A stretch of DNA of 64,000 nucleotides, taken from NCBI GenBank assembly GCA_040954595.2, contig CM082576.2, forward strand, positions 19,019,028-19,083,027, given 5' to 3'. The stretch is from Balanoglossus misakiensis. Lineage: Eukaryota; Animalia; Hemichordata. Of the stretch, positions 1-64,000 are shown piece after piece (the stretch's first letter is position 1; the number at the start of each line of letters is the position of its first letter). Both the position numbers and the translations under genes were made by a program. Below the pieces are notes generated by a model that searched no databases, had not been told where the DNA came from, and was given only the letters and a program-made list of their open reading frames with translations.

Positions 1-494
1 AAACTGACTATAATGAACAGGAGACTGTTCATGCCTTTATTACCATTGTAACTTCTATATACTAAATGAAACACAGATGCCCAAAGAAATGTCAAAAATT
101 TCTCAAGGTATGCGGGAATTTTCAAATATTCCAGACAGTCGAGTGTTGGGGATTTGGAATATTTATCACTCTCATTTACTGTATACAGACATATCCATTC
201 CAAAGCTATCACCTCCACTCATTCTTCAGTGTTCCTTGATTTAAAAAAAAATAATTTCGAAACAGATCAAATAACACGAAATTGTTATTCCAGTGTAGTA
301 ACAGAATATACTCGGTCTGTACTAATTCTTGCATTAGCTTTACATTGTTTCCATCACAATGCCCTATTTCAATATAACCATATTTGTATGCCGGGCGGAT
401 GTAACTAGTTGTCAGTGTCTATTGTAATACAAAGTCTGCCATACACAAAGCAACTGTGCATTGTCTTCTGGTGTGAAAAAAAGATACTTAGGAT

Positions 495-706
495 GTATGT
501 AAAATGGGAAATTTTCATGAGAGATAAATTCGCCCGAATCATGCAAGTGCTAAAAAAACACGAAAACTAAAAAGTCGCGTAAACATGTTTTTCAGAAATA
601 ATGATGAATTGAAATTCGAGAATGCGATAATTAATCGTTGCATAACAGTTGCCACATTTGATATTATGAAAATTTCCCGTTGAGAAAATTTCATGTTTTA
701 CAGTAT
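495..706. mobile_element. Degenerate small MITE-like element (TACTGTAAAA...TTTTACAGTA type); second copy at ~2960-3171
   Basis: Ends tgtaaaatgggaaattttc...aaatttcatgttttacagta; same architecture as the element at 62577-62787. Confidence 0.5.
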
Positions 707-2190
707 ATAGCCATATTTTTTCCACTTCCAAAACTAACATCAAGAGTCATGCATGCCACTGGCCCAATAAAGCCTGATAGCTCTTGCTGGGAATTGTGAT
801 GTAACTAGCATCCCCCTTAAAGTCACTGACATTAACTGAACAATGGCGATTGTGTGTAAGGTTATAGTAAAGGCAAGGCTAATTTAAATTTAAAATGGTA
901 CCAATCCTTAATCACACATATGTATCCTTTGACCAATCATTGGAAAAACAAAGTCCGTGATTGACTTCAAAGGGATGCTAATTACATCACGATTCCCTGC
1001 AAGGGATATTATGCTTTATTTGGCCAGTGGCATGCATAGTTTTTTGAAAGCAAAGCAGATAAAATACAGCTATATACTAGACTAATACCTTATTAACTCC
1101 TGATCATTGGAGAATGTATCTCTAAAGTTACTCTCTATCGCTCCCTCAGGGAAGAGAGCAGTAGACAGCTCTTTGAGTGTCAGAACTTCCAGTTGTATAC
1201 CAATCATTTGTATTACCCAATCACAGACTTTGTGTTATTGGTCATTTATCTATCCAATTGAAACTCATGTGTTCATTGGAGCATTACACCAAAGAAGTCA
1301 CACTATAACAGTGACAATACAACACTTGCAAAAACATGGATTGCTCAGGTCAGCCTATCTGGTGTGGAAGCACTGATGATAAACTGTGGCAGACAGTTTT
1401 AAATGACGACAATCATCTTACTCTTATGTACATATGCGTTAATTTTGTGTGTACAAAATAACGTCCAATCCAAATATCTGCAAATTTTATGTGCGTGCAT
1501 TCATATAGTGGACTGCCTTCGCTTCCTTCTATATTTCTTGCACGCCATATAAGAAGAATTTAGTTTTGACTCTTCTTTTCACTCAATTTGCTGTCTTTTC
1601 CTAATCTATGACACAGACTATGGTTGCCGCCACCTTGTCTGTTGTTAAGACAGCACTTGTGGCATAGATAAAAAAATTATAACTAGAGTCTCTGCTTTGG
1701 CAAGTGTGCGTTAGACGATCAATACCCTTTAACAAAACTCTGCTTAGAATTCAAATCATATTCTTTTCAAAATGTCAGCATCTGATTACATAGTGAATTA
1801 AAGCTGCAAGCAGTGTTCACTAGGCCCAAGCAATTCCCAGGGTTCCTACAGAATGCCAAGGATTATCTGCTGTGGATACCCACAATTTTGTCAAAAAGTT
1901 TTGATCCTAAACTGATCTATGTCCTACAAAATCGAAACTTCTAGATCTATTGGTTAGCCTAGAATTAGGAGTGTACATAATTAATTAGGTCAACAGGGGT
2001 CCTGAAACTAACCATCAAATTTTAGACACAGCTTAAATCAATTTCCCATTGTACAGTTACTATATGCCGCCCTAAATTTCAGTCTGATTGACAAATGTGA
2101 AGAAAATTAAAAAGAGATGTCGTCTGATACATTGCCATTTTCTGTGAAGTGACTTTAAAAGAAAACTGTTTTGTTTGTATTCAACTGCAG

Positions 2191-2455
2191 CAGCAACAAC
2201 AAGCCAGCAGAACACAAGCAACCATTCCACCACCAAAACAACAAACAGCAGCAACAAAACAAACATGGCAACAACAACAACAACAGCAGCAGTTATCACA
2301 ACAACAACAACAACAGCTGTAACTAGGACAACAGCCAAGGCCGCGACCAAAGGTACCTCAGATGGGCTTGGCACCCAGCTTGCAACAAACACAGCAACAA
2401 TCAAGTACTCTGCTGGCTGATGACCGGAGATTTTTTGATATTCTGAATCAATAAA
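2191..2455 (+). pseudogene. CAA/CAG-rich exon-like remnant (poly-Gln/Pro frame with TAA stops, or Thr-rich mucin-like frame)
   Basis: Acceptor-like ttgtttgtattcaactgcag ending 2190. One frame reads QQQ..TIPPPKQQ..QQL*LGQQPRPRPKVPQMG..; another reads AATTSQQNTSNHSTTKTTNSSNKT.. with a possible donor AAG|gtacct at 2352/2353. Confidence 0.4.
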
Positions 2456-4497
2456 TTTATACAGGAAACTGACTATAATGAACAGGAGACTGTTCATGCC
2501 TTTATTACCATTGTAACTTCTATATACTAAATGAAACACAGATGCCCAAAGAAATGTCAAAAATTTCTCAAGGTATGCAGGAATTTTCAAATATTCCAAA
2601 CAGTCGAGTGTTGGGGATTTGGAATATTTATCACTCTCATTTACTGTATACAGACATATCCATTCCAAAGCTATCACCTCCACTCATTCTTCAGTGTTCC
2701 TTGATTTAAAAAAAAATAATTTCGAAACAGATCAAATAACACGAAATTGTTATTCCAGTGTAGTAACAGAATATACTCGGTCTGTACTAATTCTTGCATT
2801 AGCTTTACATTGTTTCCATCACAATGCCCTATTTCAATATAACCATATTTGTATGCCGGGCGGATGTAACTAGTTGTCAGTGTCTATTGTAATACAAAGT
2901 CTGCCATACACAAAGCAACTGTGCATTGTCTTCTGGTGTGAAAAAAAGATACTTAGGATGTATGTAAAATGGGAAATTTTCATGAGAGATAAATTCGCCC
3001 GAATCATGCAAGTGCTAAAAAAACACGAAAACTAAAAAGTCGCGTAAACATGTTTTTCAGAAATAATGATGAATTGAAATTCGAGAATGCGATAATTAAT
3101 CGTTGCATAACAGTTGCCACATTTGATATTATGAAAATTTCCCGTTGCGAAAATTTCATGTTTTACAGTATATAGCCATATTTTTTCCACTTCCAAAACT
3201 AACATCAAGAGTCATGCATGCCACTGGCCCAATAAAGCCTGATAGCTCTTGCTGGGAATTGTGATGTAACTAGCATCCCCCTTAAAGTCACTGACATTAA
3301 CTGAACAATGGCGATTGTGTGTAAGGTTATAGTAAAGGCAAGGCTAATTTAAATTTAAAATGGTACCAATCCTTAATCACACATATGTATCCTTTGACCA
3401 ATCATTGGAAAAACAAAGTCCGTGATTGACTTCAAAGGGATGCTAATTACATCACGATTCCCTGCAAGGGATATTATGCTTTATTTGGCCAGTGGCATGC
3501 ATAGTTTTTTGAAAGCAAAGCAGATAAAATACAGCTATATACTAGACTAATACCTTATTAACTCCTGATCATTGGAGAATGTATCTCTAAAGTTACTCTC
3601 TATCGCTCCCTCAGGGAAGAGAGCAGTAGACAGCTCTTTGAGTGTCAGAACTTCCAGTTGTATACCAATCATTTGTATTACCCAATCACAGACTTTGTGT
3701 TATTGGTCATTTATCTATCCAATTGAAACTCATGTGTTCATTGGAGCATTACACCAAAGAAGTCACACTATAACAGTGACAATACAACACTTGCAAAAAC
3801 ATGGATTGCTCAGGTCAGCCTATCTGGTTCCAGATTATCTGTGACCCAACTAATGCAGCTATAATGAATGTGTTTGGTTATATACAGAGATTTGTAGATT
3901 GTATAAGACGTGTTAATATCACACTCTAGCATGGGGCAATGTATATTTATCTTGTGAAAGCCACAAAGTCACTAGCTCTTGATGTTCATTTTCTATTTTT
4001 GTTGTTGAATAATTTATTATGAAATTAGATTGAAGCTGAACTCACGACATATGTGTGGACATAACACGTTTATACGTCCATGTCATAATTTTTGTTAAAG
4101 CCAAACAATTAAATATCACCATTATAACAAAATTAACAACAATGTAACCCCGGGGCTGTCACTTTTTTGAATGGATACCGATCCAGAGTTAATGTTTCAT
4201 TGGAAAGTCTAACAGTGTTTTGAAATGTCACATTGTAATTTGAAAGTTTGGGCTTGGGCAGTGACAATGACATTGTTTGTGTACACAATTTGAAATGGAG
4301 CTCTATGAAAAGAGAAAAGTGGTGTGTGGAAAAGAATGAAGTCTTTGGGCTTATATCAGGTGCCTTCATTTGACTCTCAAGGAGAGTTTTGTAAAACAAT
4401 TAACTTGTTGTGTGTCAGCATTATTGGGAAAGATTAAGCACACACATGTATACAGGTTAGATTATAATGGAAAATCACCATCAGCCTTTTTTCTTAG

Positions 4498-4594
4498 CAC
4501 ACTCACCTTTCACCCCCAGTTCCCTGTGTAGACATCCAACTTTTCCAACAGAAACAATGGATTTGGACAGAACCATTAGTTCATTTGAATACCG
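4498..4594 (+). other. Possible isolated exon
   Basis: ttttttcttag| acceptor and |gtatgt donor around an open frame (HSPFTPSSLCRHPTFPTETMDLDRTISSFEY); product unidentified. Confidence 0.25.
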
Positions 4595-5492
4595 GTATGT
4601 ATGTAATATGTGTATTTATAACATACATCATGCTAACACTGTGTCATGATTCACCAGAATCCGTCACGTGATAAGAAAATAGAATCGACTATGAATCCTC
4701 TAGGGAAATAGCAGAAAATATATAAACTGGTCACGTGACCAACAGGATATAAAAGAATCCCATGCATATACTTTGTCAGTTCACCTCTGTAGCCAGACTG
4801 GCCATACGTATGAACTGATGATGTCCCTGTTATAGGCATATGTCTTGTGAAACATATAAACCACTTTGGTGTGTTTTGTGTTTGGTGAACAGCGTGACAA
4901 GCATGTTAGAATCAAACTATTACATGCATGTTAAGAAATATAGTCTGTTATATGGAAGTGACCATAGTTGCCATATTATTAAAATCACATTTTTAATATC
5001 AATATTCACATGTCATTGCTTTCTACGTTTCTTGAATTTCCTATCATTTTATGTTAACAAAAACAAGAGCCTTCTGTGACAACTTTCGAAAATATTTCAT
5101 GTAATCAGCCATTCATTTTATGTGTGTGTGAATAATGACCCCATGAGGCTGTAGAATCATGTATAGTGCTGAAGGGGACGCCATCCATAGCTTTCATATT
5201 GCATAAGATGCTAAGTTGGTATTTTCCACATATTGCTTTTTTGTACTGAGAGTTCTGTATGTTACGCAGTCCTTAAGAAGAGCTTTTGACAAACATTTCA
5301 TTGTACTTTCAAGACTGCTACAGTATTTAGATATTATATGCAGTATTAGGAAGAAATATCTTTAATATTTTTATTCTAACAATTTTCCCATCATGCTAAA
5401 CAAGTAGACAGAAATGTCATGTTAGGATTTTTGCATACATAAAATAAATATTCTGACAAAATAAGTGCTTTTGTCTGTCTCTTTGATTTCAG

Positions 5493-5560
5493 GTGAGGAT
5501 CAGTATTTGTTGTTGCTTTTTCCAGCGTAGATTCCAATCAGAAGACAATTGTGATGAACA
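5493..5560 (+). other. Possible isolated exon
   Basis: Strong acceptor ctctttgatttcag| and donor |gtatgt; open frame (G)EDQYLLLLFSSVDSNQKTIVMN; product unidentified. Confidence 0.25.
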
Positions 5561-5577
5561 GTATGTTCTGTTTGATT

Positions 5578-5970
5578 GGGACCTTATGAGATTGGTTGCA
5601 TCTGTATGGATGTATGGGTGTATGTCCGTCCACATCAAAAACTTGAAAACCGCTGCGCGTACAACCTCGATATTTGTTGTGTAGATGCATACCGGGCTGT
5701 AGATGGGAGTTTGTTCAAACAAAGTTGTCATTGCCCAAAATATGTAAATTATCAGGGAAAAACCTAAATTTGGTCAAAACTCAGAAAATCAACAACCACT
5801 GGTCATAATGATTCTGTATGTTTTGAGCTAATACTGTGAATTTTCCATTTTTTATGCATATTTTGTCTTTTTCCACATATTTGGTAATAAAACCTACTTT
5901 CTGGAATTAATCAGCCCAGCGCTTTGAAATTTAGTATGGAGCTTCATATAGGTGATCTGAGATACTAAAG
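5578..5970 (+). mobile_element. Interspersed repeat copy; inverted copy at ~43690-44148
   Basis: tgggaccttat..gattggttgc.tctgtatg..aaaaacttgaaaaccg..gatgggagtttgttcaaac matches the reverse complement of ~43970-44148, and the similarity continues to ~43690. Confidence 0.8.
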
Positions 5971-8900
5971 TTTTGTTTAAATTGCTGCAAAATTTGCATA
6001 ATTATAATTTTGGAGCAATTTTTACATTTTTGATCATTTTTTTCCTGTAAAACCGCTCGTAAGATCGCTTTGGAAATTTGCATGCATGTTCAAATCAACT
6101 TGAAGAATTCAATAGTATATTTTTGTGGTGATTTTAACCATTTTTGTTCAAAATTCATTCTCAGAACCCTCTACTCCATTGCTTTCAAATTTGATTTAAA
6201 GGTTCCTTCCTGAGTTGTCATGATAATTTACAAAACCAATGATGAAAGTGTCAATCTTTTGTGTGGGCAATATCTTGTATTTTGGGGGCATATTTTCCAA
6301 TTTTGAAAAATTGCATTTCCCAGAAAGTGTAAGGCTGATTACTTTAAAATTTAAGTTAATAGGATTGGCTTATTTAGAATTATAATGGAATCAAATTATA
6401 GGTAATTCAAAACTGTTATATTTTGTAGGATATTTTGTTTTATCATACATGCAACGCCCGTATTTGGCACTTTCTATTGTTCTCGTCCCGAAGATATTTT
6501 ACGGTATTACACTGAGTGCAATATATCTTCACTCCGCGTCTCGAACTATTTTTGAGAACGCTCGGCACGACAGTTCGCTGCGCGTGCGAGCGACGTACGG
6601 GGCATAGGACGCTAGTGGAGAGCAGTGTTGTAAAATTCGGTTATTAGAAGCTATAATAATGTTTTCAAAGTTGGCTGTTTTGCCATGTTGAATGTATCAT
6701 TTTTACTTCTTCGAAATTCTCAATGCAAAATAATTGTTAACATGATAGTTTGAAAGAGAACGTAGACAATTTTATTTTGAATGCGGATGTGCCCATCGTA
6801 GTGAAAGCTGCCAACCCCCTTAAAATGATACTACGGCCCACACGTCATACGTCACAACATGGCTACTGCCGTGATCCCAGGGCGCCTGTTCAAATTTGAA
6901 ATTGTTTTTCTCGGCGCATTTTCGCAAATCGTACTGTTTTATAGGTAGGCATGTATGATAAAGGGGTTATTACACGAATTTTGGTCGATAACGCGACGCA
7001 TTCTCGTGATGTCCGTATTTTGATGAGTTGCAAAGCAACGAGTCAAAATACGGACCCCTAAATATACAACAAAACATTTTATCTCCGCGACCAGCTGTTC
7101 AATTTGGTGCATGGACAGTGTTGGACTCATGATCTGTCTATGTTTAGAAAATTTGATCAAATTCATGATGACTTGGATTGAATTGAATCAATGTTTATTC
7201 GCTCTAGGAACACTTTATTGACTACAAACTTTTGTTTTGTTGTTTGTTGGATGGGTAAAATTTAAGACCTCTCGGCCAACGCGGAGCAGAGTTTAATTAG
7301 TTTGAAGTTGTGAAAATCGACGAAACAGAGCGAAAAAACGGCAATTTGCGCTGTCGGCACATTTCTTCTGCCTCGATTTATCGACACCAGGACCTCCCCC
7401 CCCCAAAAAAAATATATCAATTATGGATCATCAAATAACTAGACTGCATCGTCCATGAAATCAAACTCGACGACAAAAAAACTTCGCCGATTCCGAGGTA
7501 AACGCATCCCGACAGGATAAGAACTCCGCTATGTGACATCATCTGATTTCTCTGTAAACATTGGTTGGTCGTTACTTCGGGAACGGCACTTAATCTTCTC
7601 GGTTGGGCCTTTAATTTCCATGACCCCGGTCGATTCGGCCAAGACGCAAACCGATTCTTCACTTTGCAGTTCAGTAAAGTTGGCGAACGGGATAGTCTGT
7701 TAATGGTGAATGCAGGCCTGTACGCAGTGCTAGCGAACGGGACAAATTGACATAATAAAAGCGAGTGTTGTCAGATTAGTGGGACTGTCATATCATGAAC
7801 ACAATACGGGAGGCGTGATAAGGGCATTATAAAGAGCGAGCGTGAAACTGACATGGAAACGATCGACAGTACGGTACAGCACAGTGGCTGTGGGTAGAGC
7901 GAGCATGTTGCTGTGCCGAACACATTTACCATGTTTGTTAAATACAAAACACACCGACTTGACCTGCGGCCGCAGCTGCAGCTTCCTAACGCGCCCTAAT
8001 CCAAGCAGTTTACGATCTCGTGGATCGTGGTTGGACTGACAAAATGACCCAGAAAGAGAACCACATTAGGAAGTATTATAGGTCTGTTTCCTCAAAGTCC
8101 AATAAGTGCAAAACTTAACGCACATCAAAATGTTGCCCAGACAACGGTAGTTAGCAGTTTGCTTGCTCGGTTTGAAATGCGCGGCTGTGGTAGAAAATTA
8201 CCCCCTGTTCTTTGGGACGTGAGCCACCCCCCTGAGACAATGGTGCACTCACACTCGAGAACATAGGTTTGCTATTTGCATATACAAATGGAATATTCCT
8301 TCGAATGCGAGCATGTTCCAGTGCGTTCTAAAATAATAAAATATGCAGCTATAGCATGTATGCATATTCATTGGTGTGTCGTAATGCTAACTTTGGTCTG
8401 TGATTGGGTAACAAGTCCCACTCTCCATAACAACAGGTGATCATTGACCCGTTTCCGGTGTGTGACGTCGGGTTTCAATCACTTTCCTTCTTACTGCCGC
8501 GGGATCAAGACGTCTTTTCGGTAGGCTCATAATCCAGTCATTGCTTTTAGTACCATAGCCTATATAGCTACGTTACCGTCGCTCGATTGTTTTGTCTGGT
8601 ATTAGGTGATTTGCAGCTATCCGTTCAACACCTTGTAGTTGAACAGAAGTAGGTCTTATTCCAGAAAAAAATCCGAGCTACGGGCGTGCAGCTAGCCATG
8701 CCTCTCGGCCATTCTGTGTATGGCTTCGCTGCTGACCCTGAGGTCATAATCGAGAAAGTCTAGTCATATTCATAGGGCTATACTCTGTGAGAATTTTATT
8801 GCTAGGCCTCTTGCCTAAGCGCACGTAGAGCCAGTGTTTGCATTTTTTTTAATTTTACGGTTTAAACGTGGTTGGTGTATTTTCGCTTTTCTGTTTGTTT

Positions 8901-10276
8901 TTTCGTAACATTTTACTGTTTACATGTTGTTGGCGTATTTTCGTTTTTCTGGTGTGATTTCCACCTCACTGTTGGCATACTTAAACAATTATCCTAATTT
9001 TTATTGGGCAAACCGATAAAACCAGAACCACCACAAGTAAAGAAAATTGTAATCTGTTTGGTGATAACCCTTTTAGCTTTGAAAGATAACCGATTTGATG
9101 TTTTAGTAAAACCAAATTTTTGACCAGGGTGACAAGCATTTTTTTCTCCAAGAGTCGTGTTGCTTTGAAGCATACATTTGGATATATGGTCCCATTTGAT
9201 GAAAACCTGGTTGATGAAAAATGTGCATATTTATAATTTTGTAGAATTTTTTGTCTTTTTTGGTCAAAAATTGTTTTATCTAAAACTGCTTGTCAGATTG
9301 CTTTCAAATTTTGCAGGGTTGTTCCTTGGGAATAATTAAGTGAGATGTTTTAGAAAAATACTTGAAATTTGCATATTTGCGTTTTGTGTGTGATAGTTTT
9401 GGAATTTTTCATTAAAAATTATTTTCTTTCAAACTGATTGTCAGATTGCCTTGAGCTTTGGTAGGCATGTTCCCTGAAGCGATTGACGTAAGATATTGTA
9501 CAATTTTGGTGAAAATACTGATTTTTCTGAAACTGCATATGGGATTGCTTTGAAATTTGATAGGATTATTGCAATGGGTAACCCAAGTTTTGTCTGATTG
9601 TGTTGATTTCCCTATACTGAGACTCGCCAAGTACACTATATGTTTATATTACTAGAGAGTTCAGAATCCAATATGGCCCCCATACGAACTGGGACATACT
9701 GTGTAATCAGATTATTTTCTAAACTTGTCATATTTTAATTTCTCGATCTCACAAATAAAAATGACATGCCAAAAACTGAGTAACTTTCGTTTCTTCCCGC
9801 TTGGTGTCCATTAAAGTCTTTTTCCTCCCACTGGGAAAGTGGCTAGAGTCAATATGTGCATAATGGCAGCATTATATGGCACTGAATAAATGGCAGGGGT
9901 GTTTACATCTCCTAATTTGTTTTCACTTAAACCATTATAAATATCTAACAGTATATGATCATATTGTGTATGCAACTCGGAGATGTGTTTCACTTCAGGG
10001 TTGGAAGTTTGTTTAGTCAAGTCTGGGAAGTGACATGTCTTCAAAGTGACTGATGTTATCTGCTTAGAGCTGAATGCCCATTGGTGTTCTTTCCTAGGAA
10101 TACATTTTCTTTGCATTTCATAGACCTGTGTATAATTATAATTTCAGTTATATATTCTAATTTGCGTTTAGGTAGAGTATGCATGGAATTAAAATAATTA
10201 TTCTGTAATTACCCAACAAAAATGTTTGTCTTACAATTGTCTAGCAAGTGGATATTTTGATTGTTAATTTGCACAG

Positions 10277-10854
10277 GCAACGTTATGGAAGTAGCATAAA
10301 GAGTATTCAATAATATAGCAGACCTTCTAGCCAGAAAGAAGAGCTTAGAAGATTTATCAGCTCATAATATTCCTTTAACCAATGAACTTTATATGAACTT
10401 GCACACCTGCCTTCAAGATACAGGGATTAATGTTCAGGAAACCTTACCAGCTCTAGTACATTTATTTCAGCCAGAAATTGAATTACCAGATAAAAAAATC
10501 AGTAATTTTACAAAGATACAGTCAGAAAATAAATGGAGAAAGCCAGCAAGGAAGGCATAAAAGTGGAATACATGAAAGACACAGTTAGCTTAAACTACAT
10601 GTGTATGCAGTAAAAACTGTATGGTGCAAGGACGTTCATTTTTATGATTTATAGCCAGCCAGTCTTTCCATGCATATCATACCAAAATTAATATGAAAAT
10701 TGTGTAAATGTTAATAGACTACAAGGAAAGTACAAATACATGTAGAAATTACACTATCCAACTTTCTCCACTTTTGATATCTGCTCAACACAGGCAAGCA
10801 AAAGGGCCGATCTGAGAGTTTGACTTGAATGATGGCAATTTTTGCTGTCCAGAA
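10277..10854 (+). pseudogene. Two degenerate exon-like segments (10277-10560, 10794-10854)
   Basis: Acceptor ttgcacag| then a ~94-codon protein-like frame NVMEVA*RVFNNIADLLARKKSLEDL..LVHLFQPEIELPDKK..RKA* with one internal TAA; the next segment reads KGPI*EFDLNDGNFCCPE|gtaact. Confidence 0.35.
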
Positions 10855-11464
10855 GTAACTGTATAAAATATTTTTTGGTAGTAGTATTATTGCTCAAAAT
10901 ACACAAGAATTTAAATATCTCCGCTCGCTACAGTGATTGAACTGATTTTCAGCAAATTGCAGTGTATAAATAAACATTGCCATCTAATGAAATATCAATC
11001 CAATATGGCCGCCCATTTGCAATGGTAAAATGCTAGGTTTTTCCTTTTTTGAGCGCCTGGGAATTTAAATTATAATCCAGATATCAAACACTTAAGTCAC
11101 TATCTGTATCTGCACATATATTGTAATATATTCTGAAAATTTCGTTACAATTAGATCAACTATGATTGAGACACGGAACATCAAACATTGCAAAATTTCA
11201 TATTTCCCATGGTGCCATGCAAAAAATAGAGAGATTTTCTTTACAAGTTTAGATGATCTCCTGTAAAACTGAAAGAAGTATTCTTCTGTGAATCGTGCAT
11301 AATTTTTTGAAAAATGTTGAAGGTACTTGAGAATATCAGTATTTTTTTATGCTTTTGTACCTTGAAAACTGGTGAACCGATTTTGATAATTTTCTTTATT
11401 ATAACCTACAAAGACCTATAAACATTTTTTATCAGTAAAATAAACAGCCTTATATAATTTTACT

Positions 11465-12153
11465 GGTCCAGCTGTTACAGAGACCACTGGCTATTTTATT
11501 ATAAACTGGTGGTAGGTCAGTGAATGCCTCTGTCTGATTGGACTAATTAGCTTGTCATACTCGCATGTATTTTTAAAGACAGTTTTTGGACAACAATCAG
11601 CTGTGGTCCAGCTGTTACAGAGACCTCCGGCTATTTATTATAAACTGGTGGTAGGTCAGTAAATGCCTCTGTCTGATTGGACTAATTAGCTTGTCATACT
11701 CGCATGTATTTTACAGACAGTTTTTGGACAAAAATCAGTTGTGGTCCAGCTGTTACAGAGACCACCGGCTATTTTATTATAAACTGGTGGTAGGTCAGTG
11801 AATGCCTCTGTCTGATAGGACTAATTAGCTTGTCATACTCGCATGTATTTTACAGACAATTTTTGGACAAAAATAAGTTGTGGTCCAGCTGTTACAGAGA
11901 CCACCGACTATTTTATTATAAACTGGTGGTAGGTCAGTGAATGCCCTTGTCTGATAGGACTAATTAGCTTGTCATACTCGCATGAATTTTACAGACAGTT
12001 TTTGGACAAAAATCAGCTGTAGTCCAGCTGTTACAGAGACCACCGGTTATTTTATTATAAACTGGTGGTAGGTCAGTGAATGCCTCTGTCTGATTGGACT
12101 AATTAGCTTGTCATACTCGCATGTATTTTACAGACAGTTTTTGGACAAAAATC
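11465..12153 (+). repeat. Minisatellite, ~139-bp unit x ~5
   Basis: ggtccagctgttacagagacc.. recurs at 11465, 11605, 11743, 11882 and 12021. Confidence 0.95.
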
Positions 12154-12359
12154 TGTTTTTTTAGTGCTGCTTGTAGGATTGCAGTGACACATAACACTTG
12201 ATTGGGCATAGTGAATTTTTTTATGTTTCCAAAGTATTTGAATATTTTTGCCATATATGCTTGCCAATGTCGCCCGTGATTTTAATTCTGGCGAATACCT
12301 AAAATCTGTGTAATCCCCAAATGGCACAACAGTATCCTATATGCTATGTTTTAAGAAGT

Positions 12360-15300
12360 TAATTATACATAGATATGCATCTTGTTAAAATGCACAACAG
12401 TCACGATTTTGTTCACACGAGTTTGATTGCTGCCAGGACATAACCCAAATGTTTTGATAATTTTGGCAATGACCTTTGAACTACTATCCCATGCCTTGGC
12501 ATGTACAGCAGATACAGCCTTCAAATTTGGAGGACTGGAACACCTAATGAAGTACATGTATTAACTTTAACACAATAATTATGTACATAAGCTCTTTAAA
12601 GTTACCCAATAGATCTTAGAAGTCTGGTTTTTGCTGGACACTGATTAGTTTGATATCAAAATTTGTTGGCCCAACTTTGCGTGAACTCTGGCTTACTTAC
12701 CATTTCTCAGCACCCATAACAAATACAGCCTTTGCTTTCTGTTGGAACCATGCTAACCACTTTGGCTCCTCCAATGCTGCTTATAGTTGGGTCTTCTTCA
12801 TGGCAGCCATATTTGATTTTTGGATAACCTTTAAAAGTTGACATTTTTTTCAAAAATTACAAGGCCAATCAAGTTCTTATTTACAGTCCGTTCCAATTTT
12901 TTTCAATAATATTGTTAGTGGTCATGCGAATTTGGATTCATTATCGATTTTTGAAAAATCTCATGAAAAATTTCCAAAGTCTTTTTTTAATCAAGCTTTC
13001 AAGTGAATTGTGATTGCTTTAACCTTATTCGAGCCAAATTGTATTTTCTGAACACCGATGAAAAACAAAGATTTCCTATTTCTAGCCTACTCATTGATAG
13101 CACACAAATTAATTTTATTGATACGAGTCACCATATGACTAGAATACGTTACATTTTTGGCAACTTTCACATGTTCTTTGATCCAGTTGTTTTTCAGAAT
13201 TTGATTAAACAATTTATTGGCCACTCTCACATGTCCTTTGATCCAGTAATTCTAGAACTTAATTTTATGTGGATATGCCTCTTGTTAAAAAGCACAACAG
13301 TCATGATTTTGTTCACATGAGAACTATTGCTGCCAGGACATAACCCAACTATTTTTATAATTCTGGCAATGATCTACTTTCCCATAACTTGCCATGCACA
13401 GCAGATACAGCTTTCAAATTTAGGGGACTGGAACATCTAATGAAGTATTAATCTTTAACACAATACTTATGTACGTATCCTATTTAAAGTTAACCAATAG
13501 AGCTTAGAACTTTGGTTCTTGTTGAACACTGATCAGTTTGATATCAGATTTTGTTGGCACAATTTTGCGTGACCTCTGGCTTACTTACCATTTCTAGCCA
13601 TCCAAAAAAGATACATAGCTTGCTTTCTGTTGGAACCATGTTAACTGCTTTGGCACCTGTAATGCTGCATGTTCCTTTAATTGTCTTCTTCATGGTGGCT
13701 ATATTGAATTTTCTGATAACCTCTAAAAGTTGACATTTTTTTCAAAACTACAGGGCCAATCAAGTTCTAATTTACTGTCCCTTCCAATTTTTTTCAATAA
13801 TATTGTTAGTGGTCATGCGAATTTGGATTCATTATGGATTTTTGAAAAATGTCATGAAAAATTTCCAAAGTCTTTTTTTAATCAAGCTTTCAAGTGTATT
13901 GTGATTGCTTTAACCTTATTCGAGCCAAATTGGATTTTCTGAACTCTGATTAAAAACGAAGATTTCCTATTTCTAGCCTACTCATTGAAAGCACGCAAAT
14001 TCATTTTATTGATATGAGTCACCATATGAATAGAATACTTTACATTTTTTGGCAAATTTCACATGTCCTTTGATTCAGATTTGTTAGAACTGAATTGTAC
14101 TTGGATATGTCTCTTGTTAAAAAGCACAACAGTCATGATTGTGTTCACTTGAGTTTTGTCGCTGCCAGGACATAACCGAAATATTTTGATAATTTTGGCA
14201 ATGACCCTTGATCTACTTGGATATGTCTCATGTTAAAAAGCACAACAGTCTTGATTTTGTTCACACGAGTTTTATCGCTGCCAGGACATAACCAAAATAT
14301 TTTGATAATTTTGGCAATGACCCTTGATCTACTTGGATATGTCTCTTGTTAAAAAGCACAACAGTCTTGATTTTGTTCACATGAGTTTTATCGCTGCCAG
14401 GACATAACAAAAATATTTTGATAATTTTGGCAAAGACTCTTGATCTACTTGGATATGTCTCTTGTTAAAAAGCACAACAGTCTTGATTTTGTTCACATGA
14501 GTTTTATCACTGCCAGGACATAACCCAAATATATTGATAATTTTGGCAATGACCCTTGATCTACTTGGATATGTCTCTTGTTAAAATACACAACAGTCTT
14601 GATTTTGTTCACATGAGTTTTATCGCTGCCAGGACATAACCCAAATATTTTGATAATTTTGGCAATGACCCTTGATCTACTTGGATATGTCTCTTGTTAA
14701 AAAGCACAACAGTCATGATTGTGTTCACACGAGTTTTATTAGGACATAACCCAAATATTTTGTTAAGTTTGGCAATGACCCTTGATCTTCTTGGATATGT
14801 CTCTTGTTAAAAAGCACAACTGTCATGATTTTGTTCACATGAGTTTTATTGCTGCCAGGACATAACCCAAATATTTTGATAATTTTGGCAATGACCCTTG
14901 ATCTACTTGGATATGTCTCTTGTTAAAAAGCACAACAGTCAGGATTTTGTTCACATGAGTTTTATCACTGCCAGGACATAACCCAAATATATTGATAATT
15001 TTGGCAATGACCCTTGATCTACTTGGATATGTCTCTTGTTAAAATACACAACAGTCTTGATTTTGTTCACATGAGTTTTATCGCTGCCAGGACATAACCC
15101 AAATATTTTGATAATTTTGGCAATGACCCTTGATCTACTTGGATATGTCTCTTGATAAAAAGCACAACAGTCATGATTGTGTTCACATGAGTTTTATTGC
15201 TGCCAGGACATAACCCAAATATTTTGATAATTTTGGTAATGACCCTTGATCTTCTTGGATATGTCTCTTGTTAAAAAGCACAACAGTCATGATTGTGTTC

Positions 15301-18300
15301 ACACGAGTTTTATTGCTGCCAGGACATAACCCAAATATTTTTATAATTTTGGCCATGACCCTTGATCTACTTGGATATGTCTCTTGTTAAAAAGCACAAC
15401 AGTCATGATTTTGTTTACGTGACTACTATTGCTGCCAGGACTTAACCCAAATATTTTGATAATCTTGGCAATGACCCTTGTTCTACTTGGATATGTCTCT
15501 TGATAAAAAGCACAACAGTCATGATTGTGTTCACACGAGTTTTATTGCTGCCAGGACATAACCCAAATATTTTGATAATTTTGGCAATGACCCTTGAACT
15601 ACTTGGATATGTCTCTTGTTAAAAAGCACAACAGACATTATTTTGTTTACGTGACTACTATTGCTGCCAGGACATAACCCAAATATTTTGATAATTTTGG
15701 CAATGACCCTTGATCTACTTGGATATGTCTCTTGTTAAAAAGCACAACAGTCATGATTGTGTTCACACAAGTTTTATTGCTGCCAGGACATAACCCAAAT
15801 ATTTTTATAATTTTGGCCATGACCCTTGATCTACTTGGATATGTCTCTTGTTAAAAAGCACAACAGTCATGATTTTGTTTACGTGACTACTATTGCTGCC
15901 AGGACTTAACCCAAATATTTTGATAATCTTGGCAATGACCCTTGTTCTACTTGGATATGTCTCTTGATAAAAAGCACAACAGTCATGATTGTGTTCACAC
16001 GAGTTTTATTGATGCCAGGACATAACCCAAATATTTTGATAATTTTGGCCATGACCCTTGATCTACTTGGATATGTCTCTTGTTAAAAAGCACAACAGTC
16101 ATGATTTTGTTTACGTGACTACTATTGCTGCCAGGACTTAACCCAAATATTTTGATAATTTTGGCAATGACCCTTGATCTACTTGGATATGTCTCTTGAT
16201 AAAAAGCACAACAGTCATGATTGTGCTCACATGAGTTTTATTCCTGCCAGGACATATACCAAATATTTTGATAATTTTGGCAATGACTCTTGATCTACTT
16301 GGATATGTCTCTTGTTAAAAAGCACAACAGTCATTATTTTGTTCACATGAGTTTTATTGCTGCCAGGACATAACCCAAATATTTTGATAATTATGGCAAT
16401 GACCCTTGATCTTCTTGGATATGTCTCTTGTTAAAGAGCACAACAGTCATGATTGTGTTCACACGAGTTTTATTGCTGTCAGGACATAACCCAAATATTT
16501 TGATAATTTTGGCAATGACCCTTGATCTACTTGGATATGTCTCTTGTTAAAAAGCACATCAGTCATGATTTTGTTAACATGAGTTTTATTGCTGCCAGGA
16601 CATACACCAAATATTTTGATAATTTTGGCAATGACTCTTGATCTACTTGGATATGTCTCTTGTTAAAAAGCACAACAGTCATTATTTTGTTCACATGAGT
16701 TTTATTGCTGCCAGGACATAACCTAAATATTTTGATAATTATGGCAATGACCCTTGAACTACTTGGATATGTCTCTTGATAAAAAGCCCAACAGTCATTA
16801 TTTTGTTCACACGAGTTTTATTGCTGCCATGACATAACCCAAATATTTTGATAATTTTGGCAATGACCCTTGAACTACTTGGATATATCTCTTGTTAAAA
16901 AGCACAACAGTCATTATTTTGTTCACATGAGTTTTATTGCTGCCAGGACATAACACAAATATTTTGATAATTTTGGCAATGACCCTTGATCTACTTGGAT
17001 ATGTCTCTTGTTAAAAAGCACAACAAGTCATTATTGTGTTCACATGAGTTTTATTGCTGCCAGGACATAACCAAAATATTTTGATAATTTTGGCAATGAC
17101 CCTTGATCTACTTGGATATGTCTCTTGTTAAAAAGCACAACAGTCATGATTTTGTTTACGTGACTACTATTGCTGCCAGGACATAACCCAAATATTTTGA
17201 TAATTTTGGCAATGACCCTTGATGTACTTGGATATGTCTCTTGTTAAAAAGCACAACAGTCATGATTGTGTTCACACGAGTTTTATTGCTGCCAGGACAT
17301 AACCCAAATATTTTGATAATTTTGGCAATGACCCTTGATCTACTTGGATATGTCTCTTGATAAAAAGCACAACAGTCATGATTGTGTTCACATGAGTTTT
17401 ATTGCTGCCAGGACATAACCCAAATATTTTGATAATTTTGGTAATGACCCTTGATCTTCTTGGATATGTCTCTTGTTAAAAAGCACAACAGTCATGATTG
17501 TGTTCACACGAGTTTGATTGCTGCCAGGACATAACCCAAATATTTTGATAATTTTGGCAATGACCCTTGATCTACTTGGATATGTCTCTTGTTAAAAAGC
17601 ACATCAGTCATGATTTTGTTAACATGAATTTTATTGCTGCCAGGACATATACCAAATATTTTGATAATTTTGGCAATGACTCTTGATCTACATGAGTTTT
17701 ATTGCTGACATGCCATAACCCAAATATTTTGATAATTTTGGCAATGACCCTTGATCTACTTGGATATGTCTCTTGTTAAAAAGCACAACAGTCATGATTG
17801 TGTTCACACAAGTTTTATTGCTGCCAGGACATAACCCAAATATTTTTTATAATTTTGGCCATGACCCTTGATCTACTTGGATATGTCTCTTGTTAAAAAG
17901 CACAACAGTCATGATTTTGTTTACGTGACTACTATTGCTACCAGGACTTAACCCAAATATTTTGATAATCTTGGCAATGACCCTTGATCTACTTGGATAT
18001 GTCTCTTGATAAAAAGCACAACAGTCATGATTGTGTTCACACGAGTTTTATTGCTGCCAGGACATAACCCAAATATTTTGATAATTTTGGCCATGACCCT
18101 TGATCTACTTGGATATGTCTCTTGTTAAAAAGCACAACAGTCATGATTTTGTTTACGTGACTACTATTGCTGCCAGGACTTAACCCAAATATTTTGATAA
18201 TTTTGGCAATGACCCTTGATCTACTTGGATATGTCTCTTGATAAAAAGCACAACAGTCATGATTGTGCTCACATGCGTTTTATTGCTGCCAGGACATATA

Positions 18301-21300
18301 CCAAATATTTTGATAATTTTGGCAATGACTCTTGATCTACTTGGATATGTCTCTTGTTAAAAAGCACAACAGTCATTATTTTGTTCACATGAGTTTTATT
18401 GCTGCCAGGACATAACCCAAATATTTTGATAATTATGGCAATGACCCGTGATCTTCTTTGATATGTCTCTTGTTAAAGAGCACAACAGTCATGATTGTGT
18501 TCACACGAGTTTTATTGCTGTCAGGACATAACCCAAATATTTTGATAATTTTGGCAATGACCCTTGATCTACTTGGATACGTCTCTTGTTAAAAAGCACA
18601 TCAGTCTTGATTTTGTTAACATGAGTTTTATTGCTGCCAGGACATACACCAAATATTTTGATAATTTTGGCAATGACTCTTGATCTACTTGGATATGTCT
18701 CTTGTTAAAAAGCACAACAGTCATTATTTTGTTCACATGAGTTTTATTGCTGCCAGGACATAACCTAAATATTTTGATAATTATGGCAATGACCCTTGAA
18801 CTACTTGGATATGTCTCTTGATAAAAAGCCCAACAGTCATTATTTTGTTCACATGAGTTTTATTGCTGCCATGACATAACCCTAATATTTTGATAATTTT
18901 GGCAATGACCCTTGAACTACTTGGATATGTCTCTTGTTAAAAAGAACAACAGTCATTATTTTGTTCACATGAGTTTTATTGCTGCCAGGACATAACCAAA
19001 ATATTTTGATAATTTTGGCAATGACCCTTGATCTACTTGGATATGTCTCTTGTTAAAAAGCACAACAGTCATGATTTTGTTTACGTGACTACTATTGCTG
19101 CCAGGACATAACCCAAATATTTTGATAATTTTGGCAATGACCCTTGATCTACTTGGATATGTCTCTTGTTAAAAAGCACAACAGTCATGATTGTGTTCAC
19201 ACGAGTTTTATTGCTGCCAGGACATAACCCAAATATTTTGATAATTTTGGCAATGACCCTTGATCTACTTGGATATGTCTCTTGATAAAAAGCACAACAG
19301 TCATGATTGTGTTCACATGAGTTTTATTGCTGCCAGGACATAACCCAAATATTTTGATAATTTTGGTAATGACCCTTGATCTTCTTGGATATGTCTCTTG
19401 TTAAAAAGCACAACAGTCATGATTGTGTTCACACGAGTTTTATTGCTGCCAGGACATAACCCAAATATTTTGATAATTTTGGCAATGACCCTTGATCTAC
19501 TTGGATATGTCTCTTGTTAAAAAGCACATCAGTCATGATTTTGTTAACATGAATTTTATTGCTGCCAGGACATATACCAAATAGTTTGATAATTTTGGCA
19601 ATGACTCTTGATCTACATGAGTTTTATTGCTGACATGACATAACCCAAATATTTTGATAATTTTGGAAATGACCCTTGATCTACTTGGATATGTCTCTTG
19701 TTAAAAATCACAACAGTCATGATTGTGTTCACACAAGTTTTATTGCTGCCAGGACATAACCCAAATATTTTTTATAATTTTGGCCATGACCCTTGATCTA
19801 CTTGGATATGTCTCTTGTTAAAAAGCACAACAGTCATGATTTTGTTTACGTGACTACTATTGCTGCCAGGACTTAACCCAAATATTTTGATAATCTTGGC
19901 AATGACCCTTGATCTACTTGGATATGTCTCTTGATAAAAAGCACAACAGTCATGATTGTGTTCACATGAGTTTTATTGCTGCCAGGACATAACCCAAATA
20001 TTTTGATAATGTTGGTAATGACCCTTGATCTTCTTGGATATGTCTCTTGTTAAAAAGCACAACAGTCATGATTGTGTTCACACGACTTTTATTGCTGCCA
20101 GGACATAACCCAAATATTTTGATAATTTTGGCAATGACCCTTGATCTACTTGGATATGTCTCTTGTTAAAAAGCACATCAGTCATGATTTTGTTCACATG
20201 AGTTTTATTGCTGCCAGGACATAACCTAAATATTTTGATAATTATGGCAATGACCCTTGAACTACTTGGATATGTCTCTTGATAAAAAGCCCAACAGTCA
20301 TTATTTTGTTCACATGAGTTTTATTGCTGCCATGACATAACCCAAATATTTTGATAATTTTGGCAATGACCCTTGAACTACTTGGATATGTCTCTTGTTA
20401 AAAAGCACAACAGTCATTATTTTGTTCACATGAGTTTTATTGCTGCCAGGACATAACACAAATATTTTGATAATTTTGGCAATGACCCTTGATCTACTTG
20501 GATATGTCTCTTGTTAAAAAGCACAACAGTCATTATTGTGTTCACATGAGTTTTATTGCTGCCAGGACATAACCAAAATATTTTGATAATTTTGGCAATG
20601 ACCCTTGATCTACTTGGAGATGTCTCTTTTTAAAAAGCACAACAGTCATGATTTTGTTTACGTGACTACTATTGCTGCCAGGACATAACCGAAATATTTT
20701 GATAATTTTGGCAATGAACCTTGATCTACTTGGAGATGTCTCCTTTTAAAAAGCACAACAGTCATGATTTTGTTTACGTGACTACTATTGCTGCCAGGAC
20801 ATAACCGAAATATTTTGATAATTTTGGCAATGACCCTTGATCTACTTGGATATGTCTCTTGTTAAAAAGCACAACAGTCATGATTGTGTTTAAATGAGTT
20901 TTATTGCTGCCAGGACATAACCCAAATATTTTGATAATTTTGGCAATGACTCTTGATCTACTTGGATATGTCTCTTGTTAAAAAGCACAACAGTCATGAT
21001 TGTGTTCACATGAATTCTATTGCTGTCAGGACATAACCCAAATATTTTGATAATTTTGGCAATGACCCTTGATCTACTTGGATATGTCTCTTGTTAAAAG
21101 CACAACAGTCGTGATTTGTTCACACAAGTACTACTGCTGCCAGGGCATAACCCAAATATTTTGATAATTTTTGCAATGACCCTTGATCTACTTGGGTATG
21201 TCTCTTGTCAAAAAGCACAGCAGTCATGATTTTGTTCACATGAGTTTTATTGCTGCCAGGACATAACCCAAATATTTTGATAATTTTGGCAATGACCCTT

Positions 21301-23400
21301 AATCTACATTTCCAAAACTTGGTATGCACAGCAGATACAGCTTTTAAATTTAGAGGACCGGAACACCTAATGAAATACATGTATTAACCTTAACACAATA
21401 ATTATGTATATAAGCTATTTAAAGTTAACCAATAAAGCGTAGAAGTCTGCTTGTTGTTGGACACTGATCAGTTTGGTATCAAATTTTGTTGGCACATTTT
21501 GCATCACCTCTGGCGTACTTTACCATTTCTAGGCATCCACAACAGATACAGCCTTCACTTTCTGTTGGAACCATGCTAACCACTTTGGCCACTCCAATGC
21601 TGCTTGTAGCTCTAATTGTCTTCTTAATGGCAGCCATATTGGATTTTCTAATAACTTTTAAAAGTTGACATTTTCATAAACTACAGGGCCAATCAAATTG
21701 TAGTTTACTGTAGGGTTGAAAGTTTGACAAAAATATCATTAGTGGTCATGTGACTTTGGGTGCCTTATTAGATTTTTTAAAAATCTCATTAAAAAATTAC
21801 AAAAAATCTTTTTCTAATCAAATTTTCAAGTGAATTGTGATTGGTGTAACCTTATCAGAGCTAAATTGGATTTTCTGAACCCCGATTAAAAACTAAAATT
21901 CCCTATTTCTAGCCTACTCATTGAAAGCACACAATTTCCTTATATGGATACGAGTCACCATATGATTAGAATACGTTACATATTTTGGCAACTTTCACAT
22001 GTTCTTTGATCCATACTGTGCAGTTAAAAGTTTGACAATAATATCGTTAGCAGCCATGTGACTTTGAATGCCTTATTGGAATTTTGAAAAAACTCATAAA
22101 AAATTCAAACAGACGTTTTCTAATCAAGTTTTCAAGTGAAATGTGATTGGTGTCACCTTATTGGAGCCAAATTGGATTTCTCTGAACACTGATTAAAAAC
22201 TAAGATTTCCTATTTCTAGCCTACTCATTGAAAACAAACAAATTAATTTTTGCCAGCAATTTGTTGGCAACTCTCGCATGTCCTTTGACCCAGTAATTCC
22301 AGAACTTAATTTTATGTGGATATGGCTCTTGTTAAAAAGCATAACAGTCTTGATTGTGGTCACATGAGTTTTATTGCTGCCAGGACTTAACCCAAATATT
22401 TTGATAATTTTGGCAATGACCCTTGATCTACTTGGATATGTCTCTTGTTAAAAGCACAACAGTCATGATTTGTTCACACAAGTACTACTGCTGCCAGGGC
22501 ATAACCCAAATATTTTGATAATTTTGGCAATGACCCTTGATCTACTTGGGTATGTCTCTTTTTAAAAAGCACAACAGTCATGATTTTGTTCACATGAGTT
22601 TTATTGCTGCCAGGACATAACCCAAATATTTTGATAATTTTGGCAATGACCCTTGATCTACATTTCCAAAACTTGGTATGCACAGCATATACAGCTGTTA
22701 AATTTAGAGGACCGGAACACCTAATGAAGTACATGTATTAACCTTAACACAATAATTATGTATATAAGCTATTTAAAGTTAACCAATAAAGCGTAGAAGT
22801 CTGCTTTTTGTTGGACACTGATCAGTTTGGTATCAAATTTTGTTGGCACATTTTGCATCACCTCTAGCTTACTTTACCATTTCTAAGCATCCACAACAGA
22901 TACAGCCTTTGCTTTCTGTTGGAACCATGCTAACCGCTTTGGCCACTCCAATGCTACTTTTAGTTTTAATTGTCTTCTTCATGGCGGCCATATTGGCTTT
23001 TCTAATAAGCTTTAAAAGTTGAAATTTTCATAATCTACAGGGCCAATCAAGTTCTAATTTACTGTGCGATTGAAAGTTTGACAAAAATATCATTAGTGGT
23101 CATGTGACTTTTGTTGCCTTATGGATTTTTTAAAAATCTCATTAAAAAACTTCAAAAATCTTTTTCTAATCTAGTTTTCAAGTGAATTGTGATTGGCTAA
23201 ACCTTATTGGAGTCAAATTGGATTTTCTGAACAACGATTTAAAACTAAGATTTCCTATTTCTGGCCTACTCATTAATTATTCGTGGATATGCCTCTTGTT
23301 GAAAAGCACAATGGTGATGATTTTTTTCACACGAATAGTACTGCTGCCAGGACATAACCCAAATTTTTTGATAACATTGGCATTGAACTTTGAAGTTTGG
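12360..23400 (+). repeat. Head-to-tail array of ~0.8-1.35 kb HINE-derived units that hosts the 116-bp satellite
   Basis: Units restart near 12372, 13271, 14103, 22318 and 23284; paralogous ORFs 12363/21120/22474 and 13551/21486/22840; segments match the internal and 3' parts of the element at 23499-24771. Confidence 0.8.
14098..21305 (+). repeat. Satellite array, 116-bp monomer, ~62 copies
   Basis: ctacttggatatgtctcttgttaaaaagcacaacagtc..ggcaatgacccttgat recurs at 14213, 14329, 14445 (period 116) and on to ~21300. Confidence 0.97.
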
Positions 23401-23498
23401 CACCTGTATTCTTTTCTGAATATCTTATGGCGCCTAGACTAATAGCACTAGAGGTTTGGTTTTTGATGTATATGGACAAGTATGGGACTTAGCTTTTT

Positions 23499-24771
23499 TT
23501 AGGGGCACAAGCCTATCGGGCTTGTGCCCCTATTGGTATTGTTGGAATTTTTCTTATTATTATTATTATTATTATTATTCTTCCGAGAAATATGTCATTG
23601 TAGATCTGGAAAACCGCAGCACCTAGGGGGCAGAAACTTGGTAGGGTGGTAGGGGCCAATGAGTAGATGTGCAGTGGCTCGTGAATATTTAATTAGTCAC
23701 GTGACCTGGCGGCCATATTGGATTTCCTGAAAATCGTTAAACGAGTCCTTCTCAAAAACCACTGGGCTGATCGAGTTCAAATTTGGTGTGCAGGTAGCCT
23801 ACCTTATGTCCATCATTTTACCCTATTAAAATCATGACGTCATGCATAAAGTTTTTTTGCTATAATTGTTTTTCTGAAAAACAACTTAAAACTTTAAAAA
23901 TCTTCTTCTCCAGAACCAGCGATTGCCGAGTCACGGGATTCGGGGTATGTGGTCACCTAACCTATGTCTATCAAGTTTGCGAAGCGCACTGTGATTGGTC
24001 GATCATTATGGCGGCCATGTTGGATTTTCGGAAAACCATTGAAAAATGAAAATTCCGTTTTGTAGCCAAAATGTTGACAGCACGGAAATTCTTTTTTTGG
24101 ATATGAGTCATCATATGACCGGAAGTTGTCACAATTTTTCGGGGCAATTTTCACATGACCTTTGACCCAGTTTTAAAACAACTAATTATATATGCATATT
24201 CCCCATACCTCCTCTTGTCAAAGCACCACAGTCATGAATTTTGTGGACATGGGTACCAATGCTGCCAGGACATTACACAAATATTTTGGTAATTTTGGCA
24301 ATGACCCTTGACCTATTTCTGAAACATCATTTTTCTGCATATCTAATTCCATGCTACCCAAGAGGGCTAGAGGTCTGGTATTGGTTGGACATGGCCCACT
24401 CTGGGTTCAAAATGTTATGCCCAAATTGTGGGTGACCTTGGATGACCTTTGATCTACTTTCCCATATCTCAGCATCCAGAGCAGTTAGAGCCCTGGCTTT
24501 TATGGGGATTGAGCACATAATGGAGTCTTACACAAGACTTCATTAATTATGTGCATACCTAATTGCAGGCGAACCAATAGGGCTAGGGGTCTGGTTTTTT
24601 GTTGGATCTAGACTAGTATGGGGTCCAATTTTTTGCCCAAATTTGGGGTGACCTCAGGTGACCTTTGACCTACTTTCCCATATCTTGGTATCCCCAGCAG
24701 ATACAGCCGTGGCATTTGCTGGTCACCATGGGAACCGCTTGTGCCCTGCCAACGCTGCTTGCAGCTTTAAT
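23499..24771 (+). mobile_element. Non-autonomous Helentron-associated (HINE/DINE-1-like) element
   Basis: 5' palindrome ggggcacaagc..gcttgtgcccc, (ATT)n microsatellite, 3' subterminal repeat gcttgtgccc, short hairpin gctgcttgcagc then tttaat; inserted in a T run with no TSD. Confidence 0.8.
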
Positions 24772-25244
24772 GTTACATTTGGAATCCACTGGACCAATGT
24801 TGAGCTTATTAAATATGTGAATAACTAATGCTGAGCTTACCTATATTGTTACAGGTTGAATTTTTTATTAACATGCTCTACTATTGGACTTAATCTGAAT
24901 TTCTTGACCAATGATAACCTTCAAATTTTGAGGGCTGGAACACCTAATTACCAGGTTAACCAATAGAGCCAGAAGTCTTGTTTTCATTTTATGCTGATTA
25001 TTTTGGAAGAAAAAATTGTTGACAATTTTGGGTGAGCTCTTGGTGACCTTTGATCAGCTTTCCTATTTACATAGCAGATACAGCATTGGCACTCTCTGGT
25101 ATCCATAGGAACTGCTTTGACCTAGCCAATGTTGGTTGCACCTTAATTGCACCGCAGTATGTTGGTTTGGGCGAGCTTGCCACATTAATCCTATCATTAT
25201 CATTGATTTTATTGATTTCATGTTTTTAATTCTTTCATTCTTTT

Positions 25245-25830
25245 TTTTTCTGTAGGTCCCACCGGTACTCTTCTTCTTCTCTCTCTCTCTTTCTTTTTTT
25301 CTTTTTCCTCTTCTTTCTTTTCTCTTTTTTTTCCTTTTTTTTCTTTAGGCCCCAATGGTAACACCATAATCAACCTACTAACGTAAAATTTGATGGATGG
25401 AGAGAGCGGAGTGTCAACCATAGTCAACCTACTAATATAAACTTTGATGGAGGATGGATGGAGCGTCAACCATAGTCAACCTACTAATATAAACTTTGAT
25501 GGATGGATGGATGGAGCGGAGCGTCAACCATAGTCAACCTACTAAAATATAAACTTTGATGGATGGATGGTGCCGTGGAGCGTCAACTTAAATGATGGAG
25601 AAGTGGAAGGATGGAGAAGTGGAGTTTTTTTCTCTGTTTTTTCCTCTTTTTTTCCTGTAGGGCTCACTGGTAACACCATAATCAACCTACTAACGTAAAA
25701 TTTGATGGATGGATGAAGCGGCGTGTCAACCATAGTCAACCTACTAATATAAACTTTGATGGATGGATGGATGGAGCATCAACCTAAAGGATGGAGAAGT
25801 GGAAGAATGGAGAAGTGGAGTTTCAACATA
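25245..25830 (+). repeat. CT-rich tract plus ~55-60 bp minisatellite (caaccatagtcaacctactaatataaactttgatggatgg), duplicated as two blocks
   Basis: Direct repeats are visible; tggtaacaccataatcaacctactaacgtaaaatttgatgg occurs at ~25357 and ~25668. Confidence 0.85.
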
Positions 25831-26499
25831 ATATCCTATTGACCGAAATTATTAGTTAGAGTAATATAGACATACAAAACGAGGTGATCGTAATATAAAA
25901 CTTAATAGTCCAATAAATCGGGTTAATAATTGGTAGTGATTACTTGTTTTAAAATTAGGTTAACAGCAATGGCTTTGTGCAGGGTATGATAATAGGTTCT
26001 GAAATGTGTATGGTATAATAACGGTGAACAAATTTGAATTTGGTTTAATAAAAGGGTTAAAAATGTGATGATGGTTTTATGGTAAAATTGGAGTGTACAC
26101 AGGTTATAAAGGGGTAACAGTGGTTGCTTGTATGAAGGTAATGATAATAGGGTAACAAATGTGACTGGTATAAAAAATGTATAATAACGGGTTCATAATA
26201 TGATGATGGCTTGTGTACACAGGTTATAATGGGTATATGAATGAGAAGGGTATAATAATGGTAATAGGGTAACAAATGTGACTGGTATAAAAAGGTATAA
26301 TAACGGGTTCATAATATGATGATGGCTTGTGTACACAGGTTATAATGGGTATATGAATGAGAGGGGTATAATAATGGTAATAACTGTGTCAGGTTTAATA
26401 AGGGTAGCAATTGTGCAAGGGTATAATAACGATTAATAATTGTGGTGATGGCTTATGGTGATATTAAGTATAAAAGGGTGTTTAATATTGATGGTGATG

Positions 26500-26778
26500 A
26501 TAAAGGTATAATGATGATAAATCGTTAAATAAGTGTCCAGGGTCTAATAATCATGTTGGTTCATTCATTGGTTAATGTGAATATTTTATGAATAACATGC
26601 TATTATTTCTCAGATAGATAATACTCGTCAGTATCGTTATTCGGTGGAATTTCTCGCAACGGTACCCGTGATTGTATTCGCGCATCGACACATTGTACGC
26701 GACAGACATGCAGAAAATGTTAGCACAATGTTAGGTTAGCTTAACCTCCCCACCCCATCCAAATTCCAAATTTAGCTT
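26500..26778 (+). repeat. Dispersed direct repeat; partner at ~42835-43163
   Basis: Shared ggttcattcattggttaatgtg, cattgtacgcgacagacatgcagaaaat and aaattccaaatttagctt; upstream GTA-rich sequence is also similar. Confidence 0.85.
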
Positions 26779-29700
26779 AGATCATGGGGTGAGAGGAGGA
26801 GAGGACAGTTTTTTTCCCTCTTTTGTAATTGGTATGAGGTTTTTTAACTGCCCTTTAGGCGCGTAAATTAAATATGTTATCATACATGTAGTTATCTTGC
26901 TTTATTTTAAAACAATTGTGAATGAGCTCTGCGAGATTATGTACACGATAGTGTGTTATATAATGCTAAGGTAAAAGTAAATTTAACCCACTAACCCATC
27001 ACACTATTGTGTGCATAATTAGCAGATGCTATTTTGACTAGCCCATTGTTCAACCAAATGACACCTTGTTTCAAAAAGAGCTGAAACTATATTGGTTAAT
27101 TTCTTTCAGTTTAACCACATGACACATTGCTTCAAATTGGCCTGCAAGATATGCTACTTGAACTCCCCCCCCCCCCAAAAAAAAAAAAAAAAATTAGGGA
27201 TTAATCACTCGCTATATTATGAACATTCACATGAAAATTATGCAACCAAATTAAAGGTATTCTGGAGGCGTCTTCTGATGTCAGGTGGTTCAAATCCACC
27301 GATACCTAAGCTGGAAACATAACTTTTCATTGGTGTTCATGTATGGCGAATAAAACACGCATATTTGTATTATCATATTTCAGAAATGAACGAATTGAAT
27401 AAGATTCTTTTCGATATGTCACTATAAACTTTAATCCCATTTCACCCACTTTACTTAAAATGTAATGTTTAAATAGCAAAGAAGTAATCACTAAACTTTG
27501 ACACCGGGGTTTAAAATGCATACAGGGATACTAAAAGTTGACTGAAAATCCCTGGGTTAATACGTGTCCAAAAGCAATTTTATTTGACATTGCTAATGCA
27601 GCGATGACATTGAATCTGATTCTTTGCATCAGGGTAAATTGTGATGCAAGCTTGATGATGCAGCCCGGTAGATAGTGATGCAAACACTTCACTTTGACAT
27701 GGGTATTTAATGCATGTGCATGGGTATTTAATGTTGACTGTAAATCCCCAGGTTAATACGTGGCCAAAAGCACTGTAATTTAAAATTGCTAATGCAATGG
27801 TGATATTCAATGTGATTCTTTGCATTAGGGGAAATGGTGTAGGAAGCCTAATGGTGCATCAGAGTAGATGGTGATGCAAGCTCTGCACTTTGACATAGGT
27901 ATTTAATGCATATGCATGGGTATTTAATGTTGACTGTAAATCCCCAGGTTAATACGTGGCCAAAAGCACTGTAATTTGACATTGCTAATGCTACCGTGAC
28001 ACTAAATCTGATTCTTTGCATCAGGGTAAATTGTGAAGCAAGCTTGATGATGCATCATGATAGATGGTGTTTCAAGCCCTTCACATTGACATTGGAATAT
28101 AACGCATATGGGGATTGAAAGTTGATTGTGAATTCCCAGGTTAATACTTGGCCAAAAGCACTGTAATTTAAAATTGCTAATGCAATGGTGACATTGAATT
28201 TGATTCTTTGCATTAGGGGAAATGGTGTAGGAAGCCTAATGGTGCATCAGAGTAGATGGTGATGCAAGCTCTGCACTTTGACATAGGTATTTAATGCATA
28301 TGCATGGGTATTTAATGTTGACTGTAAATCATCAGGTTAATACGTGGCCAAAAGCACTGTAATTTGACATTGCTAATGCTACCGTGACACTAAATCTGAT
28401 TCTTTGCATCAGGTAAATTGTGAAGCAAGCTTGATGATGCATCATGATAGATGGTGTTTCAAGCCCTTCACATTGACATTGGAATATAACGCATATCGGG
28501 ATTGAAAGTTGATTGTGAATCCCCAGGTTAATACTTGGCCAAAAGCACTGTAATTTAAAATTGCTAATGCAATGGTGACATTGAATTTGATTCTTTGCAT
28601 TAGGGGAAATGGTGTAGGAAGCCTAATGGTGCATCAGAGTAGATGGTGATGCAAGCTCTGCACTTTGACATAGGTATTTAATGCATATGCATGTGTATTT
28701 AATGTTGACTGTAAATCATCAGGTTAATACGTGGCCATAAGCACTGTAATTTGACATTGCTAATGCAACAATGATATTGAATCTGATTCTTTGCATCAGG
28801 GTTAATGGCATTGCAGGCTTGATGATGCATCCCGGTAGATAGTGAGGCAAACACTTCACTTTGACATGGGTATTTAATGCATGCACATTGATATCTAAAG
28901 TTGACTCTTAATCCCGAGGTTAATACATGGCCAAAAGCACTGTAATTTTAAATTACTAATGCAAGGGTGACATTGAATATGGGTAAATGGTGAAGCAAAC
29001 GTGATGATGCATCAGGATAGATGGTGTTTCAAGTCCTTCACATTGACTTTTGAATATAATGCATATGGGGATTTAAAGATGATTATAAATCCCTAGGTTA
29101 AGACATGGCCAAAAGAACTTTTATTTGACATTGCTAATGCAACAGTGACATTGAATCTGATTCTATGCATCAGGGTAAATGGCGAAGCAAGCTTAATGAT
29201 GCATCAGGACAGATGGTGTTTCAAGCCCTTCACATTCACATTGGAATATAACGCATATGGGGATTTGAAGTTGACTGTAAATCCTCAGGTTAATACGTGG
29301 CCAAAAGCAATTTTATTTGACATTGCTAATGCAATGGTGACATTGAATCTGATCCTATGCATCAGGGTAAATGGCGATGCAGGCTTGATGATGCATCCCG
29401 GTAGATAGTGATGCAAACACTTCACTGTGACATGGGTATTAAATGCATATGGGGATTAAAAGTTGACTGAAAATCCCTGGGTTAATACGTGTCCAAAAGC
29501 AATGTAATTTGACATTGCTAATGAAATGGTGACATTGAATGTAATTCTTTGCATTAGGGGAAATGGCTAAGCAAGCTTAATGATGCATTGGACTAGATGG
29601 TGATGCAAGCTATGCATTTTGACATACATATTTAATGCATATGCATGTGTATTTAATGTTGACTATAAATCCTCAGGTGAATACATGGCCATAAGCACTA

Positions 29701-32700
29701 TAATTTGACATTGCTAATGAAATGGTGACACTGAATCTGATTCTTTGCATCAGGGCAAATGGCGAAGCAAGCTTAATGATGCATCGGAGTAGATGGTGAT
29801 GCAAGCTCTGCATTTTGACATAGGTATTAAATGTATATACATGGATATTTAAAGTTGTCTGTAAAACCCCAGGTTAATACATGGCCATAAGCACTATAAT
29901 TTGATATTGCTAATGAAATGGTGACACTGAATCTGATTCTTTGCATCAGGGCATATTGTGAAGCATGCTTGATGATGCATTAGGATCAATAGTGATGGAA
30001 ACACTGCACTATGACATGGGCATTTAATGCATACGCATTGATATTTACAGTTGACTCTAAATCCCGAGGTTAATACATGGCTAAAAGCGCTGTTATTTAA
30101 AATTACTAATGCAAGGGTGACATTGACTATGGGTAAATGGTGAAGCAAACGTGATGATGCATCAGGATAGATGGTGTTTTAAGCCCTTCACATTGACTTT
30201 TGAATATAATGCATATGGGGATTTAAAGTTGATTGTAAATCCCTAGGTTAATACATGGCCAAAAGCAATTTTATTTGACATTGCTAATTGAACGATGACA
30301 TTGAATCCGATTCTTTGCATCAGGGTAAATGGCGATGCAAGATTGATGATGCATCACGGTAGATAGTGATGCAAACACTTTACTTTGACATGGGTATTAA
30401 ATGCATATGGGGATTTCAAGTTGATTACAAATCCCTGGGTTAATACGCGTCCAAAAGCACTGTAATTTGACATTGCTAATGCGATGTTGACATTGAATGT
30501 AATTCTCCGCATTAGGGCAAATGGCAAAGCAAGCTTAATGATGCAATGGAGTAGACCGTGATGCAAGCTATGCATTTTGACATAGGTATTTAATGCATGT
30601 GCATGGGTATTAAATGTTGAATGTAAATTCTCAGGTTAATACATCTCCAAAAGCACTGTAATTTAAAATTGCTAATGTAAGGATGACATTGAATCTGATT
30701 CTTTGCATTAGGGGAAATGGCGTAGCAAGCCTAATGATCCATCTGAGTAGATGGTGATGCAAGCTAAGCATTTTGACATAGGTACTAAATGTATATACAT
30801 GGGTATTTAAAGTTGTCTGTAAATCCCCAGGTTAATACATGGCCATAAGCATTATAATTTGACATTGCTAATGAAATGGTGACACTGAATCTGATTCTTT
30901 GCATCAGGGCATATTGTGAAGCATGCTTGATGATGTATTAGGGTCAATAGTGATGGAAACACTGCACTATGACATGGGTATTTAATGCATACGCATTGAT
31001 ATTTACAGTTGACTCTAAATCCCGAGGTTAATACATGGCTAAAAGCGCTGTAATTTAAAATTACTAATGCAAAGGTTACATTGAATATGGGTAAATGGTG
31101 AAGCAAGCTTGAAGATGCATCAGGGTAGCTGGTGTTTCAAGCCCTTCACATTGACATTGGAATATAATGCATATGGGGATTTAAAATTGATTGTAAATCC
31201 CTAGGTTAATACATGGCCAAAAGCACTGTAATTTAAAATTGCTAGTGCAATGGTGACATTGAATGTGATTCTTTGCATCAGGGCATATTGTGAAGCATGC
31301 TTGATGATGCATTAGGGTCAATAGTGATGGAAACACTGCACTATGACATGGGTATTTAATGCATACGCATTGATATTTACAGTTGACTCTTAATCCCGAG
31401 GTTAATACATGGCTAAAAGCACTGTAATTTAAAATTACTAATGCAAAGGTTACATTGAATATGGGTAAATGGTGAAGCAAGCTTGAAGATGCATCAGGGT
31501 AGATGGTGTTTCAAGCCCTTCACATTGACATTGGAATATAATGCATATGGGGATTTAAAATTGATTGTAAATCCCTAGGTTAATACGTGGCCAACAGCAA
31601 TTTTATTTGACATTGCTAATGCAACGATGACATTGAATCCGATTCTTTGTATCAGGGTAAATGGCGATGCAAGCTTGATGATGCATCACGGTAGATAGTG
31701 ATGCAAACACTTCACTTTGACATGGGCATTAAATGCATATGGGGATTTCAAGTTGATTACAAATCCCTGGGTTAATACGCGTCCAAAAGCACTGTAATTT
31801 GACATTGCTAATGCGATGTTGACATTGAATGTAATTCTCCGCATTAGGGCAAATGGCAAAGCAAGCTTAATGATGCAATGGAGTAGACGGTGATGCAAGC
31901 TATGCATTTTGACATAGGTATTTAATGCATGTGCATGGGTATTTAATGTTGAATGTAAATTCCCAGGTTAATACATCTCCAAAAGCACTGTAATTTAAAA
32001 TTGCTAATGTAAGGGTGACATTGAATCTGATTCTTTGCATTATGGGAAATGGCGTAGCAAGCCTAATGATGCATCTGAGTAGATGGTGATGCAAGCTAAG
32101 CATTTTGATATAGGTACTAAATGTATATACATGGGTATTTAAAGTTGTCTGTAAATCCCCAGGTTAATACTTGGCAAAAAGCAATTTTATTTGACATTGC
32201 TAATGAAATGGTGACACTGAATCTGATTCTTTGCATCAGGGTAAATGGCGATGCAAGCTTGATGATGCATCCCGGTAGATAGTGATGCAAACACTTCACT
32301 GTGACATGGGTATTAAATGCATATGGGGATTAAAAGTTGACTGAAAATCCCTGGGTTAATACAAGTCCAAAAGCACTGAAATTTGACATAGCTAATACAA
32401 TGGTGACATTGAATGTGATTCTTTGCATTAGGGGAAATGGCGTAGCAAGCCTAATGATGCATCAGTGTAGATGGTGATCCAAGCTATGCTTTTTGACATA
32501 GGTATTTAATGCATGTGCATGGGTATTTAATGTTGACTGTAAATCCCTGGGTTAATACAAATCCAAAAGCACTGTAATTTGACATTGCTAATACAACGGT
32601 GTCATTTAATCTGATTCTTTGCATCAGGGCAAATTGCGAAGCAAGCTTAATGATGCATCGGAGTATATGGTGATGCAAGCTATGCACTTTGACATACGTA

Positions 32701-33925
32701 TTTAATGCATATGCATTGGTATTTAATGTTGACTGTAAATCCCCAGGTTAATACGTGGCCAAAAGCACTGTAATTTGACATTGCTAATGCTACCGTGACA
32801 CTAAATCTGATTCTTTGCATTGGGGTAAATTGTGAAGCAAGCTTGATGATGCATCAGGATAGATGGTGTTTTAAGCCCCTCACATTGACATTGGAATATA
32901 ACGCATATGGGGATTTAAAGTTAATTGTAAATACCCAGGTTAATACATGGCCAAAAGCACTGTAATTTAAAATTGCTAATGCAATGGTGACATTGAATGT
33001 GATTCTTTGCATTAGGGGAACTGGCGTAGCAATCCTAATAGTGCATCAGAGTAGATGGTGATGCAAGCTCTGCACTTTGACATAGGTATTTAATGCATAT
33101 GCATGTGTATTTAATGTTGACTATAAATCCTCAGGTGAATACATGGCCATAAACACTATAATTTGACATGGCTAATGAAATGGTGACACTGAATCTGATT
33201 CTTTGCATCAGGGCATATTGTGAAGCATGCTTGATGATGCATTAGGGTCAATAGTGACGGAAACACTGCACTATGACATGGGTATTTAATGCATACGCAT
33301 TGATATTTACAGTTGACTCTAAATCCCGAGGTTTATACATGGCTAAAAGCGCTGTAATTTAAAATTACTAATGCAAAGGTTACATTGAATATGGGTAAAT
33401 GGTGAAGCAAGCTTGAAGATGCATCAGGGTAGCTGGTGTTTCAAGCCCTTCACATTGACATTGGAATATAATGCATATGGGGATTTAAAGTTGATTGTAA
33501 ATCCCTAGGTTAATACATGGCCAAAAGCAATTTTATTTGACATTGCTAATTGAACGATGACATTGAATCCGATTCTTTGCATCAGGGTAAATGGCGATGC
33601 AAGCTTGATGATGCATCACGGTAGATAGTGATGCAAACACTTTACTTTGACATGGGTATTAAATGCATATGGGGATTTCAAGTTGATTACAAATCCCTGG
33701 GTTAATACGCGTCCAAAAGCACTGTAATTTGACATTGCTAATGCGATGTTGACATTGAATGTAATTCTCCGCATTAGGGCAAATGGCAAAGCAAGCTTAA
33801 TGATGCAATGGAGTAGACCGTGATGCAAGCTATGCATTTTGACATAGGTATTTAATGCATGTGCATGGGTATTAAATGTTGAATGTAAATTCTCAGGTTA
33901 ATACATCTCCAAAAGCACTGTAATT

Positions 33926-36376
33926 GGGGGCACAAGCGCCCTCAGGCGGCTTGTGCCCCCATTGTTATTGTTGGAATTTTTCTTTATTATTAGGGCCCAA
34001 GCGCATACCAGCGCTTGGGCCCTATTGGTTTCGTTGGGGTTTTTCTGTCTTTCCTTCTTTCTTCTTTCTTTCTTTCTTTCTTTATTCTTGTGTCAATTCT
34101 TTGTCGCTCTAGATCTCAGACACCGCTGCAGGTACACTTCTGAAACTTGCTACAGTGGTCAAGGTCAACGAGTAGTCGTGCATTGAACCTGTGAATTTTT
34201 AATTAGTCACGTGACCTGGCGGCCATCTTGGATTTTCTAAAAAAATGCAAATCTCAGATCTCAGAAACTACAAGTCAGATCAACTTCAAATTTGGCATGC
34301 TGGTAGACTACCTCCTGCCCATCATTTTTGTAATTGGAAATTATGCTGACAATGTTGCAGTTTTTTTGCTACAATTTTTTTTCTGAAATCTGGCTTAAAT
34401 TTCAAAAATCTTCTTCTCCAGAACCAGCGATAACCGAGTCACGCCGTTTGGGGTATGTGGTCACCTAACAGATGTCTATCAAGTTTGCGAAGATCATTGT
34501 GATTGGTCGAAGATTATGGCGGCGATATTGGATTTTCGAAAAACCATAGTAAAACTTCAAAAATCTTCTTCTCCAGAACGGGCGATAACCGAGTCACAAG
34601 ATTTGGTGTGTGTGGTCATTAAACAGATGTCTATCAAGTTTGCGAAGGGGAATGTGATTGGTCGAAGATTATGGCGGCCATATTGGATTTTGTGAAAAAC
34701 GATTAAAAAGTAAAAATTCCCTTTCTAGCCTAAAAATTGATAGCACAGAAATTCTTTTTATGGATATGAATCATCATATGCCAAGAATAAGCTATAAATA
34801 TTTTGGTAATTTTGGCAATGACCTTTGACCTACTTTTGACGCATCATTTTTCTGCATATCTAATTCCAGGCTAACCTTTAAGGCTATCATTTTGGTTTTT
34901 GATGTATGTGGATTCGTATGTGATCAAAAAATTTTGCTACTTTTCACGACCCCTTTGACCTCTGCTGACCTCATTAAATATGCACATACCTAATTACAGA
35001 TGAACCAATAGACCTAGAGGTTTTGTTTTTGTTATACATGGACAAGTATGGGGTCAAAATATTTTGCCCAAATGTTGGGTGACCTCGGGTGACCTTTGAC
35101 CTACTTAACACTATATCAGCAACAGATCAGATAATAGAGCTTGGGCCCGGACAATGCTGCTTGCAGCTTTAATTATTATTATTATTATTCTTCTTCTTCT
35201 TCCGAGAAATTCGGCCAGGTAGATCTGGAAAACCGCAGCACCTAGGGGGCTGAAACTTGGTAGGGTGATAGGGGCCAATGAGTAGACGTGCAGTGGCCCG
35301 TGAATATTTAATTAGTCATGTGACCTGGCGGCCATATTGGATTTCCTGAAAACCATTAAATGAGTCCTTCTCAAAAACTACAAGGCCGATCGAGTTCAAA
35401 TTTGGTGTGCAGGTAGCCTACCTTCTGTCCATCATTTTACCCCATTGAAATCATGACGTCACACATAAAGTTTTTTTGCTACAATTGTTTTTCTTAAAAA
35501 ATACTTAAAACTTTAAAAATCTTCTTCTCCAGAACCAGCGGTTACCGATTCTCGGGATTTGGGATATGTGGTCACCTAACCTATGTCTATCAAGTTTGCG
35601 AAGCGCACTGTGATTGGTCGATCATTATGGCGGCCGTGTTGGATTTTCGGAAAACCATTGAAAAATGAAAATTCTGTTTTGTAGCCAAAATGTTGACAGC
35701 ACGGAAATTCTTTTTTGGGATATGAGTCATCATATGACCGGAAGTTGTCACAATTTTTCGTGGCAATTTTCACATGACCTTTGACCCAGTTTTAAAACAA
35801 CTAATTATATATGCATATTCCCCATACCTCCTCTTGTAAAAGCACCACATTCATGAATTTTGTGGACATGGGTACCAATGCTGCCAGGACATGACACAAA
35901 TATTTTGGTAATTTTGGCAATGACCTTTGACCTATTTCTGCATATCTAATTCCATGCTACCCAATAGGGCTAGAGGTCTGGTATTGGTTGGACATGGCCC
36001 AGTCTGGGGTCAAAATTTTATGCCCTAATTTTGGGTGACCTTGGGTGACCTTTGATCTACTTTCCCATATCTCAGCATCCAGAGCAGTTAGAGCCCTGGC
36101 TGTTATGGGTATTGAGCACATAATGGAGTCTTACACAAGACCTCATTAATTATGTGCATACCTAATTGCAGGCGAACCAATAGGGCTAGGGGTCTGGTTT
36201 TTTGTTGGATCTAGACTAGTATGGGGTCCAATTTTTTTGCCCAAATTTGGGGTGACCTCAGGTGACCTTTGACCTACTTTCCCATGTCTCGGTATCCCCA
36301 GCAGATACAGCCGTGGAATTTGCTGGTCACCATGGGAACCGCTTGTGCCCCCCCAACGCTGCTTGCAGCTTTAATT
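33926..36376 (+). mobile_element. HINE-like element (same family as 23499-24771) inserted in the satellite, carrying a nested element
   Basis: Removing it restores the satellite sequence gcactgtaatt|taaaattgct; 5' palindrome gggggcacaagc..gcttgtgccccc; 3' end gcttgtgccc..gctgcttgcagctttaatt. Confidence 0.88.
33990..35174 (+). mobile_element. Second HINE-like subfamily nested in the (ATT)n tract of the outer element
   Basis: 5' palindrome tagggcccaagcgc..gcgcttgggcccta, (CTTT)n tract, 3' end gcttgggccc..gctgcttgcagctttaatt; the outer element resumes at attattatt..cttccgagaaat. Confidence 0.85.
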
Positions 36377-39300
36377 TAAAATTGCTAATGTAAGGGTGAC
36401 ATTGAATCTGATTCTTTGCATTAGGGGAAATGGCGTAGCAAGCCTAATGATCCATCTGAGTAGATGGTGATGCAAGCTAAGCATTTTGACATAGGTACTA
36501 AATGTATATACATGGGTATTTAAAGTTGTCTGTAAATCCCCAGGTTAATACATGGCCATAAGCATTATAATTTGACATTGCTAATGAAATGGTGACACTG
36601 AATCTGATTCTTTGCATCAGGGCATATTGTGAAGCATGCTTGATGATGTATTAGGGTCAATAGTGATGGAAACACTGCACTATGACATGGGTATTTAATG
36701 CATACGCATTGATATTTACAGTTGACTCTAAATCCCGAGGTTAATACATGGCTAAAAGCGCTGTAATTTAAAATTACTAATGCAAAGGTTACATTGAATA
36801 TGGGTAAATGGTGAAGCAAGCTTGAAGATGCATCAGGGTAGCTGGTGTTTCAAGCCCTTCACATTGACATTGGAATATAATGCATATGGGGATTTAAAAT
36901 TGATTGTAAATCCCTAGGTTAATACATGGCCAAAAGCACTGTAATTTAAAATTGCTAGTGCAATGGTGACATTGAATGTGATTCTTTGCATCAGGGCATA
37001 TTGTGAAGCATGCTTGATGATGCATTAGGGTCAATAGTGATGGAAACACTGCACTATGACATGGGTATTTAATGCATACGCATTGATATTTACAGTTGAC
37101 TCTTAATCCCGAGGTTAATACATGGCTAAAAGCACTGTAATTTAAAATTACTAATGCAAAGGTTACATTGAATATGGGTAAATGGTGAAGCAAGCTTGAA
37201 GATGCATCAGGGTAGATGGTGTTTCAAGCCCTTCACATTGACATTGGAATATAATGCATATGGGGATTTAAAATTGATTGTAAATCCCTAGGTTAATACG
37301 TGGCCAAAAGCAATTTTATTTGACATTGCTAATGCAACGATGACATTGAATCCGATTCTTTGTATCAGGGTAAATGGCGATGCAAGCTTGATGATGCATC
37401 ACATAGATAGTGATGCAAACACTTCACTTTGACATGGGCATTAAATGCATATGGGGATTTCAAGTTGATTACAAATCCCTGGGTTAATACGCGTCCAAAA
37501 GCACTGTAATTTGACATTGCTAATGCGATGTTGACATTGAATGTAATTCTCCGCATTAGGGCAAATGGCAAAGCAAGCTTAATGATGCAATGGAGTAGAC
37601 GGTGATGCAAGCTATGCATTTTGACCTAGGTATTTAATGCATGTGCATGGGTATTTAATGTTGAATGTAAATTCCCAGGTTAATACATCTCCAAAAGCAC
37701 TGTAATTTAAAATTGCTAATGTAAGGGTGACATTGAATCTGATTCTTTGCATTATGGGAAATGGCGTAGCAAGCCTAATGATGCATCTGAGTAGATGGTG
37801 ATGCAAGCTAAGCATTTTGATATAGGTACTAAATGTATATACATGGGTATTTAAAGTTGTCTGTAAATCCCCAGGTTAATACTTGGCAAAAAGCAATTTT
37901 ATTTGACATTGCTAATGAAATGGTGACACTGAATCTGATTCTTTGCATCAGGGTAAATGGCGATGCAAGCTTGATGATGCATCCCGGTAGATAGTGATGC
38001 AAACACTTCACTGTGACATGGGTATTAAATGCATATGGGGATTAAAAGTTGACTGAAAATCCCTGGGTTAATACAAGTCCAAAAGCACTGAAATTTGACA
38101 TAGCTAATACAATGGTGACATTGAATGTGATTCTTTGCATTAGGGGAAATGGCGTAGCAAGCCTAATGATGCATCAGTGTAGATGGTGATCCAAGCTATG
38201 CTTTTTGACATAGGTATTTAATGCATGTGCATGGGTATTTAATGTTGACTGTAAATCCCTGGGTTAATACAAATCCAAAAGCACTGTAATTTGACATTGC
38301 TAATACAACGGTGTCATTTAATCTGATTCTTTGCATCAGGGCAAATTGCGAAGCAAGCTTAATGATGCATCGGAGTATATGGTGATGCAAGCTATGCACT
38401 TTGACATACGTATTTAATGCATATGCATTGGTATTTAATGTTGACTGTAAATCCCCAGGTTAATACATGGCCAAAAGCACTGTAATTTGACATTGCTAAT
38501 GCTACCGTGACACTAAATCTGATTCTTTGCATTAGGGTAAATTGTGAAGCAAGCTTGATGATGCATCAGGATAGATGGTGTTTTAAGCCCCTCACATTGA
38601 CATTGGAATATAACGCATATGGGGATTTAAAGTTAATTGTAAATACCCAGGTTAATACATGGCCAAAAGCACTGTAATTTAAAATTGCTAATGCAATGGT
38701 GACATTGAATGTGATTCTTTGCATTAGGGGAACTGGCGTAGCAATGCTAATAGTGCATCAGAGTAGATGGTGATGCAAGCTCTGCACTTTGACATAGGTA
38801 TTTAATGCATATGCATGCGTATTTAATGTTGACTATAAATCCTCAGGTGAATACATGGCCATAAACACTATAATTTGACATTGCTAATGAAATGGTGACA
38901 CTGAATCTGATTCTTTGCATCAGGGCATATTGTGAAGCATGCTTGATGATGCATTAGGGTCAATAGTGATGGAAACACTGCACTATGACATGGGTATTTA
39001 ATGCATACGCATTGATATTTACAGTTGACTCTAAATCCCGAGGTTTATACATGGCTAAAAGCGCTGTAATTTAAAATTACTAATGCAAAGGTTACATTGA
39101 ATATGGGTAAATGGTGAAGCAAGCTTGAAGATGCATCAGGGTAGCTGGTGTTTCAAGCCCTTCACATTGACATTGGAATATAATGCATATGGGGATTTAA
39201 AATTGATTGTAAATCCCTAGGTTAATACATGGCCAAAAGCACTGTAATTTAAAATTGCTATTGCAATGGTGACATTGAATGTGATTCTTTGCATCAGGGC

Positions 39301-41625
39301 ATATTGTGAAGCATGCTTGATGATGCATTAGGGTCAATAGTGATGGAAACACTGCACTATGACATGGGTATTTAATGCATACGCATTGATATTTACAGTT
39401 GACTCTTAATCCCGAGGTTAATACATGGCTAAAAGCACTGTAATTTAAAATTACTAATGCAAAGGTTACATTGAATATGGGTAAATGGTGAAGCAAGCTT
39501 GAAGATGCATCAGGGTAGATGGTGTTTCAAGCCCTTCACATTGACATTGGAATATAATGCATATGGGGATTTAAAATTGATTGTAAATCCCTAGGTTAAT
39601 ACGTGGCCAAAAGCAATTTTATTTGACATTGCTAATGCAACGATGACATTGAATCCGATTCTTTGAATCAGGGTAAATGGCGATGCAAGCTTGATGATGC
39701 ATCACGGTAGATAGTGATGCAAACACTTCACTTTGACATGGGCATTAAATGCATATGGGGATTTCAAGTTGTTTACAAATCCCTGGGTTAATACGCATCC
39801 AAAAGCACTGTAATTTGACATTGCTAATGCGATGTTAACATTGAATGTAATTCTCCGCATTAGGGCAAATGGCAAAGCAAGCTTAATGATTCAATGGAGT
39901 AGACGGTGATGCAAGCTATGCATTTTGACATAGGTATTTAATGCATGTGCATGGGTATTTAATGTTGAATGTAAATTCCCAGGTTAATACATCTCCAAAA
40001 GCACTGTAATTTAAAATTTCTAATGTAAGGGTGACATTGAATCTGATTCTTTGCATTATGGGAAATGGCCTAACAAGCCTAATGATCCATCTGAGTAGAT
40101 GGTGATGCAAGCTAAGCATTTTGACATAGGTACTAAATGTATATACATGGGTATTTAAAGTTGTCTGTAAATCCCCAGGTTAATACATGGCCATAAGCTC
40201 TATAATTTGACATTGCTAATGAAATGGTGACACTGAATCTGATTCTTTGCATCAGGGCATATTGTGAAGCATGCTTGATGATGTATTAGTGTCAACAGTG
40301 ATGGAAACACTGCACTATGACATGGGTATTTAATGCATATGCATTGATATTTACAGTTGACTCTAAATCCCGAGGTTAATACATGGCTAAAAGCGCTGTA
40401 ATTTAAAATTACTAATGCAAAGGTTACATTAAATATGGGTAAATGGTGAAGCAAGCTTGAAGATGCATCAGGGTAGATGGTGTTTCAAGCCCTTCACATT
40501 GACTTGGAATATAATGCATATGGGGATTTAAAATTGATTGTAAATCCCTAGGTTAATACGTGGCCAAAAGCAATTTTATTTGACATTGCTAATGCAACGA
40601 TGACATTGAATCCGATTCTTTGCATCAGGGTAAATGGCGATGCAAGCTTGATGATGCATCATGGTAGATAGTGATGCAAACACTTCACTTTGACATGGGC
40701 ATTAAATGCATATGGGGATTTCAAGTTGATTACAAATCCCTGGATTAATACGCGTCCAAAAGCACTGTAATTTGACATTGCTAATGCGATGTTGACATTG
40801 AATGTAATTCTCCGCATTAGGGCAAATGGCAAAGCAAGCTTAATGATGCAATGGAGTAGACGGTGATGCAAGCTATGCATTTTGACATAGGTATTTAATG
40901 CATGTGCTTGGGTATTTAATGTTGAATGTAAATTCCCAGGTTAATACATCTCCAAAAGCACTGTAATTTAAAATTGCTAATGTAAGGGTGACATTGAATC
41001 TGATTCTTTGCATTATGGGAAATGGCATAGCAAGCCTAATGATCCATCTGAGTAGATGGTGATGCAAGCTAAGCATTTTGATATAGGTACTAAATGTATA
41101 TACATGGGTATTTAAAGTTGTCTGTAAATCCCCAGGTTAATTCTTGGCAAAAAGCAATTTTATTTTACATTGCTAATGAAATGGTGACACTGAATCTGAT
41201 TCTTTGCATCAGGGTAAATGGCGATGCAAGCTTGATGATGCATCCCGGTAGATAGTGATGCAAACACTTCACTTTGACATGGGTATTAAATGCATATGGG
41301 GATTAAAAGTTGACTGAAAATCCCTGGGTTAATACAAGTCCAAAAGCACTGAAATTTGACATAGCTAATACAATGGTGACATTGAATGTGATTCTTTGCA
41401 TTAGGGGAAATGGCGTAGCAAGCCTAATGATGCATCAGTGTAGATGGTGATCCAAGCTCTGCGCTTTGGCATACGTATTTAATGCATGTGCATGGGTATT
41501 TAATGTTGAATGTAAATTCCCAGGTTAATATATGCATGGGTATTTAATGTTGACTGTAAATCCCTAGGTTAATACATGGCCATAAGTACTGTAAGGGGTA
41601 GATGGTGATGCAAGCTCTGCACTTT

Positions 41626-42148
41626 GACATGGGGATTAAATGCATGCTGAGGGGGATTTTAAGTTGTCTGTAAATCCCCAGGTTGATATGTGGCCAAAAG
41701 CACTGTAATTTGACATTGCTAATGATGGTGAGCTGTACTCCCCAGGGAGTTGAATGGAATGTTTAGGTCCAATGACCTAGGTCAAATGACCATGGGACAA
41801 CTTTAAAGCATGTTGAGATTTAATGTGCTACATAAGTTATAAATATTATATTAATATTATTACATAAACAACACTCTTACCTAGCTAAGGAAGTGGTCAG
41901 GTGAAAAATATTTGCAGAGCTGACCAATTATTTAAGGAATATTAAAGTTGGGTAATTTGGACGTATTCATACGGGTGTTGGTCAATGGAAAGTCCTTTGT
42001 TCATTTTCAAAATGGCAACCAAAAATGCGAACAAAACACACTGAATTATGTACGGGATATTGGTGTTGCCTAATTTGCGTGTTTCCACATTTACTTAAAC
42101 TCTCACAGGGAGACAAATGTCACAGCAAACGGAAAAATGACTATGCTA
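41626..42148 (+). repeat. Local duplication (satellite end + SINE tail + unique DNA); copy at ~45724-46252, partial copy at ~45155-45378
   Basis: Shared ctccccagggagttgaatgg..ggaagtggtcaggtgaa..aaactctcacagggagacaaatgtcacagcaaacggaaaaatga. Confidence 0.9.
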
Positions 42149-44950
42149 CACACAACACTTTTATTGATCATGGAAAATGTTCATGAGAATTGTGTTATGG
42201 TACTTTTCGGGGCTCACGACCTGTGTTATAGGAAATCTGACAAGGAATCCAAACTGTACCACATACACAACACTTTAATTAAGCATGGGAAATGGTCCTG
42301 AGAACAATATTCTCAGAGTTGACAAACTGTGTTATCTGCGTTATATTGATGTTGTCTAATTTACACGCCTGTACATTTATTTATACTCTGACTTTGAGCT
42401 TAATAAGGCAGCGCCTGCTAAGGTCAATTTGCCACGTACACTTTTAATTAGCATAGATAATGATCATGATAACTTCATTTTCAGAGCTGACAAACTGTGT
42501 TATGTGAAATTCATGTTGCCTATTTCATGATAATGGCTTGTGGTACACAATGGTTAACAGCAATCAGCAATTGCTTGTATGATAGGTATAATGATCGATT
42601 TACAAATTTCAATGGTATAATATTGGGCAACACATGTGGAAGTGTTTAATAAACAGTTAACTGATGTGGTGATGGTTTGTGGTAAAATTGAGGGTACACA
42701 GATTATAATGGGCAAAACAATGAATATAATAGAGGTTGATGATGGTGAATGGTTTCATATGAATGGTGTAATAAAGGTTAACAAATGTGGTGATAGCTTT
42801 GGTGTACATGGCTGTTCATATCTTTAGTAATGACAAAGGTATAATAGTGATAAAAGCTTAAATAAGTGTTAGGGCACAATCTTCATGATGGTTCATTCAT
42901 TGGTTAATGTGTATATTTTATTAATATCATGCTATTGTTTATCAGTTAGATCATAATCAGGGTTTTTCCATGCACATAGTCATCATGAATCAGCGGAATT
43001 CTTCTGAATAGTACCTGTGATCATTTCTGCGCACCGACGCATTGTACGCGACAGACATGCAGAAAATATTAACATGTAACTCACAGGCATAGTGTTAAAT
43101 CTAAACGACTATATGTTAGATAAGCTTTACCTCCCCACCCCATCAAAATTCCAAATTTAGCTTGATGTGACGTTTTCGGGTAGTACCAATTCGGAAACTT
43201 TCATGGTTCATTCATTGAACCAAATATTGGATTTGACACACTGTGTCTTGGGTGGGTAAAGCATGGTGAAATGTTGGCAGTAAACTTTAACCAGACAGGT
43301 CACATGAAAGGAAGATTTTATCATTTGAGTTCGATGGCATACATGATAAGATATGTCAGTTCTGACACCTTTTTTGCAGACGTAGATGCTGATGTATTTT
43401 TTCCATTGGACACAATACTCAAAGTCCAGTCTGTGTTTAAAATGATACCCTGGTCACACACAGTGAGAAATGTCAGCCTTTGACTTAATTATCTAATTTA
43501 TGCATTGTTAACAATGCACTGTGACATTTACTGCATGTATTTTTCCCCCTGTGGAAACTTACTATGCTTTGAATACATGTTCCCTAATGGGGTGTTAAAG
43601 GATACAGTAGGATCTGTTTCGGTAGCAAATATGACACTGTTTTCAACATATTTGACTGGTGGCAATATGTGGTTTTACGTTGGTATCCATCATGTAACTC
43701 AGATCACCTATATGAAGCTCCATAGTAAATTTCACAGAAGTCGGCTGATCAATTCCAGAAAAGTAGATTTTTTACCAAAAATGTGGAAAAAGACAAAAAA
43801 ATGCGTAACAAGTAGAAAATTCACACTATTAGCTTAAAACATACAGAAATGTGTGAGGCTAATATAAGGTACTATCATACCATTTTTTCAAATCAATATG
43901 ACCAGGACTTGTCGAGTTTCTGAGTTTTAACCAAATTAAGGTTTTCCCAGCTAATTTGTATATATTTTTGGCAATGACAACTTCGTTTGAACAAACTCCC
44001 ATCTACAGCCTAGCATGCATCTACACACCAAATATTGAGGTTATTGGCGCAACGGTTTTCAAGTTTTTGATGTGTACGGACATACATCCATCTATCCGTC
44101 CATATGTCCATACATACATACAGACGCAACCAAATCCATAAGGTCCCACTGTATATACCTATACAAATGGGACCAAATAAAACACACAAAAATAACACTT
44201 AACATCTTACAGTGCAGGGCCTTGCTAGTTGATGTGGTACAATTCTATCATATCACTTCACAGCTGGTAGCCAAGGGCAGTGTTTGCACAGAGGAGCCTC
44301 CTGAATGTCTTCGCTCGTTCACACCTCTTCAGTGATAATGTCTGGATTACATTGACATGAAACTGTTTGTTCAGTAGTGTTTCAACTGCCAGCTACCTGG
44401 GTTCATTTTACACCCAAACACTGAAAATATTGCAGCAGTCAATAATATAACCTACACACTGTGTGAAATTCACCATGTTCTAAAGTAATGTTGATGTCTA
44501 ATGTGCATTGTGACTTACAGGGCATGCACGGCTAAAGCTTGTCGAAAGTTGACAAAGCAAAAGACCAGACCAGTTGCCTGTTTTAAAATGTGCTTCATTC
44601 CAAGGACCTTGGCGATGAGTCATGAATTGGGAAACGTTCATGAGACCCATTTTTTTTCACTGGACCAGCACATTTAATGATATGACCATGAAATTGAACT
44701 GTTCCCAGGAGCTACTGAGAGTTGCCTTGTTTCACCCCCAAGTTACTACCTGGGGTTTTTACAATGACGACAGTAGTTCCAAAAAAAAACGTTGTACTTT
44801 TATGAATAATCGATTAGGGTAGATTTATTCATGGTAGTAAAACTTTTTGGCCTGCAGTTGCCAAACAAAGACAATTACAAGTAAGGGACTGGACGTAAAC
44901 TACCAGGGGGAGCGCAGGGGAATTGACGAAAGCGATGGCCTCAAATTAAT

Positions 44951-45306
44951 GTCATAGTCCAGTGGTTAGAGCATCAGACCCATAATCAAAGAATCAAGAG
45001 TTTGATCCCTGGCATGGTTGTGGTGTTGTGTCCTCTGGCAAGGCAATTTACATCTCCTTGCCTCTCCCTGCCTATAAGAAAAGGGTAATTTGGTGGATCG
45101 GATATTGTAATGTGTATGTATAGGTCTGCTTTGCTGATATAAAAGCTGCACATGTGAGCTGTTGTTTGCTCCCCATGGAGTGGAATGGAATATTTTAGGT
45201 CCAACGACCTAGGTCAAATTACCATGGGAAACACTTCAAAGCAGCACATTGAGATTTATTGCATAATGTGCTATATAAGTAATAAATATAATATTGATAT
45301 TATTAC
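44951..45306 (+). mobile_element. tRNA-derived SINE (degenerate)
   Basis: A-box-like tagtccagtggttagagc, B-box-like gagtttgatccc, central gttgtgtcctctggcaaggcaatttac typical of conserved SINE cores, and an AT-rich tail. Confidence 0.65.
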
Positions 45307-45378
45307 ATAAACAACACTCTTACTTAGCAAAGGAAGTGGTCAGGTGAACTATATTCGCAGAGCTGACCAATTGTTTAA

Positions 45379-45721
45379 AGGGGCAAAGTCTCTCATCGCT
45401 GCCTTTTTTCAATTAATTATGTATGATACAAGACGCCATTGATGTTATTCTACATGTGGATATATGGTGAATCAACATTCGACCACACACAACTTCCGTC
45501 TCGTTTGTACGATATGAGAGTAAAAACTCGCCCAAAATGAATAAATGGTAAAGAACGATTATTCATTTTGGCGAGTTTTTCACTCTCCTGTCTATAAGAG
45601 GGATGGAAGTTGTGTGTGGTTGAACGTTCATTCGCTATATATCCACATGTAGAATAACAAACGGTGTCTCTTATCAAATATAATATGGGAAAAAGGGCAG
45701 CGAGAGAGAGACTTTGTCCCT
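45379..45721. mobile_element. 343-bp foldback MITE, Kolobok-like (left TTAA, AGGG terminus)
   Basis: TIRs aggggcaaagtctctc..gctgcc / ggcagc..gagagactttgtccct; nearly the whole element is an inverted repeat; TTAA is present only on the left. Confidence 0.75.
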
Positions 45722-46254
45722 CACATGGGGATTAAATGCACATGCGTGTGTATTTAAAGTTAACTGTAAATCCCCAGGTTAATACGTGGCCAAAAGCACT
45801 GTAATTTGGCATTTCTAATGATGGTGAGATGTTGTTTGCTCCCCAGGGAGTTGAATGGAATATTTAGGTCCAACATCCTAGGTCAAATGACCATGGGACA
45901 ACTTAAAGCACGTTGAGATTTAATGTGCTACATAAGTTATAAATATTATAAAAATATTATTACATAAACAACACTCTTCCTTAGCAAAGGAAGTGGTCAG
46001 GTGAAATATATTCGCAGAGCTGACCAATTCTTTAAGGAAAATTAAAGTTGGGTAATTTGGATGTATTCATACGAGTGTTGGTCAATGATAGGAAAGTCCT
46101 TTGTTCATTTTCAAAATGAAAACCAAAAATGCGAACAAAACACACTGAATTACGTATGGGATATTGATGTTGCCTAATTTGTGTGACTCTACATTTACTT
46201 AAACTCTCACAGGGAGACAAATGTCACAGCAAACGGAAAAATGATTATGCTAAG

Positions 46255-47210
46255 CAATACGCCAACCTTTAAAATATTACTTTAGAAAGTTTGTATTCAT
46301 ACTTTCTTCAAGTTGTCATAACGCTACCCCGAAATGTGTTTAAGTATTGCCTTTGTATTAATGGGCTAGATTCATGGCGTTATATGTCATAAATTAAAAA
46401 GCCAACCCTTATTGATTTTGATAATATTTATGTCGGAGAATCCACAATGAAAATTATGTATTTCAATTTCATAACTCAAAATGATTTTCAAATCCATGAC
46501 CTTATTTTCAACTCCAGTGATCGTACATCCTGAACCTTGTGCCAGTAAATGATTGGCCATTACAGGGTTAATGGGCACTCTCCCGTTCTCTTCCTCCGCA
46601 GTTTCATTCATGTTCTTGTTTGACGGAAATGGGTGTGACCAGACGCTTGAATGTTTTCATGTGGGTGTCGTTGTTCATCGGGATCGGTCTCCTGGTGTGT
46701 CTGTACAGGTACGCAAGGAGAAACTGCCCACAAGAAGCTGCGAGTGAAACTATTTAAGGTAGTATGTGCCTCGCGGTCCGAGATTCAGACAAATGATAGT
46801 CCTCAAAACTTTTTCAAGTCTTTGATTTACTAAAGTGTATGGTGAGTCTCTTTGAAAACAACAAAAACATTACTCACCATATTGTTATTTTTTTGAAAGT
46901 TTAAAATGAAGTTGACAATGTACCAAACAGATTCTATTTATTTCTTCATGACCATGTTCACCCCAAGGTCATATGGACCTGCAAGTATATGCCAGAGCCA
47001 GAGTCGACATTACCGAAGCCAGAGTTCAAAGCTTGCAGGTCACCCCTTGCCAGCTCATGTCTAGCTAAACTGCCATGGATGCCAAGAGATATAGGACTAC
47101 AGTAACCTGTAGATGGTTTCAGTATGTTTGAAGAAAGTGGTGGCGCACTTTTGGCTACATTTGAAATGGCTATGGTACCAGTGGTTGAATTTGCAAAGGT
47201 GACCTTTGAC
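46255..47210 (+). repeat. Long direct repeat, copy 1 (copy 2 at 63045-64000, running off the window)
   Basis: Both start caatacgccaacctttaaaatattac and stay highly similar to the end of the window. Confidence 0.95.
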
Positions 47211-48423
47211 CTGGTATCATTAAAGATATTAAAGAACGATTGAACATTCCTTGTTGTCGTAAAATGACATCTGTAATAACTTATATTTTATCTGTTCATC
47301 TTGAAGTACTATATATTTAAACGCCAATTTTCCATTGCCAATCAATTTTTACAAATAAATTGTAATATGCATGTTGATTTTACAAAAACTCCTTACTTCA
47401 AAGTGAATTCTGTTACACATCACGTAAATATTTTCCCCACGAATTCTTCAGTTGCTGACTCGGAAATTTCATATATTGGGCAGAAATTGGATACATTACC
47501 GAGCCATTAAAATTACAGTTTTCTATTTTAATTGATCTTCCATAACTTCAAGTACTTTGATTTGACATAAATTAAAAACATCATGGTGAATAAATAAAAA
47601 ATCTTTGATTATCTAATTGTGCATGTTTACATGGTTTTATTTTAGTATGCTGGGTACTTAATGTCTAATTGCTCGCTGATTTTATACTGTTCAAGATGAC
47701 AATCTAATTTTAGTTTTCAGCTGATAATGGAAATTACTGATTAAAAAAATTGAATTTTGTCATGAATAAACTTGTTGTTCATGGCAGTTGCTGTATTTTG
47801 TTTCATGTGTATTCAATTTTTGCAAGAATACCATTGAGCACAGTTTGATTTGATTAAACACGTTTATCATTTGAAATATCTGTTTTTGCGCCCTCTACCA
47901 TTTGACCAAATGATTCTCTTATTTTGGTGGCCTTTGTCTGTGTATATGAGAATACTATAGTACTCTCGCATCGATGATAGTAGAAGTTGAAAACGTCTCT
48001 TGCCACGTGGCCTAGAAGAAAGGTGATCTTTAGAGTAAAATAAAACAAACTATCCAGATAGGAAGCTAGAAAAGAAGTTGAATCGTTGAAATTTTATTTA
48101 TTTTTATATTGTTAATATCGTTGGTGATGTTGACTGGCCGACAATCTTTGTCACACCAGTATTTGCAGGTAGATTAAAACATTGCCTATTCCAGCAATAA
48201 TCACAACAGTCTTACTTTTTCTATCTTTGTAAGCGTTAATCTTTATTGACCTCGCTTGTTGTTTTGTGTTTTTGTGTTGGTTTTGTTTTTGTTTTGTTTT
48301 TTTAGTAGTTTCATAATTTTATTTGTATTTTTAAAATGTTTTCCTGTTTTTTGTTTACTTTTTTATTTTTTTTACTATTTGTTGATTGTAATGCTGTATG
48401 GGTCTCGACTGTCGGTCCCAACT

Positions 48424-49726
48424 TGTCATATAACTAGGTAGTACTGGAGTCAGTGGAAACCCAGGTGCCCGCATAATTTCAGGTGTAGTGACACCGTGTA
48501 TTGTCATGTTAATGAATAGGGCTTCGTTAGCTAAGTTTCGTGTAGTAAGAGAGCACACTTCAATTTAGGTCTTGAAGGGAGCAACAAGTCGGGTCTCCCT
48601 GCTCAGTGAGTAGAAATACTAGGGGAAATACTAGTATTGCACCATACCTTGCTGTGTCCATGTAATGCTGTAGCGCGCATTAGTGCTCTCAGGACCACTG
48701 TTTCTGCAATTCGAGTGGAAGTAAATTCAGTACTTCTAGAAAGCAGAATTGTGCTTATTCAGTGCAAACCGGTGTGGTCGGGCGATTGGCGTGGCTGGCA
48801 TGGTCGTATGTGGTGTGGCTGGAAATTGCTCCAAGCAGAGTTCTGTGGAACCATCCTATAGACCCGGTATTGCTGAGCATGAAGTGTGGTGAAGAATTCT
48901 CGTGTAAGTAATGTATTTGTTTATTTATTTACTATAACTTAAATTTATATTTTATGGATATTTATGTCAAATTCGACAATTTGTAAGTAATAGGACGGTC
49001 ATAGTTAAAGCATAATTTTCCATGATATCACATGTAATCATGACGCTTTAACTAGTCCAAATTTCTGATAATTATTATTGAGAAACGTCAGTATTCATTT
49101 GTGAACAGTTGCTAAGGTGGACATTTCAGTCAATGTTTGTTGATTTTTCATTCAGCCATTTAACCCAAGACTTGCATCTAACAAGTCAGTCTTCAGTGTG
49201 TTTACTTGACTACTGGAGGACTACAAGTGGTAGAAAACATGGTGTATCACAGATTGTATGTGTAATGTGGATCGTCGCTACATCGTTCATCTATACAGGA
49301 CTCCATCCCATATTGTGGTTGAATCATGATTGTTTACTATGAATGTTATATACAGCTAAGTGACACTTACCATTGTTTAGACAATATGCAATAGACAATA
49401 AACTATAGTGATATTGTGAATATATTCATTTATGTAATATATTAAGTAACCCATTGTATTGTATGACCAATTGTATCAGCATACCTGTACCTGCTAAATT
49501 GGTTAGGACAGAGACATTTGATATTGTGCATATTGTGCACAAAAATTATATTCCTAGTATTATCTTTATATTATTTAATTGATTTAAATTAAATCAACTG
49601 TATTATTGTATCCGCACTGGTTTGTGTAGTTTCTCCCCATACCTTATCCACGGATGTTTACTCCTTGGCACTGAGAGCTGCTCAATATTTATCCTGGAAT
49701 CAGAGGGGTGCCCTCCACCTCTGACA
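48424..49726 (+). repeat. Putative 5' LTR of the Gypsy element (3' end firm, 5' end tentative)
   Basis: Ends TGACA two bases before the PBS; TGTCA at 48424 is a candidate inverted start; there is no second LTR in the window to confirm it. Confidence 0.55.
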
Positions 49727-49728
49727 TT

Positions 49729-49745
49729 TGGGGGCTCGTCCGGGA
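49729..49745 (+). promoter_or_regulatory. Primer-binding site, tRNA-Pro
   Basis: TGGGGGCTCGTCCGGGA, complementary to the 3' end of tRNA-Pro (as in the MLV PBS). Confidence 0.92.
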
Positions 49746-50027
49746 GTTTTATCGTTTTGTTGTGCATTTGTTTGTATACTATCATAAATTGTTGCCATAT
49801 AGTGGAGACCATGGTTTTGATAGGTAGAGATTCTGCAAATTGTGAAGACGGTGCTGGGTCTGTAGGCTGGTACTGTTACTGTATGTGCGCTTGTGGTTTC
49901 CTGCTATATAATATGGGCCGTGTTGGTTTGCGTCGTGCGTTTGGCTGTGTTGACTTGTGCTGAATGCCCTGTACTGCTAGGGGTTGTCAAACTGGGGGTT
50001 GTAAATCGCGATACAGCAAAGCATATA

Positions 50028-51837
50028 TGCAGAAAGAATATCTAAGATAGGGAGAAAATTTGGGTTGGAAGGGACTGCTTTAAAAGATTATGTTAGAGAG
50101 GAACAAATTAGACAGAGGGATCTTAGGGCTACTGAGAGAGAGGAGCAGAGAGAAGATAATAGGCGGCGCGAGGAACATGAGAGAGAGATACTGAAAATGC
50201 AAATTCACTTACAAGAATTAAAATTGAAAGGGGAAAATACAGAACAGCAGGTTACTGAAAATAATTTGGCCAAAGCGCGTGCTCCGAGACTACAGGGTTT
50301 ACGTGAGGATGTTGATGATATGGATGCGTACCTTCAACGTTTTCAGCGCTACGCCACTGCTCAGAAGTGGGAAAAAGATGACTGGGGGTGAATCTCAGTG
50401 CATATTGTTACAAGGTAAGGATGTATCCACATACAACCAAATGCCTGCAGCGTCTGCAAATAATTATGATGAATTGAAACCAGAGTTATTGAGGGCTTAC
50501 CAGTTAAGTGAGGAGAGTTTTCATGACAAGTTCCGTTCGTGTATGCCACATTATGATGAAAGTGCTCAAAAGTTTATGGACCGTATTGGTGACTATTTGG
50601 GCAGATGGGTAGAACTGGCTGGTACTCCAAAGACGTACAATGGGCTTACAGATCTTTTACTTCGAGAGCAGTTTATTGGAGTATGTTCCAGAGACATGGC
50701 AATGTTCATTAGAGAGCGACGGCCACAGAATGTCCAAGAGATGGTATCTACTGCCTCAAAATACTTAGATGCCCGAGGGTGGTGGAAACTGCCAAGTAAT
50801 GCCAAGAATAATCCAAGGAGCCAGCCGACAGCAAATACCAAGCCTGCTGTATATCCAAATCAAGTAAATAAGTTTAATAACAAAACCAATGGTTCCCATG
50901 TTTTTAAAGGTACGTGCTTCGTATGTGGTAAAGGTGGTCATATGGCCAAAGATTGTAGAAGTAAGCCAAAGATGCATAAGACGGCGGTATTGTTAACTGA
51001 AGAAGATAGAAACTATCCACCTAAACAAGAATGTACACATTGGGGCAACCGTCAACAGCCCAGGGGACTAGACACTGGTTATGCATGTATGGTGGTAGCA
51101 ATGGAAATAGATAAAACAGATGCAACACTGAATAAGGAGTTCGTGTTACCATGTGGTCATAAGCTCCCAGTGATGAGTGCTGCTTGTAGTGCCCATGGAG
51201 TGAAGAAGATGCCGGTAATGAAGGGATTGGTCGATGGTAAGCTGGTTAGCGTTTTGCGTGATAGTGGGTGTAGTAGTGTGGTAGTTCGAAGAAGTCTGGT
51301 GTCAAGTAATCAGCTGACTGGTGAGTACAGGACGTGTGTTCTGATAGATGGGACTATTAGAAGAGTACCTGTAGCCTCTATAAAAGTTGATACCCCTTAC
51401 TTTGTTGGTGATGTTACTGCACTGTGCATGATGAACCCTGTGTATGATTTAATACTGGGCAACATTGATGGTGTATCTGACCCTTCGAATCCTGATACTA
51501 CATGGCAGGAACCATTGCCGACATGTAGACTGTGTACAACTGTTGGACAGGTACCAGGTTTAGCAAATGCTATGGAGACCAGAGCCCAGAAGATAGCCAA
51601 CCAAAAACCAATCAGAGAGCTTAAAGTACCTAAAGCTGTTGGTGAAGTGGTGATGCCAGGGAAGCTTCAACAAGCTCAAGAAGAAGACTCCACTCTTGAC
51701 AAACTACGTGAGAAGGCAATTTTGGGTGACGAGAAAGTGACTAGGAATGGAGGTAGGTTGAAGTTCATCATGAAAGATGGGATCCTGTACAGAGAGTTCA
51801 ATTCGCCAATGGTCCAATTTGGTGAAAAGCTGTTACA
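50028..51837 (+). pseudogene. gag: Gag (coiled coil, SCAN-like capsid, CCHC knuckle) and aspartic protease; frameshifted
   Basis: LGLEGTALKDYVREEQ; DMDAYLQRFQRYA..W; LLLREQFI; CFVCGKGGHMAKDC; LRDSGCS; frameshifts near 50050 and 50390-50405. Confidence 0.9.
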
Positions 51838-51921
51838 CACTGCGGGAAATACTAGAGCTATGTTGGGCAGTATTCCGCGAAGCGCGAGCTCCCATGTTCA
51901 CCATAGCAACGCATTGCCAAG

Positions 51922-52572
51922 ATGGCGGCGCCCGTGTTGATCGATGCCGAGAAAGTTATAAAACGCAAATTGCGAGAGGCAAAATCTGTGCTTAAACGTA
52001 AAAAATGCGTGTCGGACAATCTGTATATACACCCACTCTTTGATGAACTTGAGGATGTGACAACAAGGGCCATATTTCGAAACGACAAGCTGTCAAAGGA
52101 CAAGATTCGTTGGCGTGACGTCGCCGTATTTCCCATGTTTCAGCGTGATATGACCTACTGGCAGAAGACCTTCTACGCTCGGCTGTCAACATCCCCGTCG
52201 TTAAGGTCACCATGGCAAAGCAGCTTTACACAACAAATGCCGAGGGAAGTATTTGATGTTTTTCATCAGTTTGCTACTCGGACCGGTTTTGGTATCGACT
52301 AGAAGACCTCCAGGGCTATCATAACCTTGACCTTCACAAGTTCCTCGAAGCTATTGTATGTGATACGGAAAGGTTATTGCTACGAGGGCGCTATCGGTCA
52401 GCATACAGAGAATATCCTAGAGAAGAAAGTCCGTGGAAAGAGGGTAGCTGTTATATGCACACCTGAGAAGCCCTGTGTTGTGAAATATTTTATCAACAGG
52501 GAGACTGTTGCTGTTAGATTCAGCTTTGGTGCCTGGAACAAACATGGAATTCCATTACATCCAGAGAACTGA
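51922..52572 (+). pseudogene. Transposon partner gene, ~216 codons with a single in-frame TAG (52300-52302); unknown family
   Basis: ORFs 51922 and 52327 share a frame (offset 405); start context caagATGgcg; AATAAA at 52701. Confidence 0.7.
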
Positions 52573-53424
52573 ACCCTATTGATTTTTCACACTGATTCAA
52601 CCCATCTGACGAACATTTTTTTCCTGATCTGTGGCACATGTTGTTCAGTGTAGATGTATCAGTCTGTCAAGACAGTCCTCTCACAATTGACATATATTCA
52701 AATAAAAAAAGGAAAATTAGAAGACTCAAAAATTCATCACTTGTCTTTATTTATCTACATTCAATACAAATGAACAGATAACGTTTACAAAATTTCCTAA
52801 ACTGTAAAATTCTTTTTTTCCATCATTATTGTAACATAGATTTTTCATTAGTTTCAGAAAAAAATGTATGTTACCTACAATCAACATTGATAAGTCAATC
52901 AAAACTGCTCATCTAACAGTTAACCAGGATTTCTGGTCTAAATTTAATTAATATTTACAATTAATTCCATGACAAAATTTATAAATATCAAGAATTTGAT
53001 GAGACTTAATTCTTTATTTTTTCACAAATTCATTAAAATTTCGTGCAGGTGCAGAATAAACAACTCCTCAAGAAAAATGTAAAACTTTTCTATCAAGCTT
53101 ATGTATGTCATACATTTTAATTTTGCAAAGCACTGCAATCACTATACGATTAAGGGTTTATTCACAATACTTAATAGTGGTAAGATAAGTTTCAATTTCC
53201 CTGTCCCCATACATGCACACATATACAAAATCCCATAAGAAACATATCATCTCCAGTTCAAAAAGTGTGAATTCATGTGATTTGTGATCTCCATTTTTAT
53301 TAAATGCAGCTCTCAACTACAGATGAGTCTTTATAATTCTGTAATGTAATTAATACCATAGTTATCCTTTAATTCTAAAGTAGCACACAGTGACACAATC
53401 CACTGTTTCAAATTCAATCATTGT

Positions 53425-55665
53425 TCACAGCATAAGTTTCTTGAGTTTATTTGATATTTTACCAGTGACAGCTGCTTTTTTTATGTCATCCATAATTGGG
53501 TCAACACATATTTCACAGGCAGTCATTGTTTCATTTTTCAAATTGCCACACATACAGTAGCCTGCATTCTCATAATATCGACTGGGAATGTATTTTTCTT
53601 TTTCTTTAAGCTCAAATTGACCTACATTTGCCCTTCTATAGTTGTCAGCTTTTGGACTTTTGTTCCTCAGCCAAAAAAGCATCACATATTCGTGTCGAAA
53701 TATGAGGGCCCACCTATTTTGAGGTGTAGAATTTTCACTGAATTCTAGCAGGCGTAGATGCTTTGCCTCTCTGCCTTCCATTGTGTTTAGGCCTAATCCC
53801 AGACTGAATTGCTTATAGATACTAGTGGTGTGTTTTGGGACTACATAACCAATGTGCCACACAGTATTATTGACATTCAGAAACAGGGAATGTAGATTAA
53901 AGTACCACCGACACTTATGCCTAAGTACAAGCAAATCTCCCTCATTTATGTTGAATCGTGAGAATAACAAAGTGATATCTCTAAGCAAGATACCAGTATA
54001 TGTGTAGAGAGCTAATTGAGCCCGACGCTTTGGACTGTCTGTATCGCTTCTCAATGCTAATACCAATCCCATGAAATGCCAAGCAAGTTTGCGAGACTCC
54101 TCACCAGTGAAGCGATAAACCACATTAATGTTGGCATTTGACTTGACACTATTTTCATTGAAGTATTTTACAATCTTATTATACAACTTTCCAGCTTTTA
54201 CTTGATATTTTAGGGCAGACAGGAATTTGTACAGATATGACTCGTTAGGTAGATTCTCAATTTTAACTCCATTTTCACGACCCTTTTCCGAAGTGTGGGC
54301 AACTGCGTCAATCAGTAATCGTTGGAAGTAGTATTGCCATGCATTGTTCTTTAAATGCAATGGCTCAGCCTTGGCACAATCAATAAATCTACCCAACGGT
54401 GGTACAAATTCCTGTCTTGACCTCAGACTGGCTATAAATTGTGTGATTTTGGGTCGCACTGTTTTGGGCTTTCCAGTTTTAATTTTCTTAGTTGACTTCA
54501 ACTTTTCAACAGCTTCTGCATCTTTAATTCTTTTCTGATATTTCCATTCATCCCACTTCTGACCTGGGCCAATTTCTGCTCCAATACAATCAATATCATT
54601 TTTGGAAACGTTAGCAAATGAGCTGAAATACTTTGCTGCATTGCTTAGTTCTCCAGACACACTGGCCAATCCCTTCTGATCAAAGGGTAAAAGTGACACC
54701 TGAAAAGTTACATCAAGACTGCCAACTTTATATTTACGTTTCTCAATACACTCAAGGTCTTTTGACAATGCAATTGCAAATTCAATCATTATGGGGTCAT
54801 CCTCTTTTATGTTTGCCCCTAATAGGAGAAAATTGTGGTCTGGGCTAGCAACACGGTGGGTCACATTCAAGAAACTAACTAGCCATGCAGTGGCCTGTCC
54901 ATGTTTGCCAAACGGAGCCCCGTCAGCACCTATACTGATTTGAAATGAGCCCTCCTGTTTACCGAACCAGTTAAGAATATCAGGCTGTGTTTCCCCCACA
55001 TTTAAATATAAACTGGCAATCTTAATAAGCAACTCCTCAGGGTTTCTTTTTAAGCCGACTTGTTTGCCTTCAGATGATATAATTGGCTCAAGATTTCCAA
55101 TGTCAAGGTTACTTACATACTGTACAACTTTTGTGTATGGGAGCAGTCTTGGTATTCTACAGCCAGAATGAATTTCTAATGCTTTCCTAGGATGTTTCAA
55201 GTTGGAGAACATCTGAAGTTCACTCTGCCTCAGACAGTTATATTTTCGTTTGGATAGTACTCCGCCCTCATACATAGTTCTGACACTCCTCACCAAATTG
55301 TTCTCACTTTTCTCAAATTTACTGATGTATTTATCAAATACTGATGGCATTACTTTTTTACTGATTTGGGGAGAGGTTCTGAAGTATGTTTTCATTTGGT
55401 CAGGAGTGGCAGAATTAACAAGAGTATACCACAAACCATCAAGTGCTGCTTTTGGTGGATGTAGTACATTCGGTTTATTTATACCTTTGGCTGGGCTTAC
55501 ATCTGTAGTTGCTACATGAATATTTATGGCTGCTGATAAGGTTTCACACCTACGTTCATACTGTTGACGTCGCGACAGCTTCAAAGATTCACTATTATCT
55601 GCACATACTTCAGTATTCTTGTGGACCCATTTAGAGCGTTTCACATTAACATCATCAACAGGAAT
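53425..55665 (-). CDS. Main exon (746 codons) of the DDE transposase, RAG1-core-like
   Basis: Acceptor tttcag|ATT, phase 0. Motifs GADGAP (D241), FDQK (D322), EPLH, RFTGEESRKL, MEGREAKH (E626), numbered on the 739-aa ORF, parallel RAG1 CDG, YDEK, DALH, RMNGNFARKL, SEGNESGN; C-terminal CxC..CxxC. Confidence 0.85.
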   Translation of the reverse strand: MPVDDVNVKRSKWVHKNTEVCADNSESLKLSRRQQYERRCETLSAAINIHVATTDVSPAKGINKPNVLHPPKAALDGLWYTLVNSATPDQMKTYFRTSPQISKKVMPSVFDKYISKFEKSENNLVRSVRTMYEGGVLSKRKYNCLRQSELQMFSNLKHPRKALEIHSGCRIPRLLPYTKVVQYVSNLDIGNLEPIISSEGKQVGLKRNPEELLIKIASLYLNVGETQPDILNWFGKQEGSFQISIGADGAPFGKHGQATAWLVSFLNVTHRVASPDHNFLLLGANIKEDDPIMIEFAIALSKDLECIEKRKYKVGSLDVTFQVSLLPFDQKGLASVSGELSNAAKYFSSFANVSKNDIDCIGAEIGPGQKWDEWKYQKRIKDAEAVEKLKSTKKIKTGKPKTVRPKITQFIASLRSRQEFVPPLGRFIDCAKAEPLHLKNNAWQYYFQRLLIDAVAHTSEKGRENGVKIENLPNESYLYKFLSALKYQVKAGKLYNKIVKYFNENSVKSNANINVVYRFTGEESRKLAWHFMGLVLALRSDTDSPKRRAQLALYTYTGILLRDITLLFSRFNINEGDLLVLRHKCRWYFNLHSLFLNVNNTVWHIGYVVPKHTTSIYKQFSLGLGLNTMEGREAKHLRLLEFSENSTPQNRWALIFRHEYVMLFWLRNKSPKADNYRRANVGQFELKEKEKYIPSRYYENAGYCMCGNLKNETMTACEICVDPIMDDIKKAAVTGKISNKLKKLML

Positions 55666-56018
55666 CTGAAAGATTAAGTGTGTGATAAATATATACTAAT
55701 TAGAATATAATCATTATATATAAAATAAAATCTTCTTACAAGTTAATCATTAATTTAAATGTCCTTGATAAGAAATACACACGTGTAGCCTGTATTTTTC
55801 TGACAACTTCTGCAATAAAAATCCTAAAAAATATATATAGTTTGTTGGAAAACCTAGATGTTTTGCATCAAAGCTGAACCCATTTTGTTATCATTGTTTA
55901 CACAGGATCATGTGACATGAAGTTCAAAAAGCGAATTTGGGCTAAAATTTGAAGAGGATTTATACAAATCTGAGATTTTTAAAATTATGACTAAGTCTAT
56001 TTATCTGATCTAGCTTAC

Positions 56019-56462
56019 CTTTCTCTTATTATTCTTTGTAGCTAAGATCTCACAAATCTTACTGTTCTTCTTCTCTAGTCTAGCTAGCTGGGTTGAGGAT
56101 CTTTTTACTAGTCTCCTAGCTGCACTCAACTTATTCAACTTATCCTGAATTATGCTTTCTTCCTCATCTCTCTTTCTCTTTCTCTGTCTACACCACTCTC
56201 CTAAGTTAAACCTGTGTTTAGTCTGTCCTCTCTTTGTTCTAACTACCAATAGGTTGTTGGCCACGCTCCCAGACAAAGATCTAGTCTTCAATTTCTCCTG
56301 ATATAGTTGTTGCAAACACTTCTCTTCAGCTACCTGTCTCGCTATCTTTTGGTCCTTTGCCCACTGGCCTATGTTGAAGTAACTTTTCCCTTTTCTATTC
56401 GGCATAACAATAGACAAACTTTTAAGAAGTGCGCTACTCCTGTTGAATAGTTTGCCCCACAT
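56019..56462 (-). CDS. Upstream coding exon of the transposase (basic, helical N-terminus); start ATG at 56462 or 56405
   Basis: Acceptor ccttttcag| at 56479/56478; donor AAG|gtaagc at 56019/56018 is phase 0 and joins 55665 in frame; a likely further 5' exon ends at 56615 (|gtaagg). Confidence 0.75.
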
Positions 56463-57313
56463 GGCTCTAAATCTATACCTGAAAAGGGTGAACAAGAGAA
56501 ATATCTTTACAATAATTATCTATCCGAGGGAAGCAAAAACAAAACACCTGCTCATTATACTTCCTCCAGAAATTGAGGTCAAAGGTGACATAGAAAGAAT
56601 GTGGGTAACCTTACCATAACAATCTCGCCCGTTCATTTTTTTCTTATTTCGTTTTCACCCTCGAATTTCCAGCGAATTATATCAAGAATATATTTTAGCA
56701 CAAACTATTGGTTTCTGATTTTTCAGTTACGGTCTTATTTTCTGTCAATTCTATGAACAATATCACCATGTCGCTGAAAATTCGAAGCGCCGCCATTACA
56801 ATCAATGTAACCCGTGCTGCTGCCAAGGAACACACAGGGTCGTATATTTTCGCTTGGTATGATTTCGTCATATTGCTTGTAGCAGCATTTTAAACATGGA
56901 ATCCTATGTTTACGTATAAAAGACTAAATTCGTATGGTTTTCAAATTGAAAAAAAAACAATTCTGTGAAGCTGAATCGTTGTAATTTTTAGTGTTTGTTT
57001 ATGGTTGCTTAGGACGGCTTCTGCTATAGCAACGGCCAGGGACTGTCAGCGGGTGATCAAAATGTTCAAGTTATTTGGCTGATACACATAAATAACACAG
57101 CAGAATCGCAACTTTATTTCATATTGTCTCTGACATCTTGCTAATTTTACTAAACAAAACTTGGAATAAAGCAATATTACTCACCGAATTATGCTGTGCA
57201 TCGACAGCTGTGTTCGATCGCGAACGCCATTACTGTGTCTAATTAAATATTCATGAGCTTCATAGGCTGCCACGGAAATACTGCCCATAGGTGGCGTCGT
57301 TCAAGCTGTAGTG

Positions 57314-59325
57314 ACAGGTGGTGGTTCCCAGAGTGTATCGTAACCAGGTGATGAGACTAGCCCATGAATCAGTGCTGGGTGGTCACCACGGAACTCACAA
57401 GACCACAGACAAGATCCTCAGCAACTTCGTTTGGCCTGGGCTAACATCAGATGTTTCCCGTTACTGTCAGTCCTGTGATTCATGTCAACGGACACAACCA
57501 AAGGGACGGGTGACCAAGGTACCACTTGGAAGTATGCCACTAATAGATATCCCTTTCCTACGTATTGCAGTAGACCTGGTTGGCCCTATTCATCCATGCA
57601 CTGAACGCAAGAATAGGTACATACTTACTGTTGTTGATTATGCAACACGCTATCCGGAGGCTGTTGCATTGACTAACATTGATACCAAGACTGTTGCAGA
57701 GGCGCTCCTGGACATCTACTCAAGAGTGGGGTGTCCACGTGAAATTCTGACAGATCAAGGAACTCAATTTACATCAGATGTGATGCGTGAGGTCAGCCGG
57801 CTTTTGTCTATAAAGCAGAAGACTACCACCCCATACCACCCAGCATTCAATGGTCTAGTGGAACGGTTCAATGGTACATTGAAACTCATGCTCAGGAAGA
57901 TGTGTGAGGAACGTCCAACATATTGGGATCGTTATCTGAATGCTTTACTATTTGCCTACAGAGAAACGCCTCAATCGAGCACAGGATTCTCTCCGTTTGA
58001 GTTACTTTATGGGAGGAGTGTGCGTGGTCCAATGGCTATCTTGAAAGAACTATGGACTGGAGAGATCAGTGAACCAGAAACCAAAACGACTTATCAATAC
58101 ATCCTTGATCTTCAAAAGAAATTAAAGAAGGCATGCGATTTAGCAAGACAAGAACTGAAGATATCACAAGGCAAATACAAGTCCTACTACAATAGAAAGG
58201 CCAAATGGAGGAAGTACAACAAAGGTGACGAGGTGTTATTGCTACTACCTACTGACCATAATAAACTACTTATGCACTGGAAGGGTCCTTTTCCAGTGGT
58301 GGAGAAAGCGAGCAATATGGATTACAAGATTGACTTTGGTCATAGGGTGAAAACATTCCATGCCAACCTGTTGAAGAGGTACTATCGAAGAACTGATCAG
58401 CTAGATGAAGTATCAGCTGGACTTCTTGAGATTGTGTGTGTATCTGTGATAGATGAGCAGAGTTATGAATCTTCAGAAGTACAAGAGAACACAGGGGTTA
58501 AAGTAAACGATGACTTACTGCGGGTTCCTGCATTCAAGCAGAAAGAATTTGCTGCAGATGTGAATGTATGTGACAACTTGTCAGACATACAGGAGCAAGT
58601 GGTGAGGAGGTTGCTGATCAATTACAAAGATATGTTAACTGATATTCGTGGTAACACCAACCTGGGTTTCCATGACATCAAGTTGATGGATCCAACACCA
58701 GTATGCAGTAGGCCATACCCCATCCCTCATGCACTCCGTGAAGCAGTGAAAGATGAAGTCAAAACGATGATTAAGATGGGAGTAGCTGAACCTTCAGAGA
58801 GTCCATATGCTGTTCCACTGGTAATGGTGAAGAAATCTGATGGGTCCAATCGTTGTTGTGTTGACATGAGAAAGCTCAATCGCATAACAGTGTTTGATGC
58901 AGAGCCTACACCAGACCTGAGTGAGCTTTTTGCTTTTTGCTAAGTTATCCAAGGATCACTATTTCACTAAAGTAGATCTCAGCAAAGAATATTGGCAAGT
59001 CCCGTTGACTGATAATTCTAAACAATTGACGGCATTTATCACGCATGATGGGCTATACCAATTTATCAAAATGCCTTTCGGACTTGTAAATAGTGCTGCG
59101 ACTTTTAGCAGAATTATGAGAAGATTGTTAAGAGATATGAAGAACGTAGACAACTATATCGATCACATACTGATCCACACTGCATCATGGGAAGAACATA
59201 TCAAGACAATTACAGATTTGATGAGCAGACTACGAAAGGCAAAGTTAACAGCGAGACCAACTAAGTGTTATGTGGGTTATGAGCAGATCGATTTCCTGGG
59301 TCATGTGGTTGGTCATGGTGAACTA
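57314..59325 (+). pseudogene. pol: Pol: integrase followed by reverse transcriptase (frameshifted, truncated)
   Basis: HHCC zinc finger (LAHE..GHHG..CDSC), VDLVGP, TDQGTQF, LVERFN, WKGPF; RT motifs VDMRKLN, VDLSKEYWQV, MPFGL, YIDH (mutated YIDD), FLGH; frameshift near 58930. Confidence 0.93.
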
Positions 59326-59690
59326 GTCCTGTTTCAAAATGACCTACATTACAGGTCCTATGCACACGTATTACATGTTCTGATTGGTTTATCCACTTCT
59401 CTAAGGTCCACTTGCGGCTCGCTGATTGGAGGGACCTTATGTGTTAGGTCTTATTACTATGTATTATTCACCAGACCTTGTAGGTTAGGTCTTATTACAA
59501 TGCATTATTCACTTTACAGCTCCCTGATTGGTTAATGTGTAGGTCTGGTCCTCCAGTGTTCACTGCCTCATTATGCAGGACCTTGTAGGTTAGGTCTTAT
59601 TAATATGTATTTATTCACCATACAGCTCCCTGATTGGTTAACGTGTCAGTCTGGTCCCCCCCAGTGTTCACTGCCTCATTGTGAAATGTC
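59324..59690 (+). repeat. Unrelated sequence with ~105-bp tandem repeats that truncates RT
   Basis: gaccttgtaggttaggtcttatta..acagctccctgattggttaa..ccagtgttcactgcctcatt occurs twice, with partial copies upstream. Confidence 0.7.
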
Positions 59691-60667
59691 CCATGTGCTT
59701 CCTGGCTAGCGTTGTGGTAACATATTATTCGGGGTGTACGCAGATCGTTCATTGATTTTCTGAGAAATAGCCTAACTGATACTATCTCCAACATAAACCG
59801 CACCCTGGAAAGATTAAATGATCTTTTAGGTGGACTTTGAAAATCTGATTAACTCATCTAAGCATTTTAGCTAAGTTGTATATTTTTTAATTATAATCAT
59901 ACAAAATACTTAAAAAATAAAAACAATGTTCAGTTTTAATACCCACTGATGAGGGGAAACATCAGTTTCAAATTCTTTTCATGGGAGCGCTTGAGCAGAG
60001 TTATGAGTTTTGCTCTGTGAAAGAAAATGGGGGGATTTCAAAATTTTGGCAGTTCGGAAGGGGGATTTCAAAATATTTCGGGTTGTGAAAGGGGGGGGGG
60101 CATGTGAAAATTAGCGGTAAAAGATGAATCCCCCCCCCCTCCAGAGGAGTTTGTGAATGCAGCCTAAGAAAGAAAAAATGTGAAATGGGTCAAATATGGG
60201 CCGGACGTGCCCATTCAACTCAATTTACTTTTGTTTGCTTTAAGTAGGAATTGATCACAGCTATATTTATTTTGGACACCTGAGCGACAAGAAAACAATC
60301 TGATTCTACATTTTAAAAAGCGTCATTGGAAAAGCACTGCAATTTTGTTTCTTGCTTTAAAAAAGTTTGGGGTGGCATGTAATAATTAAGGTGTGTCTAA
60401 ATTACTAATTTGGTGCACCTCAAAGCCCTTAGCCAATGTAAATTATATCCTGCATTGTATTCATGAAGGATATCCTCCCGCGAGGTCAATGCCATTCAAT
60501 GTCAAACAGTCTCAACAAAGACCATTGGACACTCATAGCCGTTTTGTATGAAAGTGACTGGAGTACGAGATGAGTTTCATGACAACAACAAATCATGCTC
60601 AGTCTCGCTGCAGGGTCTATAATTTCAATAACGGCTAGACGCTGGACACTATCTTAGGTAACACTTT

Positions 60668-60723
60668 AGGGTCATAGTGCTGGAACGACATGTTTAAACA
60701 GGTCGTTCCGGCACTCTGACCCT
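60668..60723. repeat. 56-bp spacerless palindrome
   Basis: agggtcatagtgctggaacgacatgttt|aaacaggtcgttccggcactctgaccct, 25 of 28 positions pair. Confidence 0.85.
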
Positions 60724-61217
60724 TTCGGCCCCAGTCGTTTCAGCCCCCATTTTCCACGACCCAAGTCGTTACAGCCCGGACAGTAACACCCCAAACATTT
60801 CAACACTTATCAGGGAAGACCTTAGCCCAACTATTAAAACTTGGCTTGAACCTACTTAAGTTCTCCGCATGAAATATGAGCGAGCGTTGTCAGAGGACGA
60901 CAGCTACGCACACTTTGGGCGTGACCGAATCAAACAGAATTGAATATTCTATATTCGGAAAAAACACCTTATCTCCGTTTTGCCGTTGACAAACCGATTT
61001 CTGTCATGACAGTTACTCCCGGGGACTGTGACAGACCATATACAGACAGTAGAGGCCGCGCGCTGGGGGTCTACACAAGTCACTACAGCTGATGTAAGCA
61101 AGTGCAACATGCTTTGCTTGCAGGAATGTTCCATTTTCAATAGAGGGGTGTGTATATTCAGAGGGAATGTCAGTCGGGGCCCTGGCTGGCAACATGCGGC
61201 GTATATATTGACAATCT

Positions 61218-62145
61218 TAGCCGGGAGACCAGGGCGTCGATCTAAAATACAACGCTCGGGGACAGTCGAGCAAGTCCTGCTGAGCTGAAAGATAGTAGTC
61301 TTGGCAACGATCGAGGTCGCTTAGTAACAAATGGATAACGAGTGATCTATCAAATGTTGACGGGCGCCAGTGGTTGGATGATATAATTAAAGGCACGTAA
61401 GCTGTAACTGGATAAAAAATTAAAGTTTTAAATAATCTCATATATGCTTTTAATTATGTCTATTAAATGCTATTTCATGATAATATATCAAGCTCAACAC
61501 TTATTTATGACAAAATGGCCAAAAATTAAAGAAAAACGAAAATTCCTGCAATTTTAAAAAAAGCGCTATATTGCAATGAAAAATGAAAATCTGATGTCTC
61601 AGTGGTGTACATTTACTTCCATGAGCTCAAGTGGATGAGATCATGTTTTGTTTATGAAGTTTCACAACCGGAAATGCAACATTTTCATTGTTTCTTGCAT
61701 TTTCCCACGGTGGCGGCCATAATCGCTTGCGGCAAAGCTTTATTATTTATCTGGTTAAAACTTGCATATGCACTCATACTTAGGGTTTATAATGCTTGTG
61801 TATTGTTCACTACCTTCATCTGTATGGACTAATGGTAGTGCAGTTTGAAACAAAAATTATGAAAATTATCCCAAAAGTTACACCTTACGTGCCTTTAACA
61901 AAGCTTGGTTATGAATATTCATACACCTTCAAAACCACTCCCACATCCCATCGCGGGAATTTCACACATGACTCCACCTCTATTTCCTTATTTAGATGGC
62001 GACGATGTCATGTGGTTAACATTGAGTGACCAATTAGCTTACACGCAAGATTTACCACACGTGTCGTTCTACGAACAGAATTCTGTTCGTAAATAGAGAC
62101 TGTCCCCGGGCGTTTCTTTTCCCCGACGCCCTGGTCTCCAGGCTA
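61218..62145. mobile_element. Non-autonomous TIR element with a 9-bp TSD
   Basis: TSD tgacaatct at 61209-17 and 62146-54; TIRs tagccgggagaccagggcgtcg / cgacgccctggtctccaggcta. Confidence 0.9.
61391..61894. mobile_element. Nested Kolobok-like MITE (TTAA TSD)
   Basis: ttaa|aggcacgtaagctgtaact ... agttacaccttacgtgcct|ttaa. Confidence 0.88.
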
Positions 62146-62457
62146 TGACAATCTCGCTGATAGGCGCAGCTGGAATTTATGTTTCTGTGGTATGATTATT
62201 GTATTTTATCAATGCACAATCACGATGGGCGAGTTTCAAGCAAGCAATTGGATTCGCTTCAATCCCTCACTAAAATCTAGACTGCACCACTGTATAATAA
62301 CACAATACAGTCTTCTAGCCTCATGGTATAAACAGGAACTCTTGTCTGCTGGACATCCGGGTACTTTGGTCTACTGAGTGAACGCGTTACGTATAGAGGT
62401 AGCGCAAAGTGAAAACCTATTTAAGGCAGCCACAACAATCAGTGTTGACGTACATAC

Positions 62458-62560
62458 AATCTGACTAAAATCGCAGTTGGTATGACGACAGCATACTAAT
62501 AATACTGTACCACATAAGTAAAAGACGTCGTCGTACCATACATCTGATTTTATTCAGATT
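62458..62560. repeat. Short hairpin element, copy 1
   Basis: aatctgactaaaatc..ggtatgacgac / gtcgtcgtacc..gattttattcagatt. Confidence 0.7.
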
Positions 62561-62576
62561 ACTGCATATTTGCATA

Positions 62577-62787
62577 TACTGTGAAACAAGTTATTTTCGC
62601 GAGCAATACATTTTCGCGAGATACGTGAGAGCCAAAATGGTATGAAAATAAGAGGTCGCATAATTATTTTTGAAGATAACGATGCAGTGAATGAAATAAG
62701 AGAACGCGAAAATTAATACTCGCGAAACAGTAGCCTCTCTCGATATCGTGAAAATTTCAACTCGCTAAAATAAAGTGTTTTACAGTA
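62577..62787. mobile_element. Small MITE (TACTGT..ACAGTA ends, internal tcgcga/cgcgaa repeats)
   Basis: tactgtgaaacaagttattttcgcgag ... ctcgctaaaataaagtgttttacagta. Confidence 0.75.
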
Positions 62788-62821
62788 GTTTATGTATGTA
62801 AAGTGTTCCTGATGTTAACAC

Positions 62822-62930
62822 AATCTGATTAAAATCAGATGTAGGCCTAGGGAATGGCGACGTAGTTTTTTGATGCTGCGACAGCATAAAAAACACGTCG
62901 CCGTTCCCTACATCTGATTTTAATCAGATT
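62822..62930. repeat. Short hairpin element, copy 2
   Basis: aatctgattaaaatcagatgtagg..gggaatggcgacgt / acgtcgccgttccctacatctgattttaatcagatt. Confidence 0.8.
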
Positions 62931-63044
62931 AGCGTTAACATAACTTTATCAGAATAAGTTAACGCCATAACTTTGACAGAATAAGAGTTGCCTCAAACGG
63001 CTCTAACCGAATTTCCATTAATAGCAGAACAAACAAGCTGTAAT

Positions 63045-64000
63045 CAATACGCCAACCTTTAAAATATTACTTTAGAAAGTTTGTATTCATACTTTCTTCA
63101 AGTTGTCATAACGCTAACCCGAAATGTGTTTTAGTATTGCCTTTGTATTAATGGGCTAGATTCATGGCGTTATATGTCATAAATTAAAAAGACAACCCTT
63201 ATTGTTTTTGATAATATTTATGTCGGAGAATCCACAATGAAAAATATGTATTTTCAATTTCATAACTCAAAATAATTTCCAAATCCATGACCTTATTTTC
63301 AACTCCAGTGATCGTACATCCTGAACCTTGTTCCAGTAAATGATTGGTCATTACAGGGTTAATGGGCACTCTCCCGTTCTCTTCCTCCGCAGTTTCATTC
63401 ATGTTCTTGTTTGACGGAAATGGGTGTGACCAGACGATTGAATGTTTTCATGTGGGTTGAGTTGTTCATCGGGAACGGCCTCCTGGTGTGTCTGTACAGG
63501 TACGCAAGGAGAAACTGCCCACAAGAAGCTGCGAGTGAAACTATTTAAGGTAGTATGTGCCTCGCGGTCCGAGATTCAGACAAATGATAGTCCTCAAAAC
63601 TTTTTCAAGTAATTGATTTACTAAAGTGTGTGGTGAGTCTCTTTGAAAACAACAACAATATTACTCATCATATTGTAATTTTTTGAAACTATAAAATGAA
63701 GTTGACAATGCACCAAACAGATTCTATTTATTTCTTCATGACCATGTTCACCCCAAGGTCATATGGACCTGCAAGTATATGCCAGAGCCAGAGACGACAT
63801 TACCGAAGCCAGAGTTTAAAGCTTACAGGTCACCCCTTGCCAGCTCATGACTAACTAAACTGCCATGGATGCCAAGAGATATATGACTACGGTAACCTGT
63901 AGATGGTTTCAGTATGTTTGAAGAAAGTGGTGGCGCACTTTTGGCTACATTTGAAATGGCTATGGTACCAGTGGTTGAATTTGCAAAGGTGACCTTTGAC
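63045..64000 (+). repeat. Long direct repeat, copy 2 of 46255-47210+
   Basis: Paralogous ORFs 46387/63199; colinear to the window end. Confidence 0.95.

Follow-up and report, generated by a model that had tools for sequence, protein, structure and literature searches.

In RAG1, the C(2)C and H-H motifs bind zinc. Both motifs are common to RAG1 and to the whole CMCT clade, according to the available part of Kojima (2025, PMC12730594). Most Transib families carry RSS23-like termini at both ends and a few are of the 12/23 type (PMC1131882, in excerpt); symmetric spacers of 20–22 bp are given for Transib in the accessible text of PMC8355894, and symmetric and asymmetric spacers both occur in Transib subgroup II (Tao et al. 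2022, PMC9435367). Duplications of 3 bp, associated with G-starting ends, have been reported for Transib in the portion available of bioRxiv 2026.08.26.747230, duplication length being labile. Among RAGL elements, 5-bp duplications are the rule in the sections of PMC7204232 used here, and the ends of BbeRAGL are called almost symmetrical in an excerpt of bioRxiv 2023.08.20.553239. The inner block and the spacer length of ProtoRAG both count for efficient and precise cleavage (PMC8289069, in part). Chapaev3 elements have CAC ends and a TWA duplication, as described in the accessible part of PMC4079192.

The window analyzed here is a stretch of 64,000 nucleotides from the hemichordate Balanoglossus misakiensis. 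It contains one copy of a two-gene, cut-and-paste DNA transposon of 5476 bp, located between confirmed CAC...GTG ends at 51838 and 57313 and inserted in a Gypsy element. The features of the transposon and of its surroundings are as follows.

50228..51837, plus strand: gag-protease part of the host Gypsy, interrupted by the transposon and not part of it
51835..51837, plus strand: left copy of the target site duplication, ACA
51838..57313, no strand assigned: whole DNA transposon, 5476 bp, with CAC...GTG ends
51838..51845, plus strand: left terminal box CACTGCGG, on the ORF2 side, likely the cleavage motif
51846..51863, plus strand: left spacer, 18 nt, with 4/18 bases equal to the right spacer
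51864..51874, plus strand: left inner box TGGGCAGTATT, end positions 27–37, likely the binding motif
51922..52572, plus strand: ORF2, 216 codons, single exon, facing the transposase; E 3e-32 with the profile of its relatives
53425..55665, minus strand: main exon of the transposase, with NBD-like helices, DDE core and C-terminal CxCG...CxxC
55666..56018, minus strand: predicted GT-AG intron, 353 nt
56019..56405, minus strand: predicted first coding exon, carrying a coiled coil and two copies of an F-x-[IL]-G motif
57277..57287, minus strand: right inner box TGGGCAGTATT, end positions 27–37
57288..57305, minus strand: right spacer, 18 nt
57306..57313, minus strand: right terminal box CACTACAG, on the transposase 5' side
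57314..57316, plus strand: right copy of the target site duplication, ACA
57315..59535, plus strand: integrase and then reverse-transcriptase-like frames of the host Gypsy, not part of the transposon

Elsewhere in the window, large tandem satellites of 116 bp and about 196 bp are found at 14098-22661 and 27534-41534.

Read from 51838, the left end consists of CACTGCGG, 18 nt and TGGGCAGTATT, followed by CCGCG; inward from 57313, the right end consists of CACTACAG, 18 nt and TGGGCAGTATT, followed by TCCGTG. The two ends are identical at 6/8 of positions 1–8, at 4/18 of positions 9–26 and at 11/11 of positions 27–37, and they are bipartite with an inner motif starting at position 27 on both sides, as the original prediction had it. 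An exact in-register inverted run of at least 11 nt was obtained in only 7 of 300,000 random pairs drawn from the window. The 11-mer of the inner box has two sites in the window, with no third even when one mismatch is allowed. Since shuffled sequences give 1.7 matches, a count of two is not above chance, and the evidence for the inner boxes lies in their common register, not in their number. The pair of ends was outside the 25 longest of the 96 inverted repeats, in agreement with the expectation that such ends are easily missed by TIR finders. The right junction is unaltered in contigs from two runs of one sample, from which the window itself may derive. For the right end, three runs of one sample gave no contig with another flank, which says nothing on its absence. 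Both window ends are devoid of the A/T tract at positions 23–26, which bears part of the family signal. The split-end feature is real and under selection.

ACA is present on both flanks and represents a 3-bp duplication; duplications of 4–6 bp do not fit, and the frames of the host gene on either side of the insertion fit a duplication of three bases. The host Gypsy encodes SCAN, zinc knuckle, protease and integrase domains. In the region 46251-64000 of the window, its gag domain is SCAN-like and its integrase lies ahead of the reverse transcriptase, which is the order of Gmr1-like elements. Direct repeats, 96.4% identical over at least 961 bp, surround this Gypsy, and their 3' copy starts at TG; they are likely its LTRs. 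If so, the transposon is younger than the divergence of these LTRs, and 14 differences among 18 spacer positions, beside 11/11 positions kept, cannot have arisen in place. A spacer that had merely decayed, the case that the original prediction had set against itself, is unlikely, as the likely LTRs of the host are 96% identical and the transposase frame is open.

Target duplications were searched for in relatives at 14 loci with both ends, plus the element L081. We found a 3-bp duplication at 6/14 loci and for L081 (7/15), compared with 25/826 cross-locus pairs by chance, and duplications of 4–8 bp at none of the 14 loci. At some of the eight loci without a 3-bp duplication, copies agree in one flank and not in the other; from these shared flanks, the eight misses likely correspond to flanks of different copies joined in short-read assembly. 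The duplications are not confined to TWA: they comprise ACA, TAG, AGC, GAT, ATT, and AAT, and TWA was observed in 1/8 (TTA).

Apart from L081, these relatives come from the best 80 of 242 loci identified by a scan of metagenome contigs, which probably represent DNA of the host animals. An exact search with the 11-mer of the window found no end among them. Their ends, of the type CACGCYGGG, were set by drops in homology between copies, and a matrix restricted to positions 1–11 picked 59 of them. Six were dropped, one without a CAC-like start and five judged internal or doubtful. After removal of redundancy, the remaining 53 and the two ends of the window left 35 ends, which we ourselves grouped into 22 families. 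Without gaps, conservation is high at positions 1–9, low at 12–22, rises again at 23–26 (the A/T tract) and 29–33 (GGC[CA]A), and reaches background past 37. A leave-family-out matrix of positions 23–36 scored best at offset 0 in 25/35 ends when 37 offsets were considered, and within one base in 27/35; with 21 offsets, 26/35 ends were at offset 0. Both window ends are best at offset 0, and 10/35 ends are not. The control blocks 37–50, 45–58, and 55–68 were at offset 0 in 6, 3, and 2 of the 35 ends, respectively. Taking one end per family, 18/22 fall within one base, the families being related and the trials therefore not independent. The held-out ends of L081 gave offsets 0 and −1, and in most element pairs the inner block lies at offset 0 or ±1 at both ends. 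The conservation of spacer length, for which an alignment of related families had been suggested, is supported by these ends.

The spacer sequence is not wholly free, since block 11–22 keeps its register in 13/35 ends. In 12 pairs of ends belonging to the same element, identity is 0.95 at positions 1–10, 0.68 at 11–16, 0.46 at 17–22, 0.54 at 23–26, 0.68 at 27–33, and 0.26 at 38–60; between families it is 31% at 11–16 and 30% at 17–22. Three of the 12 pairs are near-continuous TIRs. The claim of a nonconserved spacer stands for the window element (4/18) and does not extend to the family in general, where spacers are 68% alike at 11–16 and 46% alike at 17–22 within the 12 pairs. The window element is an extreme case of a family tendency to unlike spacers. 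One relative, from a sample matching the window, carries CACTACGG at the same register together with a third spacer, which by eye is 7/18 and 3/18 alike with those of the window.

Several relatives show particular organizations. A related contig of 1123 bp, about 80% alike, covers 51863-51976 and 52523-52570; it keeps the terminal register but has a different spacer, and 546 nt of the ORF2 region are skipped. A 5099-bp contig of the same sample aligns with a small part of the transposase, so that there are further relatives in this host. The spacer of the 3' end of L018 (6941) is 8 nt shorter than that of L016 and this end has a matching TAG duplication, so that either the bases were deleted once the element had inserted or a short spacer is tolerated. 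In L009-L014 (e.g., L010 4274), an extra inner copy of the 3'-type end lies near the 5' end; in L010, the outer end is degenerate and the TTA duplication goes with this inner end instead. The element L081 (3325-11866) is a complete relative embedded in a tandem satellite of 294 bp, and its contig belongs to a bacterial MAG. It was the only contig with a relative in the prokaryote genomes searched, and we consider it likely animal DNA mis-binned in the MAG, with no claim to a bacterial origin. Viral contigs contained no relative of the transposase. We also considered the A-tract at 23–26 as the nonamer of an RSS12, and it performed no better than shuffled motifs (407/2000).

The minus-strand transposase frame is 756 codons long and, with the predicted upstream exon, gives an open spliced model of 875 aa. 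Among 7995 candidates scored, 249 relatives were retained at E 0.001. The top one is a protein of Ptychodera flava (74%), and all others with a name, among the 120 listed, come from cnidarians. With a profile of the transposase, 709 clusters, of which many are fragments, scored E 1e-30 or better. Pfam searches and PDB searches by sequence and by profile did not place the transposase, and there was no sequence-level match to Transib or RAG1 in PDB. The structural model (pLDDT 88.8) retrieved RAG1 first with Foldseek (E 2.5e-13) and HzTransib next (1e-7), with no others below E 1 among the matches listed. VIA-align superposed it on residues 459-1005 of RAG1 with a Z of 22.6 and an rmsd of 4.2 over 470 aligned residues; the scores were 20.2 for HzTransib, 19.8 for BbRAG1L, and 11.1 for the P element. 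Identity in the structural alignment with RAG-type proteins is about 10%. In the Atlas, its own clusters are hypothetical cnidarian proteins and the closest well-named clusters are RAG1 (0.95). Most structural rows begin only near model residue ~126; in the NBD region, two of them reach model residues 29/36 against RAG1 395, loosely, with rmsd 7.0–8.6. The transposase is predicted to adopt a RAG1/Transib-type fold, an RNase H core with an insertion domain. The link with RSS and RAG put forward in the original prediction agrees with the match of this model to RAG1, and the RSS-like logic is likely right.

Residues D258, D339, and E643 (counted from 55695) are invariant in 95/95 sequences and are conserved in 94/95, 109/111, and 68/72 more distant proteins, respectively; by the order of the motifs, they would correspond to the RAG1 triad. 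H447 of the LH motif is also invariant in the 95 sequences. The place of C(2)C is taken by Y-F-S-x-F-A, and the H-H region has a single invariant histidine. None of 108 more distant relatives of the transposase has CxxC after the second D. Judging from these sequences, the zinc site of the RAG1-type insertion domain appears to have been lost in the lineage. The C-terminal CxCG...CxxC motif is conserved among relatives.

The second gene, ORF2, has an in-frame stop at 52300-52302 in the window; the contigs of both runs carry G at 52300 and have no stop. Its profile was built from 16 relatives. In all 28 loci with a 3' end found, a convergent ORF2 of ~210 aa occupies the interval from the transposase to that end, and the ORF2 and transposase trees are largely congruent (Mantel 0.66, 0/5000 permutations). 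PF26709 is annotated on all 42 protein database matches of the ORF2 of one relative, which served as query in place of the window ORF2. A basic stretch containing W, R, and P is conserved among ORF2 proteins. A 208-aa relative is modeled as an N-terminal helical hairpin and an alpha/beta domain (pLDDT 86.7). Searches of PDB and BFVD with the whole model gave nothing at E 0.001; the best VIA match (Z 7.3) involves the N-terminal hairpin only, and the best Atlas score is 0.76. A six-bladed kelch propeller was rejected, the model being alpha/beta and the protein too short (the RAG2 core has 350 aa). By analogy, ORF2 is likely an accessory subunit of another fold, in the place where RAG2 sits in RAG transposons. 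The ORF2 start usually falls within a motif A-x-ATGGC[GT] (51917-51929 in the window, and at the 3' ends of relatives), and the reverse complement of this motif resembles ProtoRAG TR5. The motif also resembles a YY1 site.

We propose that the transposase reads each end twice in a RAG-like manner, a reading to which we assign a probability of about 0.7. By comparison with RAG and Transib, a transposase dimer would pair both ends. The catalytic core would cut at CAC and the N-terminal helical domain, nonamer-binding-like, would hold the inner box, with the arm between them setting the length of the spacer and not its sequence. Strand transfer with a three-base stagger would then generate the 3-bp duplication. 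As the model matches RAG1 and Transib, the inner box is likely read by the nonamer-binding-like domain, and no tilt of the 12/23 type would be needed, since the spacers are equal.

In Harbinger or CACTA elements, the ends are bound by a second protein that recruits the transposase. ORF2 might similarly bind the inner box and recruit the transposase in place of its N-terminal domain. It is found in 28/28 loci, is coinherited with the transposase and contains the conserved basic stretch described above; in addition, L075, L066, and L028, whose ORF2 are nearest to that of the window, have GGCCA-type inner boxes near its TGGGCA. However, the transposase carries its own predicted NBD-like helices, which makes this division of labor improbable. 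The ORF2 model matches no known DNA-binding fold, a result that neither supports nor excludes such a role.

The prospect that the inner box is instead a promoter or the site of a host factor is slim. Both genes run inward from the ends, a convergent arrangement requires promoters on the two sides, and ORF2 starts just 85 nt inside the left end; nevertheless, the box is fixed relative to the terminus, yet the start motif of ORF2 lies 76–130 nt from the end. As to a host factor, some inner boxes read GCCATTT, which resembles a YY1 site, but CCAT is absent from many boxes. That the ends are ordinary continuous TIRs of ~37 bp with a decayed or drifted middle and no two-site reading is very unlikely: 3/12 relative pairs are near-continuous and positions 11–16 are 68% alike within elements, yet in the window 14/18 spacer bases differ beside 11/11 kept, in spite of likely host LTRs 96.4% alike and an open transposase frame, and the dip in conservation and its second peak are also seen between families.

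This transposon shares several features with Transib (Kapitonov and Jurka 2005, PMC1131882, in its available text). These are a predicted RAG1-type fold, CAC ends and a heptamer followed by a variable spacer and then a second block, all within ~38 bp and in most cases the same at the two ends. Symmetry had been presented as a novelty of the locus; this does not hold, as most Transib families are symmetric in the accessible parts of PMC1131882, PMC8355894, and PMC9435367. Unlike Transib, the element generates a 3-bp duplication and not one of 5 bp, has its strongest inner conservation at GGC (29–31) and not in an A-rich nonamer at 31–39, lacks the C(2)C motif and carries a constant second gene. 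Like RAGL and ProtoRAG, it has RAG1 as best structural match of its transposase, two convergent genes between CAC ends, and ends that are bipartite, with an inner block rich in GC. At position 30, the block of the family is similar to ProtoRAG TR5 GCCATCTTG (mean 4.3/9, reached by 27/2000 shuffles), a lead obtained with one of three motifs tried. Unlike RAGL and ProtoRAG, its second gene encodes ~210 aa predicted as alpha/beta and not kelch, its duplication is of 3 bp and not 5 bp, and its spacers are equal; spacers of RAG and RSS are of the 12/23 or 27/31 type. CAC...GTG ends, a 3-bp duplication and a conserved LH motif (H447) are shared with Chapaev3 and EnSpm/CACTA of the CMCT clade, and the CA..TG termini with a 2–5-bp duplication that characterize this clade are present. 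The loss of C(2)C and H(3-4)H and the duplications beyond TWA set it apart from Chapaev3 and CMCT as far as their described motifs go. A plain CACTA/EnSpm or Chapaev3 element, as the ends and the duplication alone would suggest, was rejected, as the defining protein motifs fail. The element works like RAG and Transib, without the defining features of Transib (5 bp), RAGL (RAG2, 5 bp), Chapaev3 or CMCT (motifs).

Split ends of equal length are already known from Transib; the lineage itself looks undescribed. It is marked by 3-bp duplications (7/15 relatives), the absence of C(2)C (0/108) and a constant non-kelch gene (28/28). No published description of it was found in the papers searched; Repbase and subscription journals were outside this scope, and a prior name is quite possible. 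None of its motifs was found in the paper supplements, which were covered in part. We suggest tentatively, with rather less than even confidence, that these elements form an undescribed and widespread sister lineage of RAG1/Transib in cnidarians and hemichordates, possibly a superfamily of its own, which may have lost the zinc site, uses a three-base stagger and would have independently recruited an obligate non-RAG2 subunit to a convergent position.

By themselves, the split ends are of modest interest, and their value lies in the lineage that they mark. It is an active question how RAG1 evolved the recognition of split signals and its dependence on RAG2. If the suggestion is true, the lineage would represent a second natural experiment in which a RAG1-type enzyme gained a partner and reads split signals of equal length. 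Some of its copies look intact (e.g., L075), and they combine split ends of equal length with a partner gene of another kind. These would allow one to ask how spacer length is fixed without a 12/23 rule, whether the zinc site of a RAG1-type enzyme is dispensable, what determines a 3-base or a 5-base stagger, and whether a partner was recruited twice. In addition, many animal proteins labeled "uncharacterized" (709 clusters) and the Pfam family PF26709 thereby receive an identity.

Follow-up and report, generated by a model that had tools for sequence, protein, structure and literature searches.

Two-gene plans are already known among DDE transposons, and the pairing described here is a variant of them. 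As far as the accessible parts of the reports extend, precedents for a required second protein are RAG2L (PMC7481187) and TnpA together with TnpD (PMC1636069). According to the part of a preprint available to us, TnpA consists of tandem helix-turn-helix (HTH) motifs, arose from a transposase and appears to be limited to flowering plants (bioRxiv 10.64898/2026.08.24.746577). The TR5 element of ProtoRAG, GCCATCTTG, binds YY1 in the lancelet and aids recombination, as given in the accessible part of that report (PMC7481187). One question in the origin of adaptive immunity is why a Transib-like transposase, at first a single protein, acquired RAG2.

We analysed a 64,000-nucleotide stretch of contig CM082576.2 of the acorn worm Balanoglossus misakiensis (hereafter the window), in which a DNA transposon carries a second gene, the partner, facing a transposase (Table 1). 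The partner is a real, conserved and transposon-specific gene that is dead in the window copy; it occupies the place of RAG2 but is not kin to RAG2. The elements have CAC...GTG termini. Both ends of the window element share CACT and the 11-mer; coral-type elements have CACG termini with a perfect repeat of 11-12 bp. A 3-bp target duplication was found in the window and at L018, L081 and L083, the last of which also shows the empty site in intact satellite units. Among the nine metagenome loci with both ends, two (L018 and L081) have the 3-bp duplication, L013 and L082 have only a 2-bp match, five have none, and a 4- or 5-bp duplication occurs in none of the nine. At L016/L018 and L012/L013 one flank is common and the other is not, which points to chimeric assembly; L082, whose contig measures 1.85 Mb, departs from the 3-bp pattern without explanation. 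No Rfam match was found in 51700-57450.

Table 1. Coordinates of the two-gene element and associated features in the window.
Feature	Position	Strand	Basis
Whole two-gene DNA transposon, 5476 bp, CACTG...TAGTG	51838..57313	.	Sequence; same layout in related loci
Left 3-bp target duplication, ACA	51835..51837	+	Sequence
Right 3-bp target duplication, ACA	57314..57316	+	Sequence
Subterminal 11-mer TGGGCAGTATT, 26 bp inside left end	51864..51874	+	Sequence
The same 11-mer, inverted, 26 bp inside right end	57277..57287	-	Sequence
YY1-type motif CAAGATGGCGGC, spanning the partner start codon	51918..51929	+	Sequence
Partner gene, one exon of 216 codons, DUF8238-type family, defective in this copy	51922..52572	+	Frame, family profile
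Premature TAG, codon 127; G at 52300 (Glu) in majority contigs	52300..52302	+	Contigs, two runs, one sample
Main transposase exon, 756-aa open frame, acceptor before 55665, C-terminal CxC...CxxC	53425..55695	-	Sequence, predicted RAG1/Transib fold
Probable upstream transposase exon, 169-aa frame	56010..56519	-	Frame; splicing inferred
Decayed host retrotransposon of Ty3/Gypsy type (SCAN, CCHC, protease, integrase, RT-like frame), split by the element	50005..59535	+	Pfam/frames

The surroundings of the element are rich in repeats. The host retrotransposon has SCAN in gag and an integrase ahead of the RT-like frame, a domain order that we take to be that of Gmr1-type elements. It is enclosed, together with the element, by a direct repeat of 96% identity (46251-47210 and 63041-64000, 16.8 kb apart), the second copy of which runs off the end of the window. 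Tandem repeats of about 192-196 bp with a strong G skew occupy 40000-41800, skew plateaus at about 26000-42000 suggest further satellite blocks, and an imperfect palindrome of 343 bp at 45379-45721 is perhaps a small non-autonomous element. At 51836, one contig of run X2 joins the left end to a different flank and so records a second insertion site; the depths (6701 for the contig with the window flank vs 135 for the other), which we do not equate with copy number, hint that the window insertion lies in an amplified segment. The same sample holds a second related family with the end CACTACGGGCC..., which agrees to ~80% with the window at the two extremities of the partner gene (51863-51976 and 52523-52570) and whose middle is colinear with the window gene (549 vs 546 bases).

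The transposase is probably encoded in two exons, a donor at 56018 being in phase with the acceptor of the main exon. The upstream frame gave a weak match to the Pfam family HA below the cut-off (E 4e-4), and the transposase itself matched neither a Pfam family nor a PDB sequence. A model based on 107 sequences (pLDDT 90) retrieved RAG1 (E 2e-12, 10-13% identity), HzTransib (1e-7) and BbRAGL (5e-6) in Foldseek, and its structural alignment with RAG1 covers 620-740 columns. Residues D258, D339 and E643 are invariant in 107/107 transposases and are presumably catalytic. Where the C(2)C pair is expected, as judged from the spacing after the second Asp, the transposases carry Y-F-S-[SP]-F. The second His of H(3-4)H is present in 104 of the 107 and the first in 52, with Tyr in the window transposase, and the C-terminal CxC...CxxC is kept. 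The closest match to the transposase is from Ptychodera flava (74% identity), and many cnidarian proteins come next (34-45%); the annotation of the P. flava locus, taken alone, places no gene at the position of the partner. Searching by the transposase retrieved no viral contig and one prokaryote-labelled contig, L083 (Anaerolineae MAG label), with a complete element carrying both genes at 4325-12850 within a 294/134-bp satellite array. This contig is likely animal DNA in the bin, as its flanks are satellite arrays without long frames. The L081 transposase is recorded on 296 contigs.

The first-pass annotation had described the partner as an intronless frame with one TAG that starts 84 bp inside the left end, and each of these points was borne out: the single internal stop is codon 127 of 216, and the ATG lies 84 bp inward from the element end. 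At this base composition, one given frame of 216 codons has a chance of 4e-5 of containing at most one stop. Position 52300 is G, giving GAG (Glu), in deep majority contigs of the same element from two public runs of one sample. In total, the window copy differs from these contigs at four sites of the partner gene, and 4/4 change the protein (Q104, stop 127, S142 and C179 in the window vs R, E, L and F). R104 and F179 of the contigs are the commonest residues across the partner family, and therefore the decay of the window copy exceeds the one substitution to which its inactivation had been ascribed. The four differences fit what is expected of a decaying partner copy; as such contigs drop rare variants, copy-specific mutation, allele and assembly error are indistinguishable at these sites. 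As a separate observation, the majority contigs of runs X1 and X2 lack one base and have one extra base within homopolymer stretches of the transposase exon (54606 and 53533). In the most frequent version of the element, the transposase may thus be broken and the partner open, opposite to the window copy, or this may be an assembly effect.

A basic, NLS-like N-terminus had also been noted for the window protein. The cluster is present (KRKLREAKSVLKRKK, residues 14-28) but is not a trait of the family: the first 35 residues contain 10 K/R, whereas aligned relatives of at least 190 aa most often have 4 and never more than 9. Neither the window protein nor its halves matched any Pfam family at E up to 1-10, in line with the earlier statement that no motif is recognisable. 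The Pfam set used apparently lacks the model of PF26709, as it gave no such match even for the labelled L081 protein. A single-sequence search with the read-through window protein returned 78 candidates, none of them significant.

Relatives were found through the transposase. We collected 82 loci by that gene, many of them copies of one family, and then searched them for partner homologs. A convergent homolog lies downstream of the transposase at 37 of the 82; the proportion is 24/25 for loci with at least 2 kb of downstream sequence, 34/36 at 1.5 kb and 37/45 at 1 kb. The L083 element also bears one, while L070 and L029 (4.6 and 1.8 kb downstream, respectively) have none, L070 diverging from its relatives right after the transposase. 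Across the family the partner sits ~75-130 bp inside one element end, tail-to-tail with the transposase. Against the family profile A3, which was built without the window, the window protein scored 138.6 bits (E 1e-44, residues 11-213), and hhalign gave a probability of 99.8. The window protein thus does have relatives, matched over its full length. A profile of 20 partners retrieved 124 proteins, and PF26709 (DUF8238) is the label of 116 of the 120 listed; the same precomputed label stands on the convergent gene at L081/L082. The window protein can thus be assigned, by way of profile A3 and its labelled relatives, to a DUF8238-type family. This family comprises 751 clusters at 50% identity; those of its members that bear a species name are from Acropora muricata and Pocillopora damicornis.

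Some loci deserve separate mention. Partner fragments that run in the opposite orientation, close to the end on the side of the transposase (L012:1403, L016:1165-1263, L018:801-899 and L083:4973-5197), suggest a past inverted duplication of the partner end. Adjoining the partner end of L075, frames at 7530-9835 look Harbinger-like by eye, with a Myb/SANT-like frame facing a split transposase. The 558-aa member P0582, a candidate fusion, was rejected because it appeared, by eye, to be a read-through from an inserted endonuclease frame.

The fold was modelled on an intact coral relative (L075; 150 sequences), and the window protein was placed on it by alignment. The model (208 aa, pLDDT 93, pTM 0.82) has six helices and seven strands, in the order of two long helices, two more, and then beta-alpha-beta-beta-alpha-beta-beta-beta-beta. 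The partner is thus predicted to consist of a helical hairpin and an alpha/beta domain, and the beta-rich C-terminus proposed for it is recovered in this relative, with all seven strands from residue 96 on. At 208 aa the modelled protein is too short, and also too helical, to be a six-bladed Kelch propeller. Foldseek found no match to the model at E 0.001 in PDB and BFVD; a wide VIA search returned nothing beyond generic helical hairpins (best Z 7.0, residues 1-57), and the ESM Atlas gave no usable match for two relatives. The alpha/beta part reached Z 4.7-5.0 to AcrID1, SIFV ORF14, AFV1 ORF99 and RnlA, values in the range of common arrangements. Family members showed no consistent match among PDB sequences, PHROGs or Pfam. 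The modelled fold lends no pointer to the function of the partner. Among 122 members the median pI is 9.4 and the median net charge +10. Conservation is strongest for R, P, W, F, Y, G, N and H, in the stretches W-x-K-x-I-x-R-R...P-W, P-x-E-x-F, K-P-F...Y and Y-G-x-W-N-x-x-G-x-P-Q-H; the family has no conserved Cys column.

The start of the partner gene carries a further conserved feature, the YY1-type motif of Table 1, whose reverse complement contains the TR5 element. Of the 20 loci tested, 19 have the form AANATGGC[GC] in frame where the partner begins, the miss having 66 nt upstream, and the start at L083 is one base off. It recurs 46-69 nt inside the other end in 5/9 coral groups (0.02 expected per 200 nt), opening frames of only 14-42 codons in the four loci translated. 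At the partner start the motif could simply reflect a strong start context followed by Ala. Its counterpart at the other end may survive from a duplication of partner ends, because some families have pieces of the partner upstream of the transposase.

Selection and co-descent were analysed in the window and in 25 of the 37 loci with a partner, with near-identical duplicates and one fragment omitted; L043 was removed for its short transposase frame, which resulted in 19 groups. The dN/dS of the partner was 0.33 for L002-L003 (Fisher p 4e-4), 0.34 for L002-L022 (1e-8) and 0.30 for L003-L022 (6e-10), at dS 0.19-0.73 and in pairs that overlap in sequences. Over L002-L003 and the comparisons of L001, L002 and L003 with L022, it ranged from 0.30 to 0.37, and that of the transposase from 0.18 to 0.25. 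The values were 0.51 for L001-L003 (p 0.03) and 1.0 for the near-identical pair L039-L073; in deeper pairs synonymous sites are saturated and the partner frames are still open. A comparison of copies, which the first-pass annotation had proposed, thus indicates purifying selection (dN/dS about 0.3) between moderately diverged families. Together with the homologs at the same site of related elements, this selection rules out a host-gene fragment captured once.

Partner and transposase distances are correlated over the 19 groups (rho 0.61, p 0.0002). Their maximum-likelihood trees have 9/16 splits in common, including 9/9 of the transposase splits with support of at least 98, whereas 10000 shuffles gave at most four common splits and none reached nine. 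Seven splits are discordant, two of these partner splits having support of 91-93. As read from these trees and distances, the two genes show a long joint inheritance. Linkage alone yields such inheritance, so it is no proof of binding. The homologs, their fixed place, the selection and the co-descent nonetheless support what had been proposed at the outset, namely a transposon-specific factor inactivated in this copy.

As to its role, we see about an even chance that the partner is a family-specific, basic and probably non-catalytic transposition cofactor beside the predicted RAG1-fold transposase. Both genes would be transcribed inward from the element ends, the partner from a transcript with a very short leader and a start codon overlapping the YY1-type site. 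The cofactor would bind its cognate transposase, the end DNA or both, and would join the transposase at the end or target DNA. Its basic stretch W-x-K-x-I-x-R-R...R-x-P-W may contact DNA, and its aromatic tail Y-G-x-W-N-x-x-G-x-P-Q-H may pack or dock on the transposase. More speculatively, the partner might brace the region of the transposase that appears to lack the C(2)C zinc pair known from RAG1 and Transib. The window copy would yield at most a 126-aa fragment, and the partner protein would have to be supplied by another copy.

A possible but rather doubtful rival is a regulator like TnpA or VANC, acting outside the cutting complex by binding ends or chromatin and either activating transcription or lifting silencing. 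A basic protein with a conserved basic helix would suit such a role. So would its divergence, which is faster than that of the transposase (mean identity 24% vs 42%, dN/dS about 0.3 vs about 0.2) and also fits a role in host conflict. CAC ends and 3-bp duplications are likewise found in En/Spm, whose TnpA reactivates a methylated promoter according to the accessible part of the report (PMC1636069). The L075 model nevertheless lacks the tandem HTH that the accessible part of the preprint describes for TnpA (bioRxiv 10.64898/2026.08.24.746577). The subterminal repeats of the window form no arrays, being one common 11-mer and one 9-mer present once per end, and no chromatin-reader or enzyme family was matched consistently among 150 members (best 3/150). 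Linkage, together with any advantage that the element gains, is enough to produce both the tree congruence and the selection, and these therefore do not separate cofactor from regulator. The transposon-specific part of the original label is upheld, and the trees and the selection fit either of its two roles, accessory or regulatory.

We regard it as unlikely that the partner is a brake that represses the transposase or steers target choice and so spares the host. RAG2 has a transposition-inhibitory loop (PMC10629977, in its accessible part), convergent transcription permits mutual control, and young multi-copy families (clusters of 100-300 members) retain the partner. Cheating copies, however, should often lose a pure repressor, yet the gene is kept in 24/25 loci and across saturated synonymous distance.

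Still less probable is a small enzyme, such as a nuclease, or a domain split off from a larger ancestral transposase. N200 (98%), R83 (87%) and H207 (81%; L075 numbering) are near-invariant, and there is a weak likeness in shape to the N-terminal region of RnlA (Z 4.8, rmsd 3.9, 70 aligned). The partners nevertheless have no invariant acidic residue (no D or E is conserved above 68%), and the transposase already aligns to RAG1 across its 620-740 columns. No single protein of the 643 fetched matches the profiles of partner and transposase alike, and among the 751 library matches the best 150 are at most 296 aa long. That the partner is a passenger, either a host fragment or a chance frame without function, is hardly credible: the window copy is broken and a single-sequence search found no relatives, but the family, the fixed position, the congruent trees and a dN/dS well below 1 between families all speak against it.

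Beyond the cofactor reading, we tentatively consider, as a possible but less than probable reading, that one lineage of RAG1-fold transposons, which has no name and ranges from corals to acorn worms, turned into a two-subunit recombinase independently. A protein of undescribed fold would stand in RAG2's stead, the zinc site of the RAG1 core would have been lost, and the facing-gene layout and YY1-type end promoters would have converged on those of ProtoRAG. If true, the lineage would be a natural parallel experiment on why RAG1 needed a partner. That question becomes testable with intact natural pairs (e.g., L081), since an unrelated second partner has been kept next to a RAG1-fold enzyme with the genes laid out alike. 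Even if the partner is merely a regulator, it represents a new class of transposon-encoded regulator in animals. The large DUF PF26709 gains a biological context through the transposon link newly drawn here, and a partner without a clear structural match is a target for structure determination. Our literature search retrieved no description of the transposase-partner pair and no paper naming DUF8238; the lists of TransibL and RAG1L in PMC9435367, data files of PMC12730594, a preprint (962 Spm-encoded structures) and Repbase could hold such elements.

Among known families, PF26709/DUF8238, the label of the partner relatives, is entered in Pfam as a domain of unknown function. The following comparisons rest on the accessible parts of the respective sources. 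PIF/Harbinger elements likewise have two genes, a 3-bp duplication and a small second protein (PMC12730594); that protein is Myb/SANT, whereas the partner has no Myb/SANT match and the transposase here has a predicted RAG1-like fold. The CMCT clade shares CA..TG ends, a 2-5 bp duplication and a DDE core with the RAG1/Transib fold, but its C(2)C motif appears to be replaced here by S-[SP]-F, and the available description mentions no DUF8238-type partner; for H(3-4)H the picture is mixed, with the first His present in 52/107 and the second in 104/107. En/Spm (CACTA) elements resemble ours in their CAC(T) ends, 3-bp duplication and second, non-transposase product. Unlike TnpA, however, the partner is a separate, convergent gene with an alpha/beta domain, and the transposase has no Transposase_21 match. 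The tandem tri-helical HTH of TnpA is absent from the L075 model, and no TnpA Pfam family occurred among the 25 listed of the 47 weak matches.

The closest comparison is with RAG2 and the RAG2L of ProtoRAG and RAGL (PMC10629977, PMC9435367 and PMC7481187, each in its accessible part). The homology to RAG2 was rejected, as RAG2 and RAG2L have a six-bladed Kelch propeller followed by an acidic hinge and a PHD, whereas the partner (~210 aa) combines a helical hairpin with an alpha/beta domain, is basic and has no PHD match. The position of RAG2 is kept but the fold is not Kelch, and the partner is therefore not RAG2; the designation "RAG2-equivalent" holds for place and orientation and fails for fold. 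RAGL and Transib produce 5-bp target duplications, in contrast to the 3 bp seen here, and our transposase differs from RAG1 in its low identity and apparently in having no C(2)C zinc pair. What the two systems have in common is a second gene within CAC-ended inverted repeats, facing a RAG1-fold transposase, and a YY1-type motif near the end.
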